A stretch of 64,000 nucleotides of DNA from Leptolyngbyales cyanobacterium. Its GTDB lineage: Bacteria; Cyanobacteriota; Cyanobacteriia; Leptolyngbyales; Leptolyngbyaceae. Of the stretch, positions 1 through 64,000 are shown one piece after another. Location of the stretch: assembly GCA_038227635.1 (NCBI GenBank), contig JBBRPT010000006.1:1-64000 (forward strand). The letters are read 5' to 3'. The position numbers and the translations under genes are program-made. The notes below the pieces were generated by a model. That model was not told the DNA's origin. It made no database searches and was given only the letters and a program-made list of their open reading frames with translations. Numbering within the stretch: the first letter of the stretch is position 1; every line of letters begins with the position of its first letter.

Positions 1-100
1 GGGCGCGAGTCAGTTCTCGAACCGTTCGGATGCCTTGATTGCAGATTCGCTCCAACCACTGGCGCTCAGGCTTGGTTAGTGTAATTTCAACTCGCTTCAT
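1..100 (-). CDS. partial transposase N-terminus (IS630-like helix-turn-helix); continues beyond the window start
   Basis: A minus-strand ATG at 100..98 opens MKRVEITLTKPERQWLERICNQGIRTVRELTRA. The LT..ER..L....G....R..TRA pattern is typical of the IS630/Tc1-type transposase N-terminal HTH. Only 33 codons are visible. Confidence 0.35.
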   Translation of the reverse strand, partial: MKRVEITLTKPERQWLERICNQGIRTVRELTRA

Positions 101-195
101 TCCTCTTTATATGTTGCATTACTTTTGTCTCAGTATACTAGTATCTAAATGTCTTGTTGGTTGAGACACCCTTTACAGCGTACCAACCAGCATCG

Positions 196-1551
196 TTAAA
201 CCTCAACAGTCATCTTTGGTTCAGCAGCGACTCGCGTATTCTCTTCTCCAGGTTGCTGTCCTACTGCATCTCGGAGAGTAATCAGTCGAGCACCTCGATT
301 GCGAGTGAAATAATTCCACCCCCACTGAATCATCACAATCAGCTTGTTATCAAACTCGATCAAGTAGTAAATGTGAGCCACCACCCAAACAAACCAGGCA
401 ATGATTCCAGAAAAGCGGATAAACCCTAGATCAACAACTGCCGCATTTTGCCCAATCACTGCTAAGCTGCCCACCTCAAAATAAGAGAAAGCAGGCAGCA
501 CCTTTTCTTTAAAGCGCTTTTGGATCAGTTTTGCAACATATTCACCCTGCTGCATCGCTACTGGAGCCACTCCCGGTAAAGGCTTGTCAGTTTGGTGAGC
601 AAAGTGGGCTAAATCGCCAATCACAAAAATATTGGGATGGTTTGGCACACTTAAATTGGGTTCGACGATAACGCGCCCCGATCGATCCAGACTTGCTCCA
701 GTCTTTTTCGCCAACACCTCGCCCATGGCAGACGCTTTCACCCCAGCCGCCCAAAGAATCGTTCGAGACGGAATCTGCTCGACTCCGGTTTCACGCTCGA
801 TCGTGACGACATAATCTGCAATGTTGGTGACTTTCGTTTTAGTTTGCACTGTCACGCCGCGGGCGGTCAGCGTTTCTTCTGCTTTTGCAGACAGGTCAGG
901 CGAGTAAGGAGGCAGAACTCGATCGAGTCCTTCAAGCAGCAAAATTTGAGTCTCAGTCGTGTCGATGCTGCGGAAGTCTTCTTTGAGCGTCTTATATGCC
1001 AGTTCGGCGATCGCACCAGCCAACTCAACTCCAGTCGGACCGCCACCCACAATTACAAATGTCAACCAGGCTTTGCGCTTTTCGGGGTCTGTTTCCTTTT
1101 CGGCAGCTTCAAACGCCAAAAAGATGCGCCGACGCATTTCTAAAGCATCTTCGACAGTTTTTAACCCCGGTGCGTTGTCTTTCCAGTGCTCGTTGCCGAA
1201 ATAGTGATGGCTCACTCCTGTTGCTACGATCAGCGTGTCGTAGGGCAATTCTTGCTCTCGCAGCGTCACAACTTGGCGATCGGGGTCAATATCTGCAACC
1301 TCCTCCATCAACACGCTCGTATTTTTGCTGCGACTGAGAATTGAGCGCAACGGCGAGGAAATATCTGCTGGAGAGAGTGTCCCGGTTGCGACTTGATAGA
1401 GAAGGGGCTGAAACAGATGAAAATTGCGTTTGTCAACGAGGGTAACATCGACAGGAGCGTGGCGTAAGGCTTTTGCAGCATAGAGTCCACCAAATCCACC
1501 GCCAATGATTACGACCCGATGCTTAGGTGACTGTTCAGTTGAGTTATCCAT
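196..1551 (-). CDS. type II NADH:quinone oxidoreductase (NDH-2)
   Basis: 451-aa ORF. It has an N-terminal dinucleotide fold (VVIIGGGFGGLYAA), a second fold (FVIVGGGPTGVELAG), the GD motif (IFVIGDLA) and a C-terminal hydrophobic anchor. Confidence 0.9.
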   Translation of the reverse strand: MDNSTEQSPKHRVVIIGGGFGGLYAAKALRHAPVDVTLVDKRNFHLFQPLLYQVATGTLSPADISSPLRSILSRSKNTSVLMEEVADIDPDRQVVTLREQELPYDTLIVATGVSHHYFGNEHWKDNAPGLKTVEDALEMRRRIFLAFEAAEKETDPEKRKAWLTFVIVGGGPTGVELAGAIAELAYKTLKEDFRSIDTTETQILLLEGLDRVLPPYSPDLSAKAEETLTARGVTVQTKTKVTNIADYVVTIERETGVEQIPSRTILWAAGVKASAMGEVLAKKTGASLDRSGRVIVEPNLSVPNHPNIFVIGDLAHFAHQTDKPLPGVAPVAMQQGEYVAKLIQKRFKEKVLPAFSYFEVGSLAVIGQNAAVVDLGFIRFSGIIAWFVWVVAHIYYLIEFDNKLIVMIQWGWNYFTRNRGARLITLRDAVGQQPGEENTRVAAEPKMTVEV

Positions 1552-1906
1552 TAGTTATCTATGAAAGATGCTGAGCTGAGTGAGGGAATGGATCGAGATG
1601 AGCAGAAACCGATCGACAGGAGCCATTGACTAACCATACTTATTCCTACTAGTTTAGTCAGCCTTATCAGGGATCTAGTAGCTCTCGTTACGGGGATCAA
1701 AGAATTTCTTAGAAAATCTCGATCGCTAGACTTACATCAGTCATTTCTTGACTTATTGATGTTGAAATAATCATCGTGAAGGACGTGCCAGCGCAAAATA
1801 GTGTCTGCTTTAAACAATCTCTACGGAGGAATTTGATAGGGTTCTAGAGAGATTCAAAGGAATCTTTTGTAGCTCAAGGTTCTCAATCCTCTACCTAGAA
1901 AAAGTT

Positions 1907-2194
1907 ATGCAAAAATATGGCGTTCATCAAGAGGCTCCAACCAATGCTTGGATTATCCAAGTTTGGGTCTCATTCCTGCTTTCAGCCTCGGCAACTACGA
2001 TTGGCATTCTCAATCTTCCTGCAAACGACTGGGTTAAAGGCTATATGGGAATGGGGGTTCTGTTCTCGATCGGTTCAACCTTCAGCTTGGCAAAAACGAC
2101 CCGTGACGTTCATGAGTCAAAACGCCTAGTTTCAAGAGTTGATGAAGCTAAACTCGAAAAAATGCTGACCGAGCATGATCCCTTTAACAAGTAG
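1907..2194 (+). CDS. small two-helix inner-membrane protein (YiaA/YiaB-like)
   Basis: 95 aa with two hydrophobic helices (IIQVWVSFLLSASATTIGIL and GYMGMGVLFSIGSTFSLA) followed by a charged tail. The family assignment is by resemblance only. Confidence 0.45.
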   Translation: MQKYGVHQEAPTNAWIIQVWVSFLLSASATTIGILNLPANDWVKGYMGMGVLFSIGSTFSLAKTTRDVHESKRLVSRVDEAKLEKMLTEHDPFNK

Positions 2195-2306
2195 TGTCAG
2201 GAATTGAGCGCATAATCGTGAAGCCAAGAGAACGATCATCCACCGATCTCGTCTGATCCCAGCAATTGACTAGAATGATTCATGATAATTCCGTGATTTT
2301 TTACCT

Positions 2307-4595
2307 GTGCCCTCTCCCCGCATGACTCAGCCGCCCCTTCCGCCCCGCAAATCGCAGACCCTCTTGGGAAGCCTCACCCAAGCGGTGCAAACTCTGACCA
2401 AAATTAACTTCTCAAAGCTGCGGCTTAAGCCCAATGCGAGAGTGCCAGAGTTGTTGCTGCAAGAGGCAGATGCACCCACAGCAGACAAGTTTCCACTATT
2501 GGGCGATCGCTACTTGTTAGGGCGCAGTTCTAAATCCTGCGATATCGTAGTGCGAAATCCGGTGGTGAGTCAGGTGCACCTGTCGTTACATCGGCAGCGA
2601 CGGCACAGGCTCCTAGGGCTTTTGGGGCGAACTCGATTTGAGCTACGAGACGAAAACTCAACCAATGGCGTTTATCGCGGCAAGCGCAGACTCAAGTCAA
2701 CCACGCTCTATGATGGCGATGTGTTATCACTTGGTCCGCCAGAGTTAGCGGCGGCAGTGCGATTGCAATACGTTGATCCCCGCCCCTGGTACGTGCAAGC
2801 GATTCGATATGGGCTGTTTGGGATCAGTGGTGTGACTGCGTTAGCGGTGTTAGCTGTCGGGTTTGAGTGGCAGCGGTTTAGTGTTTATCCACTTCCGGTA
2901 TCGGTTCAAGGTCCGGTTGTGGTGTTTTCTAGAGAAGGGCAAACCCTTCGCACGCCACGCACCCAGACTCACGCCGAGTTGCCTCAGCTTAGAGACTTCT
3001 CACCCTATTTGCCCAGAGCGATTATGGCATCTGAAGACTCTCGCTATTATTGGCATCTTGGTGTAGACCCGATCGGGACGCTCCGCGCCCTAGTCGCTAA
3101 TATTCGGGGCGGTGCGATCCGCGAGGGAGGCAGCACAGTTACTCAGCAGCTGGCTCGAAATCTGCTCAGTGAATATGTCGGTCGTCAAGATTCGGCAGGT
3201 CGCAAGATTCGAGAAGCGATCGTGGCTCTGAAACTCGAAACCGTCTATAGCAAAGAGTTTTTGCTGCGAACGTATCTCAATCGGGTCTATTTAGGTAGTG
3301 GTATTTATGGCTTTGAAGACGCAGCACAGTTCTATTTCGCAAAATCTGCTAAAGAACTAAGCCTTTCAGAAGCCGCCACTCTAGTAGGCATTTTGCCTGC
3401 ACCCAACAGTTTTAACCCTGTACGAAACTATAAAGCCGCGATCGAATATCGCGATCGCGTGATTAGCCGCATGGCAGAGCAGGGTGCAGTCTCTCAAGAA
3501 GAAGCTCAACGCGCCCGTCGATCGCGGATTGACATCAGTCCTAAAGCACGGCAAGAACTGCAAAGCACGATCGCCCCTTACTACTACAGTCAGGTTTTTA
3601 ACGAGTTAGAAGACTTGTTGGGCAAACAGTTGGCTCAAGAAGGCAATTTCATTGTGCGAACCGGACTCGATAGCCAGATGCAGACTAAAGCTGAAACGAG
3701 TCTGCGAAGTGCGATCGCCAATAATGGAGCCAGTGCTGGATATTCTCAGGGATCGCTAGTGACGATCGATGCACCATCGGGCGAGATTCGCTCCATGGTC
3801 GGAGGCTATGATTATGAAGAAAGTGAGTTTAATCGCGCCACTCAGGCACACCGCCAACCCGGTTCGACCTTCAAAATTTTCACTTACACAGCGGCGATCG
3901 CTCAAGGCATTTCACCCAGCACTCCCTATTCTTGTGCCCCGTTAGACTGGAGCGGACAGTATTACGAGGGCTGTCACGCTGGCAGCGGCAGTCTGGATAT
4001 GTATAGCGGACTAGCCCGATCGGAGAATGTGATCGCGCTGAGAATTGCTCAAGAAGTTGGGTTGGGAAAGCTAGTCGAGACGGCTCAAAAGATGGGCATT
4101 CAATCAAAGTTGAACCCAGTGCCGGGGCTGGTTTTAGGACAAAGCGAAGTCACTCCTTTAGAGATGACAGGAGCGTTCTCGGTGCTGGCAAATCGCGGGG
4201 TTCGCACTCGTCCCCACACCATTAGCCGCATTTTAGATAGCAGTGACTGCCCCGATCGTAAAAATCTCGATACCTGTCGAGAGATTTATAACGCCCAGAA
4301 AGATGGGGATCAAAACCAAATTGTCCTTGAGCCAGGAGTAGCAGATACGATGACGGCTCTTCTTCAAGGAGTGGTGCAAAGCGGGACAGGAAGGAGTGCC
4401 TCTCTAGGATTGGGAGAAGCCGGAAAAACAGGAACCACAAACGACAACGTTGATTTATGGTTTATCGGTTATGTGCCTAGTCGATCATTGGTGACAGGCG
4501 TTTGGCTAGGCAATGATAACAATGCTCCTACAGGTGGAAATAGCGGACAAGCGGCTCAGCTTTGGGGCGATTATATGAAACAGATTGTGCGCTGA
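2307..4595 (+). CDS. FHA-domain-fused class A penicillin-binding protein (glycosyltransferase GT51 + transpeptidase)
   Basis: 762 aa. The N-terminus is FHA-like (YLLGRSSKSCDIVVRNPVVSQVHLSL...ENSTNGVYRGKRRL...GDVLSLG), followed by one TM helix. GT51 motifs are EDSRYYWHLGVDP and GGSTVTQQLARN; the transpeptidase motif is STFK. An alternative ATG start lies at 2322. Confidence 0.85.
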   Translation: MPSPRMTQPPLPPRKSQTLLGSLTQAVQTLTKINFSKLRLKPNARVPELLLQEADAPTADKFPLLGDRYLLGRSSKSCDIVVRNPVVSQVHLSLHRQRRHRLLGLLGRTRFELRDENSTNGVYRGKRRLKSTTLYDGDVLSLGPPELAAAVRLQYVDPRPWYVQAIRYGLFGISGVTALAVLAVGFEWQRFSVYPLPVSVQGPVVVFSREGQTLRTPRTQTHAELPQLRDFSPYLPRAIMASEDSRYYWHLGVDPIGTLRALVANIRGGAIREGGSTVTQQLARNLLSEYVGRQDSAGRKIREAIVALKLETVYSKEFLLRTYLNRVYLGSGIYGFEDAAQFYFAKSAKELSLSEAATLVGILPAPNSFNPVRNYKAAIEYRDRVISRMAEQGAVSQEEAQRARRSRIDISPKARQELQSTIAPYYYSQVFNELEDLLGKQLAQEGNFIVRTGLDSQMQTKAETSLRSAIANNGASAGYSQGSLVTIDAPSGEIRSMVGGYDYEESEFNRATQAHRQPGSTFKIFTYTAAIAQGISPSTPYSCAPLDWSGQYYEGCHAGSGSLDMYSGLARSENVIALRIAQEVGLGKLVETAQKMGIQSKLNPVPGLVLGQSEVTPLEMTGAFSVLANRGVRTRPHTISRILDSSDCPDRKNLDTCREIYNAQKDGDQNQIVLEPGVADTMTALLQGVVQSGTGRSASLGLGEAGKTGTTNDNVDLWFIGYVPSRSLVTGVWLGNDNNAPTGGNSGQAAQLWGDYMKQIVR

Positions 4596-4693
4596 TCAGC
4601 TCCCTTTCAAGATCAGATTTCCCTGACTTTATCCAATCGATTCACCCGAAAAAGTGATGTCTTTTCGTTAAGTTACCTCTATCTGAAAGTTAG

Positions 4694-4804
4694 TAACGCG
4701 ATGTGCGACTTTCCTAAAACACCCGCAAAGACTGCCCTCACCCAACCCCTCTCCTGTGGGAGAAGGGTTGGGGGTGAGGGTAAATTAATTGCACATCGCG
4801 TTTA
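4694..4804. repeat. MITE-like palindromic element, copy 1 (short form)
   Basis: Bounded by TAACGCGATGTGC and GCACATCGCGTT(T)A. The interior carries CCCTCACCC...CTCTCCTGTGGGAGAAGG...GGGTGAGGG nested palindromes. It is in inverse orientation relative to copies 2 and 3. Confidence 0.8.
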
Positions 4805-5163
4805 GTAGAGCGATGATTAAAGACGAACCTGAGGGTCATCACAAATAATACTTTGGGCGTTTTTTTGGACGGTTCACAAAAGTTAAAGAACTGACAGCGT
4901 CAAACTTGAGCTATTTTTCCAAAGTTGGCTCCTCACCTGCGTTAGGAAAAAGAGTCTACCCACAGCAAGGTAAGGGTTTAAGCTTTAGAATCTGCTCAAA
5001 TTTCAGCTAAAGTATTGTTATTAATATACTTAGCTGAGACGCACTGATAAATAACTGATGTTAACGTCTGTCTTGGGATAGATTGTGGAAAAACTTTCTA
5101 AAATCTTTAATAAATGCATAGCATCAACCGAGCAAACTGTCGTTTTTAGAAAACCAAAAGGTT

Positions 5164-5526
5164 ATGAATTATTGGGTGCAGATATCACAAATAAATTCAA
5201 TTCAGGCGCTGAGAGCAGCAGAGCAGGCTTCTCGGTCTACTGTCCCTTTCTCTAGACTGATTCCCCCTGAGCGAGTCGGCTTAGATGGAGACTATGATCA
5301 CAGTGGGTTATCAAAACGAGTGATGTCCGCTTTCCAAGAGCAGTTTGAAGTCAGTGAAATTGCTCAACTGCAAGTACTGCAACGAGGCAGAGTAATCATT
5401 TTTTTAGGTAGAGTTTCCAACTCGCAACTGTTAACTCGTCTAATCAATGTTGCGCTAGAAGTTCACGGTGCATCAACCGTAGAAACTCACGGTGTAATGG
5501 TTTTAGATGAAATGAAAATCAGCTAA
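5164..5526 (+). CDS. hypothetical protein (possibly BON-like)
   Basis: 120-aa ORF. The C-terminal half (VLQRGRVIIFLGRVSNSQLLTRLINVALEVHGASTVETH) resembles a BON-type beta-alpha-beta unit. Support is weak. Confidence 0.4.
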   Translation: MNYWVQISQINSIQALRAAEQASRSTVPFSRLIPPERVGLDGDYDHSGLSKRVMSAFQEQFEVSEIAQLQVLQRGRVIIFLGRVSNSQLLTRLINVALEVHGASTVETHGVMVLDEMKIS

Positions 5527-6011
5527 ACAATCTGACATTTAATACCATAGCTTTCTAACAAATTGCATGTCTCGTGATCGGTAATGTTGGTGTCGCTGAG
5601 TTCGAGGCTATAGAAATTTACGACATCGGCATCAAAGTAAGGTCCTGCGTGCCAGGTGTCTACTCCTAACTTAATGAAGCAGTTGCCGGGGATACGAAAC
5701 GCTTTCAAACTTTCTAAATCAGGATGATCGTTTGCCCCGATCGCTACTGCCATCAGCCATTCTTTTCCCTCAAGAGAGCCTAGACATTGAGTGCATTGTC
5801 GATGACGAGTGATGTGATGAAACATGCGACCTCGATCGTGCAATCGCATGATATAAAATCGAGGAATACCATTTTGAAGCTGTAGTTGAGCGTCGTGCTG
5901 ATCATAGGCTTTGCCGTCATCTGAAGCGCTGATTAATTGACCATACCGCTGGAATCCTTCAGGGGTAATCAGATCTGCTTGAAGCGATTGCAGGGAGTAA
6001 GTATCCGTCAT
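5523..6011 (-). CDS. ureidoglycolate lyase (AllA)-family protein
   Basis: 162 aa. By eye it aligns to the AllA pattern: PEGFQRYGQLI; TRHRQCTQCLGSLEGKEWLMAVA (compare ERHPLGTQAF..VVVA); HPDLESLKAFRIPG....VDTWH. Confidence 0.6.
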   Translation of the reverse strand: MTDTYSLQSLQADLITPEGFQRYGQLISASDDGKAYDQHDAQLQLQNGIPRFYIMRLHDRGRMFHHITRHRQCTQCLGSLEGKEWLMAVAIGANDHPDLESLKAFRIPGNCFIKLGVDTWHAGPYFDADVVNFYSLELSDTNITDHETCNLLESYGIKCQIV

Positions 6012-6095
6012 CAGAACCCGTCTCTAGGAAGACGTTGCTACAGCACCTTCTTTGTAGCATTGTTGGTGCTTCATGCGTCTAAAAGGACAGGTTTT

Positions 6096-6449
6096 ATGGC
6101 TAGCGTTCGTTCAGTTTTTAATCATCTTCGTCAAATCGTTGTTTCTACCTTGTTAATGGGTCTGCTGCTTTTCGCGATCGCCCCGGCAGCTCAAGCTGAG
6201 TATGCACCCGGTGCGCCTGAAAATCCTAGTGAAAAGCAAAAAACTCTCTACGAAGGCAAGCGCAATGTCGTCAACAGTCCAGGTGAACCTGCAAAAGCCA
6301 ATCTATCGACAAACGCTAATACATCGAGTGCATCAAGTCGAACTTCAGAGACAGTAAAGGCTAATGGTCAAGATCAGGCTGAAACTGCGATCGACAAATT
6401 GGTCAATAGAGTAGAAGCTACCTTTGACAACTTTAAGCAGCAGGATTAA
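6096..6449 (+). CDS. small secreted protein, unknown function
   Basis: The internal ATG at 6096 gives MASVRSVFNHLRQIVVSTLLMGLLLFAIAPAAQA/EY, a classic signal peptide with an AxA site. The upstream part of the track ORF overlaps the convergent gene and is unlikely to be coding. Confidence 0.55.
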   Translation: MASVRSVFNHLRQIVVSTLLMGLLLFAIAPAAQAEYAPGAPENPSEKQKTLYEGKRNVVNSPGEPAKANLSTNANTSSASSRTSETVKANGQDQAETAIDKLVNRVEATFDNFKQQD

Positions 6450-7099
6450 TGATGGACAGGGTGCTGACCGTAGAACGGAAGCACTTCTGACCAGTCGGAA
6501 CGGTGGTCTTGTTGCCATTGCAGGTGAGCAAGTTTAAGACTCGTAGTGACTTGCTCACCTTGCTCAGCTTTTGCCTCAATTAATTGGTAGGGCGTGTCCC
6601 AAGTTGAAAGAATCTGCTGCCACGCCTCATAGATGAGCACGGCATCCGGTAAAAGAGCGGTCAACCCAACTGAAGAATTTTGATAAATGGCAGCATATAG
6701 CTCTCCGCGCTGGGCGGGCATTTGAACAGCGATCGTGCCTTCATGCTCAGAGTGAGCGATCGCCGCCAAGCTTGACACCCCAAATAACGGAATCTGCAAT
6801 TGCTGCGCTAAAGTTCTCGCGGTTACGACTCCGATTCGCGTTCCGGTGAAGCCTCCAGGTCCGGTGGCGACAGCGATAAACGCCAGATCCGCCCAGGATT
6901 GAGGCTTTAAAAAATCGGATAGCGATGAGTGAAGATGGGTTGACAAATCGCGTCCTAATTTCCAGACTTGGTGGCGATCGTCGCCTGCAAAGTTATCGAT
7001 CGCTAAGCCTAAATCAGGACTGCTGGTGTGAAGGGCGATTCCGTAGGTTGATTCGAGATTCGACAATGGAGTTATTAACCTGACCGATTTGCCATTCAT
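6446..7099 (-). CDS. tsaB: tRNA t6A37 threonylcarbamoyltransferase complex subunit TsaB (YeaZ)
   Basis: 217 aa with ALHTSSPDLGLAI and VATGPGGFTGTRIGVVTARTLAQQLQIPLFGVSSL, the hallmark TsaB/YeaZ motifs. Confidence 0.85.
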   Translation of the reverse strand: MNGKSVRLITPLSNLESTYGIALHTSSPDLGLAIDNFAGDDRHQVWKLGRDLSTHLHSSLSDFLKPQSWADLAFIAVATGPGGFTGTRIGVVTARTLAQQLQIPLFGVSSLAAIAHSEHEGTIAVQMPAQRGELYAAIYQNSSVGLTALLPDAVLIYEAWQQILSTWDTPYQLIEAKAEQGEQVTTSLKLAHLQWQQDHRSDWSEVLPFYGQHPVHH

Positions 7100-7152
7100 T
7101 ATCTCATTAGAGCTGTCATTATTAGATGTTGCAATCTACGTTGTCAATTCTC

Positions 7153-8544
7153 TCAATTTGAGAAAGTGGCTTCTTTGATTTCACCCGACTTCCCAAACAC
7201 TAGATCGGGTGTTTGATTAGATGAAACCATTAACGATCCTGCATCTTGTGCCTGTAGAGTAATTTGCTGGTTCGCGCTCCAAGTTCGGCAATTTCCTTGA
7301 GGCAAGATACCTTGAAACACTTGGATTCCGTCTACTGTAATGGAAATTTGGGTTTGATTAATCATCAAAATTGAGATCTGAACAGGCGAGTGAGGGATTG
7401 CGACCCTGGCAGGTTGAGCCGAGGGTTTGACAAACTGTTTGAGCGTGCGAGACGGGGGAGCGATCGATCGAGACACACTCATCATAAAGACTGGCAGACT
7501 CAACACAATCAGCGCTGCTGGAAATGACCAATTACTAATTCTTAGCGATTGATGTGAAGCAGATCGCGTCGCCGACTTTGATGTGGATCTCAATGAGAGT
7601 ATGGGTGGCTGAGCATCAAAAGCGATCGTCGGAGTCCCTAAATTTTTAGCACTGTGCCAATGAGCGACACTTGGCGGAGACAAATCGACGAGGACTGACT
7701 CTGCCGATCGATAGCGTCGATTGGTCGCACTTTCTAAGAGTTTGTCCAAAACAGTTGCGAGGGCATTGCTGACGGGAGTGGTCACATAATCGCGCCAAAT
7801 CCACCGCCCTTCGGTGCCGTCAAACAAGTCAAACGGCGACATTTGCGTCAGGAGATGAATGCACGTCACGCCCAAACTATAGAGATCGCTCGAAAATAAT
7901 GCCTTGCCGCGAATCTGCTCTGGAGCCGTATATTCTGCGCTCCCGATCATCGTTCCTGTTTTGAGCAACGCCGTCCCAGTCGCAAATTTAGCAGCACCTA
8001 AATCGACCAAAACAAGGGTTCGATCGTCAGAGCGACGAATGATATTGGCAGGTTTTATATCGCGATGAATGACGTGATGAGCATGAATAAACTGCAAGAT
8101 GGGAAGCAGATTTCGTAACAGTTGACAAATCTGATCTTCAGTAAACGCGCCGCTCTGTGATTCTTTCTCTAACGTCTCTCCATCAATCCATTCTTGAATT
8201 AGATATTGCTGGCGATCGTGTTCTAAATAAGCCAGCAGCGTCGGAATTTGAGGGTGATGCCCTAACTGTTCTAACCGATGGGCTTCTTGCTGAAATAGCT
8301 GAGAGGCTGGTTTGAACAAAGTCGGATCTTGCTGTTGCGGAAAAAACTGTTTAACCACGCAGCGAGGTTTGAGAACCTCTGCCTCATTCACGGCAAGAAA
8401 CGTTCTACCAAACCCACCTTGAGCGATCGGACTCAACGCCAAGTATTGATTTTGCAGCCGCAACGTCGAGCCGCAGCAATGGCAAGCTTCAGCCCCATCA
8501 GAATTTTGCGGTTTGGCACAGGTGAAGTTTAGGCAATAACTCAT
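7153..8544 (-). CDS. Ser/Thr protein kinase with N-terminal 4-Cys zinc ribbon and C-terminal RodZ-C/DUF4115-like domain
   Basis: CLNFTCAKPQN...CHCCGS is followed by the kinase motifs GGFGRTFLA, HRDIKPANI, DLGAAK and SAEYTAPE. A TM helix (FPAALIVLSLPVFMM) comes next. The C-terminus (ISITVDGIQVFQGILPQGNCRTWSA..ITLQAQDAGSLMV) is DUF4115-like. Confidence 0.85.
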   Translation of the reverse strand: MSYCLNFTCAKPQNSDGAEACHCCGSTLRLQNQYLALSPIAQGGFGRTFLAVNEAEVLKPRCVVKQFFPQQQDPTLFKPASQLFQQEAHRLEQLGHHPQIPTLLAYLEHDRQQYLIQEWIDGETLEKESQSGAFTEDQICQLLRNLLPILQFIHAHHVIHRDIKPANIIRRSDDRTLVLVDLGAAKFATGTALLKTGTMIGSAEYTAPEQIRGKALFSSDLYSLGVTCIHLLTQMSPFDLFDGTEGRWIWRDYVTTPVSNALATVLDKLLESATNRRYRSAESVLVDLSPPSVAHWHSAKNLGTPTIAFDAQPPILSLRSTSKSATRSASHQSLRISNWSFPAALIVLSLPVFMMSVSRSIAPPSRTLKQFVKPSAQPARVAIPHSPVQISILMINQTQISITVDGIQVFQGILPQGNCRTWSANQQITLQAQDAGSLMVSSNQTPDLVFGKSGEIKEATFSN

Positions 8545-8575
8545 GGCAGCACCCGAAAGTTAAGAAGACGGGATG

Positions 8576-8719
8576 TAACGCGATGTGCAACTAATTTGCC
8601 CTCACCCCCAACCCCTCTCCTGCGGGAGAGGGGCGCTAGAAATCTTGTTCCCTTTCCTGCGGGAGAGGGCTAGGGTGAGGGCAGTCTTTGCGGGTGTTTT
8701 AGGAAAGTCGCACATCGCA
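8576..8719. repeat. MITE-like palindromic element, copy 2 (long form)
   Basis: TAACGCGATGTGCAAC...GTCGCACATCGC. Same family as 4694..4804 and 13565..13695. The track ORFs at 8585..8767 and 8602..8787 are translations of this element. Confidence 0.8.
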
Positions 8720-9033
8720 TGGATGTATCTAGATTCGTTTGGTGCGATCGCAATCCGTAGAGTTTGACGATCGACGCTCCGTTTCATCGTTTGCAGACAA
8801 GCTTTAGGCGGTTGAATGCAAGCGGCTTATGGGAATGGCACCGATCGATTGATCTAAAGATTACTCATATCAAGTTTTGCCTCATTAGAATAACTCACCT
8901 TGCTTCACTACCTACTCCTTACTTTCAAGCTCCTGTTCTCCGAATAAATCCTAGCCGCATAACCGTGAACTCAGGCAGCAAACAATCTTTGGCTCCTAAC
9001 TAACGATTAGTGACCGCCCGTTGCAGCGCATGA

Positions 9034-9597
9034 TTAGACATTGGGGTCATTGTCAGGATTGAGTTCCAACGTCATCAAGTGCTCATCGTAGAACTGTCCA
9101 TCTCGCGAAAATGTCTCCTGCTCAGTGCCGTAGATGCCGAAGCCGAGCGATTGATACAGGCGGATTGCTGCCACTTGTTGAGTCACGACGGTGAGGTTGA
9201 CTCTTCGGATGCCTGACGTGTTCGCTGCCCGACTCAACGCCTGTCGGACGATCGCTCTTCCGCAACCGCTGCGACGAAACGGAGGCATAACATAAAGTCC
9301 CCCAATATAAGCCCGGTGTTTCTCATTTTGAGCGGAATAGCGAGACAGCCGAACGATGCCGACGAGATGCTCATCCTGAAACGCTCCGAAGAAGCAACGG
9401 TCATCACTTTCCGCGAGTCTTGTGGCGGTCTCAGACAGGTTCGGTTCGTCTTCTGGAAGTGACCCAAACGCGGGCGGCTGTTCGTGAAGGGCACACAAAC
9501 GCACGACATGATATGCCTCTGCGTCGGCAGGAGCGAGTATGCGCACACTAAACGGCATAGTGCTGCGCTGAGGCTTGATGATTTGGTGATCGTCCAT
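9034..9597 (-). CDS. GNAT-family N-acetyltransferase
   Basis: 187 aa with an acetyl-CoA-binding segment (YVMPPFRRSGCGRAIVRQAL) and a GNAT-type beta-strand layout. An alternative start lies at 9558. Confidence 0.75.
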   Translation of the reverse strand: MDDHQIIKPQRSTMPFSVRILAPADAEAYHVVRLCALHEQPPAFGSLPEDEPNLSETATRLAESDDRCFFGAFQDEHLVGIVRLSRYSAQNEKHRAYIGGLYVMPPFRRSGCGRAIVRQALSRAANTSGIRRVNLTVVTQQVAAIRLYQSLGFGIYGTEQETFSRDGQFYDEHLMTLELNPDNDPNV

Positions 9598-9620
9598 AGA
9601 AAAAATGCAGCAATGCCTGA

Positions 9621-9911
9621 CTACTCTTTTTGCTGTTTTTCGATCGTCGCTTGTCTAAACCCCAGCACGACCAGAATATTAGAAAGGGTCAAAAACGATT
9701 CTGCACTGCCATGCAGCCAGTCTACGTTAGCTAGCTGATCGTGATAAGCCACCTGTGCATAAATGCCTGCGGGGATCGTAACGGCAACAAATACTAGGGT
9801 CATATAAAAGCCGATCAGCGCCAAACGAGGCGTAGCTTTAGAGCGAGTTAGAAACCACAAAAACGCAAGATAGGGAAATAGCGAAAGTCCAAATAGGGTT
9901 TCTTTAGTCAT
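9621..9911 (-). CDS. DUF3593-like membrane protein
   Basis: 96 aa with 3 TM helices. It overlaps the upstream DUF2499-like gene by 8 nt, a pairing conserved in cyanobacteria and plastid-bearing lineages. Confidence 0.55.
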   Translation of the reverse strand: MTKETLFGLSLFPYLAFLWFLTRSKATPRLALIGFYMTLVFVAVTIPAGIYAQVAYHDQLANVDWLHGSAESFLTLSNILVVLGFRQATIEKQQKE

Positions 9912-10242
9912 GATTGATCGGGTCTTGATAACCGGATTTTTGAGGCAGATTTTTAGACGATCGCCAAATCCACCAGCCCGCGATCGCTAACGTGCAATTT
10001 CCCACGACCGTCATCGCGGCTTGCACAGTCACGACCCACTCTAACGAGACGGGATTGTCGAAAAAATGCCAGGTGCAGGCACACATCGCGCTAACCAACG
10101 CAGGCAACATTCCCAGTGAGAGCGATCGCCATGCCAAATTTCCACTGACTTCGGCATAGCGCCAAATCAGCCAGATTGCCGCAATCCATTCAATGACGCT
10201 AGAAACATGAATCACCCAGGTCGGGATTGATAGAACGTGCAT
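9904..10242 (-). CDS. DUF2499 (Ycf49-like) membrane protein
   Basis: 112 aa with N-terminus MHVLSIPTWVIHVSSVIEWIAAIWLIWRYAE and 3-4 TM helices. Confidence 0.55.
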   Translation of the reverse strand: MHVLSIPTWVIHVSSVIEWIAAIWLIWRYAEVSGNLAWRSLSLGMLPALVSAMCACTWHFFDNPVSLEWVVTVQAAMTVVGNCTLAIAGWWIWRSSKNLPQKSGYQDPINHD

Positions 10243-10384
10243 AAAGATTTGAGAGTTGAGGGGAGACGGGTCGCGATCGCTCGTCTTAAGATTTGAGGGG
10301 CAAGGGAATAAAATCGCGTTCTTAACAGTTTAGGGTGAGTTGTTCCGACACGCTTGCTTTGATTCAAAACTCAAACGTCTAACT

Positions 10385-11443
10385 ATGAATAAGCGTCGAG
10401 CGGTGTTGTGTGGCTATTACGGGATGGGAAACGGGGGCGACGAGGCGCTGCTGGCTTCTCTGCTGCAAATGTTGCCACCTCAAATCGAGCCTTTAGTCCT
10501 GTCGGGCAACCCTCAACAGACTCGTGATCGCTACAAGGTCGAAAGCTGCGATCGTAAGTCCTTAACCTCTGTTATTCAAGCACTACGAACGTCGGATATT
10601 TTTATTTGGGGCGGCGGTAGTTTAATGCAGGATGCAACCAGTCCGCTCAGTCCTTTTTATTACAGCGGCTTGATGAAACTCGCCCAACTAATGGGACTGA
10701 CCACGATCGCGTGGGCGCAGGGTATTGGTCCTTTAAATCAGTTATTGACTCGATCGCTGACAAAACAAGTCTTAAAGCACTGTGCCGGAGTGAGTGTGCG
10801 CGATCGCGGCTCTGCGTCGTTGCTTCACGATTGGGGCATCTCGTCGATGCTGGCACCCGACCCGGTTTGGGCAATGGAGTCAGAAGCGGTACCAGGCTTG
10901 TGGGATTTGCCTGCACCTAGAGTTGCTGTGAATTTGAGATCACATCCGCTATTAACGCCCGATCGATTGACCAGTCTGACTCGCGCCCTGATTGATTTTC
11001 AAAAAGCGACGCAGGTGTGTTTATTGCTCTTGCCCTTCCAAGCCAGTCAAGATTTAGCGATCGCCCAAGCCATTCAGCCTCAGCTTCCAGGGGTGAGCAA
11101 AATTCTCAGGCTCGAAAACCCCCAGGAACTAAAAGGCGTGTTTCGTGGGGTAGAAATGGCGATCGCGATGCGGTTACATGGACTGATTATGGCGGCGGCT
11201 GAGGGGTGTCGCTGCTGTGCGTTGAGCTATGACCCCAAAGTGAGCCGATTGATGGATGAGCTAGAAATTCCCGGATGGGAGTTGGCAGACCTGCCGTCAA
11301 ACCCAGATCAGATTAGTCAAACCTGGCTAGAGATTTATGCAAACGGCGATGCCCTCTCAGACGACCAGATTCATTCCCTGGTCGATCGCGCCTTGATGCA
11401 CCAAGCGTTGTTAGATGAAATCTTAACTAAACCTAAAAACTAA
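10385..11443 (+). CDS. csaB: polysaccharide pyruvyl transferase CsaB
   Basis: The ATG at 10385 gives MNKRRAVLCGYYGMGNGGDEALLASLLQML, the typical CsaB N-terminus. The C-terminal MRLHGLIMAA motif is also present. Confidence 0.8.
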   Translation: MNKRRAVLCGYYGMGNGGDEALLASLLQMLPPQIEPLVLSGNPQQTRDRYKVESCDRKSLTSVIQALRTSDIFIWGGGSLMQDATSPLSPFYYSGLMKLAQLMGLTTIAWAQGIGPLNQLLTRSLTKQVLKHCAGVSVRDRGSASLLHDWGISSMLAPDPVWAMESEAVPGLWDLPAPRVAVNLRSHPLLTPDRLTSLTRALIDFQKATQVCLLLLPFQASQDLAIAQAIQPQLPGVSKILRLENPQELKGVFRGVEMAIAMRLHGLIMAAAEGCRCCALSYDPKVSRLMDELEIPGWELADLPSNPDQISQTWLEIYANGDALSDDQIHSLVDRALMHQALLDEILTKPKN

Positions 11444-11675
11444 AATATTCTTTGCGCTTGCGTCTAGGAACCCAACCTTCTGTGGTAAAAGAGTGTTTTA
11501 TAGAGCGTGAGCCAATGTCCTTTTGAGTGCCATCGGAATTACAGAAATTTTAGACAGATGGTTCAATTCTTAGAAACTGTCGGTATAACTAAGTCTGGAG
11601 AACTCAAGCCATTGAGTTGAGTCTTCACCTGCCAGCCAAACCACGATCGTAAGGGTTCTTTTTTCTAGGGTAAAA

Positions 11676-13313
11676 GTGATGAGTGAAGCCGAAAATTCAA
11701 ACAACAATCCCAGCTTGTTTGAGTCTGTTCCCCCGTCTGAGACAGCCGAGCTAGACTCGCTTGCAGAAGAATGGACAACGATCGATTTTCCCAACGCGCT
11801 ACCCGTTGACGCGATTCCTCACGAAACTCCTGCGATCCCCGATCACGCTGAGCTGGTGAAATCCCTGAGCGATCGTATTCAACAACTAGAGCAACAAAAT
11901 CAAGATATTTGCCGCCAGAAAGACGATTTGATCCAGGTGTTAGAGAAACAAGATCAGGAATTTCACGCCCAAATCGCCAACCTCAATAAAGCGCTGCAAC
12001 AAACTCGCAATATGCTGCGACTAGAGCGACGAAACTGGGAGTCACAATCGAGCCAAATCAAACGGCGATCGCACGAGCAAACTGCTCACATTGCCCAACA
12101 AACCCAAGAATTAACAGCAACTCAAGAACAGGTCGTGAAGCTGTTTCGAGAGATAGAGCAATCTCAGCAAATCGCTCAGAGACAGCAAATCTTAGTCGAG
12201 ACGCTGACCCACCAGCTAGAAGCCAGCCAAGAACAAGTCGCCCTGCTAGAGCGAGAATGTGCGCTAACTCAGCAGCGCTACACCGACCAGACGCAACTCG
12301 TCCATCAAACCGAAAACGCCTGTAAAGATTTGCGATCGCGTCTCCTGCGCCAACAGCGCTACACCATGCAGTTTAAGACGGCTTTAGAGAAGTGTCTCGA
12401 TGTCCCTGCTGCTAAATCGGCTGACAGTCTAGATGACTTAACGCTCAACCCCTTAGCAGAGCCTCTCAGACAGGATATAACCCGTCACTCCTCTGATTTG
12501 TTAGCGCCCAAAGCCCAACCTGTCCAACCTTGGTCAGCCCAACCCGAATTTCTAGAACTCAACACGCTAGAAGATTCTCAGTCAGTCTACATTCCGTCTC
12601 CTTGGGATGAAGAACCCGCCTTTAGTGAGACGGATGATTTAATCATTTATCAGGACATTGATGATGCACCTGTAGCGGCGATCGCAGAAGAGTCATTTGA
12701 GATGCCTGTCATGGATGTGCCTAAAATCGAGCCGCCTGTGGTGAGTTACACAATTCAGCGATCGACCGTCTCAGAATCCGAAGCATCGCTTTCTCCCGAA
12801 ATTCAATTATTTACGCCCAGTGACTCGCTTTTAGTGGACGACGCTCAACCAGAGGAATTAACCCTCATTGACCCAGCCTCACCTGCAGTCGAGTTCGATT
12901 TAGAACAAAAATTCGAGGAGGCTCTGCAATCATTCGAGGAGTCTAAGGCTAACTCGTTCATCTGCGCGGCTGATTTTGCAGATTCACTTCAAGATGACCA
13001 GGAAATTTTGAACGAGATTCATGCGATCGAGGAGTCTACCAATCCAGAGCAGAAGATTGATGCGATTGATGCTGCCCTGCCTCAAGCAGACGAAATCGAG
13101 CTAACGCCATCTGAGTCGGCGCAATCTTCATCGCCTTTTGTGACCCTACGATCGCAGGCGGATAATGACTCTGATCAAGAAGAGGTGACAGAGGACGAAT
13201 TGCCTCTTGTTACAAGTGGGCTGTCTCCGATCGTTTATCCGCTACGGTCTTCTAAAAAGCTGAAATCTCTTGCTGCTGTTGACTTACCCTCTTTTCCACG
13301 TCGCAGCAAATAA
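11676..13313 (+). CDS. acidic coiled-coil protein, unknown function
   Basis: 545 aa. Residues ~60-250 are Q/E/L-rich heptad-like sequence. The remainder is highly acidic and low in complexity. Confidence 0.7.
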   Translation: MMSEAENSNNNPSLFESVPPSETAELDSLAEEWTTIDFPNALPVDAIPHETPAIPDHAELVKSLSDRIQQLEQQNQDICRQKDDLIQVLEKQDQEFHAQIANLNKALQQTRNMLRLERRNWESQSSQIKRRSHEQTAHIAQQTQELTATQEQVVKLFREIEQSQQIAQRQQILVETLTHQLEASQEQVALLERECALTQQRYTDQTQLVHQTENACKDLRSRLLRQQRYTMQFKTALEKCLDVPAAKSADSLDDLTLNPLAEPLRQDITRHSSDLLAPKAQPVQPWSAQPEFLELNTLEDSQSVYIPSPWDEEPAFSETDDLIIYQDIDDAPVAAIAEESFEMPVMDVPKIEPPVVSYTIQRSTVSESEASLSPEIQLFTPSDSLLVDDAQPEELTLIDPASPAVEFDLEQKFEEALQSFEESKANSFICAADFADSLQDDQEILNEIHAIEESTNPEQKIDAIDAALPQADEIELTPSESAQSSSPFVTLRSQADNDSDQEEVTEDELPLVTSGLSPIVYPLRSSKKLKSLAAVDLPSFPRRSK

Positions 13314-13564
13314 ACAGAAGTCTGCCCCAAGAAAACTGTCTGATTAGTTAGACTATTGGGCTGACGATTCAAATAATTCGATGAGCGCGATCGTAATCGT
13401 AGACTTCATCGCCAAAATCTTGCTTGAATGTCACATATTCAGCACTCTGGCACAACTTGCCCGATCGCTCCATAATTTAGAGAATGTTTGAGACGTAATT
13501 ATTCGTCGCATTCACTTGCCCTGTTGCAGCGAAGAAGACATCAAATACTTCTCAGACATACTCC

Positions 13565-13695
13565 ACGCGATGTGCAACTCATTTGCCCTCTCCCGCAGGA
13601 GAGGGGCGCTAGAAATCTTGTTCCCTCTCCTATGGGAGAGGGCTAGGGTGAGGACAGTCTTTGCGGGTGTTTCAGGAAAGTCGCACATCGCGTTA
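13565..13695. repeat. MITE-like palindromic element, copy 3 (long form)
   Basis: ACGCGATGTGCAAC...GTCGCACATCGCGTTA. It is near-identical in the interior to copy 2 (GGGGCGCTAGAAATCTTGTTCCCT). The track ORF 13516..13725 is an artefact of this element. Confidence 0.8.
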
Positions 13696-13738
13696 CTCTT
13701 AAACAGTTTATTGGTTGCCCTGTGAGGAGGAACGATCT

Positions 13739-15358
13739 ATGACAAGTTTGCTAGAGTCTCCCCAATTATCAGAATCGACTGCTCAACGATCGCCCTACGT
13801 GCCCCAAAATCAGCGTCGAGTTTTGTGTGTGTTTCCCCAATACAGCCGATCGTTTGGGACGTTTCATCATGCCTATTCATTAATGCAGAATGTGCGGGCG
13901 TTTATGCCGCCTCAGGGGTTGTTGATAGTAGCAGCCTATTTGCCGAAAGAGTGGGAAGTGCGATTTGTTGATGAAAATGTCAAATCAGCAACGTCTGCGG
14001 ATTACAAGTGGGCAGATGTAGTGATTGCGAGCGGAATGCACATTCAGCGATCGCAGATTAATCACATTAATCATCTAGCTCATCAAGCCGGAAAAGTGAC
14101 GATCGTGGGCGGTCCTTCAGTGTCGGGTTGTCCTGACTATTATCCTGACTTTGATATTTTGCATTTGGGTGAGTTGGGTGATGCCACCGATCGCATGATC
14201 GAACATTTGGATCGGAGTGTCGATCGTCCCGCTCAACAAGTTCGGTTTGAGACTCAAGAACGGTTGCCTCTGAGCGAGTTTCCGACTCCCGCCTACCAGC
14301 ATTTGGATCTAAATCGCTACTTTCTGACGAACATTCAGTTTTCGAGCGGTTGCCCTTATCACTGTGAGTTTTGTGATATTCCTGAACTCTATGGCAACAA
14401 CCCTCGCATGAAAACGCCCGAACAGGTGCTGCGTGAATTAGACGCGATGTTAGAGCAAGGCAATCCGGGGGCGGTTTATTTTGTCGATGATAACTTCGTA
14501 GGCAATCGTCGGGCCGTGAGTGAGCTATTACCGCATCTGATCGCGTGGCAAAAACAAAACGGTTATTCGGTGCAGTTTGCCTGTGAAGCAACGCTCAATC
14601 TTGCTCAGAGTCCAAAGCTGTTAGAAATGATGCGAGAAGCGTATTTTTGCACCGTTTTTTGTGGCATCGAAACGCCTGAGCCGGAGGCACTTCGAGCCAT
14701 GTCAAAAGATCAAAATTTGAGTCTGCCGATTTTGGATGCGATCGCCACTCTCAATCGCTATGGCATGGAAGTTGTATCGGGCATCATTTTGGGATTAGAC
14801 ACCGACACTCCAGAAACGGGCGATCGGATTCTAGAATTCGTCCGTCAGTCTCAGATCCCAATGCTGACGATCAACTTATTGTATGCGTTGCCTAAGACTC
14901 CACTCTGGCGCAGATTAGAAGCCGAAGGGAGACTGATCTTAGACTCCGATCGAGAATCAAACGTAGACTTCTTGATGCCCTACGACGACGTAATGGAGAT
15001 GTGGTATCGCTGCATCACCACTGCTTATGAACCAGAGTTTTTATTTGAACGCTTTGCCTATCAGTGTGAGCACACTTACCCCAATCGCATCAAAGTGCCC
15101 AACAGTCCGGCGCGCACCTCTCCTGCCAACATTCGCAAAGGCTTGACGATGTTAGCCAAAATTCTGCTCAAAGTTGGGGTCTTTAGTCACTACCGCAAAA
15201 CCTTTTGGGCAATGGCAAAACCTGCCTTGAAAAAACAACAAATCGAACAGGTTATTCACGTCGGTTTGGTGAGTCACCACTTGATTCAATTTACGCAGGA
15301 GTGTATGAAAGGAAAGGAATCAGCATCGTTTTATTCGCAAAAACTTAAGGGGAAATAA
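13739..15358 (+). CDS. B12-binding-domain radical SAM protein (class B, DUF4070-type C-terminus)
   Basis: The N-terminus is a cobalamin-binding Rossmann-like region (PPQGLLIVAAYLPKEWEVRFVDENV...WADVVIASGM). The radical SAM cluster motif is SSGCPYHCEFCDIP. Confidence 0.8.
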   Translation: MTSLLESPQLSESTAQRSPYVPQNQRRVLCVFPQYSRSFGTFHHAYSLMQNVRAFMPPQGLLIVAAYLPKEWEVRFVDENVKSATSADYKWADVVIASGMHIQRSQINHINHLAHQAGKVTIVGGPSVSGCPDYYPDFDILHLGELGDATDRMIEHLDRSVDRPAQQVRFETQERLPLSEFPTPAYQHLDLNRYFLTNIQFSSGCPYHCEFCDIPELYGNNPRMKTPEQVLRELDAMLEQGNPGAVYFVDDNFVGNRRAVSELLPHLIAWQKQNGYSVQFACEATLNLAQSPKLLEMMREAYFCTVFCGIETPEPEALRAMSKDQNLSLPILDAIATLNRYGMEVVSGIILGLDTDTPETGDRILEFVRQSQIPMLTINLLYALPKTPLWRRLEAEGRLILDSDRESNVDFLMPYDDVMEMWYRCITTAYEPEFLFERFAYQCEHTYPNRIKVPNSPARTSPANIRKGLTMLAKILLKVGVFSHYRKTFWAMAKPALKKQQIEQVIHVGLVSHHLIQFTQECMKGKESASFYSQKLKGK

Positions 15359-16318
15359 ATGACTACGAGGCAGGATCAGGTGACGAGTTTCTCGATCGTG
15401 CTAGAAACCGAGAATCTAGCCAACGCTGACATCAAAGGATTGATTGACGCGATCGCGGCTCTTGCTCAGCAATCTCTGCCTCCGACTGCCGCCAATGAAG
15501 TGCTGCTCATTGATAGTGGTGACACGCCGCCTGATTTATTGGCGCAGCTCTGCCATCAATATCCGTGGATTAACGTGCATCACGCGCCTGTGAGCACTCG
15601 CTACTACAAAGCCAAAATGCTGGGTGCAGAACTCGCAACCGGAGCGATCGTCGTCTACTACGACTGTGATTGTGTCTATGAATTCGACTGGCTACAAACG
15701 ATGTTGTCCAGCTTCACACGATCTGACATTCAGCTTGTGGCAGGAGAAACGACAACTCGCAGCGTTGGCATCTACGGTACTGCAATGGCATTGGTCTATA
15801 TTTTTCCGCAATATTCTGGACGAGAAAACCTGACTCCGGTTAATCAATACTTTTTGAATAATGTGGCGTTTCGGCGTGAGTTTTTGCTTCAGCATCCAAT
15901 CCCGTTTGAGTTGCCCCTTTATCGAGGTCACTGTGCCATCCACGCTCAAGAGTTGCGCCAGCAAGGATACACGATTTGGAGTCAGCCCAAAGCCAGAGCA
16001 ACTCACGCCCCGCCTAATGGATTGTCCCATTTCTTTTGGCGATTTTTGCTGATCGGACACGATTATTATTGGCAAAAAAAGCTGCTCAAAGGAACCGTTT
16101 CGGGCGATCCTACGATGTCAGGCATGACGGGAAAAATGCAGGTGTTTGGCGATCGAGTCGGCAAGATGATTGCCAATAATCCGCGTCATGTGATCTTTTT
16201 TCCGTTGGCGATGCCGATCGCGATCGCGTCAGCAATCCTAATTTATAGTGGCTATCTGATCACTTCCTTCAGTCCGCACTATCTTTTGAAGACCTATGAC
16301 AGGATTTTAGGTGAATAA
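15359..16318 (+). CDS. family 2 glycosyltransferase with C-terminal membrane helices
   Basis: The start ATG directly abuts the rSAM stop (TAAATG). It has a GT-A-like DxD region (VVYYDCDCVY) and a C-terminal TM (VIFFPLAMPIAIASAILIYSGYL). Confidence 0.65.
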   Translation: MTTRQDQVTSFSIVLETENLANADIKGLIDAIAALAQQSLPPTAANEVLLIDSGDTPPDLLAQLCHQYPWINVHHAPVSTRYYKAKMLGAELATGAIVVYYDCDCVYEFDWLQTMLSSFTRSDIQLVAGETTTRSVGIYGTAMALVYIFPQYSGRENLTPVNQYFLNNVAFRREFLLQHPIPFELPLYRGHCAIHAQELRQQGYTIWSQPKARATHAPPNGLSHFFWRFLLIGHDYYWQKKLLKGTVSGDPTMSGMTGKMQVFGDRVGKMIANNPRHVIFFPLAMPIAIASAILIYSGYLITSFSPHYLLKTYDRILGE

Positions 16319-16338
16319 CCAATCTGCTTCTGTTCATG

Positions 16339-17046
16339 TCAGTTTGACAAGTGCGATTTGCTGCATGTCCCTATCCTCTGGCAAGCTGAATAAATCAACA
16401 GCGTTTTGTATTGATCAATTTGCTTGATTTTTCCAGCAGACTCAAAGGACTGAACGATCGGTCTCGCTTGGTTCCAATCCAATGAGCCTGTGTAAAATAA
16501 CAGCTTGCCGTCGGGGTTGAGTTTGTTTAAGAATAGCTGCAATAAAGATTCGTCAGTTTGGTAAGTTGAAGCGGCATTTTCAGGCATGTAAAACTCACAC
16601 AAGTGGAACAGCGTCACCAGGTCAAACGTAGGTAATATAGTTTCAGTCAGGGTATAAATATCTGCAAACAGAACTTTGTAATGTTTAGCCAGAGCGCTAT
16701 CGTTGAGCACTCGTTGAACGTATGCACGATGCTCAAGAGCCGATGCTGTGATACCTAGAATTTCATTAGGTTGAGCAAATTTCTGATTTTCTAGACCGAC
16801 CGTGTGATGGGCACCTGTCCCAAAGTGAAAGATGGTTTTGTTTTCAGTCTGCGATTGCTTCAAATAGTCAATCAGCTCAAGATCACAGGGACAGCGATCG
16901 CGATCGAGTGCCCAATAAGAAGCTTTTTGATAATAGGAAAGCCCCAAAGCGTGAGGCTGTACGGGTCGCCTACCTCGAATCGTGTTGATCAACTTTTTCA
17001 ACGTAGACTTCTGGGTGAGACGCTTGAGGTTTATCATAGCCATCAT
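16339..17046 (-). CDS. putative class I SAM-dependent methyltransferase
   Basis: 235 aa with a motif-I-like segment (IFHFGTGAHH) and a post-I acidic residue pattern. The gene is convergent with the GT2 gene. Assignment is weak. Confidence 0.4.
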   Translation of the reverse strand: MMAMINLKRLTQKSTLKKLINTIRGRRPVQPHALGLSYYQKASYWALDRDRCPCDLELIDYLKQSQTENKTIFHFGTGAHHTVGLENQKFAQPNEILGITASALEHRAYVQRVLNDSALAKHYKVLFADIYTLTETILPTFDLVTLFHLCEFYMPENAASTYQTDESLLQLFLNKLNPDGKLLFYTGSLDWNQARPIVQSFESAGKIKQIDQYKTLLIYSACQRIGTCSKSHLSN

Positions 17047-17420
17047 TCACTCTGTATGTAGATTGACAATCAGTCCACAGCAATCTGCCTTGAGGTGTGA
17101 AGCTCTCCTCCCTCCAGATTAAAGAGCATCACATTTGGCTCCTTTGAGCTTAAATGACCAGAATTGGAAGATGGCATCGCTTACAACCCGTTGAGAATTG
17201 CGGTGTCACAGTAAAGATATGAAATAGAGATCAATCGAGTCAAGACTTCTAGAGTACCTTTCTCAAGAACTGTCTAAAAAGTGCCGAATCAGAAGCAACG
17301 GTCAAATCTGACTCTACTTGGGTTCAGTCCTTTGAGCAGAATTCGCTCCGTTATTGTCAGCCAAAAGAATATGCAGAACCGCGTCACTTTGGCTGATGGG
17401 ATTTGCACCGTGAGGCAAGT

Positions 17421-17693
17421 TCATTGATTGACGACGCTACAAACGTCGATCGTGCCTCCGTGCAGTTTGACCAACTCTTGCACCGACACTCCGATTCCTG
17501 AGCTTTCATCACTGCGTCCTTTGGCTCCTGCAACGCGATGAAACCGCTTAAACAACTGTGGCAACTCGCTGGCTAGAATTCCAGTCTCAGTATCTTCAAC
17601 ACTAAGAACAATCTGGCGATCGATTTCTTTTAACGTAACGGTGAACCAGCCTTTTAATGTAAACCTAAATGCATTTGAGAATATGCTACAAGA
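17421..17693 (-). pseudogene. orphan 3' remnant of a histidine kinase (HATPase_c only)
   Basis: Hand translation of the minus strand gives SNAFRFTLKGWFTVTLKEIDRQIVLSVEDTETGILASELPQLFKRFHRVAGAKGRSDESSGIGVSVQELVKLHGGTIDVCSVVNQ*. This contains the N, G1 (degenerate) and G2 boxes. A stop lies immediately upstream, and there is no HisKA domain or start codon. Confidence 0.7.
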
Positions 17694-18289
17694 TCAGTAG
17701 GTTCAAAACAAAGAGAAGATACTGATTTGATGCGTCAGTCTTCGTTGTTGTTCGTAGTAGTGTGAAATGAAGCTTCACATTGCGCTCAATTGACTAGACA
17801 AGTCGCTGTTTCTGCACTAACTCTCAAGAAACACTCTCAATCAGCCCCGTTCGATCGGGTCGTTTTTGGCTCAGTCCCGCCCGTAATTGAAAATCGCGGT
17901 CTAACGGTGCGAAGTCCACTAAAGGGACTGAAAGAGGGTTTGAGGTATTCAGTCCGTTGCAACGGACTTCGCAAGGCTAGCTCGGAATTCCATTCACGGG
18001 AGGGACGAAAACGCAGCAAAGCTGGTGCAAGATTCAAGCTAACTCAAGCTCTAGGAGGTGCCATCTCAATCGATCGTTGAGCCATTTAGCAACACCCGAC
18101 TTGCAGCGAGGGGAGAGGCGATCGCGCCGCCATTGTTTGAACTTCTAGCCGATCGAGAAAAATCTGTCTCTACACGGGCGATTTTCACCAAATTTCTTGA
18201 CTATTTTTGATTCAATTGCCTAAATTACAGCTATTCTGTGGCATAGTTTTCAAACCCTGATGACTGTCTGACTGTGTGATGCCAAATTT

Positions 18290-18871
18290 ATGACTTCTAA
18301 CGTGAATCCTCAATCTTCTGCGCGAACTGCAAAAACATCTGGGCAACCCGTGCCGTCTGTGAGTGCTTATTCGCCATCTGTGCCGATTTCTCTCTATCGC
18401 GAAGTGACTGCCGAACTTCAGACTTCACGGGCAACCGTGGAGGCACTCAAAGCGCAAAACCAGCAGTTAGCTAAACAAAACAACTATCTGCGCCAAGAGG
18501 TTGAGAAAGCTGCCTTGACGACTCTGCATCTCCGTCAAGTGGTGAGCAATTTGCCTCCGGTTAACATGGAGTTGCCTCAAACTCCTCGTGTAGAGGTGAT
18601 GCCTGAGCTAGAAGCTAGATTTGCACCTCCAGCAGCACCGCGTCCTCAGGTGCCCAAACACTCTCAGGTCGAGTCAACTGAGTCTCCCTTTTTGTCAGAT
18701 GATTTGGTCTTTGAGCAAGAGAGTCAGCCTCGTCGCAAAATTCAGTCTGACAAACGCCCGACTGAGTTAAATGGCTGGTGGTTGGGCGTTATTATCGTCA
18801 TGATTGTGGTTACGGCTTTTGGCACAGGCTTTTTAATTGTGCGTCCTCTATTGCCGTCTGCAAATAAATAG
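18290..18871 (+). CDS. C-terminally membrane-anchored coiled-coil/proline-rich protein, unknown function
   Basis: 193 aa with a short coiled coil (ELQTSRATVEALKAQNQQLAKQNNYLRQEVEK) and a C-terminal TM (WWLGVIIVMIVVTAFGTGFLIV). Confidence 0.65.
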   Translation: MTSNVNPQSSARTAKTSGQPVPSVSAYSPSVPISLYREVTAELQTSRATVEALKAQNQQLAKQNNYLRQEVEKAALTTLHLRQVVSNLPPVNMELPQTPRVEVMPELEARFAPPAAPRPQVPKHSQVESTESPFLSDDLVFEQESQPRRKIQSDKRPTELNGWWLGVIIVMIVVTAFGTGFLIVRPLLPSANK

Positions 18872-19020
18872 AGAATTTTGGGAGCGAGCGACGCTACAAA
18901 TCTTGACAAAATAGCCGCTAGATTGGGCGGTTGTGCAATAGTTTGTCAAGAAAAGTTGGGAGCGATCGTGCGAAACTCTATGAGGGTTAAGTGCACAAGG
19001 CATGACTTCAGTGCAAAATG

Positions 19021-19034
19021 GTAGTCGTCGTTAC
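19021..19034 (+). promoter_or_regulatory. candidate NtcA-binding site upstream of glnB
   Basis: GTAgtcgtcgtTAC matches GTA-N8-TAC, 75 nt upstream of the glnB start. I did not find a clean TAN3T box at the canonical 22-nt spacing. Confidence 0.35.
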
Positions 19035-19060
19035 AAACCCTTTCTTAGTAACGGTGATAG

Positions 19061-19447
<387 letters not shown>

Positions 19448-19508
19448 CGAGTGTTCCAAAGATTCCTTAGAAGTAACTCTTTATAATTCACCTTTCCAGA
19501 CTTAATCA

Positions 19509-19537
19509 GGCAACTCCAATGGGGGTTGCTTTTTTTT
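19509..19537 (+). terminator. rho-independent terminator after glnB
   Basis: The stem GGCAACTCC/GGGGGTTGCT is followed by T7 (ggcaactccaatgggggttgcttttttt). Confidence 0.6.
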
Positions 19538-19651
19538 GCGAGACACGACCCACGATCGCTCTTGGTGTGTGAGACTCCGATCGCTTCTGTTGAGTGAGAC
19601 AGACTATCGGTTGAGCCGATCGAGGGCATTCAACCTCAGACGATCGACAGC

Positions 19652-21127
19652 TTACTCGCCTATCAACGCCCGGAAGCGATCGTCGTTGCGAATGCGATCG
19701 AAAGCCGAGTCGGTTTTCGCCATCTCCTGATAATCGGAATCAAGGGTGATGGCTTGTTGTAGGGTTTCGATGGCTAAATCAATCTCTTCCTGCAAACCGT
19801 AACAGTGGGCTTTGCCGTAGTGGGCACGTGCAGAGTCAGGCTGAATTTGCAACGCTCGATCATAGCTCTGAAGTGCTTCGTCATAGCGCCCCAGGTACGT
19901 CAGCACAAATCCTCTGTATACCCAGGCTGTGTGATAGTCCGGTTTGATCGCCACGGCTTTGTCACAGCTTTGGATCGCCTCCTCATAGCGCCCTAAGGCA
20001 GACAGCGCCAAGCCACGGCTGTTCCATGCTGCGTGATAGTCCGGTTTGATCTCCACGGCTCGGTTATAGCTTTGAACCGCCTCCTCATAGCGCCCTAAGG
20101 CAGACAGCGCACCGCCGCGTTTGTACCAGGCTGAGCGATCGTCCGGTTTGATGTCTAAGGCTTTGTCATAGCTTTGAACCGCCTCCTCCTTGCGTCCCAA
20201 GGCAGACAGTGCCAAGCCACGGTTGTACCAAGCTGCGTGATAATCCGATTTGATCTCCACGGCTTTGTCATAGCTTTGAACTGCCTCCTCCTTGCGTCCT
20301 AAGTCAGACAGCGCATTGCCGCGGTTGTGCCAAGCTGCGTAAAAGTCTGGTTTGAGGTCGAGTACCTTCTCCCAACTGGTAAGAGAATCTTCATAGTCCT
20401 GTTCGGCAGCGAACAGTAAGCCGAGTTTAAATAGGAGGTCACACTTACGGCTCTCAGAGCCAGAGTCCATCTCTTGCAACATTGCTCTGAGGGTGAGGAT
20501 TTTTTCTACCCGATCCTGGGGCATCAGTTTTAGGTATTGGTTATAACCGCCGTCTGCTAAAAAACGATCGGCTTCTTCGGCGACCTCCTTAGAGTCACGG
20601 GGAAAGCGGAACAAGCCAGAGCGCCAGTCTAGAAAATCTGCGGCTCGTTGAATAAAATAATCCACCACAAACGGAGGCACCAGAAACACAAACCGAGCCG
20701 GGAAGTCATTCCGCAGATGTTCTCGCTGCTGGTTCAGGTGGTTCAAAAGCTTAGGCACACCCTTCCAACTGTAGTTATAAATCTCTCCACTACTCCACCC
20801 GCTCAGGCGTTTCACGTCTTCATAGGCATAGAGAGAGGCTTCTAACCCATCTAACACCAGCACATCAAAGGGTTGCTGCTGCCAGATATCGGCAATCTGG
20901 TCATAGAGCGTGACGACTTCCCCCTCAAGGTGCAATTCCTGAATATACTGCTGCGGCAAATCGTGAGGTAAGCTTGCAGCGATCGCCTCCCCCTGGCTCT
21001 TAGAGCATTGGACAAAAAACAGCCCAAATCCCTGCTTGCGCTGCAACGCCCGCTGCAAGGCTTGATAGACCTCTTCCCCGGTCTCTGGGGGTAACTCATC
21101 GTCCCAGTCAAATGAGCTTGCTGTCAT
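19652..21127 (-). CDS. TPR-repeat protein with N-terminal degenerate NTPase-like domain
   Basis: 491 aa. About 7 tandem 34-aa TPRs occur (AWHNRGNALSDLGRKEEAVQSYDKAVEIKSDYH repeated with variation). In the N-terminal ~230 aa, GFGLFFVQCS sits where a P-loop would be, and a Walker-B-like FDVLVLDGLE is present. Confidence 0.8.
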   Translation of the reverse strand: MTASSFDWDDELPPETGEEVYQALQRALQRKQGFGLFFVQCSKSQGEAIAASLPHDLPQQYIQELHLEGEVVTLYDQIADIWQQQPFDVLVLDGLEASLYAYEDVKRLSGWSSGEIYNYSWKGVPKLLNHLNQQREHLRNDFPARFVFLVPPFVVDYFIQRAADFLDWRSGLFRFPRDSKEVAEEADRFLADGGYNQYLKLMPQDRVEKILTLRAMLQEMDSGSESRKCDLLFKLGLLFAAEQDYEDSLTSWEKVLDLKPDFYAAWHNRGNALSDLGRKEEAVQSYDKAVEIKSDYHAAWYNRGLALSALGRKEEAVQSYDKALDIKPDDRSAWYKRGGALSALGRYEEAVQSYNRAVEIKPDYHAAWNSRGLALSALGRYEEAIQSCDKAVAIKPDYHTAWVYRGFVLTYLGRYDEALQSYDRALQIQPDSARAHYGKAHCYGLQEEIDLAIETLQQAITLDSDYQEMAKTDSAFDRIRNDDRFRALIGE

Positions 21128-22446
21128 GGCTTCAGTTTAGCGAGTTCATCCTGAAACCGTTGAATTTTGTAGATCAAAGGATGCACATCATACCAGATGC
21201 GAATCTCTCCCTCGTGATCGAGACATCGATATTCTAGAATGCAGCGACGTTGCAGCAGACTGCGATGCTCATTGTCATTGGGAATTTCTCGGCGGCGGTG
21301 GCTAACCAGAGCGAGTCGCTCCCACTCCGGCTCCTCTACCGCCCGGTGATAGACCGCCCGCAGTTCCGTGATCGCCCGTTGCACCGATTTTGCTGAGATG
21401 GGGAATTGATCCGTCCGGTTGATTGAGTCTTGCATCATCTGCATCAACTCCCGAATGTGACCTCCACAGGCAATGCACAGCCGCTCTAGCGTTTCGCGAC
21501 TGTCAAACACCTGAGTCTCTAGATCCAAGTCTGAGGCATGGGGCTGCACCCGCAGTTGAATCGCTTCTCGCAATTTTTCCAGTCCTTGAGCGTAAGCGTC
21601 GCCGTTCTGCTGCTGCACCATCACCATTGGCAGCACCTGAGTAGTGCCATAGATCGTCTGCACCTCATTTGCCCAGCGAGAATAAACCAGCGCGATCGGC
21701 ACCGTGTAGATCATGTGGCAATCCAGCCCCTTTAATTGCTCACTGCGATCGAGAAAAATCTCCTCATGATTGCTGCGCCCATTGTCTCGGAAGTCGATCG
21801 GAATCCGATCCAGGTTATCGACAATCATCGCCAGCTTGGTTTTGCCGTTAGGGAGATGCTGACGGGCATCGGCAATAAACTCGTTTAGGGCAGTCAGCAG
21901 CGTAATGGTGTGCGGATTCACCTTCTCGCGAATCTTGGCGCGCTGAGTCGGTTCGGCACGAATGCTAGCCGTGAGCTTGGTAAACACCGACAGAGATGAC
22001 TCCACGCTGGCTTTTTCTAAAGAAACATCCATCAGCGCCAGCTCTTTGAGTTCCTGCCCTCGATCGCGCAGCCAGTTCTGAATAGGCGCGGCATTGGCAG
22101 ACCGAATATCTTTTAGAAAGCGCCGAGTACACGCCAGCAAGATATCAATATATTCCACGTTCTGCGGATCGATATCTTCCTCATCTGCCTCAAAATAGAC
22201 CACAAAGAAGCCGTTCTCTTCCAGGCTTTTTTGCAATCGCCGCAGTTCTGTAGACTTGCCACTGCCCCGATGCCCCGTATAAAGCTGATAGGTGCTCTGA
22301 TCTGAGTTGCGAATCCGTTTACCCACATCATCCACAATGTTTTCATCGCCCCGCACCTCTCGGCAATCGACATACTGCGGGTCGTCTGCTGGCAACGGGC
22401 GAGACGGGTCAAACGAGTTGTAGATTCTGGCTAAGCGATCGCTCAT
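21124..22446 (-). CDS. P-loop NTPase (AAA/STAND-like)
   Basis: 440 aa with Walker A (TGHRGSGKSTEL) and Walker B (LAMIVDNLDRI). It is ATGA-coupled to the downstream TPR gene (21124..21127). Confidence 0.8.
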   Translation of the reverse strand: MSDRLARIYNSFDPSRPLPADDPQYVDCREVRGDENIVDDVGKRIRNSDQSTYQLYTGHRGSGKSTELRRLQKSLEENGFFVVYFEADEEDIDPQNVEYIDILLACTRRFLKDIRSANAAPIQNWLRDRGQELKELALMDVSLEKASVESSLSVFTKLTASIRAEPTQRAKIREKVNPHTITLLTALNEFIADARQHLPNGKTKLAMIVDNLDRIPIDFRDNGRSNHEEIFLDRSEQLKGLDCHMIYTVPIALVYSRWANEVQTIYGTTQVLPMVMVQQQNGDAYAQGLEKLREAIQLRVQPHASDLDLETQVFDSRETLERLCIACGGHIRELMQMMQDSINRTDQFPISAKSVQRAITELRAVYHRAVEEPEWERLALVSHRRREIPNDNEHRSLLQRRCILEYRCLDHEGEIRIWYDVHPLIYKIQRFQDELAKLKP

Positions 22447-22626
22447 GGTGAATTCACGTCGGGTTGGAGTTTATTGTAAACCAACACAGAAGGGAAGCAT
22501 CCGTGCGATCGTCTCCTCAAATGGGCACTCTCAAGCCAACACTCAAACGATGTAACTGCCTACATTTCAGCGTAAGCAAACGAGTTGCAGTCACCCGAGG
22601 AACCTTCCCACAGGAACTTTCACCCC

Positions 22627-23103
22627 ATGTCATACCAAAACATCTCCGCCAAGCTCTCGCCCACCGATCTTGCAGACATCAAAGCTGCCCTGGCGACGAT
22701 CGAAGCCAAACTGCCCTTTCTGGTTAATCTCACCGTTGAAGAACGCCGCAAACTGTTCAAGATGGGCAACAAAAGCCTCTCCTTTGTCAGCAATAGCCTC
22801 ACGGCTGCCCAGTCTAACCCCGGCATTTTGCCAGCCAGTTTCGACCTAGCCGAATTCGATCGTGACTACCAGCTTGCTGCCTCCTTAACCGAGGTACACC
22901 TGAGACTGCAACAACTCACCGAAAAAGTAGACGACACCCTAGTCGCAGTCAGCAGCGAAGCCATGAACAGCAGCCTCACCGTCTATGAATATGTGAAGAC
23001 TGCTGCCAAAAAGACCCCCGGACTGAAGACGATCTCCGACCAGTTGGGCGAACGCTTCAAAACGCTCCGCCAAAAAGCCTCCAAAGAATCATCTGCCTCC
23101 TGA
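22627..23103 (+). CDS. hypothetical protein
   Basis: The ATG at 22627 gives MSYQNISAKLSPTDLADIKAALATIEAKLPFL. The protein looks helical and I recognised no motif. Confidence 0.6.
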   Translation: MSYQNISAKLSPTDLADIKAALATIEAKLPFLVNLTVEERRKLFKMGNKSLSFVSNSLTAAQSNPGILPASFDLAEFDRDYQLAASLTEVHLRLQQLTEKVDDTLVAVSSEAMNSSLTVYEYVKTAAKKTPGLKTISDQLGERFKTLRQKASKESSAS

Positions 23104-23283
23104 CTGCCATATTTCCTCGCTGACTAGCCAGCAGAACTCATCAGCGAGGTCTACATCTTCTCTCACGAGTCTTTGCATCTCATCGACGAGTCTTTGCGCC
23201 TCGCTCACGAGTCTTTGCATCTCACTCACGAGTTTTTGCACCTCATCGACGAGACTTTGTAACTCGCTCACGAGTCTTTGCAC
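23089..23283 (-). CDS. heptad-repeat (xQRLVSE)n coiled-coil protein, probably 5'-truncated
   Basis: The frame stays open upstream to 23402 with no ATG. The GTG at 23283 is the first canonical start. The product is almost entirely 7-aa repeats. Confidence 0.4.
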   Translation of the reverse strand: MQRLVSELQSLVDEVQKLVSEMQRLVSEAQRLVDEMQRLVREDVDLADEFCWLVSEEIWQSGGR

Positions 23284-23389
23284 TCCGCTTATTAGTCTGA
23301 GATTGTCTCCCGCGAGTCTCTGCGCTTCTTTTACAAGTCTTTTAGTTTCTCTTACGAGTCTTTGAATTTCTCCTACGAGTTTCTGTGAG
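23161..23389. repeat. 21-bp tandem repeat, about 11 units (CACGAGTCTTTGCATCTCACT-like)
   Basis: Read directly from the sequence. The units degrade towards the 23389 end. Period 21 corresponds to one heptad on the minus strand. Confidence 0.9.
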
Positions 23390-23404
23390 TGTCACGCGAT
23401 GTAA

Positions 23405-23457
23405 AACTTCAGAAAGGAGGACTTAAAGAATTCGCACATCGCGTTAGCTTGTTAGAC
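23405..23457. repeat. minimal (53-bp) member of the MITE family
   Basis: ACGCGATGTaaaacttcagaaaggaggacttaaagaattcGCACATCGCGTTA. The terminal inverted repeats match copies 1-3, but the interior is unrelated and short. Confidence 0.65.
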
Positions 23458-23584
23458 GGGAAGCCTCACGTCCATAACGGTCTTCCGTTTGGCGTGAGAT
23501 GAAAGGCGCGTTGATTGCGGTGCGATATCTGCCAATGTTTGACGAGAAAGGTTATCAGCACCGTAATCAACTATCTCTCAGAAC

Positions 23585-23995
23585 TCACGACGGAGAGTCT
23601 TGATCTTCAATGTATTTCTTCAGCGCCGATACGGTCACGCCTCCACACGATGCGATGAAATATGAACCGTTCCACAAAACATCTTTGTGATAGAACTCAT
23701 CAACTCTACTTTCAAATTCAGACCGTAGCCTACGACTGGTTACGGTTTTGACGTTATTAACTAACTTGCTGAGTTCTACCCCTGGATGGTACTGAAACAG
23801 CAGGTGAACATGGTTCTCTTCACCATTGAATTCAATCACCTTGCAATCCCATTTCTCTAGTAAATCCTCAAAGATTTCGTGCATCCGGTCTAACATCTCT
23901 TGGGTAAAAAGCTTTCTACGATCCTTTGTCGTCAGCACCAAATGAGCCTTTAAGTCAGATACAGAGCGACCCCTAGAAACAAAATCATTTTTCAT
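23585..23995 (-). CDS. tnpA: IS200/IS605 family Y1 (HUH) transposase TnpA
   Basis: Contains the HUH motif (NHVHLLF) and the catalytic Tyr region (WNGSYFIASCGG). Start at the internal ATG 23995 (MKNDFVSRG...). Confidence 0.85.
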   Translation of the reverse strand: MKNDFVSRGRSVSDLKAHLVLTTKDRRKLFTQEMLDRMHEIFEDLLEKWDCKVIEFNGEENHVHLLFQYHPGVELSKLVNNVKTVTSRRLRSEFESRVDEFYHKDVLWNGSYFIASCGGVTVSALKKYIEDQDSPS

Positions 23996-24054
23996 CTGAA
24001 ATCTTTCAATCACTTGGTGTATACTTAAACAGTAACACCAATTACACCGCTTCA

Positions 24055-25287
24055 ATGAAAACCGCTTACCAGTATCGCTTACGCCCGACTCCTAGCCAAA
24101 TTACCCAACTGGGTGAATAGTTGGAATTGCTGCGTAGACAATACAACTACCGATTGGGTGAGCGGTTCCGTTGGTCTGAGGAAAACCGTTGCGATATCAA
24201 CGCTTGCCCGTTAATCTGCTATCTAGCAGAGTTGAAAGACAATCCTGACTTCTATTCCCAGAAACGAGATTTGGTCAACTCCAAAGCGCTGTTTCCTGAG
24301 TACAAAGCGATTCACTCGCAAGTGCTTCAAGATTGCGTCGCGCGGGTTAAGAAGACGTTTGAGCGCTGGTTAAAAGGAGACTGCAACGGCAAGAGGTCAG
24401 GCAAGCCACGCTTTAAGGGGATGGGTCGATATCGCTCGTTCACGTTTCCGCAGGTAAAGCAGGATTGCATCTCAGGAAAGTTCATAAAGTTCCCTGTGAT
24501 TGGCAAAGTAACCCTGATTCAGCATCGTCCTTTGCCGGATGGCTTCAAAATCAAAACCGTGTCTATCACTCAAAAAGTGGATGGCTGGTATTTGGTGCTG
24601 AGTCTTGAGGATGTTTCTATCCCCGCTCTCAGTCCTGATCTTCCAACAATGGAAAATACCATCGGGATTGATATGGGCTTGAAGTTTTTTCTAGTGGACG
24701 ATTCAGGCAAAGAGGTTGTGATTCCTCAGTACTACCGCAAATCAGAGAAGCGACTAAAGCAGGTACAGAAATCACTCTCTCGCCAAAAGAAAGGCTCAAA
24801 CCGGCGCAAAAAAGCGGTGAAGCGAGTCGCTAAAGTTCATCTGAAAGCAGCCAATCAACGTAAAGACTTCCACTACAAAACGGTTCTAAAGCTCTTACAG
24901 CAAGGGAAGCACGTTGCTCATGAGAAGCTGAACATCAAAGGGCTTGCCAGAAAGAGGATGGCAAAATCGATCAATGATGCTGGATGGGGTCAATTCCTGA
25001 CAATTCTTGAGATCAAGGCTGAAAGAGCCGGATATCTTGCAATTCCAGTGAATCCAAACGGTACGAGTCAAAACTGTTCTGGTTGCGGGGTTAAAGTTCC
25101 TAAAGAGATTCAAGATCGATGGCATTCTTGCCCGTCTTGTGGCTGTAAACTTGACCGCGACCACAATGCAGCCATCAATATCAAACACAGAGCGGTAGGG
25201 CATTCCGTTCTTAAAGCTCAGGTAACGTCCGATGCAATAGCAGGAGTCACTGAGAAGCCTACGCTGTACTGTACTCAGTCAGCGTAG
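24055..25287 (+). pseudogene. tnpB: tnpB (IS605 OrfB / RNA-guided nuclease family) with in-frame TAG at codon 22
   Basis: The ATG at 24055 gives MKTAYQYRLRPTPSQITQLGE*LELLRRQYNYRL. The conserved position is normally Trp (TGG) but reads TAG at 24118..24120. The rest is intact, including the RuvC-like region and the zinc finger CSGCG...CPSCGCKLDRDHNAAINI. Confidence 0.75.
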
Positions 25288-25343
25288 GAGTATGTCACGA
25301 TAGTAGTTATAGGAGCCTTCTATCTCTACACAAGGCTAAACTC

Positions 25344-27341
25344 ATGAAAAAACCGATCAGGCTTCGTCAGCTTTTGCCCATGATTCTCTCTTTGCTAGCA
25401 GTTGCAACCACAGCTAGAGCGATCGCTGCAAGTCCTGCTTCAACGACTTCTCAATCGCCCGACCAGTCAGTGCAAGTACAAGATGTGCAGTTGATGCAGA
25501 TTCCAGGACTAAGTTTTCCAGTCTGGATTTATCCAGTGGGCGGTGTAATTCTGCTGCTGATCTTTTTACCAAAAATCGGCTGGATTGCCGGACTGATTGT
25601 GATTGGTGAGCGAGAAGTGGGTGTTGTGACCAAAAAATTCTCATCGAAAAGTCTGCCGCCTAATCGACTGATTGCTACCAATGGTGAAGCCGGACTACAA
25701 GCCGATACTCTGCCTCCTGGCTGGCACTTTGGTTATTTTCCCTGGCAATATAATGTCAGCCATACGTCTGTGATTACGATTCCTCAAGGCGAGATTGGGC
25801 TATTAGTGGCAAACGATGGCGCAACCACCCCGCCCGATCGCATTCTGGGCAGAGTCGTAGACTGCGACAACTACCAGGATGCCCGCAAGTTCTTCGCTAA
25901 TGGAGGTGAGAAAGGACGACAGCTTGCCATTTTGACATCGGGAACCTACCGGATCAACACGGCTTTATTTGAAGTGATCACGGCAGCGAATGCAGCCCAA
26001 CATGAGATGCAGCCCAACCAACTGCGTATCTATACGATCGCGCCAGACAGCGTGGGTGTGGTGACTGCGCTGGATGGTGCTCCGATCGATGCAGGTGAGA
26101 TTGCCGGACCGATTATCGCTGACCACGACAACTTTCAGAGAGCCGATCGCTTTGTGCAAGACGGAGGACGACGTGGGCTGCAAGAGCAAGTCATGCTGTC
26201 TGGTTCGTGGAATTTGAATCCGTGGTTTGTGCAGACTGAACAGGTGCCGATGACTCAGGTGCCGATCGGCTATGTCGGGGTCGTGATTTCATTTGTGGGA
26301 AAGTCGCATCAAGATGTCAGCGGCGATGCCTTTACCCACGGCAATTTGGTGAACAAAGGCGATAAGGGGGTGTGGGTTGAGCCACTCTATCCGGGTAAGC
26401 ATCCGCTCAACACCCAGATTATGAAGGTGGAACCCGTGCCGACCACCAACATTGTTTTGAACTTCACCAGCCGCTTTAGTGGAGAACACGGCTACGATTC
26501 TAAACTGATTGCGCTGAAGCTGCTGTCGTTTGACGGCTTTGAGTTTGAGCTAGAGGTGTTTCAGATTATTCATGTCGGTGCAGCCGATGCGCCTAAAGTC
26601 ATCTCGCGGTTAGGTTCTATGCAAAACTTGGTCGATCATGTGCTGCGTCCGATCGTGGGCAACTACTTCCGCAACTCTGCACAAGAATATACGATTCTAG
26701 ACTTCCTCACTGCTCGGAGTGAACGGCAAGCCGAAGCCGCAGAATATGTGCGGCAGGCACTCCGCGCTTATGATGTGCAAGCGGTAGATACGCTGATCGG
26801 ACTGATTACGCCGCCCCCCGAACTGATGCAAACCCTCACTGATCGTAAGATTGCCGAGGAGCAACAAAAAACCTATGATGTGCAGCGCGTCGCTCAAACT
26901 CAACGGCAAGAATTGGTGCGAGAAACAGCGTTGGCAAACATTCAAGACCAGATCATCACCGCTCAAGAAGGCGTAACGATCGCTCAACTGCAAGCGTCTG
27001 CGGCAGTCAAACAGGCGAACGGAGAAGCCGAAGCGATTCGCGTCACGGGGCAAGCCAAAGCCGATGCTTATCAGGCGGGGGTGAGTTCTCTAGGGGCACA
27101 GGCTTACACAGCACTGCAACTGATGCAGGTGATTGGCGATCGCAATGTGCGGGTGGTTCCTGATGTCTCGGTGAGCGGCAGCAACAGTTCTGGCTTGTTG
27201 GATGGTTTGATGAGTATGATGCTGTGGAATCAATCGAGTGGTAACTCCATGACGACGATTCCCACTAGCAACGGCAAAGTAGAGTTGGGCGATCCAGTGA
27301 CGGCGATCGTACCTCCGTCAGAGCATGACTCCAGTCTCTGA
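25344..27341 (+). CDS. SPFH/band-7 (flotillin/YqiK-like) membrane protein
   Basis: 665 aa with a signal/TM region and the SPFH start (IGEREVGVVTKKF). YqiK-like segments are present (FFANGGEKGRQLAILTSGTYRINTALFEV). The C-terminus is a long A/Q/E-rich coiled coil. Confidence 0.75.
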   Translation: MKKPIRLRQLLPMILSLLAVATTARAIAASPASTTSQSPDQSVQVQDVQLMQIPGLSFPVWIYPVGGVILLLIFLPKIGWIAGLIVIGEREVGVVTKKFSSKSLPPNRLIATNGEAGLQADTLPPGWHFGYFPWQYNVSHTSVITIPQGEIGLLVANDGATTPPDRILGRVVDCDNYQDARKFFANGGEKGRQLAILTSGTYRINTALFEVITAANAAQHEMQPNQLRIYTIAPDSVGVVTALDGAPIDAGEIAGPIIADHDNFQRADRFVQDGGRRGLQEQVMLSGSWNLNPWFVQTEQVPMTQVPIGYVGVVISFVGKSHQDVSGDAFTHGNLVNKGDKGVWVEPLYPGKHPLNTQIMKVEPVPTTNIVLNFTSRFSGEHGYDSKLIALKLLSFDGFEFELEVFQIIHVGAADAPKVISRLGSMQNLVDHVLRPIVGNYFRNSAQEYTILDFLTARSERQAEAAEYVRQALRAYDVQAVDTLIGLITPPPELMQTLTDRKIAEEQQKTYDVQRVAQTQRQELVRETALANIQDQIITAQEGVTIAQLQASAAVKQANGEAEAIRVTGQAKADAYQAGVSSLGAQAYTALQLMQVIGDRNVRVVPDVSVSGSNSSGLLDGLMSMMLWNQSSGNSMTTIPTSNGKVELGDPVTAIVPPSEHDSSL

Positions 27342-29193
27342 TTACTACTGCTTTAATCCCAGTTGTTCAGCGCCTAATCACCTGACACCAAACTGTCAGC
27401 AGTGTGGGGCGCTGCTGCAACTGGAATGCTACTATGCCATCAAGCGATTGGGGCAGGGGAAATTTAGCCGCACCTTTTTGGCAATTCGCTCTACGGACTC
27501 TGAAGGAAACAAGTCAGCCGACACAACCCAGTATGTGATTCAACAATGCTGGGGCGATCGCGTCAATGCAACTTTGTTCGCCAAACTGCAAGAAATCGGA
27601 CAGCATCCCCAACTGCCGACGGTGGTAGATTACTTTGAGCACGATGGCATTCATTTTTTGATACAGAACTATATTGCTGGCGAAAGGTTAGATAGGACGA
27701 TCGCCAACAAAGGACAACTCACTCCAACGCAGGTATGGCAAGTTTTAGAATCTGTATTGCTGATTCTGCATTGGATTCATGCTCACGGGGTAATTCATCG
27801 CGACCTCAAACCCGAAAATATTATTTACGCCAAGTCGGAATTCAGATTGGTGGGTATTGCGATTTTCAGCGCTGATTCTCTACAATCCGCGATCGGCAGC
27901 GCCGAGTATGCCGCACCGGAACAACTCCGAGGCGAAGCGGTATTTGCTAGTGATCTCTATAGTTTGGGGGTTATCTGCATTCACCTGTTAACGGGTGTGC
28001 AGCCGTTTCACCTGTTTGACGCGACTGAAAATCGCTGGACGTGGCGCACCTACTGGCTACCCGATCAGACATCCCCTGAGAAGTATCCAGATCGCTTGGC
28101 TCAGATTCTCGATCGCTTAATCGACCCTAACCTCGATCGACGATTTGCATCGGCGGCGGCAGCGATCGCAGCGATCGAGCAGATTCGAGGCAAAAAAATC
28201 GCGATTTCGACCCCCGCACCCCTGATCACTTGGCAAAATACGGCGACGTTGATCGGGCACGAAGGACTGTTTGCCAGCGTCACAGGTGTTGCCATCTCGC
28301 CCGATCATCACTACATTGCCAGCGCCAGCGAAGATAAAACCGTGCGGTTGTGGAATCTGGACACAGGCAAACAAATTCTGGTGCTGCGAGGACATAGCCA
28401 ATTTGTGCAAGCCGTAGCATTTCATCCGCAGCAGTCAAATTGGTTAATCAGTGCAGGGCGCGATCGTCAGATCAAATTTTGGGATTGGACAACTCAGCAG
28501 CAACTCCGCACCCTTATAGGACACACCCAGCACATTCACGCGATCGCCTTCAGCCCTGATGGAACCTTAATTGCCAGTGGCAGTGCCGACAAGACTCTGA
28601 AGTTGTGGACTCTAGATGGTGAAATCATCTCTACTTTTCTAGGGCATCGCTTAGCCGTGAACGCGGTTGCATTCCACCCGATCGCGCCTCTCATCGCCAG
28701 CGCTAGTGCAGACACTACGATTCGTCTTTGGCATCTCGACGGTGAACTCGATTGCACATTGACAGGACATACTCAGGCAGTAAGAGCGATCACATTTAGC
28801 CCCACAGGTCAGCTTCTTGCCAGTGGCGGTGAAGACAAAACCATTCGCCTTTGGGATGTTGCCTCTGGTCAGTGTTGTCGCGTTTTACCAGGACATTCTT
28901 GGTCGATTTCTTCTCTAGTGTTTGCCACAGACCACACCTTGATCAGTGGGAGTTGGGACAAAACCCTCAAGGTGTGGCAGTTGAACACAGGCAAGGAAAT
29001 TGCGAGATTGGTGGGACACACTGATTCGATCTCTAGCTTGGCACTGCAACTCAGTGAACCGATGAACCACAGAGCGACCATCCACTCGCTAGAAAATGCC
29101 GTCTTGATAAGCGGGAGTCGAGATAAAACAATTAAACGCTGGCAGTTTTTTCAGGACGTGTCTTCAATTGAGCCAAACCACGAAAGTACCTAG
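27325..29193 (+). CDS. Ser/Thr protein kinase with N-terminal 4-Cys zinc ribbon and C-terminal WD40 propeller
   Basis: CFNPSCSAPN...CQQCGA is followed by GQGKFSRTFLA, HRDLKPENI and SAEYAAPE, then at least 7 WD repeats (GH..V..VAFSPDG..IASGS.DKT.KLW). It overlaps the SPFH gene by 17 nt. Confidence 0.9.
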   Translation: MTPVSDYYCFNPSCSAPNHLTPNCQQCGALLQLECYYAIKRLGQGKFSRTFLAIRSTDSEGNKSADTTQYVIQQCWGDRVNATLFAKLQEIGQHPQLPTVVDYFEHDGIHFLIQNYIAGERLDRTIANKGQLTPTQVWQVLESVLLILHWIHAHGVIHRDLKPENIIYAKSEFRLVGIAIFSADSLQSAIGSAEYAAPEQLRGEAVFASDLYSLGVICIHLLTGVQPFHLFDATENRWTWRTYWLPDQTSPEKYPDRLAQILDRLIDPNLDRRFASAAAAIAAIEQIRGKKIAISTPAPLITWQNTATLIGHEGLFASVTGVAISPDHHYIASASEDKTVRLWNLDTGKQILVLRGHSQFVQAVAFHPQQSNWLISAGRDRQIKFWDWTTQQQLRTLIGHTQHIHAIAFSPDGTLIASGSADKTLKLWTLDGEIISTFLGHRLAVNAVAFHPIAPLIASASADTTIRLWHLDGELDCTLTGHTQAVRAITFSPTGQLLASGGEDKTIRLWDVASGQCCRVLPGHSWSISSLVFATDHTLISGSWDKTLKVWQLNTGKEIARLVGHTDSISSLALQLSEPMNHRATIHSLENAVLISGSRDKTIKRWQFFQDVSSIEPNHEST

Positions 29194-29293
29194 ACCGATC
29201 GCACCAAGAAAATTAGCAGTCGAATCGTTGCCAGACCCGATCGACACCGAGGGGGCATAGCCAATCACCAGCACACAACCAGCCAAACGCCAA

Positions 29294-29977
29294 TTACAGC
29301 AATAAATCCGACGCAATAAGCTTCTTTTGAATGGCAATAACGGTAGCTTGTGTGCGATCGTGCACATTCAACTTCTGCAACACGGCATGGACATGCACCC
29401 TCACCGTGCTAGGAGACAGGTAGAGCATGGTCGCGATTTCTTGATTTGTTTTTCCCGCCGCAACTAACGCTAAAACTTCTTGCTCACGGCGGGTTAATGG
29501 ACTGATTGAGGGATAGTCAGCTTGAGTTAAATCGGAATGAATGGAACTGTTTTCAAGGGCAGCCCGAATTTCTGTCGTTGCAGTTTGATCCCACCAAGAC
29601 GCTCCGGCAACGATCGAGCGAATGGCTAAAAACAAGGTTTCTGAAGCAACTCCCTTGAGGCAATAGCCCTGTGCCCCAGCTGAAATCAGACGCATAATCA
29701 GAGACGTTTCTGAGCGAGAAGTCAGAACCAGAACGGGTAGATTATGATGTTGCTGTTTGATTTGGCGACAGGCTTCTATCCCCCCAATTCCAGGAAGTCC
29801 AACATCAAGCAGTACAATGTCTAAGAGTTGAGACTTCGCTAATTCAATTCCGGTTTCACCATCTTCTGTTTCTGCAACCACCTCAAATCCGGGTTCTTGC
29901 TGTAATCGCATTCGCAGACCCAAGCGGAACAGCTCATCGTCTTCAACTAGTAGAATTCGTAGAGGATTTGCAGGCAT
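29294..29977 (-). CDS. NarL/LuxR-type response regulator
   Basis: The ATG at 29977 gives MPANPLRILLVEDDELFR (receiver, with D at LLDVGLPG). The C-terminus is a GerE HTH (LTRREQEVLALVAAGKTNQEIA..LYLSPSTVRVHVHAVLQKL). Confidence 0.9.
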   Translation of the reverse strand: MPANPLRILLVEDDELFRLGLRMRLQQEPGFEVVAETEDGETGIELAKSQLLDIVLLDVGLPGIGGIEACRQIKQQHHNLPVLVLTSRSETSLIMRLISAGAQGYCLKGVASETLFLAIRSIVAGASWWDQTATTEIRAALENSSIHSDLTQADYPSISPLTRREQEVLALVAAGKTNQEIATMLYLSPSTVRVHVHAVLQKLNVHDRTQATVIAIQKKLIASDLLL

Positions 29978-29988
29978 GTTGTGTTCAG

Positions 29989-31095
29989 TCAGAGCGACTG
30001 GTGTAGGAAGGCGGGAACCCGGAACCCAAAAATCGCTCCTGTCGGCAAACGTTTCTCTGCCCAAATTGTACCTCCATGTGCTTCGATAATTTGACGAGTG
30101 AGATAAAGTCCTAATCCAGAGCCTTTCGCTTGGCGATCGCTGTTTCCTTGATAAAACCTTTCAAACAAGTGCGGCAGTTCCTGATCGGTGATGCCTGCTC
30201 CAGAGTCAAGAATTTTTACAATGTGGTGGTCCGAGTGTGGCTGTAGCTCAATTTCAACTTTGCTTCCACGCGGCGAGTGATTTATGGCATTGGTGAGTAA
30301 GTTTGCGAAGACTCGGTGGAGTTGAAAAGCATCACCATTGACCCACAAAAACTGGCAAAAATCTGACTCACCAAAGTTGAGAGAAATATGAACTCGTCGT
30401 GACAACGCCAGCGACGTTAACGTAACTGCGGCTTCCTCTGCAATATTCGTCAAATCGACAGGCGCGGTCTGAAGCGCTAACCCTTGAGTGTCGTTGCGAT
30501 AAACATCTAACAAGGTTTCTACAAACTGCAAGCTCGTTTTATGACTTCGTGCCATCATCGCTAACACCTGCTGTTGAGCAGGTAGCAACGTCCCAAAATC
30601 CTCCTTTTGGAATGCTTTTATAGTTTCGATCGCGCCCAGTAATGGTGTCTTTAAATCGTGTGTCAGAGTCGAAGCAAAATCTTCTCGGAGATTTGCTAAT
30701 TGCTCTTGTGACTGAAGTTTAATTTGCTGCTGAGAAATTGCTTCTTCATAGCGACGATTTCGATCGCTTAATACGTCTGTGATCACGAGTGCCAAGATCG
30801 CAATCAATCGACTGGCAATAGTTGAAGCGCGAATTTCATAACTGCCCGGAAACCAGAGGTTGAGCAAAGTCAAAGCCGCCGCCGCAATCGTGATTTTTAA
30901 TGCAGTTGCTCGACTTAGACGCGAATTTGCCAGCAGAATAGGACCAATATAAAGGTAGCCAAAGACGTAATCAGAGGGCGTTAAGAACTCCAAAATTAGC
31001 ACGATCGCAAACAATCCAGCGATGAGCCAAAAGATGCTCAATCGCGAATCTCTGCGAGGTGCAATCATTTTGAAACGAAATTGCTGAGGCAACAT
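29989..31095 (-). CDS. sensor histidine kinase with N-terminal 4-TM bundle (KdpD membrane-domain-like), HisKA and HATPase_c
   Basis: The H-box is FASTLTHDLKTPL; N, G1 and G2 boxes are NLLTNAINHS, DSGAGI and GSGLGL. There is no periplasmic loop of any size. The stop lies 12 nt before the RR start. Confidence 0.85.
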   Translation of the reverse strand: MLPQQFRFKMIAPRRDSRLSIFWLIAGLFAIVLILEFLTPSDYVFGYLYIGPILLANSRLSRATALKITIAAAALTLLNLWFPGSYEIRASTIASRLIAILALVITDVLSDRNRRYEEAISQQQIKLQSQEQLANLREDFASTLTHDLKTPLLGAIETIKAFQKEDFGTLLPAQQQVLAMMARSHKTSLQFVETLLDVYRNDTQGLALQTAPVDLTNIAEEAAVTLTSLALSRRVHISLNFGESDFCQFLWVNGDAFQLHRVFANLLTNAINHSPRGSKVEIELQPHSDHHIVKILDSGAGITDQELPHLFERFYQGNSDRQAKGSGLGLYLTRQIIEAHGGTIWAEKRLPTGAIFGFRVPAFLHQSL

Positions 31096-31184
31096 CTAAA
31101 AGCTGTAACCAGTTATTTGGTCAACCCGTTAATTAAAGTTGAAAAAGTCGATAAAAGTCCACCTGATTTTAAGAATAAACGCGT

Positions 31185-31284
31185 GTTTAGACCGTGTTTA
31201 GATTAGAAATATGCCGTCAGATATAGAGCCTTCTAAACGAGTTTAGTCTCCCCTAGTTGTAGATATAGTTCACTTGACTAAAAA
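31185..31284. promoter_or_regulatory. cluster of GTTTAGA/TCTAAAC heptamers in the divergent hk-rr / kdp intergenic region
   Basis: GTTTAGA occurs at 31185 and 31196 (an 11-bp direct repeat). TCTAAAC-GA-GTTTAGT at 31232..31247 has 7-2-7 inverted geometry. A further TCTAAAC lies at 31278. Confidence 0.4.
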
Positions 31285-31561
31285 CCTTCTAAACAGGCAC
31301 TTTTTCTGTATCGACGTTGGAAAAATAGCAGATGATAGATTCTGAGTAGAGTTGAATTTGTATCGACCTTGTCTATGTGCCTGATATTCTGACTGATTTT
31401 GACATTGAGTTGATGCTCTACCTTAGTGTGGCAATTCAGTATCAAACCGGTTCATCTGAAGCTTAGCGCTCGTGTTTACCCCAGAGGTCTTCTTACTTTT
31501 TCAGTTGACTCATTCAACTTGATCCTTCACCTAATCTCTCGTGTCAGGAGTTTTTTCATCC

Positions 31562-33301
31562 ATGTTAGAAGGATGGATTCAAATTGCATTAACGCTACTG
31601 ATTGTGATAGCAATTACTCCCTTCCTGGGAGGGTATATGGCTCGTGTCTACCTGGGAGAAAGAACGCTACTTGATCCGGTTCTCAATCCTGTCGAGCGAA
31701 TTCTTTTCAAACTGAGCGGTGTGCAAACCCGTGAAAACATGACTGGTTGGCAGTATATCAAAGCAGTGCTGTATAGCAATCTTGTGATGGCGCTGCTGCT
31801 GACCTTCATTTTGTTGAGCCAGAGGTGGTTACCCTTCAATCCAACGGCTCTCAGTACGCCAACTTGGGACACTATTCTGCATACGGTTATCTCTTTTATC
31901 ACCAACACCAATCAGCAACACTATTCTGGCGAAACTACCTACGGCTACTTTGCTCAATTTGCTGGATTGGGCTATATGTTTTTTGTCTCAGCCGCCACTG
32001 GGTTGGCAGTGGGAATTGCCTTTATTCGGGGATTGACGGGTAGACCCCTCGGCAACTTCTACGTCGATCTAACGCAATCGATCACGCGAATTTTATTGCC
32101 GATCGGGATCATTGGTACGATTATTTTTATTGCAGGTGGTGTGCCCGAAACGCTTGCTGGTCCGACTATTGTGCCAACGCTTGAAAATTCGGCGATCAGT
32201 CAGGCGATCGCCCGCGGTCCGGTAGCCCACTTTGAGATTTTGAAACAGATCGGTGAAAACGGCGGCGGTTTCTTTGCAGTTAACTCCGCTCATCCATTTG
32301 AGAATCCGAGTCCGTTTACTAACTTGATTCAGACTGTAGGAATGGTGATGATTCCCTCATCATTTATCTACACCTATGGCGTGATTGCTAACAATCGCAA
32401 ACAAGCCTGGTTAGTGTATGGCATGGTGTTGACGGTTTCGATCGTGTTCATCATATTCAACGGCATCAGCGAATATACCGGCAACCCTGCGGTGAATGCG
32501 CTGCTAGGCGGTCAGGCACCCAATTTAGAAGGGAAAGAAGTCCGGTTTGGCTGGGCACAATCTGCTTTATTCTCTGTGATCACGACGGGCACTATGACGG
32601 GTGCAGTCAATAGCTTTCATGATTCGTTCATGCCCACAGGCGGATTCGTCATGATGTCAAATATGTTCCTGCAAATCATTTGGGGCGGGCAAGGAACAGG
32701 AACGGCTTACTTATTTGCCTATCTGATTTTAGCGGTGTTTGTGACGGGTTTGATGGTCGGACGCACTCCCGAATTTTTGGGGCGCAAGATTGAAAAGCGT
32801 GAGGTCGTGCTGGCGAGCTTTTTGATCTTGCTGGTTCACCCGATCGCGATTCTGATTCCAGGCGCGATCGCCATGTCACTGCCCAGCGCACCCGATGGAG
32901 TAACGGCTCAAGGCTTCTACAATGGCATCACCAATCCTAGTTTTCACGGGTTAACTCAGGTTCTCTATGAATATGCCTCAGCCGCCGCTAACAATGGATC
33001 TGGCTTTGGAGGACTCTTAACCAGTCAACCTGCTCCGTCAGCCTTGTGGTGGAATTTGAGCGCTTCATTTAGTCTGCTCATGGGGCGCTATGTGCCGATC
33101 GTCGCTCTACTGCTGTTAGCTGATAGTATGTCGCGCAAGCAGCCTGTGCCAATGACGAGTGGAACGCTCCGTACCGATACGGGGCTGTTCACAGGCATCA
33201 CAGCAGGCGTAATTTTGATTATGGGTGCGCTGACGTTCTTCCCGGTGTTGGCACTCGGTCCGATCGCCGAAGCCTTTCAGATCGCCAAGGGCATTGGGTA
33301 A
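31562..33301 (+). CDS. kdpA: potassium-transporting ATPase subunit KdpA
   Basis: The ATG at 31562 gives [30 protein letters not shown]. The protein is polytopic, with KdpA selectivity-filter-like segments ([24 protein letters not shown]). Confidence 0.95.
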
Positions 33302-33373
33302 CTCAGCCTTGAGATTGGGTATCCAGCCAGCTATATTTTGTCCTTTTGCCTACAGACGACAGACTCCGAATTT

Positions 33374-35470
33374 ATGCAAACTCCACAAGATTCAGATTCC
33401 CTTCGGTCTTCCCGTGGCGGTGCACGCGACTCTCGCAGACACACTCCCAAAGCCAATATGAGCGGGTTATATCAGAGAGCCATTCGCGAAGCGTTTGTCA
33501 AACTCGACCCCCGCACTGAGGTTAAAAACCCAGTCATGTTCGTGGTTTGGGTAGGAACGATCGTGACCTTTTTCGTGACGCTTGACCCAAACTTGTTTGG
33601 CACTGTGCAGGCTGATCCCGGTCAACAACGACTGCTCAACGGGTTAATTACGTTCATTTTGTTTTTTACACTCGTCTTTGCCAACTTTGCCGAAGCCGTT
33701 GCCGAAGGGCGAGGTAAAGCCCAAGCCGATGCTCTCCGTTCAACTCGATCGGACACGATCGCCCACAAACTTTTACCTAACGGCTCGATTCAAGAAGTCA
33801 GCTCGACTGAGCTGCGACGCGGCGATCAGGTGAAGGTGGTAGCGGGCGATATGATTCCTGCCGATGGCGAGGTGATCAAAGGGATTGCCTCTGTCGATGA
33901 GTCTGCGATTACCGGAGAATCGGCTCCAGTTCTCAAGCAGCCGGGTACAGATATTATGAGTTCGGTGACTGGGGGAACGCGCATCCTCTCGGATGAGTTA
34001 ATTCTCAATGTCACGTCCGATCCGGGTCAAGGGTTTATCGACCGGATGATTGCTTTAGTTGAAGGCGCAGAACGAGTCAAAACCCCAAACGAAATCGCTT
34101 TGACGGTGCTGCTAACCGTTCTGACGCTGGTGTTTTTGATCGTGGTTGCAACCGTTTCGCCTTTGGCAAACTATGTGAGTGCACCGACGACGATCGCCAT
34201 TCTTATTTCCCTATTAGTCGCGTTAATTCCCACGACGATCGGCGGGTTATTAAGCGCGATCGGGATTGCCGGAATGGATCGGGTGGCGCAGTTCAATGTC
34301 ATTGCTACATCGGGTCGTGCTGTGGAGGCTTGTGGAGACATTAGCACCCTTGTTCTCGACAAAACCGGAACAATTACACTAGGCAACCGATTAGCAGATG
34401 AGTTCATTCCGGTTGATGGTCACACGGTTGAAGAAGTCGCCCAAATTGCTCTCGCTGCGAGTGTGTTTGATGAAACGCCCGAAGGGAAGTCGATCGTGAT
34501 TCTAGCCGAACGCAACAGTGCCAACATAGACTTTAATACCGACGATGCCAGTGGAGTCGAATTTACAGCCAGAACGCGCATGAGCGGAACGGACTTACCG
34601 CATGGCAAGGAAGTGCGTAAAGGTGCAGTGGATGCTGTTAAAGGCTTTGTGCGATCGCGCGGCGGAACGGTTTCGGCTCAGGTAGACGACGCTTACGAGC
34701 GGGTGTCTCGTTTAGGTGGAACTCCACTCGCAGTCTGCCAAGGTAGCGAAATCTATGGGGTAATCTATCTCAAAGACATTGTGAAAGCAGGTCTGCGCGA
34801 ACGGTTTGATCAACTCCGCCGCATGGGTGTAAAAACGATCATGCTCACAGGCGACAACCGCATTACTGCTTCGGTGATTGCTGAAGAAGCCGGAGTCGAT
34901 GACTTCATTGCCGAGGCGACTCCTGAAGACAAAATCGATGTGATTCGCCGAGAACAATCGGAAGGCAAACTGGTTGCCATGACCGGAGACGGAACCAACG
35001 ATGCGCCTGCTCTCGCTCAAGCAAACGTCGGCGTGGCAATGAACTCTGGTACTCAAGCCGCTAAAGAAGCCGCCAACATGGTGGATTTGGATTCTGACCC
35101 GACGAAACTGATTGACCTGGTGACGATCGGCAAGCAGCTTCTCATCACTCGCGGGGCATTGACAACGTTCTCGATCGCGAACGACATTGCAAAATACTTT
35201 GCGATCATTCCGACCATCTTCGCAGCAGCAGGGATTGGTTCTCTCAACATCATGGGCTTAAAGAGTCCACAGTCAGCGATCATTTCAGCGTTGATTTATA
35301 ATGCGCTGATCATTCCCGCTCTAATTCCATTGGCACTAAAGGGAGTGCAGTTCCGTCCGCTCACGGCAAATCAACTGCTGCGTCGTAATATCTTGATTTA
35401 TGGCATGGGTGGAGTGATTGCCCCCTTTATCGCAATCAAGATTATTGATGTGTTGATTCCACTCTCTTAG
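33374..35470 (+). CDS. kdpB: potassium-transporting P-type ATPase subunit KdpB
   Basis: Contains DKTGTIT (phosphorylation site), TGDN and [13 protein letters not shown]. Confidence 0.95.
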
Positions 35471-35517
35471 GCGTTAATCGATCGATTCATCAAGCTAATC
35501 TCTAAGATATAATCTCT

Positions 35518-35799
35518 ATGAAACGATTTCAGGTTCGACTCCCTGTTTTATCCGCTCAAGTCTCAACTCAAGTGATTGAAGACATGACCGAAATCTGGTC
35601 TGAGTGGCGCAGACAAAAGCTTCCTCTCTACCTATTTTTGGGGCTGTGTTTCAACCTCGTCCTCGCCCCTGCTGTCTTTGCGGCAACGGGTGGAGAGATG
35701 TCTCGCAGCCAAACCTATTGGCTATCAGCCCTCGGTTTAGTCACGATCGCCCTCGCAATTTATCTGTTTTTTGTCATGTTTGTACCGGAGAAGTTCTAA
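35518..35799 (+). CDS. small Kdp-associated membrane protein (KdpG/KdpF-like)
   Basis: It sits between kdpB and kdpC, as cyanobacterial kdpG does. The C-terminal helix (YWLSALGLVTIALAIYLFFVMFVPEKF) resembles KdpF. The stop overlaps the kdpC start (TAATG). The true start is uncertain; 35584 is possible. Confidence 0.5.
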   Translation: MKRFQVRLPVLSAQVSTQVIEDMTEIWSEWRRQKLPLYLFLGLCFNLVLAPAVFAATGGEMSRSQTYWLSALGLVTIALAIYLFFVMFVPEKF

Positions 35800-36437
35800 T
35801 GAGTTTTGCACGCGAGGCTAGTAGAGCCGTTCGATCGACGCTGGTGCTTTGGGTTTTGACCGCGATTCTCTATCCCTTGGCAATGATTGCGTTTGGACAG
35901 ATTGTTTTTCCGTTTCAGGCAAACGGCAGCATGATCAAGAACGCTCAAGGTCAAGAAGTGGGTTCTGCGCTAATTGGTCAACCATTTACATCCGGTCGCT
36001 ATTTCAACAGTCGCCCCAGTACAACCAGCTATAGCACTGCCGATCCTAAGAAAGATGATGCTGGAGTGCTTAAAACAGGCGTATCGGGGGCGAGCAACTT
36101 AGCGCCCAGTAACCCTGCACTGCTCGATCGGATGAGAGGAAAGAGCGATCCTGATTCAACCAAGGCGATCGAGGGTGACATTCCTCGGTTGCAGAAGGCA
36201 GGAGTCAAGCCAACAGCGGATCTAGTTTATACATCTGGATCGAGTCTTGACCCTCACATCACGCCCGAAGCGGCGATCGCCCAATTAGCGAGAGTTGCCA
36301 GAGCACGAAATCTTCAACCCAATCAGTTAGAAAGTCTAATTGCTCAAAATACAGACGGTCGCTTTTTGGGCATTTTTGGTGAACCGGGGGTGAACGTGTT
36401 AAAGCTCAATCTGGCTTTAGATGGGCTGAAGAGTTAA
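35799..36437 (+). CDS. kdpC: potassium-transporting ATPase subunit KdpC
   Basis: The ATG at 35799 gives MSFAREASRAVRSTLVLWVLTAILYPL...FPFQANGS...SGASNLAPSNP...SGSSLDPHITP. The longer track ORF from 35604 is an upstream out-of-gene extension. Confidence 0.9.
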   Translation: MSFAREASRAVRSTLVLWVLTAILYPLAMIAFGQIVFPFQANGSMIKNAQGQEVGSALIGQPFTSGRYFNSRPSTTSYSTADPKKDDAGVLKTGVSGASNLAPSNPALLDRMRGKSDPDSTKAIEGDIPRLQKAGVKPTADLVYTSGSSLDPHITPEAAIAQLARVARARNLQPNQLESLIAQNTDGRFLGIFGEPGVNVLKLNLALDGLKS

Positions 36438-36539
36438 CGATCGGTCATGGCACAATCGTTGGAGACGTTCTACCGAAACGTCTCTACGGGGTTGGGTAAA
36501 TTCAATGTCGATTAATTGGTACTGCTGAACCATCGATCT

Positions 36540-37667
36540 ATGCAAAATCTATCTAATTCTTCCCCCGATCGTACTTACATTCGTCCCGCTCGCCGTGGGA
36601 AGCACAAAGCGTTTATTGGGATGTCTCCGGGTGTGGGCAAAACCTACAAAATGCTGGAAGAGGGGCATCGTCTTAAAAAAGAAGGGACGGATGTTGTGAT
36701 TGGGCTACTAGAAACGCACAATCGACAGGAGACGATCGCCAAAGCCGTCGGGTTAGAGCAAGTGCCGCGCCAAAAAATCACCTGGTTAGACGTGACGCTC
36801 ACTGAAATGGATACGGATGCGATTATTGCCCGTCAGCCCCAGCTTGTCTTAGTCGATGAATTGGCTCACACCAATGTTCCTGGCTCTGAGCGAGAAAAAC
36901 GCTATCAGGATGTCGAAGTGATCTTAGCCGCCGGAATTGATGTCTTTTCGACGGTCAACATTCAGCATTTGGAAAGCTTAAATGATCTGGTAGCGCGGAT
37001 TACTGGAGTGGTCGTGCGAGAACGAATTCCTGATCGCTTACTCGATGAAGCCGATGAAGTCGTCGTCGTCGATGTCACCCCCGAAACGCTGGAGGAACGC
37101 CTCAGAGACGGCAAAATCTATGCACCCGAAAAAGTAGATCAATCTCTACAAAACTTCTTCCAACGGCGTAATCTGATTGCCCTGCGAGAGCTTGCACTCA
37201 GAGAGATCGCAGATAACGTCGAAGAAGATGCCATTGGTAATAGCAATAACTCCAGTGCCACACCTTACTGCAACGTTCACGAGCGAGTGTTAGTGTGTGT
37301 CTCGACTTACCCCAACGCCATCCAGCTTGTCAGGCGAGGTGCTCGAATAGCAGGGTATATGCACGCCCCTCTCTACTGTCTATTTGTGAATGATCCCGAT
37401 CGCTTTTTGAATAAAGCAGAAAGCTTGCATATCGAAACCTGTGAACGGCTCTGTGAAGAATTTGGAGGGCAGTTTATTCGAGCTTCAGAGCAGCAAAAAG
37501 CAAGAGCAATCTCAGAGGTTGCTAAAGAATATCGAATTACGCAAATTGTGATTGGCGAAAGTCAGCGATCTCTTTGGAAGACTGTGCTGCGCGGCTCATT
37601 GACTCAACAACTGCTGAAGGCACTTACAAATATTGATGTGCATATCATCGCGACTGAAAAACCGTAA
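36540..37667 (+). CDS. kdpD: truncated KdpD (N-terminal KdpD-N + Usp domains only; no TM or kinase core)
   Basis: Contains RGKHKAFIGMSPGVGKTYKML (P-loop of KdpD-N) and a Usp-like C-terminus. It ends at 37667 without DUF4118, HisKA or HATPase domains. Confidence 0.85.
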   Translation: MQNLSNSSPDRTYIRPARRGKHKAFIGMSPGVGKTYKMLEEGHRLKKEGTDVVIGLLETHNRQETIAKAVGLEQVPRQKITWLDVTLTEMDTDAIIARQPQLVLVDELAHTNVPGSEREKRYQDVEVILAAGIDVFSTVNIQHLESLNDLVARITGVVVRERIPDRLLDEADEVVVVDVTPETLEERLRDGKIYAPEKVDQSLQNFFQRRNLIALRELALREIADNVEEDAIGNSNNSSATPYCNVHERVLVCVSTYPNAIQLVRRGARIAGYMHAPLYCLFVNDPDRFLNKAESLHIETCERLCEEFGGQFIRASEQQKARAISEVAKEYRITQIVIGESQRSLWKTVLRGSLTQQLLKALTNIDVHIIATEKP

Positions 37668-37849
37668 TAGGAACATCAAGACACCGATCACAATCGTCAA
37701 TTAGCCCTTTAGATCGTTTGCTCATCGCCTTTTGGAGAAACGGTAACTAACCCTCCGTGAACGGCTATATTCCTGGGTACCCGCAATCTAGGAATTGGCT
37801 TGGTTAGATGTGGGCACTCTTAGCCGTCTCTTTTATTTTCCACATCTAA

Positions 37850-38272
37850 CATCGTCTCATACTGTCGATTACCCATTGCGCGATCGCGACGGCTGGTACT
37901 TCCCTAATTCTCAGAACCGCCGACCCTTGGCAATCTGTCTCGCAATGGTGGGTTCTCGTGGGTTCTCAGATTCCCGATATCGACACCTCGACCAGCACGA
38001 TCGAGAAAATCTTCTTCCCAGTCTCATCAGGGATCGAGATCCGCTATCCTTACCGCACCATCACTCACAGCCTATTCGCAACGATAGGAGTCGCGGTGTT
38101 GAGTGGGCTAATCGGAGTCTCGACCGGAAATCTCTCAACTTGGGTAGCGCTGCCACTAGGTCATTTATTGACCTGGTTTAGCGACTGTTTCACCAAACAA
38201 GGCATGATGTTGTTTTACCTTGGAGCTTCGCGAATCGAATCGCTCCTCCTTCATCTCAAAGAACTTGTTTGA
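37850..38272 (+). pseudogene. YdjM/DUF457-like membrane-bound metal-dependent hydrolase, apparently lacking a canonical start
   Basis: The frame is open from 37850 and reads ..ILSITHCAIATAGTSLIL...VGSQIPDIDT...YRTITHSLF...PLGHLLTWFSD. There is no ATG or GTG before the conserved ITH segment; an ATA occupies the position where ATG would be expected (37859). The track splits the region into two overlapping ORFs. Confidence 0.35.
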
Positions 38273-38332
38273 GTCACTGAAGCCGCCCAAGATTTACGTG
38301 CTTGACCACAGCTAGGAGGGAGAATATCGGGT

Positions 38333-38692
38333 ATGAATTGTTCTGACATCTTTGATTCCTACCGAACTGGAATGGCAGCTTACGAACAGCTTCGCTGCGC
38401 CAAAGGCGTGCGTTGCCACCCACCAACGATTCGATCTCAATGGTCAGCATTCCAGACAGAACTGGAGGAGTTCATCACTGAGCCGAGTTTTGAGGAAGCC
38501 TGGGACGTTTTGCACTCCTTTAGTCGGCTGGTCTGGAAACTGACCGGGATTCCACTTCAATGGCTGGCTTATCCGACTATGAGGAAGCATGGAGAGCGAT
38601 TTGCAGAAACAGGTTGTATCCGCAGTCGCCGCAACTGTGAGGGGCAGTGCTGTTTTCAAGCTGAAGATTTGCAGGGGCGAGTAGGAAACTAG
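38333..38692 (+). CDS. hypothetical protein
   Basis: 119-aa ORF with no motif recognised. Confidence 0.4.
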   Translation: MNCSDIFDSYRTGMAAYEQLRCAKGVRCHPPTIRSQWSAFQTELEEFITEPSFEEAWDVLHSFSRLVWKLTGIPLQWLAYPTMRKHGERFAETGCIRSRRNCEGQCCFQAEDLQGRVGN

Positions 38693-38879
38693 ATGAGGAT
38701 GAGTGATGGATGATAGCCGATGTGCATTGACGACAGAGGGAAATCGCTCCTTCATACCCACTACTATTGAAACCGAGATTCTGTAATTACACTTTAACGA
38801 TTTACTGAGATGAACATTTATTAGGTTGAGCCAACGATAGGCTAAGGAACAACCGTTTGTACATCAGGGAAAGCCCTTT

Positions 38880-40166
38880 ATGACTCGATTTGGCATCTTA
38901 TGCCCGTCGGCGATCGGACATCTCAACCCCATGTGTACGCTTGGGCGAGAACTGCAACGTCGTGGACATTCAGTAATCTTATTCGGGGTACCGGATCTTC
39001 AGACCAAGATCGTCCAAACCGGAATCGAGTTTTGCATTCTTGGCGAGGCAGAATTCCCGAAGGGAACGTTAGCAACGATTTATCAACGGCTGGGCGAACT
39101 GAGTGGCTTTGCTGGCTTCAGCTTTACGATGCGTTGGATTCAGAACGAGGCACAGATGCTGTTTGATGAAGCCCCAGATGCCATTCAAGCAGCGGCGGTA
39201 GAAGCCTTGATCATTGATCAAACCTCCCTCGCGGGTGGCACCATTGCCGATCGTCTGAACCTTCCATCTATCACCGTCTGTAATGCGTTGTTGATTAATC
39301 GGGAAGCCGGAGTTCCCCCATTTTTTACGGACTGGGGCTATCGCTCATCTGGGTGGGCACTGCTTCGCAATCAACTCAGCAACACGTTTTTAGAAGTGAT
39401 GACCCAATCTGCACGGGCGCTGATTTGGCGACAGCGGCAGCAATGGCACCTCTCTCCCTACACTGGTGATAATGACTTCTTTTCCCCGCTCGCCCAGATT
39501 TGCCAACTTCCAGCAGCGTTTGATTTTCCCCGCAAGCGTTTAGTCCCTTGGTTTCACTACACAGGTCCGCTGCAAGATCCGTCTGGGGTAGAGCCGATCT
39601 CGTTTCCCGACTTCCCTTTTCCATTTGACCAACTAACGAATCAACGGTTAATCTACGCCTCGCTCGGCACCCTGCAAAATCGTAAACCCGAAATTTTTCA
39701 GACGATCGCTGCCGCTTGTGTCGGAGTGGATGCTCAACTCGTGGTTTCTTTGGGTAATCCAAATGCTCAGGTAAACGAGTTGCCGCTGCTTGGGTCTCCT
39801 CTCGTTGTCCCTTATGCCCCTCATCAACAACTGATTCAACGTGCCAGCCTGGTCATCACGCACGCAGGTATGAATACAACTTTAGGCGCTTTAAGCAGTG
39901 GGGTTCCACTCGTTGCGATTCCAATTACCAATGAACAGCCTGCGATTGCAGCTCGGTTAGTTCGTACCGGATCTGGTGCAATGTTATCGCTGTCAAATTT
40001 AAGTGTCACGAGGTTACACACAACGATTCAGCGTGTGTTAATGGAAGATAGCTATAAACAAAATGCAACTCGATTGCAGTCGGCGATCTCGCAATCAGGT
40101 GGCGTTTGCCGTGCTGCACAGATCATCGAACAGGCAATTTTGACCGGGATGCCTGTTCTGTATTGA
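38880..40166 (+). CDS. GT1-family UDP-glycosyltransferase (MGT/CrtX-like)
   Basis: N-terminus FGILCPSAIGHLNPMCTLGRELQRRGH. The C-terminal nucleotide-sugar motif is ITHAGMNTTLGALSSGVPLVAIPITNEQP. Confidence 0.8.
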   Translation: MTRFGILCPSAIGHLNPMCTLGRELQRRGHSVILFGVPDLQTKIVQTGIEFCILGEAEFPKGTLATIYQRLGELSGFAGFSFTMRWIQNEAQMLFDEAPDAIQAAAVEALIIDQTSLAGGTIADRLNLPSITVCNALLINREAGVPPFFTDWGYRSSGWALLRNQLSNTFLEVMTQSARALIWRQRQQWHLSPYTGDNDFFSPLAQICQLPAAFDFPRKRLVPWFHYTGPLQDPSGVEPISFPDFPFPFDQLTNQRLIYASLGTLQNRKPEIFQTIAAACVGVDAQLVVSLGNPNAQVNELPLLGSPLVVPYAPHQQLIQRASLVITHAGMNTTLGALSSGVPLVAIPITNEQPAIAARLVRTGSGAMLSLSNLSVTRLHTTIQRVLMEDSYKQNATRLQSAISQSGGVCRAAQIIEQAILTGMPVLY

Positions 40167-40248
40167 TATGAGGCGATCGCTCTACTTCTTTTCATCAATG
40201 CTGTTGGGCATGAGAATGGATGCTGATCCGTTCCCCATGCACCAAACC

Positions 40249-40530
40249 GGTAGTGTCCTAGACGTGTTGTTGCAGTTCAAATCGTCAGACTAAACGCTAC
40301 TCGATTGATGAATAATCCAATCACCACATCGGGCATCACGACCGACTTGGAAAAACAAATCGTTTTGCGAGCCATAGCGCTTCGCTCCGTCAAAGGCGTG
40401 CGCTTAATTCGCGTTCGCAACGTTAAGTGCTTTCGCTCAATCTTCTGAGTGTTGCGCTTTCCAACTGTATGGAACATGGGAGCGATCTGCCGTTCATAAG
40501 CACCCCACCCATCGCTGTAGAACTGCATAA
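40249..40530 (-). pseudogene. IS1-family transposase 3' fragment with terminal IR
   Basis: The minus-strand product is ..YSDGWGAYER...HTVGKRNTQKIERKHLTLRTRIKR..RKTICFSKS.., the InsB C-terminal pattern with an internal disruption. A GGTAGTG-type end lies at 40249. The N-terminal two thirds are missing. Confidence 0.7.
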
Positions 40531-40539
40531 TCCAAAAGT

Positions 40540-41518
40540 AACAACATATCTAGAACATTGCCGAGTGACCCGACCGAAGACGCAGCAACGCCCAATCCGT
40601 GGGTGCGAGTGCTCAACGGCAAACGAGGACTCCACATCGTCGTGCTCTACCTGATCCTGGGTTCGTGGCAGGTGCCCTGGAGTTTCTGTATCTGGCATGG
40701 CAAGGGCACTGCGAGTCCCCCTCAACTCGCCTGTAAACTCCTGGCTCATGTGCCCAAGACCCTCACGAAACGGTTTACGGTCATTGTTCTGGCAGATACC
40801 GAGTTGGGCACCGTGGAGTTTCTCACAGCCGTGCGAAAACGGCACTGGCGAGCGGTCGTTGGAATGCGCTGCACTCGTCTGATGGACACGGGCAAGCCCC
40901 TCAAGTCGCTTTACCGTCGTGGAACCCGAGAACAACAGGTACGACTCGTAGGTATGGAGATGCCGTTGACCGTCTCCTGGTTTTGGCTCAAACGCAGCGA
41001 GGGCAAGCGAGAACTGCGGTTTGTCGTCCCCACCCCCTATTCTGGCAGGGCTAATTTAAGGTCGAGAAAGAAAATCTATACCCTTTATCTTGCGTCGAGG
41101 CATTATTTGATGCTGAACGAAGACTCAAGCCTGTGGATTTTATCTGGTGACAACTAATCAGCCCTGCCTACTCTGGGGTCTACCTCGTGCGGTTAGGACG
41201 ACAACGGTGAACCATTGAGGGCTTCTTCAAAACCAGCAAACATCGCTTTGGCTAGCATAGCTTTGGACAGAAGACTCGGTTGGGCATCTATCGCTGGTTG
41301 ATTCTCTCCCTCATTGCTTACCTGCTTGCCCATTGGGTCTCTCGAACCTTCCCAAACTGAGCACCGCTGGATTGGGGGAAGTCAGTGCCCAAGCGATTGC
41401 AGAACTCTTGCCTCAAGTCCTATGGATCAAGCTATTGCATCAGATTCAAAAGTACCGGAAACTTGCGGATGATCTAGGGTTTGAAATCCTCGTCAAGCCC
41501 CTCCTCTTACCTTATTGA
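40540..41518 (+). pseudogene. IS4/IS701-like DDE transposase, 5'-truncated, with in-frame stops and a MITE insertion
   Basis: Reads ..WQVPWSFCIWHGKGTASPPQLACKLL..VLADTELGTVEFL..RELRFVVPTPYSG | insertion | YSGVYLVRLGRQR*TIEGFFKTSKHRFG*HSFGQ... The typical RW.IE..FK motif carries TGA in place of Trp. Confidence 0.7.
41046..41166. mobile_element. 121-bp MITE-like insertion with about 10-bp target-site duplication
   Basis: The inverted repeats are CAGGGCTAAT and ATCAGCCCTG. The flanks are CCTATTCTGG (41036..41045) and CCTACTCTGG (41167..41176). Removing the insert plus one flank restores the transposase reading frame (..PYSGVYLV..). Confidence 0.7.
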
Positions 41519-41772
41519 GACTGGTGCAAGATGTGAGTCAACACATATGCCTGTGAATAACCTACTGATAAGTTGGTTTGAAAGATTGTTGAAGTCACGG
41601 CAATATAAGCTATTGTCACCTTGAGTGGAACCTGCTGAATGATGCTGCCGACGTTTGGCAGAGGTGCATCTTTTGTGGTCAAATAGCGATCGCATTACAC
41701 AGAGTTTGATTCAGAGCTGGTGCCGCTTAGAGCAACCGTGAGCACTGATTAGCCCGGGAGTACCATACTCTG

Positions 41773-41866
41773 CAAAGCGGGATGGGAATTCAGTTTTAGG
41801 TCAGTCCCTAGACTATCAAAGACAGTGGATTTCGCCCAACATTCAAGCTTTAATTCTGACACTTTC
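41773..41866 (-). repeat. left copy of the 94-bp inverted repeat (IR-L)
   Basis: Its reverse complement matches 55173..55266 at about 87 of 94 positions by hand alignment. The inner boundary (GAAAGTGTCAG) is sharp, and similarity decays outward. Confidence 0.85.
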
Positions 41867-41912
41867 AAACCCGCAACCAGTTGAATGCGATTGGCACAGA
41901 TCGTTCGTCACT

Positions 41913-42668
41913 CTAAAAAGCGTTGGACACAACCGATTGTTCAACCTTCGATACCAACCGCAGCAAATTTTCCCCTAGAACTAGGGTTTCTTTTACCGGA
42001 GATAATCCAAGCAATCGAATTTTTTGGAGTTCAAGGGCAGGATGTAACCAAGGACCATCAGTGCCAAACAATACTTTGTGAGCACCTCCTCTTTGGACTG
42101 CTTGTGCTAAGTAATCAAACCGACGTACACCGGATGTATCGGTATAAACATTAGGAAAGCGAACAATTTGATCAATTACACGGATATGAGCCGTCCAGTC
42201 GTCTGCAAAGCTTCCTAAGTGAGGAATAATAAAGTTCACGTCAGGATATTGAGCTGCCAGCAAATCAATAATTTCAGTCTTGCCAGCGGGGTCATAAAGC
42301 AGCGGTAACCGAAACCTTTGAGCAACCTCGCAAAGTTCACGAGTGGCGGGGGCATCCAGTCGATGGGCTTTGATTCCGCAAAATCCCCATTGAATTACGG
42401 CTTGTTTAACGATCGTATGAACCCGTCCGCGATCGCGCTGAGCATGAACAAAGGCAAATCCCAAAAAACGCCCTGGATATCTGGCAATAATCCGAGCGGT
42501 ATTGGCATTCGCCTGAGCGTAATCGCTATGAAACGGAGCAAAGATCACAGTTTTATAAATGCCCACCGCTTGTGCCCGTTTCAAATACGTTGCGATCGGT
42601 GCATCGGTATCCCAAGGACCGGTTAACAAGTCGCCTTTTCCAGCATGGCAATGGCAATCGATAATCAT
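41913..42668 (-). CDS. amidohydrolase-2 (TIM-barrel metal-dependent hydrolase) family protein
   Basis: The N-terminus is MIIDCHCHAGKG (HxH metal motif); later IIPHLG and FGTDGPW are present. It is ATGA-coupled to the upstream M20 gene. Confidence 0.75.
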   Translation of the reverse strand: MIIDCHCHAGKGDLLTGPWDTDAPIATYLKRAQAVGIYKTVIFAPFHSDYAQANANTARIIARYPGRFLGFAFVHAQRDRGRVHTIVKQAVIQWGFCGIKAHRLDAPATRELCEVAQRFRLPLLYDPAGKTEIIDLLAAQYPDVNFIIPHLGSFADDWTAHIRVIDQIVRFPNVYTDTSGVRRFDYLAQAVQRGGAHKVLFGTDGPWLHPALELQKIRLLGLSPVKETLVLGENLLRLVSKVEQSVVSNAF

Positions 42669-44074
42669 TGTGTATACTCCGCAAAGAAGCGAATTACAGT
42701 CTCAATACCGTGAAAGAAGTTCGGTAAACTCATCTTTTCGTTGGGAGCGTGAATATCATCATCCGGTAATCCGAATCCCAGCAGCACGATCGGCACTTGC
42801 AGCCGTCGATGGAGGTGTTCGACTAGGGGAATTGAGCCGCCGCTGCGAGTGAACACAGGGGGAATGCCCCAAGTTTGCTCAACCGCTCGAATGGCAGCCT
42901 GCATCACTGCACTCTTTTGAGGCAACAAAACCGGACGCGATCTGCCCGTAATTTTTAAGCGGCTACGGATTGCGGGATGACTCAAGGATTTCAGATGGTG
43001 TTCCAGCAGTTGGGCAATTTCGGTGGGTTCTTGATCCGGAACCAGTCGCAGACTCAATCGAGCAATTCCTCGACTGGGAATGACCGATTTCGCACCTGCG
43101 CCTGTGTAACCACCCGCTAATCCATTAATCGTCAAGGCTGGGCGACTGGTCATGCGCTCAAACAAGTCGTAGCCAGGTTCACCCCAGCCCAAGGGCACAT
43201 CAAGGTCAGCTAAGATTTGCTGGTTGCGTTTACAGGCGCAGCGAAGTTGTTGTCGTTCTGTTGGTTGGAGGTCTCGAACCTGCTGATAGAAACCAGGAAT
43301 CGCCACTTTTCCGGTGCGATCGTGCAGTCCTGCAATCATTTCGCTCAAGGCTTGCAGGGGATTCAGCACGGCTCCTCCATATCGCCCAGAGTGCAGATCG
43401 TGCTTGGGTCCGCGCACTTCTAGTTCACAGTTGAGATTGCCGCGCAGTCCATAGATGATTGAGGGTCTGCCGCGTCCTAGCATCTCGGTGTCAGAGACCA
43501 AGACCGCATTAGCTTGAAGTCGTTGCACTTGTCGATCGAGAAACGCAGCTAAGTTCGGACTATTGATTTCCTCTTCCCCTTCTAGCCACACTTTGACATT
43601 GATCGGCAAGGTTCCAGTTGTTCGCAAGTAGCTCTCGATCGCTTTTAAGTGGATAAATAACTGTCCTTTGTCGTCGCTGGCTCCACGAGCAAACAAGCTG
43701 TCTCCCACTATGGTCGCTTTGAACGGATGCGATCGCCATTCATCGATTGGATCAACAAGCTGTACATCATAATGCCCATATAGCAATAACGTTGGCTTTC
43801 CGGTTGCCATTAACCAATCTGCATAGACACTGGGTGCGCCGCCATTCACGCTTGGAATCACTTGAACACGATGCAGACCAATTTCTGCTAAGTGTTGCGC
43901 TAACCACTGGGCACAGGCTTTGATGTCTTTTCGGTGCTGAGGAAGTGCAGAAATAGTAGGGAAAGCGATCAGTTCAGACAGTTGGGAGAGCCAGCGCGAT
44001 CGCATTTCTGGTTGCTGGCTGTAGAGCAGGGGTGCAATTGCTGCTGGTGAAGAGACAAGCATCGCTTTCGCCAA
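42665..44074 (-). CDS. M20-family metallopeptidase (dipeptidase / ArgE-DapE-CPG2 type)
   Basis: Contains LLLYGHYDVQ, GASDDKGQ and WLEGEEEINS, plus a dimerisation-domain-sized insert. Confidence 0.85.
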   Translation of the reverse strand: MAKAMLVSSPAAIAPLLYSQQPEMRSRWLSQLSELIAFPTISALPQHRKDIKACAQWLAQHLAEIGLHRVQVIPSVNGGAPSVYADWLMATGKPTLLLYGHYDVQLVDPIDEWRSHPFKATIVGDSLFARGASDDKGQLFIHLKAIESYLRTTGTLPINVKVWLEGEEEINSPNLAAFLDRQVQRLQANAVLVSDTEMLGRGRPSIIYGLRGNLNCELEVRGPKHDLHSGRYGGAVLNPLQALSEMIAGLHDRTGKVAIPGFYQQVRDLQPTERQQLRCACKRNQQILADLDVPLGWGEPGYDLFERMTSRPALTINGLAGGYTGAGAKSVIPSRGIARLSLRLVPDQEPTEIAQLLEHHLKSLSHPAIRSRLKITGRSRPVLLPQKSAVMQAAIRAVEQTWGIPPVFTRSGGSIPLVEHLHRRLQVPIVLLGFGLPDDDIHAPNEKMSLPNFFHGIETVIRFFAEYTQ

Positions 44075-44137
44075 GAGTTAACTTTACTGTGAACAATCAC
44101 TGTTATGTCAATCGTCTACTCGGAATTGTCGAGATCA

Positions 44138-45265
44138 TTAAAGAGGTCGATCTAGATTTGGATAGTCTCGATCAAGGTTCCAATCGCACTGACCCCGGTA
44201 ACAACCTGTGCCAACAGCGATTAGCATCCGCCGGTGCTGTCGTTCCTCTTTCAGCTTGTTCCCCGCCCGATTTGCAGCTTCATTGGCGATCGCAATTAAC
44301 TTCTCCTGCTCAGAGGACAATCCTCGGATTCGAGCCATAAACGCCTGCTCTTTTTTACGACCCAAACCATCGCCTGTATGAACATCAAAGATCATCGACA
44401 GCCCCCGAATCGTTCGTAATCCGAGTCGTCGAGTGATGGCTACGCAGGTTGTGATTCTGCCGCTCACGTCTTCTATTTGCAGACGACAGTAATCTGGATC
44501 GGAACACAGGCGAAGTAAGGTACTACTCCAGCGAAAACAAAGCTTTTCAGCACTTGCTTGTCGCACTGCATCCCTAGGTGGCAAAGCAATCAGGTTCTTC
44601 AACTTCTCGGTATCTGCTCCGAAGAACTCTCGTAACCGCCCAGTTTGACGCTCAAATTTTGTGAGCATTGCTTGTAGAGTCCCAGCCGCTAGATTCCACT
44701 GAATCATGCCCATCGAGATGCCATCGACCTCAGACACCCGACACCCAAACTCTCTGTTGTTTTCAAACCGAGTGGTAATTCTCAAAGCAATCAACTCAGC
44801 TTCGCTTAGTTTCGTTGGAGGCAGACACGCTACTTGCCCACCAACATTACAACTCCGTTTACGCTTGCGGGAGCGCTCTGCAATAAAATTGGCAGCATCT
44901 CTCACTTGTCCAGTTCTCTGTAAGTCACCCACCGGAGGCGGCAAAACCCTTGTGATAACAACTTTACGAGCGTAATCAATCCGAGGTATATTCACCATTG
45001 ACAAGAATGGAGTACGATTTGTCCACAAAGCATCGAGTGTTTGAGGTGCTAAACCATCGAGCACACGCAGCATTTCGTACATATTCAAGCCATTCAAGTT
45101 GAGATAAGCACTTCTCCAATCACTGACTCGTACAGCACTCTCAAAAGCTCGACGAACTGAGCTAGGTGTATATTCAAACTCTAGTAGTTTCCATTCTGCT
45201 TCTAATGGTTGATCGCGATATCTAACTGAAACGGGTTCAAATAGCCATTGTGTGGTTCGACTCAT
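44138..45265 (-). CDS. cluster protein H: N-terminal FE-x-P/EWK tag + GH46/lysozyme-like domain (tentative)
   Basis: The ATG at 45265 gives MSRTTQWLFEPVSVRYRDQPLEAEWKLLEFEY. Mid-protein, RFENNREFGCRVSEVDGISMGMIQWNLAAGTL resembles the GH46 chitosanase/lysozyme-fold catalytic segment (FEN...DG..G). No signal peptide. Confidence 0.35.
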   Translation of the reverse strand: MSRTTQWLFEPVSVRYRDQPLEAEWKLLEFEYTPSSVRRAFESAVRVSDWRSAYLNLNGLNMYEMLRVLDGLAPQTLDALWTNRTPFLSMVNIPRIDYARKVVITRVLPPPVGDLQRTGQVRDAANFIAERSRKRKRSCNVGGQVACLPPTKLSEAELIALRITTRFENNREFGCRVSEVDGISMGMIQWNLAAGTLQAMLTKFERQTGRLREFFGADTEKLKNLIALPPRDAVRQASAEKLCFRWSSTLLRLCSDPDYCRLQIEDVSGRITTCVAITRRLGLRTIRGLSMIFDVHTGDGLGRKKEQAFMARIRGLSSEQEKLIAIANEAANRAGNKLKEERQHRRMLIAVGTGCYRGQCDWNLDRDYPNLDRPL

Positions 45266-45293
45266 GGTTTTATTAGCTCGAAAATAGAATAAT

Positions 45294-46178
45294 TCACAGC
45301 GATCTAGAAGCAATGATCGTGAATAAGGCATTAAAGAGCCTGTTCAAAGTGTCGCGGTTCTTGAGAGATTGTTCTGTTAAATCGCCCCCCTTTGCCCGGC
45401 GAGCGAACTCTAACAGAAAGCGCCGAGTGACTTGATCGAACTCGCCAGTTTCTGAAATGCTTGCTCCTAATAGACTGTTCAGCGATTCTTGAACAAAGAC
45501 TAGTGTTGATTTTTGCAGCGGATTTCGAGGTCGTCCCCGATTCATGTCACAGTGAAAATGATCGCGGTGATCGGAGCGGTGATAGTCGATCACAGTAGTA
45601 AAAGAGAGCCTGAGACAGGCATTCATGCGGCGCAAGATTGCTCTTTCTGCCGGATTGCGGAAGTTATGAACGATCGTTTCTCGATTGGAGCTAGAAGAGA
45701 TGCCCGATTGTTGCCAGCGCAGCCCAGCAATGTCGATCGCATCGCCAAAAGAATGATTGCTCAATGTGTCTGTGTTACTGATACATCGACATAGATAAGA
45801 GCCGAGGGTTAGAATCGCTTCGATCGGTAAGCCAAATTGAGTCATATTGTTAACAAAGGTACTCAACGCTGTTTCAACTGATGGAATAAACCGCTGCGTT
45901 CTAGGGCGCAATCGCTTGCTTACCACAATCAAGGGTGTGCTTGGATCTTTCCGAACTGCATCTACATACTCAAAAGGGATACCATTTACGGCTTGGACAC
46001 ACAGCAAATTTGGAATAGCTGGACAAACTTTAGGCGTTTTACAGCGTAGCTTTGTTGTGCTGGCAGCTTCAGAACAAGTGCGACGGGCTGAAGTCGGAAC
46101 TAGCTCCCATTCAGTTTCGCCAAGCCACCCATCGGTTCGAGTCGGTATTTCAAACTGCAAAGGATTTTGCTGCCTCAT
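45294..46178 (-). CDS. cluster protein G: N-terminal tag + LAS-superfamily (extensin-like-C / M15-like) zinc hydrolase domain
   Basis: The ATG at 46178 is ATGA-coupled to F and gives MRQQNPLQFEIPTRTDGWLGETEWELVPTS. The later signature is SYLCRC...LSNHSFGDAIDIAG...VIDYHRSDHRDHFHCD, i.e. the H..G.A.D ... H.DHFH.D pattern. No signal peptide. Confidence 0.55.
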   Translation of the reverse strand: MRQQNPLQFEIPTRTDGWLGETEWELVPTSARRTCSEAASTTKLRCKTPKVCPAIPNLLCVQAVNGIPFEYVDAVRKDPSTPLIVVSKRLRPRTQRFIPSVETALSTFVNNMTQFGLPIEAILTLGSYLCRCISNTDTLSNHSFGDAIDIAGLRWQQSGISSSSNRETIVHNFRNPAERAILRRMNACLRLSFTTVIDYHRSDHRDHFHCDMNRGRPRNPLQKSTLVFVQESLNSLLGASISETGEFDQVTRRFLLEFARRAKGGDLTEQSLKNRDTLNRLFNALFTIIASRSL

Positions 46179-47125
46179 CGGGTCACCTCTGTTGAGTTCT
46201 TCAGAAATGGAGTCGCTTTGATACGGGTTTCCCAATAAGTAATCGGGACTCTGTTGTGATCGCCTGTTGTTGATCGATTTACCGAGACGTTAGAGAGTTT
46301 TTGCCGCTTTGCATATATTTGTAAACTGGTTGCCAGAGGTGCAGTTTGACTGTTGGCAATGTAGTAAATGAAGAGATTACTGGTGGGATTCCGCTTTGCC
46401 CAACTTCCCCAGCCCGTATCATCTCCAGTGTTATACGTACAATCAAATCCCCAGCATTCACGGATTTTGCTTGCATAAGTAGCTTTAGAAAGCGCGATCG
46501 TTCTCATCGGTAAACCGCCCCCTGAATGACAGGCAAGAATCAGATTACCAAGGCTGAGCGGTTGATCAAACTGCATGGAAGGCGCGTAATACGTCCGAAT
46601 TGCTGCTAACACCTGATCAATGTAAGCATCGAAGCCACTGGCTTGAGTGAGATTGCCGGATTCCGATCGCGACCCTAAAGTTGGAGCGACGAGAATAGCA
46701 TTTTTACTGCTGGCATTGACTCCTTCTCGAAATGCAAAGAACGGATAGAACTGTCGATTCCAATATTGGTCGATCGTCAAGTTCGTTGGATAGTAGCCAG
46801 GAGCCGGAGATCGACCGCGCTGAACTGGAGTGCGATGATGACCCTGGAGGTAGAGAATCAGATCGACCTGAGGTGTAAACCGATAGTTAGCAGGCAGAAA
46901 AACCCCGGTCATGGGTTGCGGACAGACTTTAGTGCGATCGCGCTTTGTGCTACATCCAAGATTGATGTTGAGATAGAGAGTTGAGAAGAGGGGTTGAGAT
47001 TCTGACCGAATCAAGGATGGAGCAGCTTGAGTCGGAGATTCAAATAGCCCATTCTGCTCAAAGTTTAGATAAGAAGTCGGGCTGCGTGAAGGAGCCTCGA
47101 ACATCCACTGAGTTGAACGATTCAT
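46175..47125 (-). CDS. cluster protein F: N-terminal tag + alpha/beta-hydrolase-like domain (tentative Ser hydrolase)
   Basis: Starts MNRSTQWMFEAPSRSPTSYLNFEQNGLFESP. A nucleophile-elbow-like LILACHSGGG is present, with later D/H candidates (GDDTGW, TGDHNRVP). No signal peptide. Confidence 0.35.
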   Translation of the reverse strand: MNRSTQWMFEAPSRSPTSYLNFEQNGLFESPTQAAPSLIRSESQPLFSTLYLNINLGCSTKRDRTKVCPQPMTGVFLPANYRFTPQVDLILYLQGHHRTPVQRGRSPAPGYYPTNLTIDQYWNRQFYPFFAFREGVNASSKNAILVAPTLGSRSESGNLTQASGFDAYIDQVLAAIRTYYAPSMQFDQPLSLGNLILACHSGGGLPMRTIALSKATYASKIRECWGFDCTYNTGDDTGWGSWAKRNPTSNLFIYYIANSQTAPLATSLQIYAKRQKLSNVSVNRSTTGDHNRVPITYWETRIKATPFLKNSTEVTR

Positions 47126-47154
47126 ACAGTACTCCTAGCGAGGATAGATGAGTT

Positions 47155-48311
47155 CTATCTCATGACATTTGGGGCAGGCATCATCCCGTTCGATCGTGCA
47201 AATACCGGATCGGGTCGTGTTCCACGAGGAGGAGGACCTGGCTGGTAAATATTGCGCGGGGGTGGAGTGGGACGGCTGATCCGCATTCCTTCTTCGCTGG
47301 AGATCCATTCTTCAGAGTATTCGGCGATGCGGTAGAGCAACGCTTCAAAGTCAGTGCGGTTCTTCTTGAGGACGAAGGGTTCGGCTAACCAACGGATGAT
47401 TTCTCGTCCAGCAACCGCCATCCGGTTCATCGTACTGGCGTGAACGGATTGACCAAAGTATTGCCACAAAACTAGTTCAATCATTTCCCAGGCATTAGCA
47501 GCCCCAAACTGGGCGCGAACATCGGGAGCATCTAGAACCTTAAAGGCTTCCGCTAATGCTTGACTGGTTTCTACCCGCAGCACATTGATATAGCCGTAAG
47601 AAGAGTTCTTCAAGTTGTTGCGTAAATCGAGTCCGGTTCGACGGACGATCGCCATGGAACCAAAGGTCGGATCAGTGGCATTTTGGCGAATCACTTCGCT
47701 AATTCGTTTGTCGCGCCAGAACTTTGCGGTTTCGCTGATAAAGTGAGTGAAAAGTCCATGAAACTCTGGATTGGCACGAGCGCCCGGTCCCGGATCGCGC
47801 CCATAGCCTAAGACCCGCGTATAGGCCCGACGGCGATCGCCCTGTTGGTAGCGCAAAAGGTTGTGCTTATCAAAGCGGTAGAGTCCGTAAGCCCCTTCGC
47901 CGCTGGAAATTCGCAAGGTTCCGGCTCGGAATAGCTCTTGCAACTTGTGCATCACTTTAAACACACCCAAAAATTCATGGATAGCGATGTAGTAGAGGTC
48001 GCCTGCCGCAAGGATGCGATCGCTGGTCACCGTATCGTCGTAATCCACAATGCCGCTGGAAACCTGGGTTGCTCCTAAATTGGTGGGTGCCGTGTTGCCT
48101 AACCCGATCAGGTCGGCTAGTCCCCCATCCGGCGGAACGCCTTTGCCATTTGGGCTTCATCAAATTTGCGAACCTGATCATCCACCGTTCGGTTCAGCAC
48201 TTCTGCCAATTGAGGATTGGCAACCAACTCTGGACCCAGTTGTTCAATGGTGTTTTGCAGGAGCGCAGCAATACGATCGTTGCGCTGGTCGTAATCTCTG
48301 GTGTTCGGCAT
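47155..48311 (-). CDS. cluster protein E, unknown function; apparently split by a frameshift at a C5 run (48122..48126)
   Basis: A 64-aa ORF (48311..48117, good RBS AGGAATAGGAAC) and a 297-aa ORF (48048..47155, GTG start) sit in adjacent frames. The downstream frame is already open from ~48150. Adding one G/C in the 5-mer run fuses them into a protein of about 385 aa. Confidence 0.55.
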
Positions 48312-48424
48312 ACGTTTGTTCCTATTCCTGATCTAAATATCTCTGAGTGCTGCTGAGGGAAGGGCATCGCGATCGCCAACCGGATCACCATGCGAAGCCT
48401 TAATTGTTTCGGTTCACGATTGCT

Positions 48425-49954
48425 CTAACTCTCCCCAGGTGGACTAGTCGGGGGAACCGTGCTACCCACTCCCAGATCTGCCAGTGTATCGAGTTGGAAG
48501 AGCAACTCACTCAAGGTTTGCTGCACCCGCTCAAAAGACAGCACTCTGTCTAGCAGTAAGCCCTTGGAGGGGTCGCTTTTAAGGGTGGACAAGACAATCC
48601 CAATCACCCAGAACAAGGTATCTGCCTGGTCGGTGACAAAATCTAAGCCAAACTGACCTGAAGCGGACAAGATAGATGGCGCTTCCAGGGTGGCAAACCG
48701 CTCAACCCACTCGTTGAAATCATTGACGGTGATGTCCGGTAGCAGCAAGCTAAACGTGGTGGGACTGGAGAACAACGACAGGCTGATGTCGATCGCGTTG
48801 GGAGAGTTGATCGCGTTGGAAGGGTTAGGTCTCGTCCGAGGAGATCCTAAGATCGAGAACAGTGCGGTATCCGATCGCCGCTCGCTGGCAGTAAATCCGA
48901 TCGAATCCATTGCCGCCATCAGGCTAGTATTGCTATCTGAAATCACGGGCAACATGATGTAAGACCGCGACAGCCGCTCACTATAGCGCCCTGTTACGTT
49001 TGTCTCCACGTCATTGGTTACAGCGAACTGCTCAAAAATTGTTCTTAATGTACCTGCATAGTTTTTCAGTAACTCAAAGCCTGCAACTTGTGTTTCGTCT
49101 GACAGTGTGACTGGGAAAACCTCTGTGCCGTTTCTTTGCCCTCGGAATCCACCCCGATCGACCAACCGTGCTTGTTCGCCCAATTGAATAATCGAACCAT
49201 CTAGCGTGTTGAGATACGTTTCCACCCGTTCTCGACGGGGTTCATCAATGCGTCCAAATTCATCAACTAAAGTGTTGATTTGCGATCGAATCAACGCCCG
49301 TAATGCTTCCACCGCATCAATATCCGCTATGGGATCAAAGGGTTGCAGTGCCTCCAAAACCCGCAGGGCATCTGCCGCAATAATGCTTGTCTGACGATAG
49401 AGATTTGCCTGTTCCACAGACAACTGACCCACGCCACTGCTATTCGGTGGTGCTGACCTGTAACCGGCGGCTGCATCATTGCCGAGACTGTCAGGTGAAT
49501 AGTAGCCGTTGCCCACGGTGGAGTAATTGCCGCTTCCGTTCAGGGAAACGATACTGCGAGTGGGCGTCATCATCACTTTGCCATGAGCATCCGTTGGGAA
49601 AGCACTGTTCAAGGCATTAACAAATCCATCATATCCGCGTCCCGGTGTTCGCCCTAAAACCTGAGTCAGCGCCCGTTCTACCTGCTGAGTTAAGGCATTT
49701 GCGTTTCCACTGGCACTAGAGCGAGAGGAGCCATTGTCGTAGATGGTCGGTTCATTGCCTGCCGATCGTCCTAAGATTTGGGCAATTTGAGCCAACTGCT
49801 TGGGAATGGCTTCTGTAAGCTGTGGCTGTAAAAAAAGGCTGTTCAGGAGAACCTGACGCATTTCTTGCAATTGGTCTCTTTGTCGTAGATTCTGAAGCTG
49901 CCCATCGTTGAGCACCTCACCGTTGATCAGCGTTCCGAAAACTGGAAAAGCCAT
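48425..49954 (-). CDS. cluster protein D, unknown function
   Basis: 509 aa. No TM helix, signal peptide or catalytic motif recognised. A G/S/N/Y-rich low-complexity segment spans about residues 70-175. Confidence 0.7.
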   Translation of the reverse strand: MAFPVFGTLINGEVLNDGQLQNLRQRDQLQEMRQVLLNSLFLQPQLTEAIPKQLAQIAQILGRSAGNEPTIYDNGSSRSSASGNANALTQQVERALTQVLGRTPGRGYDGFVNALNSAFPTDAHGKVMMTPTRSIVSLNGSGNYSTVGNGYYSPDSLGNDAAAGYRSAPPNSSGVGQLSVEQANLYRQTSIIAADALRVLEALQPFDPIADIDAVEALRALIRSQINTLVDEFGRIDEPRRERVETYLNTLDGSIIQLGEQARLVDRGGFRGQRNGTEVFPVTLSDETQVAGFELLKNYAGTLRTIFEQFAVTNDVETNVTGRYSERLSRSYIMLPVISDSNTSLMAAMDSIGFTASERRSDTALFSILGSPRTRPNPSNAINSPNAIDISLSLFSSPTTFSLLLPDITVNDFNEWVERFATLEAPSILSASGQFGLDFVTDQADTLFWVIGIVLSTLKSDPSKGLLLDRVLSFERVQQTLSELLFQLDTLADLGVGSTVPPTSPPGES

Positions 49955-49993
49955 TGTTACTAACCTCTGCTGATGTATAGAGTCATCGTTCTG

Positions 49994-51364
49994 TTACCGC
50001 CTGCCGAGAATGCGGTAGAAATTATCGGTAATGGTTTGAGGAGTGGCAAGTTGGCGATCGAGGGCAAACCTCGCCGCACTGATCATAAAACGGACGGGAA
50101 TGGTACCGGGATCTTGTCCGGCGGCAAGTCGCTGTCCTGCCAATTCCACCATCGCCATTTGCTGAGGTCCGAAGGGGATTGCCTGGGCCAGAGACTTGTT
50201 GCCAAACTGACGATACGGTTGAAAAACCATCGTATCTACGACCATTTCGGCAGCCGGATAAAAGGTTTTCATGAAATCAGGGGGAATGTCGTTGGGCGTG
50301 ACTCTGGGATAGAGCCGTTGCCAGATCCGCGTCAGATCCGCCGCCATTTTGTCAAACCCCATGCGGCGCAGCAAAATCAGGTTGATCAGCGTTCGCAGAT
50401 AGGGCGTGGGATGGACGGACATGCCGCTAAATTGAACCGTGCTGGCGGGCGATCGCCCCACCACATCCATCAACGATTCCACCGCAGCCGGACCACCCAA
50501 AACCAGAGCAAACATATCTGCCATGGTTTCTTTGTGCCAGCGTGCCCAGACCTGGGCGACCTGGGCAGGAAATTTACCTTCGGTGGTCAGGCGTTGATAG
50601 AGGCGGGCAGGGATTTCTTCCCACAATCCCAAATCTGCCTGAAGATTATGCGACACCTCATGCAGAATGCTAGAGAGTGCCCAGACATTATCTAATCGAT
50701 GTTGCGGCAACATGATCAGCGGAAACGGATTGGGATTGCGTCGCAGACGCATAATCGGCACCCCCCGACGAAAGGTTGCCGGACTAAAGCCACTGTTGGC
50801 ATAGCTAAACGGCAGCAAACTGGGCGTGGGTTGAGCCGTTCCCAGACCTACGTAGAGGTCTTCATAGCAATTGGCACAGATGCGATCGACCGATCGTAAG
50901 CGTTCGCCAAAATTAGAGAGCCGCTGGATGAATAAATCGAAGTAAAAATCCCAAATGCCTTCGACATAAAGCACCTGGCTGCCCACCTTCTGCTTGCGCT
51001 CTAACAACACTTGCAGGCGGCTGGTGGTGGGTTCTCGGCGGGCAGCGGCAGCGGCAGCTTCCACCCAGCGAGACATTTCGACTAATTGACTGCGGAATTG
51101 GTCAATGAATCGATTCACCGCTTCAATATGTGCCTCGCTTGGAGCCGCCACCCCGCTGCCAAACTCATCATTACGAAAAGGACGCAGCGATTTGGCATGG
51201 CGGGTAAGGTTAATCGACTGAATATTCAGCCAGTTATCCAGCAGGAGCCGTTCACTGGCGGTGGTTGCTCCTTTCATCACCGTTGCAGTCGCTTGCGCTG
51301 GGGCAGCAACTTTAGAATCTGAAGGCGAGTGTTGAGGCGGGGCAGAAGAGTTTGCCATGATCAC
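49994..51364 (-). CDS. cluster protein C: putative gluzincin-type metallopeptidase (HExxH)
   Basis: 456 aa with SSILHEVSHNLQADLG and a downstream WHKETMADMFALVLGG (candidate third-ligand Glu). GTG at 51364 and ATG at 51358 are both possible starts. Confidence 0.5.
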   Translation of the reverse strand: MIMANSSAPPQHSPSDSKVAAPAQATATVMKGATTASERLLLDNWLNIQSINLTRHAKSLRPFRNDEFGSGVAAPSEAHIEAVNRFIDQFRSQLVEMSRWVEAAAAAARREPTTSRLQVLLERKQKVGSQVLYVEGIWDFYFDLFIQRLSNFGERLRSVDRICANCYEDLYVGLGTAQPTPSLLPFSYANSGFSPATFRRGVPIMRLRRNPNPFPLIMLPQHRLDNVWALSSILHEVSHNLQADLGLWEEIPARLYQRLTTEGKFPAQVAQVWARWHKETMADMFALVLGGPAAVESLMDVVGRSPASTVQFSGMSVHPTPYLRTLINLILLRRMGFDKMAADLTRIWQRLYPRVTPNDIPPDFMKTFYPAAEMVVDTMVFQPYRQFGNKSLAQAIPFGPQQMAMVELAGQRLAAGQDPGTIPVRFMISAARFALDRQLATPQTITDNFYRILGRR

Positions 51365-51422
51365 GGCTTCCTGGGGGTCAAAGATTCGTGGCGTTTAGAA
51401 CGCATAGAACGCAGAACAGGGG

Positions 51423-52583
51423 TTAGCGACCTGCCGCAGCACGGCGGCTGGCACACGCCGGACACTGACCATTTCTAGTGGCGGTGGCACGGCGGGGGTT
51501 GGGAGGTGCCGTGCGTTGACGCAGAACGGCATTCCGCACGATCGCCCGTTGCACCAGTTGGGGATTGCTCAACACACGCTGGCTAGCGGCTGCCATTGCC
51601 TTGACTGCCAGAGGACCTGTGATCGGCTGACCGGATTTAGAAGCCGCTTTCAGCGTGGCGATCGTCCGTCGTTGAATGGTGGGTACGGTTCGCAGCAGTT
51701 GCCGCCCGATCGGACCTTGTTGGCGTAACGTCTTCACAAGTTGACTATTTGCCTGTGCCAAAATTGGCATCACCGGACGCAGTGCCCGTCGTCCGCCCAT
51801 AATCGTAATCGTGATCGGCAAGGCTGCGCCCAGGGTAGATTCTGCTTCGGCTTCGGTAGCGGCTTCTGCCGATTGCGCTGCTAGAAATTCGGTCAGTGCC
51901 GCTTCATGGGCGACTTCTGTATTTCCAACTTCGGCTTCCGATTCATTGGTGCCAAAGAATTCTGACTCCATCTGTCCCGCTTCCATTTCCCCTTCTTGAA
52001 CCAGGGCACTGGTGAGTTTGGCGGCAAGGGGTCCTGCGATCGGACCAATGCCCGGAATCAAGGCAGCGAGTTTACCCGCTACGATCGGAGCAAATCGCTT
52101 TGCTAGAGGAGCCGCTACTTTTGCAATCTTACCAATGCCTCGTTTGACCGCACGAAACGCTTTCTTGAAGAAATACTCACCCTCATCTTCGGGATTGGAG
52201 TAAGGATTACTGTAGTGGGCTGCTTCGTGGCTGGTTTCCCATTCATCCTCAAACTCAGGATTGGAGTAAGGATTGGAGTAAGGATTGCTGTAGTGGGCTG
52301 CTTCGTGGCTGGTTTCCCATTCATCCTCAAGCTCAGGATTGCTGTAGTGGGCTGCTTCGTGGCTGGTTTCCCATTCATCCTCAAGCTCAGGATTGCTGTA
52401 AGGATTGCTGTAATGGGCAGCTTCATGGCTGGTTTCCCATTCATCCTCAAACTCAGGATTGCTGTAGTGGGCAGCTTCGTTTTCCCATTCATCCTCAAAC
52501 TCAGGATTGCTGTAAGGATTGCTGTAATGAGCTGCTTCATGGGAAGCAGGAGCCTCAAACATTGCTTGATGTTGCGTTACCAT
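51423..52583 (-). CDS. cluster protein B: charge-segregated repeat protein
   Basis: 386 aa. MFEAP is followed by six tandem cassettes HEAAHYSNP(YSNP)n-E(F/L)EDEWETS. Next comes the cationic segment FFKKAFRAVKRGIGKIAKVAAPLAKRFAPIVAGKLAALIPGIGPIAGPLAAKL, then an acidic block (EGEMEAGQMESEFFG...EAEAES), then an Arg-rich C-terminus. Confidence 0.8.
   Translation of the reverse strand: MVTQHQAMFEAPASHEAAHYSNPYSNPEFEDEWENEAAHYSNPEFEDEWETSHEAAHYSNPYSNPELEDEWETSHEAAHYSNPELEDEWETSHEAAHYSNPYSNPYSNPEFEDEWETSHEAAHYSNPYSNPEDEGEYFFKKAFRAVKRGIGKIAKVAAPLAKRFAPIVAGKLAALIPGIGPIAGPLAAKLTSALVQEGEMEAGQMESEFFGTNESEAEVGNTEVAHEAALTEFLAAQSAEAATEAEAESTLGAALPITITIMGGRRALRPVMPILAQANSQLVKTLRQQGPIGRQLLRTVPTIQRRTIATLKAASKSGQPITGPLAVKAMAAASQRVLSNPQLVQRAIVRNAVLRQRTAPPNPRRATATRNGQCPACASRRAAAGR
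52180..52545. repeat. in-gene tandem DNA repeat (variable 51-75-bp units) encoding the HYSNP..EWE cassettes
   Basis: GTAGTGGGCTGCTTCGTGGCTGGTTTCCCATTCATCCTCAA(A/G)CTCAGGATT recurs six times, with a variable number of GGAGTAAGGATT/GCTGTAAGGATT sub-units. Confidence 0.9.
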
Positions 52584-52664
52584 TCGTAAAACTCTCCTTG
52601 TGAATTAGGGTGGGAGTACGTGTCAAGGGTTGAACCCCGATCGGGGCATTCCTGCTGCTTCAGG

Positions 52665-53555
52665 TCAAGCGGCAGCAACGGCTCGTTGTCGGATCACCGC
52701 GTTGCGAATCATTGCCTGCCTGACCATTTGGGCGTTCCCAAAAACGCGGGCAGCATGAGCCGCTATGACTCGTCGAACCAGCGTTGCCGTGATCGAACGA
52801 CCCAATCGCGGTGCCGCTCGTAAACTTGCGATCGTTCGCCGTAGAATCGTGGGAATCAGTCGGAGTAAGCGTCGCCCTGCCGTACCGCGTCGATGCAGTA
52901 AATGGACTAAATGGGCAGTTGCGGCAATCAACACAGGCATCAGCGATCGCAGCCGTCGTCTGCCCCCCGCACTCCGCACTGCGATCGGAACCACCGTGCC
53001 AATTAAAGCCGATGCTTCACTGGGATTGCGACTGTGGCTCGCTTCTGCCGCCAATACCTCGGTCAAAGCAGCTTCTTGAGCGGCTTCTGAATCACTCGCT
53101 TCGGCTTCTGCTGCATAAAGACCAAAGAATTCTGCTTCCAGATACTCTGTTTCCAGATCACCTTCTTGAAGCAAAATGCTGATGAATCTGCGCGCCATCG
53201 GAGTTGAAACTAACCCCGATCGAGGAGTCGCTCCAAGCAGCGTTCGGGCGACGATCGGAGCTAGATGTTGGGCAAACGGTGCAGTTACTCTCGCAACTTG
53301 CCGAATGCCTTGAAGGGCTTGTCTAAAGGAAAACTCTGCTTCCCACTCACTTGCCATTTCGGTATGAGGGTAATGCGAAGCTTCCTGGGTTTCCCATTCG
53401 TATTCGTCCCCCCGATAGGAGTAAGGTCGAGAATCGTGAGTTGTTCTGAACATCTCCCATTCATCGGGTCGTTGCGGATGAGAATAGTGAGTTGCTTCAA
53501 ACAGGTTATTGCTATTACCTAGTCCTTTTCCATTAGTATTCGCGTATCCACTCAT
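52665..53555 (-). CDS. cluster protein A: diverged paralogue of B
   Basis: 296 aa. LFEATHYSHPQRPDEWEMF, YRGDEYEWETQ and SHYPHTEMASEWEAEF correspond to the cassettes of B. It is then colinear with B: APFAQHLAPIVA vs APLAKRFAPIVA; LLQEGDLETEYLEAEFFG vs LVQEGEMEAGQMESEFFG; EAALTEVLAAE vs EAALTEFLAAQ; and the Arg-rich tail ..MIRNAVIRQR vs ..IVRNAVLRQR. Confidence 0.8.
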   Translation of the reverse strand: MSGYANTNGKGLGNSNNLFEATHYSHPQRPDEWEMFRTTHDSRPYSYRGDEYEWETQEASHYPHTEMASEWEAEFSFRQALQGIRQVARVTAPFAQHLAPIVARTLLGATPRSGLVSTPMARRFISILLQEGDLETEYLEAEFFGLYAAEAEASDSEAAQEAALTEVLAAEASHSRNPSEASALIGTVVPIAVRSAGGRRRLRSLMPVLIAATAHLVHLLHRRGTAGRRLLRLIPTILRRTIASLRAAPRLGRSITATLVRRVIAAHAARVFGNAQMVRQAMIRNAVIRQRAVAAA

Positions 53556-53719
53556 TAGAGTGTTCTCCCAGCATAGGCGGTTGAACTAATATGACGTTCG
53601 TCTTATATATAACAGGTGTCACTTCTAGAGTTACAGTCCCTTTCTCAAGGGTCGCTAATGGTTGGTAGCACAAACGAGCGTCACTCATTTAGGGGGCTTG
53701 GTCTAACTCAACCCCTCCA

Positions 53720-54298
53720 TGCCATTGCATTCGGATCGAGCACGGGCGGCATCCCAGTCCCTCTGAAGCAGTGCTCGATAGTCAAAGTGTGAAAAGTGCT
53801 GCCGGGGTTCAGGATGCGGTGGGTTTTAATGGGGCAAGGTGATCAAAGGACGCAAGCGATTTGCCACCGTCGATACTTTAGGCTTGGTCTTGCGCGTGTT
53901 GGTAACAGCCGCCCGTGCTGGGGAATGCGAAGGCAGCAAACAAGTGCTCCAATGAGTCCAGCAACGGGGCAAAGCGGGGTCTCGCCTACATACGATTTGG
54001 GTAGACGGCGGCTTTGACGGCAGTCCCTTCATGCAGTGGGTCATCACGGTCTGTCGGTGGATGGTGCAGGTAGTGCTGCAACCAGAGCAGACTAAAGGGT
54101 TCGTCTTGCTCAAAAAGCGCTGGGTCGTTGAGCGCACAGCCCTGGAGGCGGGTTTCCCTCCGTAGGAGACTGTGTAGAGCGGACTTTTAGTTGATGCACT
54201 GTCGTCGCTTGGTGCACGACTACGAATTGCTGCTAGAAACGTCTGAGACGTTGATCTATCTGGCAATGATTCGGATTATGGTTCGGCGCTTGGCGTAA
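53720..54298 (+). pseudogene. IS5-family DDE transposase remnant (5'-truncated, frameshifts and stops)
   Basis: Across three frames it reads ..PSPSEAVLDSQSVKSAAGVQDAVGFNGA / KVIKGRKRFATVDTLGLVLRVLVTAA...RLHTIWVDGGFDG...KKRWVVERT / VHDYELLLETSETLIYLAMIRIMVRRLA*. The track ORF 53826..54266 (-) is antisense to it. Confidence 0.75.
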
Positions 54299-54754
54299 AT
54301 TTTGACCGCTCTATACTTTAAAGCCCCCTCTAACCCAATGGGGCGATTTTCTTTCAGTACCAAGTTTCCCAGTATATACTTAATTAGCGTTGCTCTAAGC
54401 AATCGGTAGCCCGGTTGAAAAATCACACTTTAATCTCTCAGGACTTAACGTCAGAGCGTTGCTGAGCGATGCTATGGATTCGCCCCTCAACCCTATTCTG
54501 GAGGACTTCTGGACTTTCAAAGTTCCCCAGAATGGGGGATTTATAGGGCTTCCAAGAGTGCGGCGACTCAACAACTCATATCTGCATCCAGCAACGCCAA
54601 CGTCAGTTCAAACTGTTACTGTTCATTTCAAAATACTCGAAAGGTCTATCAGTATTTGCATTACCCATCGCGCTGCTCGCTTCATTAAAGTCTTTACGGT
54701 TCTCTTCTAACTCGCTCTCGAAGCATCGCGTTCTAGCTGCTTAAGGAGATACAA

Positions 54755-55168
54755 ATGGATGCTAATAATGACGAAAATCTGAGTTCAGATCCTCAAAATT
54801 TTCTGTCTTTAGACCAAGAAATTTTGCTGAACTGTTTAGTGAAAAAGGTTTCTCAAGCTGAACCTTTGAAACGTCTTCAAGCGGCTGAAGAAACGGTTAA
54901 CGAAATCATAATCGAATCTGACATTGATGGAACGCATTATTATCTTGTTCGGTGTACACCAAAGTCTGCTCTCCAAGTTAATTTGAGTCCGCGTGAGTTT
55001 GCGATCGCTCGCCTAGTTGCTCAAGGGTTTCCAAACAAATGTGTTGGTAATCAGCTCAACATTAGCCCTTGGACTGTTGCGACTCATGTCCGTCGTATTT
55101 TTGCTAAGCTAAGCGTCAATTCAAGGACGGCAATGGTATCAAAGCTGATGGAAGCAGGTTTGTTGTAG
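54755..55168 (+). CDS. LuxR/GerE-type HTH transcriptional regulator (no receiver domain)
   Basis: 137 aa. The C-terminus is LSPREFAIARLVAQGFPNKCVGNQLNISPWTVATHVRRIFAKLSV. The gene ends 5 nt before IR-R. Confidence 0.8.
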   Translation: MDANNDENLSSDPQNFLSLDQEILLNCLVKKVSQAEPLKRLQAAEETVNEIIIESDIDGTHYYLVRCTPKSALQVNLSPREFAIARLVAQGFPNKCVGNQLNISPWTVATHVRRIFAKLSVNSRTAMVSKLMEAGLL

Positions 55169-55172
55169 AAAC

Positions 55173-55266
55173 GAAAGTGTCAGAATTAAAGCTTGGCTAT
55201 TGGGCGAAATTCACTGTCTCTGATAGTCTAGGGACTCACCTAAAACTGAATCCCCATCCCGCTTTG
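55173..55266 (+). repeat. right copy of the 94-bp inverted repeat (IR-R)
   Basis: GAAAGTGTCAGAATTAAAGCTTGGCTATTGGGCGAAATTCACTGTCTCTGATAGTCTAGGGACTCACCTAAAACTGAATCCCCATCCCGCTTTG. It lies 105 nt upstream of the recombinase start. Confidence 0.85.
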
Positions 55267-55361
55267 ATGAACTGTCTCCATTGTAATTCATCGCTCACCA
55301 CTCAACTGAAACGCACCACCAGTCTCAGCCATAGCGGTTCTCAGTCTAGTCATCGATTTAG

Positions 55362-55908
<547 letters not shown>

Positions 55909-56120
55909 CGCCCGCTTTCGCCCACTCAACTTCAAACCCCTTCATCTGAGGACACCTAAACGCCTTATAGGGAAATCTTTTTGGGCGAAACCGTAACTTT
56001 CTGTTCAAATGCGCCCGCTAGTCCAAATTGAGCCTCCCCACCCTATCATTTTTGCGACAGAACCCTATACCTTAGGGTTGTGCAAAGAACCCCTTTCTCG
56101 CGCAAATCTTCGAGAACCCA

Positions 56121-57254
56121 TCACAGCAAAGATTGGAGTTGCTGGAGGTCTGCCAATGCAGCTACTAATGCAGTTTGACGGATCTCTGAAGAGAGTTCAG
56201 GATGCTTCACAACATAGGAAATCTGGGTCTGTAACTGATCTAACCCTATTCTGAGGTCGGGCATTTCGTCCTTATGGACAGGACAGAATGCCGCAGGTAG
56301 GTGAGTATCGTGATCAATAGAGGTTGCCAACACTTGCTCAATGTTTAGCCCCAACTGCTGAAGGGTTCGCTGAAGGGTTTCGATCACGCCATGCATCTCG
56401 ATCGGATCAAACACGCGCAAAATGCTGGTCTGAGTAACAATCCCTAAGTTTTGCCCCCAGTTCCAAGACACTACTAATCGTCGCACTTGGCGGTCTGCCA
56501 TCACTTGGTGAGCCGTCCAAAGAGAGTCTTCAGGACTCAGCACAAATAGCGGCGTACTCATCACCGTTTGAGCGAGAGTTTTGCGAACATCCAATCCAAG
56601 TGCCTGAAAATGAACGATATCCCGTTCGGTGACAATGCCAACAGGCTGTTGAACCAAATCGTCTGGGTTTGACGGTTCAACAATGACGATACAGCTAATT
56701 TGATGCGTCGCCATCAATTCAGTTAATTGCACAATAGGCGTGTTGGGTCGTGCCACAATCACCTGTTTGGTCATGACCTCGGCAACTCGTCGGATTTTGA
56801 GGAGGTTTGTGGGTCGCAGAATGTGGCGAATGCTCTCGATCGAGACGACTCCAATCAAACGCTGCTGATCATTGGCGATCACCAAATGACGAATGCGATG
56901 GCGACGAAACAGAAACAATGCCGCAAAGATATCGTGTAATGCCTGTTCAGACATTGAGAGCACGGGATGGTGCATTACCTCACAAATTTTTGTAGTGTGA
57001 AGGTCAGTGCCAACAGCAGTCAACTGCACCAAGTCGCGCTCGGTAAAAATGCCCTGTAGTGTTTCGCCCTGCATGACTAATACACAACTCGATCGCGCAC
57101 CATGAAGAGGATCAGTGCGGTAAATCTGTGCCGTTTCATTCATCAAACTCACTACGTCCACCAAGCAGGCATCGGGGGAGACGATTAGGGGATGACGATC
57201 GATCGCTTCAGCGAGAGGAGGAGTGCCTACTGAATAGTCGAAACCCACGGTCAT
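56121..57254 (-). CDS. CBS-domain protein (two CBS pairs) with C-terminal helical extension
   Basis: Four CBS-like units occur (..VVSLMNE...VLVM..L.GIFTERDLV.., ..HHPVLSM..RHLVIAN..LIGVVSIESI.., ..VMTKQVIVA..ISCIVIV..PVGIVTERDIV.., ..VMSTPLFVL..VRRLVVS..LGIVTQTSIL). Confidence 0.8.
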   Translation of the reverse strand: MTVGFDYSVGTPPLAEAIDRHPLIVSPDACLVDVVSLMNETAQIYRTDPLHGARSSCVLVMQGETLQGIFTERDLVQLTAVGTDLHTTKICEVMHHPVLSMSEQALHDIFAALFLFRRHRIRHLVIANDQQRLIGVVSIESIRHILRPTNLLKIRRVAEVMTKQVIVARPNTPIVQLTELMATHQISCIVIVEPSNPDDLVQQPVGIVTERDIVHFQALGLDVRKTLAQTVMSTPLFVLSPEDSLWTAHQVMADRQVRRLVVSWNWGQNLGIVTQTSILRVFDPIEMHGVIETLQRTLQQLGLNIEQVLATSIDHDTHLPAAFCPVHKDEMPDLRIGLDQLQTQISYVVKHPELSSEIRQTALVAALADLQQLQSLL

Positions 57255-57358
57255 AAAATCTGATCTAACTTAATGGATAATGAGTCAAAGATACAAGCCT
57301 TCAGAATAAAATTTCTGCTCCATCCACCACTGAACTGGGTGTTAAGGATTAAAACTTT

Positions 57359-57772
57359 CTAAACTTTTGGAGTGGACAAATCTGTCTGAGGAGGTGATTC
57401 TAACCCTTTGAGTCTGGGAGTGCGTCCATAGAGGCGATCGAGCACCCGTTTGATCGAGATGCGCTGCCATTGCTGTCCACGCTTGGTGCTGTAGCCCTGC
57501 CGATTTAGCCAGTCTGCCACTTGCTGAAGCGACTTGCCTGACTTGTGATGACGGCGGATTAAATCAATGATCTGCTGCTCGGTGGGGTCTTCGATTAGTT
57601 CACCGTCGAGCGATCGCTGCCCAAACGCAGGTGAGCCATAGCCGACATAGCCTCCCTGAGCCGCTTTCTCTTTGCGCCCTTGCTCTAATCGTTCCCACAC
57701 CTCACGATCTTGAAAATTTTCGCCCATGTGTTTGTGCTGTAGGTCACCTGACTCTAAGCATATCTCTACCAA
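57359..57772 (-). pseudogene. fragment of a serine-recombinase 'Recombinase' domain protein (catalytic domain missing)
   Basis: GGYVGYGSPAFGQR...DPTEQQIIDLIRRHHKSGKSLQQVADWLNRQGYSTKRGQQWQRISIKRVL matches the DNA-binding Recombinase domain pattern. There is no resolvase N-domain, and it abuts the next gene. Confidence 0.55.
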
Positions 57773-57793
57773 GCGATCGTGAAGCGTTTGCTG

Positions 57794-58315
57794 TTAATGA
57801 ACAAAAGTCTTGAGGAGGGATTTAGCTCGATCGATGTCCTGTGAGGTTCCTTCCACAATCAGCAAAACACGGCCGCTAGAAATCTGCTGACTGTAGGCTT
57901 TGGCTTGCTCTGAGGTCAGCCCTAAACCAATAAGTGCGCCCGTCAATCCACCCGCAGCCGTGCCAATCCCGCCGCTTAGTAGGACAAAGGCGATCGCAGA
58001 CGATAGCACCAGCGAACCCACGCCCGGCAGGGCAATCAACCCAGCGCCTAACAACAACCCAGTTACGCCGCCTGCAAGATTGCCGATTAAGAGTCCTTTC
58101 TTGAGTCCTGTTGCGGTGCCTGTCACTGCTCCATAAGCATCAGCAGGGAGTTTAGGGAACGTTGGGTAATTCTCGTCTAGTCCGTGACCCAGTAAGAAAA
58201 TCTGCGCGATCGACAAGCCCGACAGAACGAGGTGGTCGAACGCTTGTCCTGCCGCTTCACGACTAGAAAACGTTTTGATCACCTGTCTATGCTGGGTTAG
58301 AACAGTGTTTAACAT
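57794..58315 (-). CDS. membrane protein with general-stress (GSP17M/DUF1269-like) end domains and Gly-zipper TM region
   Basis: The N-terminus is VIKTFSSREAAGQAFDHLVLSGLS. The central region is G/A/L-rich (GLLIGNLAGGVTGLLLGAGLIALPGVG). The C-terminus is SEQAKAYSQQISSGRVLLIVEG. Confidence 0.45.
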   Translation of the reverse strand: MLNTVLTQHRQVIKTFSSREAAGQAFDHLVLSGLSIAQIFLLGHGLDENYPTFPKLPADAYGAVTGTATGLKKGLLIGNLAGGVTGLLLGAGLIALPGVGSLVLSSAIAFVLLSGGIGTAAGGLTGALIGLGLTSEQAKAYSQQISSGRVLLIVEGTSQDIDRAKSLLKTFVH

Positions 58316-58498
58316 TAGCTGATTCTTAGAAATTAGGTTTATTCTGTATTTTTCACTACCATTTTACCTATTTCTTTAACAAAAAAAGGGCAATTTGGTA
58401 AGTGTCAGAAAATTTTGACAAAAAAACGATCGCAGGTCAGGAGTAGCTAACCCACGATCGTACCAAAACAGAAAACCCTAATTTTGGCGGTTTGATGT

Positions 58499-58822
58499 CT
58501 ACCGCCGAGGCGCATACATGATGACTAAAACGCCTAGAAGTGCCAGCCATGCCCCCAACCAGTCGTATTTATCGGGTGCAGTTTTCTCGACAACCCAGCC
58601 CCACAGCAGCGACAGTACGATAAATACGCCGCCGTAGGCTGCGTAGGCACGGCTAAAACTAGCGGGTTGCAGCGTTGGCAGCACGCCATAAATGGCGAGA
58701 ACAATGACTCCAATCAGGGCAAGCCAAGGGCTTTTCCCTTCGCGTAGCCACAGCCAGAATAGATAGCCGCCGCCAATCTCGCAGAATCCAGCCAGCACAA
58801 AAAAGAAGAGGGATTGAACCAT
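58499..58822 (-). CDS. ynfA: YnfA-family (UPF0060) small membrane protein
   Basis: 107 aa: [26 protein letters not shown]...[18 protein letters not shown]. Confidence 0.8.
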
Positions 58823-58824
58823 TT

Positions 58825-59220
58825 CTAAGGGCGTTGCTCACTGAGGGTAGCGGGTTCCTCGATCGTCAAGGCGGCTTCGTTTTCCTCGCTTGTCCGAATG
58901 CGAATCGCTCTGCTCACCGGAATCACGAACAATTTACCATCGCCAACGGTGTCTGTTCTTGCCGTTTTGACGATGGTATCGACTACGGCATCGGTGAGAT
59001 CGTCATTTACAACCATTTCAATTCTGATTTTGGGCACGAAATCAACAGTGAAGGGTTTACCTTCCATGTTCAGCAGTCCGAGAAAAGCCAATGGACGACC
59101 TTTTTGCCGCCCAAAGCCTTTTGCGCCTGTGACAGTCATGCCCTGAATTCCGAGTTTGACTAAAGCTTCCTTTACGGCATCCAGTTTATTGGGCTGGATA
59201 ATGGCAAGAATTAAATTCAT
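58825..59220 (-). CDS. PII-superfamily protein with atypical extended T-loop
   Basis: The ATG at 59220 gives [63 protein letters not shown]. The B-loop and C-terminal motifs are retained. The T-loop is about 6 aa longer, hydrophobic, and lacks the Ser49/Tyr51 context. Confidence 0.75.
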
Positions 59221-59280
59221 GATTACTGATAGCAATGGACAGATAGTTGAGGGTCGATGCAAGAGTGTGCTGAACTCTAA

Positions 59281-60843
59281 TTAATGTTTAGACGCATCTA
59301 CACGATCGCGCAAAGAATGACTCAAGTCAGCAGGCAAAAACAGAGGTTTACCTTTGAGCAAGCTGTCACCCACCAGATAAGCAAACCCAGCGACAAAGAA
59401 GGCGATCGAAATTCCGATCGCAGTCATTGAGTTAGTTTTTGCGCTTCCGGCTCCAGTCAGTCCATAGTAAAAGATGCCGCATACCATAAACAGATTTGCA
59501 CCTAAGCCTAATACGGGAATGGCGATCGTTTGAATTGGATTATGCTCTTCGTCTAGCAAGTGTTTTAGCGTTGCGATCAACGTCACCCCGCAGGTAATGC
59601 CGTAGAGCATAAACGTGCCGATGTTAGAGACGAGTGTGACGATCGTGACATTATCGACGCTCTGCACCGCATAAGCCCCAATCAAAGCTGACAGACCCGT
59701 CAGAAAGTAGATGCCGATGTGGGGCGTGTTGTAGCGACCATGCAAAAATCCAAACACGGCTGGCAATTCGCGATCACTGCCCATTGCATAACTAATCCGA
59801 ACCCCGGTTGACAGCGCCGAAAGTGCCGTCCCAACTAGCGCCATCACGACGGTGCTGGCGATCGTAATTTGCAACAGAAAGCCGTTACCGAACAATAAAG
59901 AGTCACCCAAAATCCTGGCAATATCCCCAATCGGCGCACCCGACGAGAATGCGGCGGCAAATCCAGTGACGGTCTTGCCATCTACGATCGCAGTATATTG
60001 ATCGCCAACGAAAAAGTTTGCAGCGAAATACTCAAAAAAGTAGCAGACACAGGCTTGAATGAACAGTGACAGAATTACACCTCTGGGAATATCCCGTCGA
60101 GGATTGACTGCCTCTCCTGCCATTGCCGTTGCAGATTCAAAACCAACGACTAGAAGAATGGCGATCGTGGCTTGATAAATCAACCCCAGCAAATCGTGAG
60201 GAATCACAACGCTAACTGCATTGGTGTGTTCATAGTTAACGTTGGGATGACCCAACCGATACAGAATCATCAACAACCCTAAAAACACCAGAGAAGTAAT
60301 TTGAACAATGTTGATGATAATATTGACGAGCGTAGATCCCGTTACGCCTATCATTGCGATGCTGCCTACTAGCCCTGCAAAGACAAAACAAATTAAGACT
60401 TTACTAAACCAGTCGGAGGCAAACCCAGGATTAAACAGTTGCCCAATGTAAGCGACCAACGTTCCCATAAAGCTAATCATGATACCGGGATATACCCAGT
60501 AGTAGAGGTGCGCTGCCCAACCCGTGACAAATTTTGCCAGACGAGCTAACCGAAAATGCTTATGCTCTTCTTTAGCTAAAATGGCTGCTTCGGCGTAATA
60601 GTAAGAACTACCCGCACCCGCCTCAGGATAAGCTTTGGAGAGTGTGGCATAGCAACTTGCTGTGAGTAGAGCAATGCAGGTTGCGAGAGCGATCGCTGCC
60701 CACATATTTTTGGCAGAGTCGGGAGGAGCTTGTAGTTGGTAGGTTGTCCACAAAAAAGCGCCTGGTGCAATCAACGCCATTGCGTTAATCGTAATCCCTA
60801 CCAATCCGAGCGTAGGTTTCAGTTCACTATTTGACTGAGCCAT
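59281..60843 (-). CDS. APC-superfamily permease (amino acid/polyamine/organocation type)
   Basis: The ATG at 60843 gives MAQSNSELKPTLGLVGITINAMALIAPGAFLW. About 12-13 TM helices. It ends 60 nt before the PII-like gene. Confidence 0.8.
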   Translation of the reverse strand: MAQSNSELKPTLGLVGITINAMALIAPGAFLWTTYQLQAPPDSAKNMWAAIALATCIALLTASCYATLSKAYPEAGAGSSYYYAEAAILAKEEHKHFRLARLAKFVTGWAAHLYYWVYPGIMISFMGTLVAYIGQLFNPGFASDWFSKVLICFVFAGLVGSIAMIGVTGSTLVNIIINIVQITSLVFLGLLMILYRLGHPNVNYEHTNAVSVVIPHDLLGLIYQATIAILLVVGFESATAMAGEAVNPRRDIPRGVILSLFIQACVCYFFEYFAANFFVGDQYTAIVDGKTVTGFAAAFSSGAPIGDIARILGDSLLFGNGFLLQITIASTVVMALVGTALSALSTGVRISYAMGSDRELPAVFGFLHGRYNTPHIGIYFLTGLSALIGAYAVQSVDNVTIVTLVSNIGTFMLYGITCGVTLIATLKHLLDEEHNPIQTIAIPVLGLGANLFMVCGIFYYGLTGAGSAKTNSMTAIGISIAFFVAGFAYLVGDSLLKGKPLFLPADLSHSLRDRVDASKH

Positions 60844-61062
60844 TATGTTGTTACATCCCTCGGTATTGCGACCACTATTCTCAATGGCAGAGACTAATAG
60901 ATCTGTATTCCACAACACAAATATTTGCTCGGTCTACTGTACAAATTTCGTGAAACTATTGCCACCTATAGACTTAGCAGTGACGTCAATTTCGCTCCAG
61001 ACATTTTCTACCTGCTGTCTCTAGAGTGTTTTGCACAGGTTTTTTGTTTTTTATCCTGCACT

Positions 61063-61104
61063 GTAGTCTCTGATACAAATGTTTTGATTCCCTATTCTTA
61101 CTAT
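61063..61104 (+). promoter_or_regulatory. candidate NtcA-activated (class II) promoter facing ppk2/glnN
   Basis: GTAgtctctgaTAC (61063..61076), then exactly 22 nt, then TACTAT (61099..61104, fits TAN3T). This is the canonical GTAN8TAC-N22-TAN3T architecture, about 150 nt upstream of ppk2. Confidence 0.45.
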
Positions 61105-61252
61105 TAAGCTGAAACGGACAACCTTTGGTGAGATTTAGACTTGACTCTAGAAGACCTCTGCTGGCTCTAATTGTTACATCCGTCGAAGAGGTTTTCGAGT
61201 TAGGGTTCTGTATGATTTGTATCACAGTCATTTCAGTCACCGGAGAACAACT

Positions 61253-62212
61253 ATGGAATCCGACCTTGTGAATGGAGAGGTTTCTGCAGCTACGATCGCA
61301 GAACTCCTCACTTCAGAATCCGCCAATCTGACCACAAAGAAAAAAAAGAAGAAAGGTAAGAAACACAAAAAAGCCAAACTCTCCTCTACTCCGCCACCCA
61401 TGACTTATTTACCCGCTTCTGAGCAGGAAAGCAGGTCTAAGTTCTCCAGCAAAGACTACGAGAAAGAACTCGCCCGACTGCAAGTAGAACTGGTGAAAAT
61501 GCAGTATTGGGCAAAACATACAGGCACCCGAATTGTCATCTTGTTTGAAGGTCGCGATGCCGCCGGGAAAGGCGGCACGATTAAGCGGATTACGGAGCCG
61601 TTAAATCCGCGCGGCTGTCGAGTCGTCGCTTTGGGAACCCCGAGCGATCGTGAAAAAACTGAATGGTACTTTCAGCGCTATGTGCCTCATCTACCAGCAG
61701 CAGGCGAAATTGTCTGCTTCGACCGCAGTTGGTATAACCGCGCTGGGGTCGAGCATGTGATGGGGTTTTGCACCGATGAACAGTATCAGGAATTTATGCA
61801 AACCTGCCCCGAATTTGAGCGAATGCTGGTTAGGTCTGGCATCATTTTGCTGAAGTATTGGTTTTCTGTCAGCGATGACGAGCAAGAGCGGCGGTTTCAA
61901 TCCCGCACGATCGATCCCGCCCGTCGTTGGAAACTCAGCCCGATGGATTTGGAGTCACGCGATCGCTGGGTGGAATATTCCAAAGCCAAGGACACGATGC
62001 TTTCTCACACCAATATTCCTGAAGCACCCTGGTTTACCGTTGAAGCCGACGACAAAAAACGCGCTCGCCTCAACTGCATCCGTCACTTTCTCAGCAAGAT
62101 TCCCTATGTGGATATGACTCCAGAACCGCTAGAACTGCCGCCGCGAAAGTCTGCTCATGATTATGTGCGACCCCCGCGCAACGAACAGTTCTTCGTCCCA
62201 CAAGTCTATTGA
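61253..62212 (+). CDS. ppk2: polyphosphate kinase 2 (PPK2)
   Basis: Contains FEGRDAAGKGGTIKRI (Walker A), YFQRYVPHLPAAGEIVCFDRSWYNRAGVE and the lid (RWKLSPMDLESR). There is an N-terminal Lys-rich extension (KKKKKKGKKHKKAK). Confidence 0.9.
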   Translation: MESDLVNGEVSAATIAELLTSESANLTTKKKKKKGKKHKKAKLSSTPPPMTYLPASEQESRSKFSSKDYEKELARLQVELVKMQYWAKHTGTRIVILFEGRDAAGKGGTIKRITEPLNPRGCRVVALGTPSDREKTEWYFQRYVPHLPAAGEIVCFDRSWYNRAGVEHVMGFCTDEQYQEFMQTCPEFERMLVRSGIILLKYWFSVSDDEQERRFQSRTIDPARRWKLSPMDLESRDRWVEYSKAKDTMLSHTNIPEAPWFTVEADDKKRARLNCIRHFLSKIPYVDMTPEPLELPPRKSAHDYVRPPRNEQFFVPQVY

Positions 62213-62290
62213 TGGCGAGTAAGAGCAACCGTTCTCATCGCGCCCATTTTTGATTTCATCGCTAATTTCATCTCCAAAGGAACGACAACT

Positions 62291-64000
62291 ATGAGTGGTA
62301 ATGAACTTCGTTTTCAGGCAATTTGTCAGATCACCGATCGTGAAAAGCTTCCTCCCAAAACGCCCAGCCGTCTAGAGGAACTCTGGGCAACCGACGTATT
62401 TACCCTGGGCAAAATGCAGGCTTGTTTGCCCAAAGATGTCTTCAAGTCGATCAAGAACACTATTCAGACGGGTGGAAAGCTGGATGTGTCTGTTGCCGGA
62501 ACCGTTGCCGCAGCGATGAAAGACTGGGCGATTTCTAAGGGCGCACTGTATTACGCTCACGTCTTCTACCCGATGACCAACATCACCGCCGAAAAGCACG
62601 ATGGCTTTATCTCGGTGCAAAGTGACGGCTCGGCGATGACCGAGTTCGCTGGCAAAGTGCTGGTGCAAGGCGAGCCGGATGGGTCATCGTTTCCCAATGG
62701 CGGCATTCGCTCTACGTTTGAAGCGCGGGGCTACACCGCGTGGGATGTCACCAGTCCTGCCTATGTGATGGAAACCGATAACGGGGTGACGTTGTGCATT
62801 CCCACGGTGTTCATTTCTTGGACCGGGGAAGCACTAGACAAAAAAACGCCCTTGCTGCGATCGAATGCGGCGATGAGCAAAGCGGCAACCCGACTACTCA
62901 AACTGTTGGGACATTCAGACGTGGCGACCGTCAATTCTAGCTGTGGTGCCGAGCAAGAATATTTCTTAGTCGATGCCCATTTTGCCCACAGCCGCCCGGA
63001 TATCTTGTTGACAGGCAGAACCTTGTTTGGGCGACCTGCTGCCAAAGGGCAACAGTTTGATGATCACTATTTTGGTGCGATTCCAGAGCGCGTTCAGGTC
63101 TTCATGCAAGATGTGGAAGAGCGGATGTATCGACTGGGGATTCCGGCAAAAACTCGGCATAACGAAGTGGCTCCTGGTCAGTTTGAGCTTGCTCCATTTT
63201 TTGAAGCGGCAAACGTGGCGAGTGACCACCAGCAGATGACGATGACCATTCTCAAGAACACGGCTAAGAAACATGGCTTCGTCTGCCTATTGCACGAAAA
63301 GCCGTTTGCAGGCATCAACGGGTCTGGGAAGCACGTCAACTGGTCGGTGGGCAATGCGACTCAAGGCAATCTGCTCGATCCGGGTGATACTCCCCACACC
63401 AATCTGCAATTTTTGCTGTTTTGCGGAGCGGTGATTCGTGGAGTTCACAAATATGGACCTTTGCTGCGAGCCGTGGTTGCGACTGCAAGTAACGATCATC
63501 GACTCGGTGCCAATGAAGCCCCGCCTGCAATCATCTCAGTCTATCTGGGCAGCCAGCTCGAAGATGTGTTTGAGCAAATTAAGCAGGGAGAGGTGAAAAG
63601 CTCGGCTCACGCGGGTGTGATGAGTTTGGGTGTGCTGACCTTGCCAGAGTTTCCTAAAGATCCAGGCGATCGCAACCGCACTTCACCCTTTGCTTTCACG
63701 GGCAACCGCTTTGAATTCCGGGCAGTTGGGTCGAATCAATCGGTTTCTGGTCCGCTGGTCGCAATGAACACGATTTTGACCGATTCGCTGACCTGGGTGG
63801 CTGACGAGTTAGAAGCTGAACTGGCAAAAGGGCTGTCGTTAGAAGATGCTGCCTTTACCGTGCTGAAAGAAGTCATGGAGGATCACAGCGCTGTTGTCTT
63901 TGGTGGCAATGGTTACTCCGAAGCGTGGCACAAAATGGCAGTTGAGGAACGCGGGCTGTTGAACCTACCCACGACCGCAGACGCGTTGCCCATTTTGAAA
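62291..64000 (+). CDS. glnN: type III glutamine synthetase GlnN, 5' partial (runs off window end)
   Basis: It is absent from the ORF track because there is no stop within the window. From ATG 62291 the frame is open for 570 codons. The product includes ..[33 protein letters not shown].., [43 protein letters not shown] and [13 protein letters not shown]. Confidence 0.9.

Follow-up and report, generated by a model that had tools for sequence, protein, structure and literature searches.

The 64,000-nt stretch of Leptolyngbyales DNA analyzed here (the window) contains a 13.3-kb gene module bracketed by two 94-nt inverted repeats. Our preferred reading, tentative and put at a little less than even confidence, is that these 94-mers mark the ends of a low-copy element, or the boundary of an island, of a kind not yet classified, and that two such ends face inward on the module. 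The serine recombinase gene beside them is unrelated Tn3 debris. Should a genuine element family end in the 94-mer, the sequence would mark the way in which accessory gene clusters of Leptolyngbyales become enclosed and perhaps mobilized. The locus also carries a caution, in that a recombinase gene adjoining an inverted repeat is no evidence of an invertible cassette; in this case it is the wreckage of an unrelated Tn3 transposon.

A 94-nt inverted repeat brackets a conserved gene cluster

A repeat search identified IR-L (41773..41866, minus strand) and IR-R (55173..55266, plus strand) as 94-nt arms that are 93% complementary and lie 13,306 nt apart, each with its GAAAG terminus, at 41866 and 55173, respectively, facing the module. 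Ungapped local alignment gave 87/94 identities, the value put forward in the preliminary description, with mismatches at repeat positions 24, 25, 27, 39, 48, 65, and 80. The inner 23-mer GAAAGTGTCAGAATTAAAGCTTG, common to both arms, is present at exactly two places in the window, where shuffles predict 0.00, and a profile built from all known copies detected no third copy in the 64 kb. IR-L is 46 nt from the stop codon of the amidohydrolase gene (ORF 41913-42668), and IR-R is 4 nt from the LuxR stop codon (ORF end 55168) and 104 nt from the TTG start of the recombinase gene at 55371, so that the distances first reported (47, 5, and 105 nt) were right to within 1 nt.

The similarity of the two arms breaks off at one shared point, 94 nt. 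If they derive from two long elements that decayed independently, at least one must have been truncated there, or the interior of the element must be naturally variable. The weaker similarity proposed to continue outward for about 70 bp found no support, as the outer flanks, aligned locally or collinearly, scored no better than shuffles or random window segments (14/500; p = 0.25-0.38; p = 0.08). No target-site duplication was found at the outer ends, where the flanks (...ACTCTG on one side and ATGAAC... on the other) have no direct repeat. Apart from a 14-nt palindrome centered on AAGCTT in one copy, the 94-mer contains no internal dyad, internal repeats, or res/hix-like site, and its own two ends have in common only xAAAG...CTTTx.

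Within the bracket are ten co-directional genes (41913..53555, minus strand) encoding an Amidohydro_2 protein, an M20 dipeptidase, and eight family-less proteins, one with an Extensin-like_C domain; an IS5-family remnant (53726..54333), which lies between the operon and its regulator and is the only transposase-related DNA inside the bracket; and a LuxR/GerE-type regulator gene (54755..55168, plus strand), whose product is 39% identical over its C-terminal part to the regulator heading the cluster in a relative. Where the preliminary description counted a nine-gene operon besides the amidohydrolase and the M20 peptidase, the minus strand has ten ORFs in all, these two and eight others. A homologous cluster with 72-83% nucleotide identity is present in other contexts at four loci (L008-L011), and neither the 94-mer nor any other bracketing inverted repeat surrounds it there. 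With its regulator, its two enzymes (the M20 dipeptidase and the amidohydrolase), and its eight proteins of unknown function, the module is an ordinary cyanobacterial cluster that is widely conserved. Its occurrence free of the repeats in related genomes is what the preliminary description had named as telling against its own reading.

The adjacent serine recombinase belongs to a Tn3-family fragment

The recombinase gene outside IR-R (55371..55908, plus strand) had been described as retaining its catalytic Ser and carrying two frameshifts, both of which are real. Ser10 is kept, tblastn recovers the gene as three pieces in three frames, and alignment accounts for these by deletions of 1 nt and 10 nt; the whole gene is reproduced at 100% identity in a short-read contig from an independent assembly (L003). 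The catalytic residues Arg8 and Arg68 are replaced by Ser and Cys, respectively. The closest intact homologues are TnpR resolvases (91% and 81% amino acid identity) whose neighbors are a DDE_Tnp_Tn3 tnpA gene, present in relatives L002 and L015-L018, and a three-subsite res. Homology to one intact copy, L015, which is 94% identical in DNA, starts at 55340, 73 nt past IR-R. All that survives of res is subsite III (55340..55370, plus strand; subsite 55343-55367), and therefore the crossover subsite I is gone, as are subsite II and tnpA. A Tn3-type inverted repeat (55904..55940, minus strand; CTTAGCG...AAACCCC, as in a Pseudanabaena element) overlaps the tnpR stop codon, followed by a second Tn3-family terminal repeat (55985..56039, minus strand) that matches the repeat of Kovacikia pA at 30/30 positions and that of L016 at 39/43 and has no partner in the window. 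Searches of the window with two TnpA proteins (tblastn) returned no tnpA, and no left partner of the Tn3-type terminal repeats (about 38-43 bp) was found there. With its left repeat, tnpA, and res subsites I and II missing, this is a fragment and not an element. The recombinase is thus the long-dead TnpR of a Tn3-family fragment that is unrelated to the 94-nt repeats, and it has no functional tie to them.

This identity bears directly on the two roles initially assigned to the gene, in which an adjacent Hin/resolvase-type recombinase inverted or mobilized the segment, or in which the repeats were the inner ends of two recombinase-bearing copies with the left one eroded. The proximity of the gene start to IR-R (104 nt) is what one would look for in a res or hix site, but intact relatives carry tnpA and a full res upstream of tnpR, where the 94-mer would sit, and none of them contains it. 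Moreover, 73 nt of unrelated DNA (55267..55339) intervene between IR-R and the start of the Tn3 sequence, which lacks res subsites I and II; the 94-mer has no similarity to the res subsites of the intact relatives, the left flank holds no remnant of TnpA or TnpR, and no recombinase lies near the 94-mer in other genomes. We consider both roles extremely improbable, and neither the link between repeat and recombinase nor the eroded left copy finds support. The stretch 55267-55339 is not a degenerate form of res subsites I and II, nor is a "VDF" codon run the N terminus of TnpA, because homology to L015 begins only at 55340.

A recombinase encoded elsewhere could in principle flip the module, with the 94-mers acting as sites conserved on one arm only, like the sfx sites of shufflons, and crossover taking place near the GAAAG boundary. 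The sites are inverted and their conservation is one-sided at a precise junction, as such a system would have it, and the contig of a 99.4%-identical strain ends exactly 30 nt inside IR-R. A contig end at this position is expected if in that strain the two copies share an identical run of 30 nt or more, and such identity would point to exchange between the repeats. However, only one orientation is seen, in the window and in the SRR19962015 contigs spanning both repeats; the second strain's contig breaks off within IR-R. The 94-mer also has no dyad or core-type symmetry, no intact recombinase is nearby, other genomes have single copies, and flipping a whole operon together with its regulator would have no obvious regulatory consequence. 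Inversion by a distant recombinase is thus very unlikely, and the idea of a former invertible cassette driven by the adjacent gene is unsupported, as that gene is a Tn3 tnpR and the 94-mer contains no crossover-type site.

The 94-mer in other genomes and the GAAAG junction

An exact 23-mer scan of the species-representative genome collection recovered the 94-mer in only two other genomes, both Leptolyngbyales and each with a single match. In a Leptolyngbyales MAG, an 83-nt copy with 86% identity directly follows a mycosporine-like amino acid (MAA) cluster, and in a Myxacorys MAG, a 39-nt fragment adjoins an IS remnant. The 94-mer is not a common dispersed repeat, an outcome that the preliminary description had named as refuting its reading, but a positional link to recombinases, also named there, is absent, none having been found near the copies in other genomes. 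Clusters of three kinds have been involved so far, namely the conserved cluster of unknown function described here, the MAA sunscreen cluster, and an NRPS cluster. The mobile elements of Leptolyngbyales are poorly catalogued. A full-text literature search gave no match to the repeat sequence strings or the SRA run numbers.

The end of the repeat that faces the module is defined by comparison of L006 with L021, a relative that is 91.3% identical in DNA. The two match to nt 7066 and diverge exactly between TTT and GAAAG. Because homology stops precisely at this point, the comparison shows the GAAAG end to be a precise DNA junction. The reading of the 94-mers as element termini is limited by the number of copies known, which is four, two of them retrieved with a search pattern that itself contained GAAAG. 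Past the ~85-nt unit, the L021 sequence is not picked up again within the following 6.4 kb of the L006/L025 contig, and therefore the difference is no simple 90-nt insertion. Those 6.4 kb past the GAAAG terminus (L025) contain an HNH gene, an array of 13 tRNA genes, and Hcp, with no transposition gene among them. The junction could also be a rearrangement breakpoint instead of an insertion end. All three full-length copies begin 4-67 nt past a stop codon in the same orientation, a rule of polarity that stands on these three cases. No transposase, integrase, or second end attributable to the 94-mer family was found, and no parent element with 94-mer ends emerged from 72,556 plasmids, the species-representative genomes, or metagenome and viral scans, all of which required exact words of 19-29 nt that diverged parents could escape.

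Candidate identities and flanking debris

Several known types of element were considered for the 94-mer and set aside. A Tn3-family end with a GGGG tip was suggested by a shared 10-mer, TTTCGCCCAA, which gave p of about 0.002-0.009 against the inverted repeat in the window but 0.37 against that of Kovacikia, and an HMM of six Tn3-type inverted repeats did not match the 94-mer at E-values up to 100. The terminal inverted repeats (TIRs) of the IS5-family remnant are unrelated to it, and a Tn7-like end with repeated transposase-binding sites is contradicted by the lack of internal repeats. A MITE would not fit a sequence that has no TIRs of its own beyond xAAAG...CTTTx, occurs twice in 64 kb and once in each of the two genomes recovered by the 23-mer scan, and is not followed by resumption of the relative's sequence after the ~85-nt unit in L006/L025. 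Searches for an RNA element, attC site, or terminator came up empty: fold z-scores ranged from -1.5 to +0.3, Rfam gave no match even at E-values up to 10, and no GTTRRRY/RYYYAAC motifs are present at the ends. One reading frame is open in both copies, as a coding fragment would require, but 6 of the 7 differences change an amino acid, and the L006 copy is interrupted by a frameshift and a stop.

Mobile-element debris makes up the DNA outside the termini, namely IS1, a ~1.26-kb IS, the Tn3 fragment, and a fragment of a large serine recombinase together with a CBS gene. Beyond IR-L lie an IS1 transposase fragment (40277..40528, minus strand) and a remnant of the ~1.26-kb IS (40563..41540, plus strand), which occurs at five places on Kovacikia pA. 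The right TIR of this remnant is intact (41511-41540), with its tip toward the module, 232 nt from IR-L. The 73-nt spacer at the other side contains a 22-mer (55306-55327), likewise turned toward the module, that resembles this TIR at 16 of 22 positions, raising the question of whether two copies of the IS once formed a classical composite transposon, since decayed, in which the 94-mers are conserved or gene-converted tracts of an older and longer inverted duplication. The intact IS end at the left does face the module, as this would have it, but the match at the right is weak, three matches with at most seven mismatches being expected by chance in the window. In addition, the distances to the 94-mers differ (232 versus 39 nt), the DNA between the IS ends and the 94-mers is not significantly similar, and the 94-mer occurs elsewhere without the ~1.26-kb IS. 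An IS composite is in our estimation very improbable.

Proposed origin of the repeat pair

Taking the 94-mers as termini of an unclassified element or island boundary, the conserved terminal stretch would comprise about 85-94 nt, with the GAAAG end as the exact terminus, and would so far be restricted to Leptolyngbyales. Two such termini would stand opposed, both directed toward the module, 46 and 4 nt past the stop codons of its outward-pointing terminal genes. The module would then be DNA trapped between termini and not cargo bounded by outward-facing transposon tips. We infer that the 94-mer is a mobile-element end and that the pair arose by one of two routes. The first would be two separate insertions; the second would be a single replicative, inversion-type intramolecular transposition, which would leave the same end of both copies toward the inverted segment. 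Inversion-type replicative intramolecular transposition is known for Tn3-family, IS26, and Mu elements. The repeat pair is probably now inert. The suggestion that the repeats are inner ends of a composite structure was sound in its geometry, as the module-proximal ends behave as true termini facing the module in the L021/L006 comparison, and fails in its tie to a recombinase-bearing element.

We speculate further, on what is for now a long shot, that the ~90-nt sequence is the conserved end of large elements with variable cargo, belonging to a family not yet described from filamentous cyanobacteria. Their junctions would be exact, of a single polarity, and placed from a few to some tens of nucleotides past the stop codon of the last gene of an operon. 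Such elements would carry tRNA arrays and HNH genes among their cargo, and two of them together could trap entire metabolic gene clusters and might also mobilize them, examples being the present cluster, the MAA cluster, and the NRPS cluster.

Comparison with known systems

The arrangement invites comparison with mobile insertion cassettes (MICs), such as MIC231 of Bacillus cereus and those bounded by TnXax1 repeats in Xanthomonas, for which cassettes of 3-19 kb with 92-bp inverted repeats, as well as solo repeats, are documented (PMC4337579). Under this interpretation, the 94-mers would be terminal repeats of a transposase-less cassette with their tips at the outer CAAAGC ends, and the 13.3-kb cluster would be cargo moved by a transposase acting in trans. 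The likeness is considerable, as repeats of less than 100 bp bracket passenger genes exactly, the size is within the MIC range, no intact transposase lies inside, solo copies exist, and the cluster sits in mobile-element debris here and in ordinary contexts elsewhere. MICs nevertheless always keep a conserved outer tip and have 5-bp duplications and a cognate Tn3-family element, whereas here the precise and conserved boundary is the inner GAAAG end, the outer ends have no duplication, no parent element appeared in the plasmid, genome, metagenome, or viral scans, and the HMM of the neighboring Tn3-type repeat does not recognize the 94-mer. A cassette of this kind is therefore unlikely.

The invertible segments of the Hin/Gin/Cin systems likewise end in inverted repeats, and a small serine recombinase gene can lie directly beyond them, as gin and cin do. 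Here, in contrast, the recombinase is dead and in a resolvase context, there is no ~26-bp dyad crossover site, the segment is a 13-kb operon instead of a switchable promoter or alternative gene ends, and a single orientation is observed. Tn3/gamma-delta-type transposons with divergent tnpA and tnpR account for the recombinase itself, the window tnpR being 91% identical in amino acids and 94% in nucleotides to a copy that has tnpA and res, and followed by Tn3-type inverted repeats. The res of the intact relative consists of subsite I (28 bp), a 22-bp spacer, subsite II (36 bp), a 3-bp spacer, and subsite III (25 bp), whereas the window retains only the last ~700 bp of such an element, lacking tnpA, res subsites I and II, and the left repeat, with tnpR a pseudogene. 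Finally, composite transposons and the products of replicative intramolecular inversion differ from this locus in that only ~94 nt of each flanking copy is recognizable here, with no transposase assigned and no target duplications, but they share with it two inverted copies of one end, the same terminus turned toward the enclosed segment, and host-type DNA inside.

Results

A repeat search of the window returned two inverted arms of 94 nt each, IR-L at 41773-41866 and IR-R at 55173-55266, which are separated by 13,306 nt and are 87/94 identical when aligned without gaps, as the preliminary description had it. The inner 23-mer common to both arms occurs exactly twice in the window, where shuffles expect none, and a profile drawn from every known copy found no third 94-mer in the 64 kb. 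The edges of the 94-mer are sharp on both sides; the weaker similarity said to continue outward for ~70 bp stayed at chance level in local and collinear alignments of the outer flanks (14/500 shuffles, p = 0.25-0.38, p = 0.08). Predicted folding of the 94-mer as RNA was not significant, and Rfam gave no match with the E-value limit raised to 10; searches for tRNAs, promoter- or terminator-like sites and internal direct or dyad repeats also came back empty. The longest perfect identity between the arms is 23 nt, the lower limit known for RecA-dependent exchange in E. coli, and inversion between them by this route should be physically feasible, if expected to be rare. In a strain 99.45% identical across 2.7 kb, an SRR19962014 contig ends at window position 55202, exactly 30 nt into IR-R, where a k=31 assembly graph would stop if that strain's two repeats match over at least 30 nt. 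The window's arms differ at repeat positions 24, 25 and 27, inside these first 30 nt, and the break may reflect gene conversion or exchange between the arms in that strain.

Four copies of the 94-mer are known, with the source genome covered only within the window. Exact-word scans found no match in 72,556 plasmids, nor any in viral or metagenome collections (19-mer, 20-mer and degenerate 29-position pattern), and scanning one genome per species for an exact 23-mer gave two loci, both in Leptolyngbyales MAGs. The first (L006/L025) carries an 83-84-nt copy at 86% identity that begins 67 nt past the stop codon of the gene closing a mycosporine-type (MAA) cluster. The second, from a Myxacorys MAG (L007), carries a 39-nt fragment at 95% identity after a PLP-enzyme gene in an NRPS/radical-SAM neighborhood, where it adjoins an unrelated IS remnant. 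Neither locus has a serine recombinase, and the proposed tie of the 94-mer to such genes does not extend to these copies. An inversion system acting on the inverted arms, with its recombinase supplied in trans, is in our view improbable.

Because the search pattern held GAAAG, the motif at the module-facing end of the repeat, the copies at these two loci are not in themselves proof of a boundary at GAAAG. Free of this ascertainment problem is a comparison with L021, one of the close relatives fetched for the MAA-cluster ligase, whose DNA is 91.3% identical to L006 from inside the cluster to L006 nt 7066. The two diverge exactly there, L021 reading ...CCTCGTTT/CCCATAGC... and L006 ...CCTCATTT/GAAAGTGTCAG..., which establishes the GAAAG end as a precise junction. 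The downstream sequence of L021, with its DUF3493 and transketolase genes, does not resume in the 6.4 kb that is left of the L025 contig, on which ground we rejected a self-contained MITE; the ~85-94-nt sequence is instead the conserved edge of a longer block of variable content. At 7596-10937 of L025 (JBBRMC010000037.1), directly past the repeat copy, lie a gene for a PLMP-like/HNH small endonuclease, 13 tRNA genes arrayed within 1.7 kb (8675-10354) and, among others, Hcp; the 6.4 kb holds no transposition gene. This block has a horizontally acquired look and abuts the mycosporine-type cluster.

The serine recombinase gene outside IR-R is a tnpR resolvase pseudogene (55371-55908, plus strand, TTG start). 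As had been described, its Ser10 is retained and its frame is broken twice: tblastn with intact relatives spreads the gene over three frames, and the alignment places one 1-nt and one 10-nt deletion. An SRR19962015 short-read contig is 100% identical over 52485-56013, so the deletions are not assembly errors. Arg8 is replaced by Ser and Arg68 by Cys, the roles of these residues and of Ser10 being those established for gamma-delta resolvase. The closest intact protein (P0121) is 91% identical and another relative 81%, and both adjoin DDE_Tnp_Tn3 genes; a homolog on a Pseudanabaena plasmid lies in divergent orientation beside an annotated Tn3 family transposase within 42-bp IRs. The res site of intact relatives consists of subsite I (28 bp), a 22-bp spacer, subsite II (36 bp), a 3-bp spacer and subsite III (25 bp). 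Identity to the closest intact DNA copy is 93.7%, but homology in the window starts only at 55340, so that the window keeps only subsite III (55343-55367), the pseudogene and two right-hand IRs, one overlapping the tnpR stop codon (55904-55940) and one at 55985-56039 (30/30 against the Kovacikia IR, 39/43 against the intact relative L016). Missing are res subsites I and II, the left IR and, by tblastn in the window, tnpA. The repeats had been thought to lie where res sits, but the 73 nt that separate IR-R from the start of Tn3 homology bear no relation to the transposon, and the intact Tn3 relatives examined hold nothing like the 94-mer. The recombinase is the wreckage of an unrelated transposon, and its own crossover site is lost. 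For all its proximity to IR-R, this debris refutes the recombinase-linked readings of the repeats, which we now regard as barely credible. Two short-read contigs, L003 (ending at 56013) and L014 (ending at 55996), both break within the IR at 55985-56039, which points to further copies of the Tn3-family element in other parts of the source genome. The core of this IR recurs at 84-90% on plasmids of Acaryochloris, Photobacterium, Methylophaga and enterobacteria, and in the Kovacikia minuta pA copy of the Tn3-family element (4839-5950) an IS630-family insertion occupies the res spacer between subsites I and II.

On the left flank lie an IS1 fragment (40277-40528) and, beside it, a ~1.26-kb IS of which the 3′ two-thirds survive here and which has five locations on Kovacikia pA; the right TIR (41511-41540) is intact, its tip toward the module and 232 nt remaining to IR-L. 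In the right 73-nt spacer, a 22-mer (55306-55327) matches this TIR at 16/22 positions, which is only suggestive of a TIR remnant. Farther right, a CBS-domain gene is followed by a large serine recombinase fragment with the Recombinase domain only (56121-57772), a pair also carried, at about 70% nucleotide identity, by a Nodularia spumigena plasmid. Together with the Tn3 debris, these flanks place the cluster in a mobile-element junkyard. A decayed IS composite as the source of the repeats is, in our view, as improbable as inversion in trans.

Between the repeats, ten genes run in one direction (41913-53555, minus strand), encoding Amidohydro_2, an M20 dipeptidase and eight family-less proteins, one with Extensin-like_C; an IS5-family remnant (about 53726-54333) and a LuxR/GerE regulator (54755-55168, plus strand) follow. 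This is a widely conserved cyanobacterial gene set (GerE regulator, ~8 family-less proteins, M20 dipeptidase, amidohydrolase), and its 509-aa protein has hundreds of homologs across cyanobacteria. Four fetched loci (L008-L011) carry collinear clusters at 72-83% nucleotide identity; a homologous GerE regulator heads one of them, and peroxidase genes are conserved neighbors at two. The 94-mer is absent from all four (nhmmer, E up to 10), and at the two checked, L009 and L010, no other inverted repeat brackets the cluster. Relatives thus carry the module without the repeats, an outcome that tells against the readings offered in the preliminary description and makes the repeats an addition in the window's lineage and not part of the cluster. 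Clusters of relatives include PG_binding_1, Glyco_hydro_25 and Extensin-like_C domains, a content that hints at a role in cell-wall or peptide turnover. One gene (47154-48311, minus strand) is split in the window, where position 48152 reads TTT and the SRR19962015 contig TTTT; the extra T gives back a 385-aa protein, all relatives having 384-385 aa, so the split probably reflects a miscounted homopolymer in the source assembly, if not a very recent frameshift. Within a 386-aa gene, a tandem repeat of 66-nt period (52169-52542) encodes acidic HEAAHYSNPYSNPE(L/F)EDEWE-type units, and its copy number appears to differ from that of the L009 homolog. The regulator is divergent from the operon in the window and codirectional in L009 (6405-6965), and, with the IS5 remnant lying between the two, the regulator gene may have undergone a local, IS-associated inversion.

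Discussion

Both GAAAG termini are turned toward the module, GACACTTTC/ at 41866 and /GAAAGTGTC at 55173, respectively 46 nt and 4 nt past the stop codon of the outward-pointing terminal gene, and their polarity matches that in L006. Our leading, still tentative, reading is that they are two inward-facing termini of an unclassified element. The pair has the geometry of the inside ends of a composite structure, and we infer its origin by insertion or transposition from established transposition mechanisms. It may have arisen from two insertions in opposite orientation or from one replicative intramolecular transposition of the inversion type, in which the same end of both copies faces the inverted segment. 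The composite-like geometry proposed earlier is thus supported, with mobility putative, while the recombinase-bearing element invoked for it gives way to unrelated Tn3 debris.

A cassette resembling mobile insertion cassettes (MICs), with its tips directed outward, is in our judgment unlikely though ahead of the other alternatives. The outer edge varies between copies of the 94-mer, the precise terminus is the inner one and the outer CAAAGC ends carry no duplication. We rank the readings in this order: inward termini, the MIC-like cassette, inversion in trans level with an IS composite, and last the recombinase-linked account. Documented MICs always keep their outer tip and are flanked by 5-bp duplications (PMC4337579); the pair described here has the reverse geometry, with its termini turned inward.

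What the first reader, a model, noticed from the sequence alone, without database searches (positions are those of the whole stretch)
58499..60843. Atypical PII-like protein (long hydrophobic T-loop) encoded between an APC permease and ynfA
The gene order on the minus strand is APC-family permease, a 60-nt gap, the PII-like gene, a 2-nt gap, then ynfA. The PII-like protein keeps the fold-defining segments (GFGRQKG, GDGKLFV, RIRTSE). Its T-loop reads [24 protein letters not shown], whereas the canonical GlnB encoded at 19109 in this same window reads [18 protein letters not shown]. The loop is about 6 residues longer, hydrophobic, and lacks the modifiable Ser/Tyr. By analogy with GlnK-AmtB and SbtB-SbtA (established transporter-plug pairs), this looks like a dedicated PII-type regulator of an APC transporter of unknown substrate. 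A GTA-N8-TAC motif lies in the upstream intergenic region, and ppk2 and glnN are neighbours.
Basis: partly seen in the sequence, partly recalled or inferred. Interest (0 to 1): 0.5.

Follow-up and report, generated by a model that had tools for sequence, protein, structure and literature searches.

The report
PII paralog paired with APC permease
A small group of cyanobacteria carries a second PII nitrogen-signalling protein whose target-binding loop is lengthened and hydrophobic, and its gene always follows one deep-branching APC-family permease gene, so it is probably that transporter's dedicated regulator, a PII pairing I found no description of.

Summary
On the minus strand lie an APC permease (59281-60843), a 131-aa PII protein (58825-59220) and YnfA (58499-58822), separated by 60-nt and 2-nt gaps.

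- **Protein:** The core is a true canonical PII by Pfam (E 6.5e-30), by fold, and by retention of the ATP/ADP/2-oxoglutarate contact residues. The T-loop carries a +6 insertion, and E44, Y46, R47, E50 and Y51 are replaced (S49 is Lys).
- **Clade:** Among 1.84 billion representative proteins, only three clusters keep this loop. The clade is monophyletic (95-100% bootstrap) and is not sister to cyanobacterial GlnB.
- **Linkage:** In all 32 clade-A species genomes, and in all 5 independent loci of a diverged sister subclade, the gene directly follows an ortholog of this permease. YnfA follows in 28 of 31 clade-A loci.
- **Promoters:** The permease has its own conserved NtcA-like site at -75.
- **Mechanism:** Inferred, not shown. 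NtcA induces the operon under nitrogen limitation, and the PII paralog docks its hydrophobic T-loop on the permease to gate uptake according to 2-oxoglutarate and energy status.

The substrate is unknown. I found no published description. I rate it a new variant of a known kind, of moderate interest.

The parts
59281..60843 (-). APC-superfamily permease, 520 aa, 12-TM LeuT fold. It is a deep-branching member with unknown substrate.
   Evidence: Pfam AA_permease_2 59.9 bits and AA_permease 46.2 bits. No NCBIfam family comes near its cutoff. The AF2 model has pTM 0.82. It hits GkApcT, AdiC, LAT1, KimA and NKCC1 about equally, at 12-18% identity. Orthologs align from the ATG at 60843.
58825..59220 (-). 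PII-family signalling protein (here called PIIx), 131 aa. It has a canonical core, a remodelled T-loop and a conserved C-terminal tail.
   Evidence: Pfam P-II E 6.5e-30. The best PDB sequence hit is E. coli GlnB at 3e-34. The AF2 core has pLDDT 85-93 with beta-alpha-beta-beta-alpha-beta order. All top 50 fold hits are GlnB/GlnK/GlnZ.
59050..59097 (-). Remodelled T-loop, residues 42-57 ([16 protein letters not shown]). The 6-residue insertion LGLLNM is residues 47-52, at 59065-59082.
   Evidence: Nearly invariant across 30 clade-A loci and retained in subclade B. Compared with 130 canonical representatives the changes are T43P, E44L, Y46F, +6, R47E, E50P and Y51F. AF2 confidence here is low, pLDDT about 50-60.
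58828..58866 (-). Clade-specific C-terminal extension, residues 119-131 ([13 protein letters not shown]).
   Evidence: Conserved as (A)[10 protein letters not shown] in clade A and absent from canonical PII. Predicted disordered. Function unknown.
58499..58822 (-). YnfA/UPF0060, a 107-aa four-helix SMR-like membrane protein. Its start lies 2 nt after the PIIx stop.
   Evidence: Pfam UPF0060 E 1.2e-45. NCBIfam YnfA equivalog 151.7 bits against a cutoff of 114. It lies directly downstream in 28 of 31 determinable clade-A loci.
58426..58461 (-). Terminator-like hairpin followed by a T-run, closing the three-gene unit.
   Evidence: 15-pair stem followed by TTTTTTGTCA. This is a consensus match only.
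60905..60918 (-). Proximal NtcA-like site GTGTTGTGGAATAC (5 of 6 consensus bases), 75 nt upstream of the permease ATG.
   Evidence: Orthologous loci carry a perfect or one-mismatch GTA-N8-TAC at -73 to -82, with an xAxxAT box 22-24 nt downstream toward the permease.
60877..60882 (-). -10-like hexamer GAGAAT, 22 nt downstream of the proximal NtcA-like site.
   Evidence: Read from the sequence. The spacing was found.
61063..61076 (.).
   Evidence: Found. TACTAT at 61099-61104 lies 22 nt downstream on the + strand, toward ppk2-glnN. This arrangement is conserved in loci that have ppk2 or glnN.
61217..62212 (+). Polyphosphate kinase 2, divergent from the permease operon. The start may be the ATG at 61253.
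   Evidence: Pfam PPK2 E 1.3e-106.
62291..64000 (+). GlnN (type III glutamine synthetase), first 570 aa. It runs off the end of the window.
   Evidence: GSIII_N E 2.9e-72 and Gln-synt_C E 8.4e-20. ppk2 and/or glnN lie beside the cassette in 11 of the 32 clade-A genome loci and in L001.

Best explanation
PIIx is a specialised paralog of the PII signal protein. Its job is probably to switch the adjacent APC permease on and off according to the cell's nitrogen, carbon and energy state.

**Proposed sequence of events:**
1. Under nitrogen limitation, 2-oxoglutarate rises. NtcA then activates the permease-PIIx-ynfA operon from the site at -75. It also activates the divergent ppk2-glnN operon from the site at 61063-61076.
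2. PIIx, presumably a trimer, keeps the canonical ATP/ADP and Mg-ATP/2-oxoglutarate pocket. With 2-oxoglutarate bound, its T-loop is held back and the permease imports its nitrogen-containing substrate.
3. When nitrogen is replenished and 2-oxoglutarate falls, the lengthened hydrophobic T-loop ([15 protein letters not shown]) extends. It docks into or onto the cytoplasmic face of the permease and blocks transport.
4. YnfA, a small SMR-like exporter, is a co-expressed accessory. It may be a relief valve for the same cation or a toxic analogue.

**Shown:** gene order, family membership, clade distinctness, strict synteny, conservation of the ligand-contact residues, and conservation of the NtcA-like sites.

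**Inferred:** trimer formation, ligand binding, physical contact with the permease, the sign of the regulation, the substrate and the role of YnfA.
For: - **Synteny.** The permease lies directly upstream on the same strand in 32 of 32 clade-A genomes and 5 of 5 subclade-B loci, with gaps of about 16-290 nt.
- **Where the changes sit.** Nearly all clade-specific changes fall in the T-loop, which is the target-binding element of every characterised PII. They are the +6 insertion and the replacement of E44, Y46, R47, E50 and Y51, each 97-100% conserved among the 130 nearest canonical representatives. The new loop is itself nearly invariant across Leptolyngbya/Phormidesmis, Microcoleus/Tychonema and Nostoc genomes.
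- **Sensor core.** G27-M-T29, G35-F-G-R-Q-K-G41, K58 (here K64), G-D-G-K and R-I-R are all kept. That these are the contact residues comes from my own knowledge of PII structures such as 2XUL. All top fold matches are canonical PII.
- **Loss of canonical functions.** The canonical targets and modifications look lost: S49 is K and Y51 is F. B-loop E85 is T. I recall E85 as essential for NAGK binding.
- **Operon structure.** The intergenic gaps are short and I saw no convincing terminator until after ynfA.
- **Promoter.** NtcA-like sites with correct spacing are conserved upstream of the permease in most orthologous loci.
- **Nitrogen context.** glnN lies next door in about a third of loci. The PII-less orthologs of the permease in other bacteria sit between PEP carboxylase and GOGAT, with a Ser/Thr kinase in the position PIIx occupies here. 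This suggests the permease needs a dedicated regulator tied to nitrogen assimilation.
- **Precedent.** GlnK-AmtB, SbtB-SbtA and PII-NrtBCD (PDB 8WM7, PMC10945777) all use the T-loop on a transporter.
Against: - No interaction, ligand-binding or transport data exist. I could not run a complex prediction.
- AmtB and SbtA are trimers that match the PII trimer. As far as I know, characterised APC transporters are monomers or dimers, so the symmetric plug geometry may not transfer.
- AF2 gives the T-loop only low confidence.
- Comparing PII-linked with PII-less permease orthologs showed no cytoplasmic patch that would mark a docking site. The 34 differing positions are scattered, mostly in TM helices.
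- K9Q and E32G are unexplained core changes that could alter effector binding.
- A rare third long-loop paralog sits in the ppk2-glnN operon rather than beside a permease. Long-loop PIIs are therefore not exclusively permease-linked.
- The window's own proximal NtcA-like site has one mismatch to the consensus.
Confidence: 0.55

Rival explanations
1. PIIx regulates YnfA, alone or together with the permease. The hydrophobic T-loop would bind the small SMR-like exporter, and the pair would control efflux of a monovalent or organic cation.
For: In clade A the PIIx stop and the ynfA start are only 2-9 nt apart, closer than the permease-PIIx gap. YnfA stays nearby in subclade B too (L090 convergent, L094 and L036 within 3-5 kb). 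UPF0060 has a conserved thallium(I) fitness phenotype (bioRxiv 10.1101/072470). From my own knowledge, Tl+ mimics K+ and NH4+, which would suit a nitrogen sensor.
Against: YnfA is absent downstream in L006, L013 and L015, and is absent within the flanks of L089 and L095. The permease is never absent. In subclade B ynfA is not co-transcribed with the PII gene.
Confidence: 0.12
2. PIIx, or long-loop PIIs in general, regulates type III glutamine synthetase (GlnN) and/or PPK2. This would resemble archaeal GlnK1 acting on glutamine synthetase. Adjacency to the permease would then reflect only a shared nitrogen-starvation island.
For: ppk2 and/or glnN lie divergently next to the cassette in 11 of 32 clade-A genome loci and in L001. 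A third long-T-loop paralog (GHSLETLGLQGIKGGSHMVEF) is the third gene of ppk2-glnN in L001 and L096. I know of no reported regulator of cyanobacterial GlnN.
Against: About half of the loci with enough flank have no glnN nearby (Nostoc L028; several Microcoleus and Tychonema loci; all subclade-B loci) but still keep permease-PIIx. The glnN-linked paralog is rare: only 5 close relatives among 5.8 billion clusters. It also has a different loop sequence.
Confidence: 0.1
3. PIIx is a positive or structural partner of the permease rather than an inhibitor. It could be an activating subunit, or a membrane-tethered sensor whose hydrophobic loop inserts into the lipid interface and relays transporter occupancy to the cell.
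For: The loop [10 protein letters not shown] is unusually hydrophobic for a soluble protein surface. It lacks the Arg47 that plugs AmtB. A conserved acidic C-terminal tail could be a second interaction module.
Against: As far as I know, every characterised PII-transporter pair is inhibitory. Nothing in the sequence distinguishes activation from inhibition.
Confidence: 0.12
4. PIIx is a redundant GlnB paralog acquired together with a mobile cassette, with no dedicated target.
For: The distribution is patchy: about 33 species genomes found, none of them a standard model strain. Recombinase fragments lie 1-3 kb from the cassette. Reviews note extra cyanobacterial PII homologues of unknown function (PMC8042125).
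Against: The T-loop is completely re-designed yet almost invariant, which argues for strong selection on a specific new interface. The residues used for NAGK/PipX/AmtB-type contacts and for modification are gone. Synteny with the permease is absolute.
Confidence: 0.06

Closest known systems
GlnK-AmtB (PII paralog encoded next to the ammonium channel it plugs)
   Same: A PII-family paralog is encoded in one operon with a membrane transporter. The canonical ATP/ADP/2-oxoglutarate pocket is retained and the context is nitrogen-regulated. The T-loop is the obvious contact element.
   Different: The partner is a LeuT-fold APC permease, not an Amt/Rh channel. The gene order is transporter first. The T-loop is 6 residues longer and hydrophobic. 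The plug residue R47 is Glu and the modification site Y51 is Phe. The partner is not known to be trimeric.
SbtB-SbtA (cyanobacterial PII-like protein and bicarbonate transporter)
   Same: It is cyanobacterial. The regulator gene lies immediately downstream of the transporter gene. There is a family-specific C-terminal extension. The regulator is presumed to dock on the cytoplasmic face of the transporter.
   Different: PIIx is a canonical-core PII, 51-60% identical to GlnB. No SbtB chain appears among its 41 PDB sequence hits or its top 50 fold hits. Its predicted effectors are ATP/ADP/2-oxoglutarate rather than cAMP/AMP/c-di-AMP. The tail has no CGPxGC motif.
Canonical cyanobacterial GlnB (window 19109-19447), which controls the Amt1, NrtABCD and UrtABCDE transporters
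   Same: Same fold and ligand-contact residues. Same organism. Both have an NtcA-type site upstream (19021-19034 for glnB).
   Different: Only 51% identity. PIIx is not its sister in trees. It lacks S49, R47, Y51, E44 and B-loop E85. It is genetically tied to a single target.
PII-NG and PotN-type PII relatives encoded beside cation-efflux or polyamine ABC transporters (from my own recollection of the literature, not checked here)
   Same: PII-superfamily genes whose conserved neighbour is a non-Amt transporter.
   Different: They are different transporter classes and divergent PII-like sequences. PIIx keeps the full canonical effector site.

Membership tests
PII signal-transduction family (Pfam PF00543; GlnB/GlnK type) | Significant match to the P-II profile over its full length | tested here: met
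   103.9 bits against a cutoff of 25, profile positions 1-102 of 102. E. coli GlnB hit at 3e-34.
PII signal-transduction family (Pfam PF00543; GlnB/GlnK type) | Ferredoxin-like double beta-alpha-beta fold | tested here: met
   The AF2 model has E2-8, H10-22, E29-40, E58-71, H73-87 and E95-101, with core pLDDT 85-93. All top 50 Foldseek hits are GlnB/GlnK/GlnZ, with TM-score 0.74-0.89 normalised to the target.
PII signal-transduction family (Pfam PF00543; GlnB/GlnK type) | Conserved ATP/ADP and Mg-ATP/2-oxoglutarate contact residues (G27-T29, G35-G41 including Q39, K58, G87-K90, R101, R103) | tested here: met
   All are present, and invariant or nearly so in the clade. The list of contact residues comes from my own knowledge of the structures. 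Actual binding was not tested.
PII signal-transduction family (Pfam PF00543; GlnB/GlnK type) | Canonical-length T-loop carrying R47 and a modifiable Y51 or S49 | tested here: not met
   +6 residues; R47 is E, Y51 is F and S49 is K. All 120 canonical representatives measured have the short loop.
PII signal-transduction family (Pfam PF00543; GlnB/GlnK type) | Homotrimer with inter-subunit ligand clefts | not testable with these tools
   Only single-chain prediction was available.
GlnK-AmtB pair | PII gene adjacent to an amtB gene | tested here: not met
   The neighbour is an AA_permease-family gene in 37 of 37 loci (and the locus look-ups).
GlnK-AmtB pair | Reversible sequestration at the membrane by the transporter after a nitrogen upshift | not testable with these tools
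   Needs an experiment.
SbtB-type PII-like proteins | Sequence and fold closest to SbtB, with an adjacent sbtA gene | tested here: not met
   No SbtB chain among the PDB sequence hits or the top fold hits. No sbtA nearby.
APC superfamily (the permease) | AA_permease or AA_permease_2 profile match and a 12-TM LeuT fold | tested here: met
   59.9 and 46.2 bits, both above cutoff. AF2 pTM 0.82. GkApcT, AdiC and LAT1 hits at E 6e-12 to 1e-10.
APC superfamily (the permease) | Membership of a characterised substrate-specific subfamily | tested here: not met
   The best NCBIfam scores are 24-69 bits against cutoffs of 557-800. Structural hits are equidistant at 12-18% identity.
YnfA / UPF0060 | Full-length match above the curated cutoffs | tested here: met
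   Pfam 154.6 bits against 24.9. NCBIfam equivalog 151.7 bits against 114.
NtcA-activated (class II) promoter | GTA-N8-TAC about 22 nt upstream of a TAN3T-like -10 box | tested here: inconclusive
   The permease side has GTG-N8-TAC plus 22 nt plus GAGAAT in the window. Orthologs carry perfect sites at -76 to -82. The ppk2 side has a perfect site plus 22 nt plus TACTAT. NtcA binding was not tested.

The most novel reading that the evidence does not exclude
This would be the first PII protein dedicated to an APC (LeuT-fold) secondary transporter. A six-residue-longer, hydrophobic T-loop would be a new docking solution for a probably non-trimeric partner. The pair sits in an NtcA-controlled nitrogen-scavenging island that also holds an SMR-like exporter and a polyphosphate-kinase/GSIII operon. 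In other bacteria the same permease appears to have swapped the PII for a Ser/Thr kinase.
Probability: 0.5. Interest if true: 0.65.

Novelty: new variant of a known kind. Interest (0 to 1): 0.55.

Why it matters
PII proteins are among the most widespread signalling proteins. As far as I know, every new target class has taught something about how one small trimer reads 2-oxoglutarate and ATP/ADP and acts on very different partners.

[quoted passage not shown] It would also show how the T-loop can be re-engineered from charged and modifiable to long and hydrophobic for a new interface.

The family is directly testable because it occurs in named strains. These include Phormidesmis priestleyi ULC007, Leptolyngbya sp. 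NIES-2104, Tychonema bourrellyi FEM_GT703 and Microcoleus anatoxicus PTRS2. Testing it could also reveal the substrate of an uncharacterised permease lineage tied to GS-GOGAT genes in at least two groups of bacteria.

Its reach is limited by a narrow, patchy distribution and by its absence from the standard model cyanobacteria.

Tried and rejected
- **Riboswitch or leader RNA upstream of the operon.** Rfam found nothing at gathering thresholds in the whole window. Only noise (E 0.7-3.8) appeared in 58300-61400. Rejected.
- **Docking patch on the permease.** I compared 37 PII-linked orthologs with 10 orthologs from the lineage whose sampled loci lack a PII gene. The 34 discriminating positions are scattered, mostly in TM helices. 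Only a 2-residue LL difference lies in cytoplasmic loop 5. Inconclusive.
- **AF2 on PIIx.** The core is confident, but the T-loop and tail have low pLDDT. This says nothing about the docked conformation. The tools offered no multimer prediction.
- **Substrate assignment.** No NCBIfam equivalog applies. PDB sequence hits are only vacuolar CAT4, at 1e-6. Fold hits are equidistant between amino-acid, polyamine and K+/Cl- carriers. The JGI label "basic amino acid/polyamine antiporter" is an automatic label, not evidence.
- **Literature.** Eight full-text searches turned up no paper describing a PII gene linked to an APC permease or this T-loop (PII plus permease, APC, glnN, gene neighbourhood or genomic context, and YnfA). 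The "valve plug" preprint (10.1101/2023.08.10.552651) does not mention APC or permease.
- **Close non-cyanobacterial PII hits** (Pelistega, Binatia, Nitrospiria and others; L037-L084). All have the 112-aa canonical form and no permease neighbour.
- **PDB 9p1x PII chains** seen. Not followed up.
Full report
**1. What is in the sequence**

Three genes lie head to tail on the minus strand.
- **Permease, 59281-60843.** The ORF runs up to a GTG at 60918. Every ortholog aligns from the ATG at 60843, and an NtcA-like site occupies 60905-60918.
- **PII gene, 58825-59220.** The ATG at 59220 gives MNLILAIIQ..., 131 aa.
- **ynfA, 58499-58822.**

A terminator-like hairpin with a T-run follows ynfA at 58461-58426.

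Pfam confirms all three: P-II E 6.5e-30, AA_permease_2 E 2.9e-16 and UPF0060 E 1.2e-45.

Divergently upstream are PPK2 at 61217-62212 (E 1.3e-106) and the first 570 residues of a type III glutamine synthetase from 62291.

The organism is a cyanobacterium. Its nearest relative among the fetched loci is a Phormidesmis MAG, with 98% identity for the PII protein. The window also carries an ordinary cyanobacterial glnB at 19109-19447.

**2. The PII protein has a canonical core and a rebuilt T-loop**

- **Closest relatives.** Its best solved relatives are E. coli GlnB (3e-34), an unnamed PII chain (2eg1), GlnZ, GlnK and S. elongatus PII.
- **Fold.** The AF2 model has the PII fold with core pLDDT 85-93. 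All 50 best fold matches are GlnB, GlnK or GlnZ. It is therefore a true PII, not a distant PII-like protein such as SbtB.
- **Ligand contacts.** The residues I know to contact ATP/ADP and Mg-ATP/2-oxoglutarate in PII structures are all present and are invariant or nearly so in the clade. They are G27-T29, G35-FGRQKG-41, K58, GDGK and RxR.
- **Comparison with canonical PII.** I compared the clade with the 130 nearest canonical representatives, using canonical numbering.
  - T-loop changes: H42R, T43P, E44L, Y46F, a six-residue insertion (LGLL[N/D]M), R47E, E50P and Y51F.
  - Changes outside the T-loop: K9Q, E32G, V33A, K60R and I91L.
  - A conserved C-terminal tail, (A)[10 protein letters not shown], is added.
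- **Loop length.** The T-loop segment is 19 residues in the clade and 13 in all 120 canonical proteins measured.
- **Lost functional residues (the roles given here are from my own knowledge).** The cyanobacterial phosphorylation site S49 is Lys. The uridylylation site Y51 is Phe. The AmtB plug residue R47 is Glu. B-loop E85, which NAGK binding needs, is Thr.

**3. It forms a discrete, narrow clade**

An exhaustive HMMER search of 1.84 billion 50%-identity representatives found three clusters at 158-180 bits that keep the insertion (P0241-P0243). Two multi-domain hits follow. After that come only canonical proteins, at 122 bits or less, that align with the six-residue gap.

In neighbour-joining bootstraps the long-loop proteins are monophyletic in 100 of 100 replicates. 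They remain so in 95 of 100 when the T-loop columns are removed. They pair with cyanobacterial GlnB in 12 or fewer of 100.

Identity to the window's own GlnB is 51%. Identity to E. coli GlnB is 58-60%.

Two main subclades exist:
- **Subclade A:** 127-133 aa, found in Phormidesmis, Leptolyngbya, Microcoleus, Tychonema, Nostoc and Aphanocapsa.
- **Subclade B:** 125-130 aa, found in Pseudanabaena-like and other genomes. The loop reads PL[AE]FLGL[YQ][ND]....

**4. Linkage to the permease is absolute**

The genome scan returned 32 clade-A species genomes (L005-L035 and L039) and one subclade-B genome (L036).

tblastn with the window's proteins places an ortholog of the permease (85-94% identity) directly upstream on the same strand in all 32 clade-A genomes.

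Look-ups starting from the permease side found subclade-B permeases (58-67% identity, about 555-565 aa). Each is followed by a long-loop PII in L036, L089, L090, L094 and L095. L095 has two tandem copies.

YnfA follows directly in 28 of 31 determinable clade-A loci. In subclade B it stays within a few kilobases in three of five loci.

ppk2 and/or glnN are divergent neighbours in 11 of the 32 clade-A genome loci and in L001.

None of the canonical PII loci from other phyla (L037-L084) has the permease.

**5. The permease**

It is a 12-TM LeuT-fold protein (pTM 0.82). It matches GkApcT, AdiC, LAT1, KimA and NKCC1 about equally, at 12-18% identity.

It keeps the classic APC TM6 signature, VGFESATAMAGEAVNPRRDIP. 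In TM1, IAPGAF stands where most APC members have G-[ST]-G. I read both motifs directly from the sequence, and the comparison rests on my own knowledge of the family.

No curated family claims it. The substrate is unknown.

Context gives only hints. These point weakly to a basic amino acid, guanidino compound or polyamine, and I hold this at low confidence.
- Orthologs at about 59% identity in other bacteria, one labelled Chloroflexi, lack a PII gene. They sit between PEP carboxylase and GOGAT, with a Ser/Thr kinase immediately downstream. Two of the three such loci also have a DDAH/amidinotransferase-like gene nearby.
- Subclade-B loci repeatedly carry a trio of YnfA, a 162-aa protein of unknown function and a histone-deacetylase-family gene.

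**6. Regulation**

Its well-spaced -10 box (TACTAT, 22 nt away) lies on the + strand, toward ppk2-glnN. That arrangement is conserved wherever ppk2 or glnN is present.

The permease has its own site 75 nt upstream of the ATG. In the window this is GTGTTGTGGAATAC at 60918-60905, followed 22 nt later by GAGAAT. Orthologs from the Leptolyngbya/Phormidesmis group carry a perfect or one-mismatch site at -73 to -82. Microcoleus and Tychonema loci carry perfect GTAT-N6-ATAC palindromes further upstream, followed by a conserved block.

As a bare pattern the motif is not enriched in the window (7 found, 4.1 expected). The argument rests on positional conservation.

No riboswitch was found.

**7. Most likely mechanism, and its rivals**

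My best reading has confidence 0.55. NtcA induces both divergent operons under nitrogen limitation. PIIx senses 2-oxoglutarate and ATP/ADP through its unchanged pocket. It uses its long hydrophobic T-loop to bind the cytoplasmic face of the permease and shut uptake when nitrogen returns, as GlnK does for AmtB.

The arguments for this reading are the absolute synteny, the concentration of clade-specific change in the target-binding loop, the near-invariance of that new loop, the loss of residues needed for canonical targets, and the nitrogen context.

The arguments against it are:
- There are no interaction data.
- The probable oligomeric mismatch with a non-trimeric APC partner is unresolved.
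- The T-loop is modelled poorly.
- The permease comparison did not show a docking patch.
- A rare third long-loop paralog sits inside the ppk2-glnN operon (L001 and L096).

The rivals are YnfA as the target, GlnN or PPK2 as the target, an activating or membrane-anchoring role, and a redundant paralog. Each is scored in its own section.

**8. Comparison with known systems, and novelty**

It would work like GlnK-AmtB and SbtB-SbtA, but it is a member of neither pair. The partner belongs to a different transporter superfamily. The plug and modification residues are replaced. The sequence is not SbtB-like.

A 2019 review notes that some cyanobacteria carry extra PII homologues of unknown function (PMC8042125). 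My full-text searches found no description of this clade or of any PII-APC pair.

I classify it as a new variant of a known kind. Interest is moderate at 0.55. It gives a clear, testable extension of PII biology, but it is confined to a few dozen non-model cyanobacteria and its substrate is unknown.

Noticed in passing
L085 5001-7720, L087 5001-7814, L092 5001-7780: Orthologs of the permease (about 59% identity) in non-cyanobacterial contigs have no PII gene. PEP carboxylase lies divergently upstream, a Ser/Thr protein kinase directly downstream (Pkinase E 5.5e-55), and then GOGAT. L085 and L092 also have a DDAH/amidinotransferase-like gene 3-4 kb away. A kinase may replace PII as the regulator.
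   Followed up: partly
L001 1-318 (minus strand); L096 3622-3981: A third, rare long-T-loop PII paralog (119 aa, loop GHSLETLGLQGIKGGSHMVEF) is the last gene of a ppk2-glnN-PII operon. Only 5 close relatives turned up in the 5.8-billion-cluster search. In L001 it coexists with the permease-linked paralog.
   Followed up: partly
L095 5964-6350 and 6613-7005: Two tandem long-T-loop PII genes (128 and 130 aa) follow the permease in one subclade-B genome.
   Followed up: no
L036 1052-2851; L090 7502-9491; L094 393-2374: Near the permease-PII pair, subclade-B loci repeatedly carry a trio of YnfA, a 143-162 aa protein without a family, and a histone-deacetylase-family enzyme (PF00850 E 1.9e-56, measured on the L094 copy). 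This could hint at acetylated amine or polyamine metabolism.
   Followed up: partly
window 61063-61104 and 61217-64000: ppk2 and glnN form a conserved gene pair behind a textbook NtcA-type promoter (GTA-N8-TAC, 22 nt, TACTAT). A polyphosphate kinase co-expressed with the ATP-dependent GSIII suggests polyphosphate-driven nucleotide regeneration during nitrogen starvation.
   Followed up: partly
window 55371-55556 (+) and 57359-57772 (-): Broken pieces of a recombinase gene lie 1-3 kb beyond ynfA. One has an N-terminal resolvase-like peptide. The other matches Pfam Recombinase at E 4.7e-7. This looks like a mobile-element scar and fits the patchy distribution of the cassette.
   Followed up: partly
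window 19021-19034: A perfect GTA-N8-TAC (GTAGTCGTCGTTAC) lies 75-88 nt upstream of the canonical glnB start at 19109, as expected for an NtcA-regulated glnB.
   Followed up: no
window 58499-58822: YnfA/UPF0060 has a conserved thallium(I) fitness phenotype in several bacteria (bioRxiv 10.1101/072470). A paper title and abstract list it as a drug efflux transporter in Shigella (PMC9295541, not read). Its tight coupling to a PII gene has not been noted, and from my own knowledge Tl+ mimics K+ and NH4+.
   Followed up: partly
window 56121-57254 (-) and 57794-58315 (-): Downstream of the cassette lie a protein with several CBS domains (three matched stretches, E 3e-33) and a glycine-rich membrane protein with a weak YflT-like N-terminus. 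I did not examine whether either relates to the cassette.
   Followed up: no
L009 321-1878; L039 38-1827: In two MAGs the permease or the PII gene is split by frameshifts. I cannot tell assembly errors from pseudogenes.
   Followed up: no
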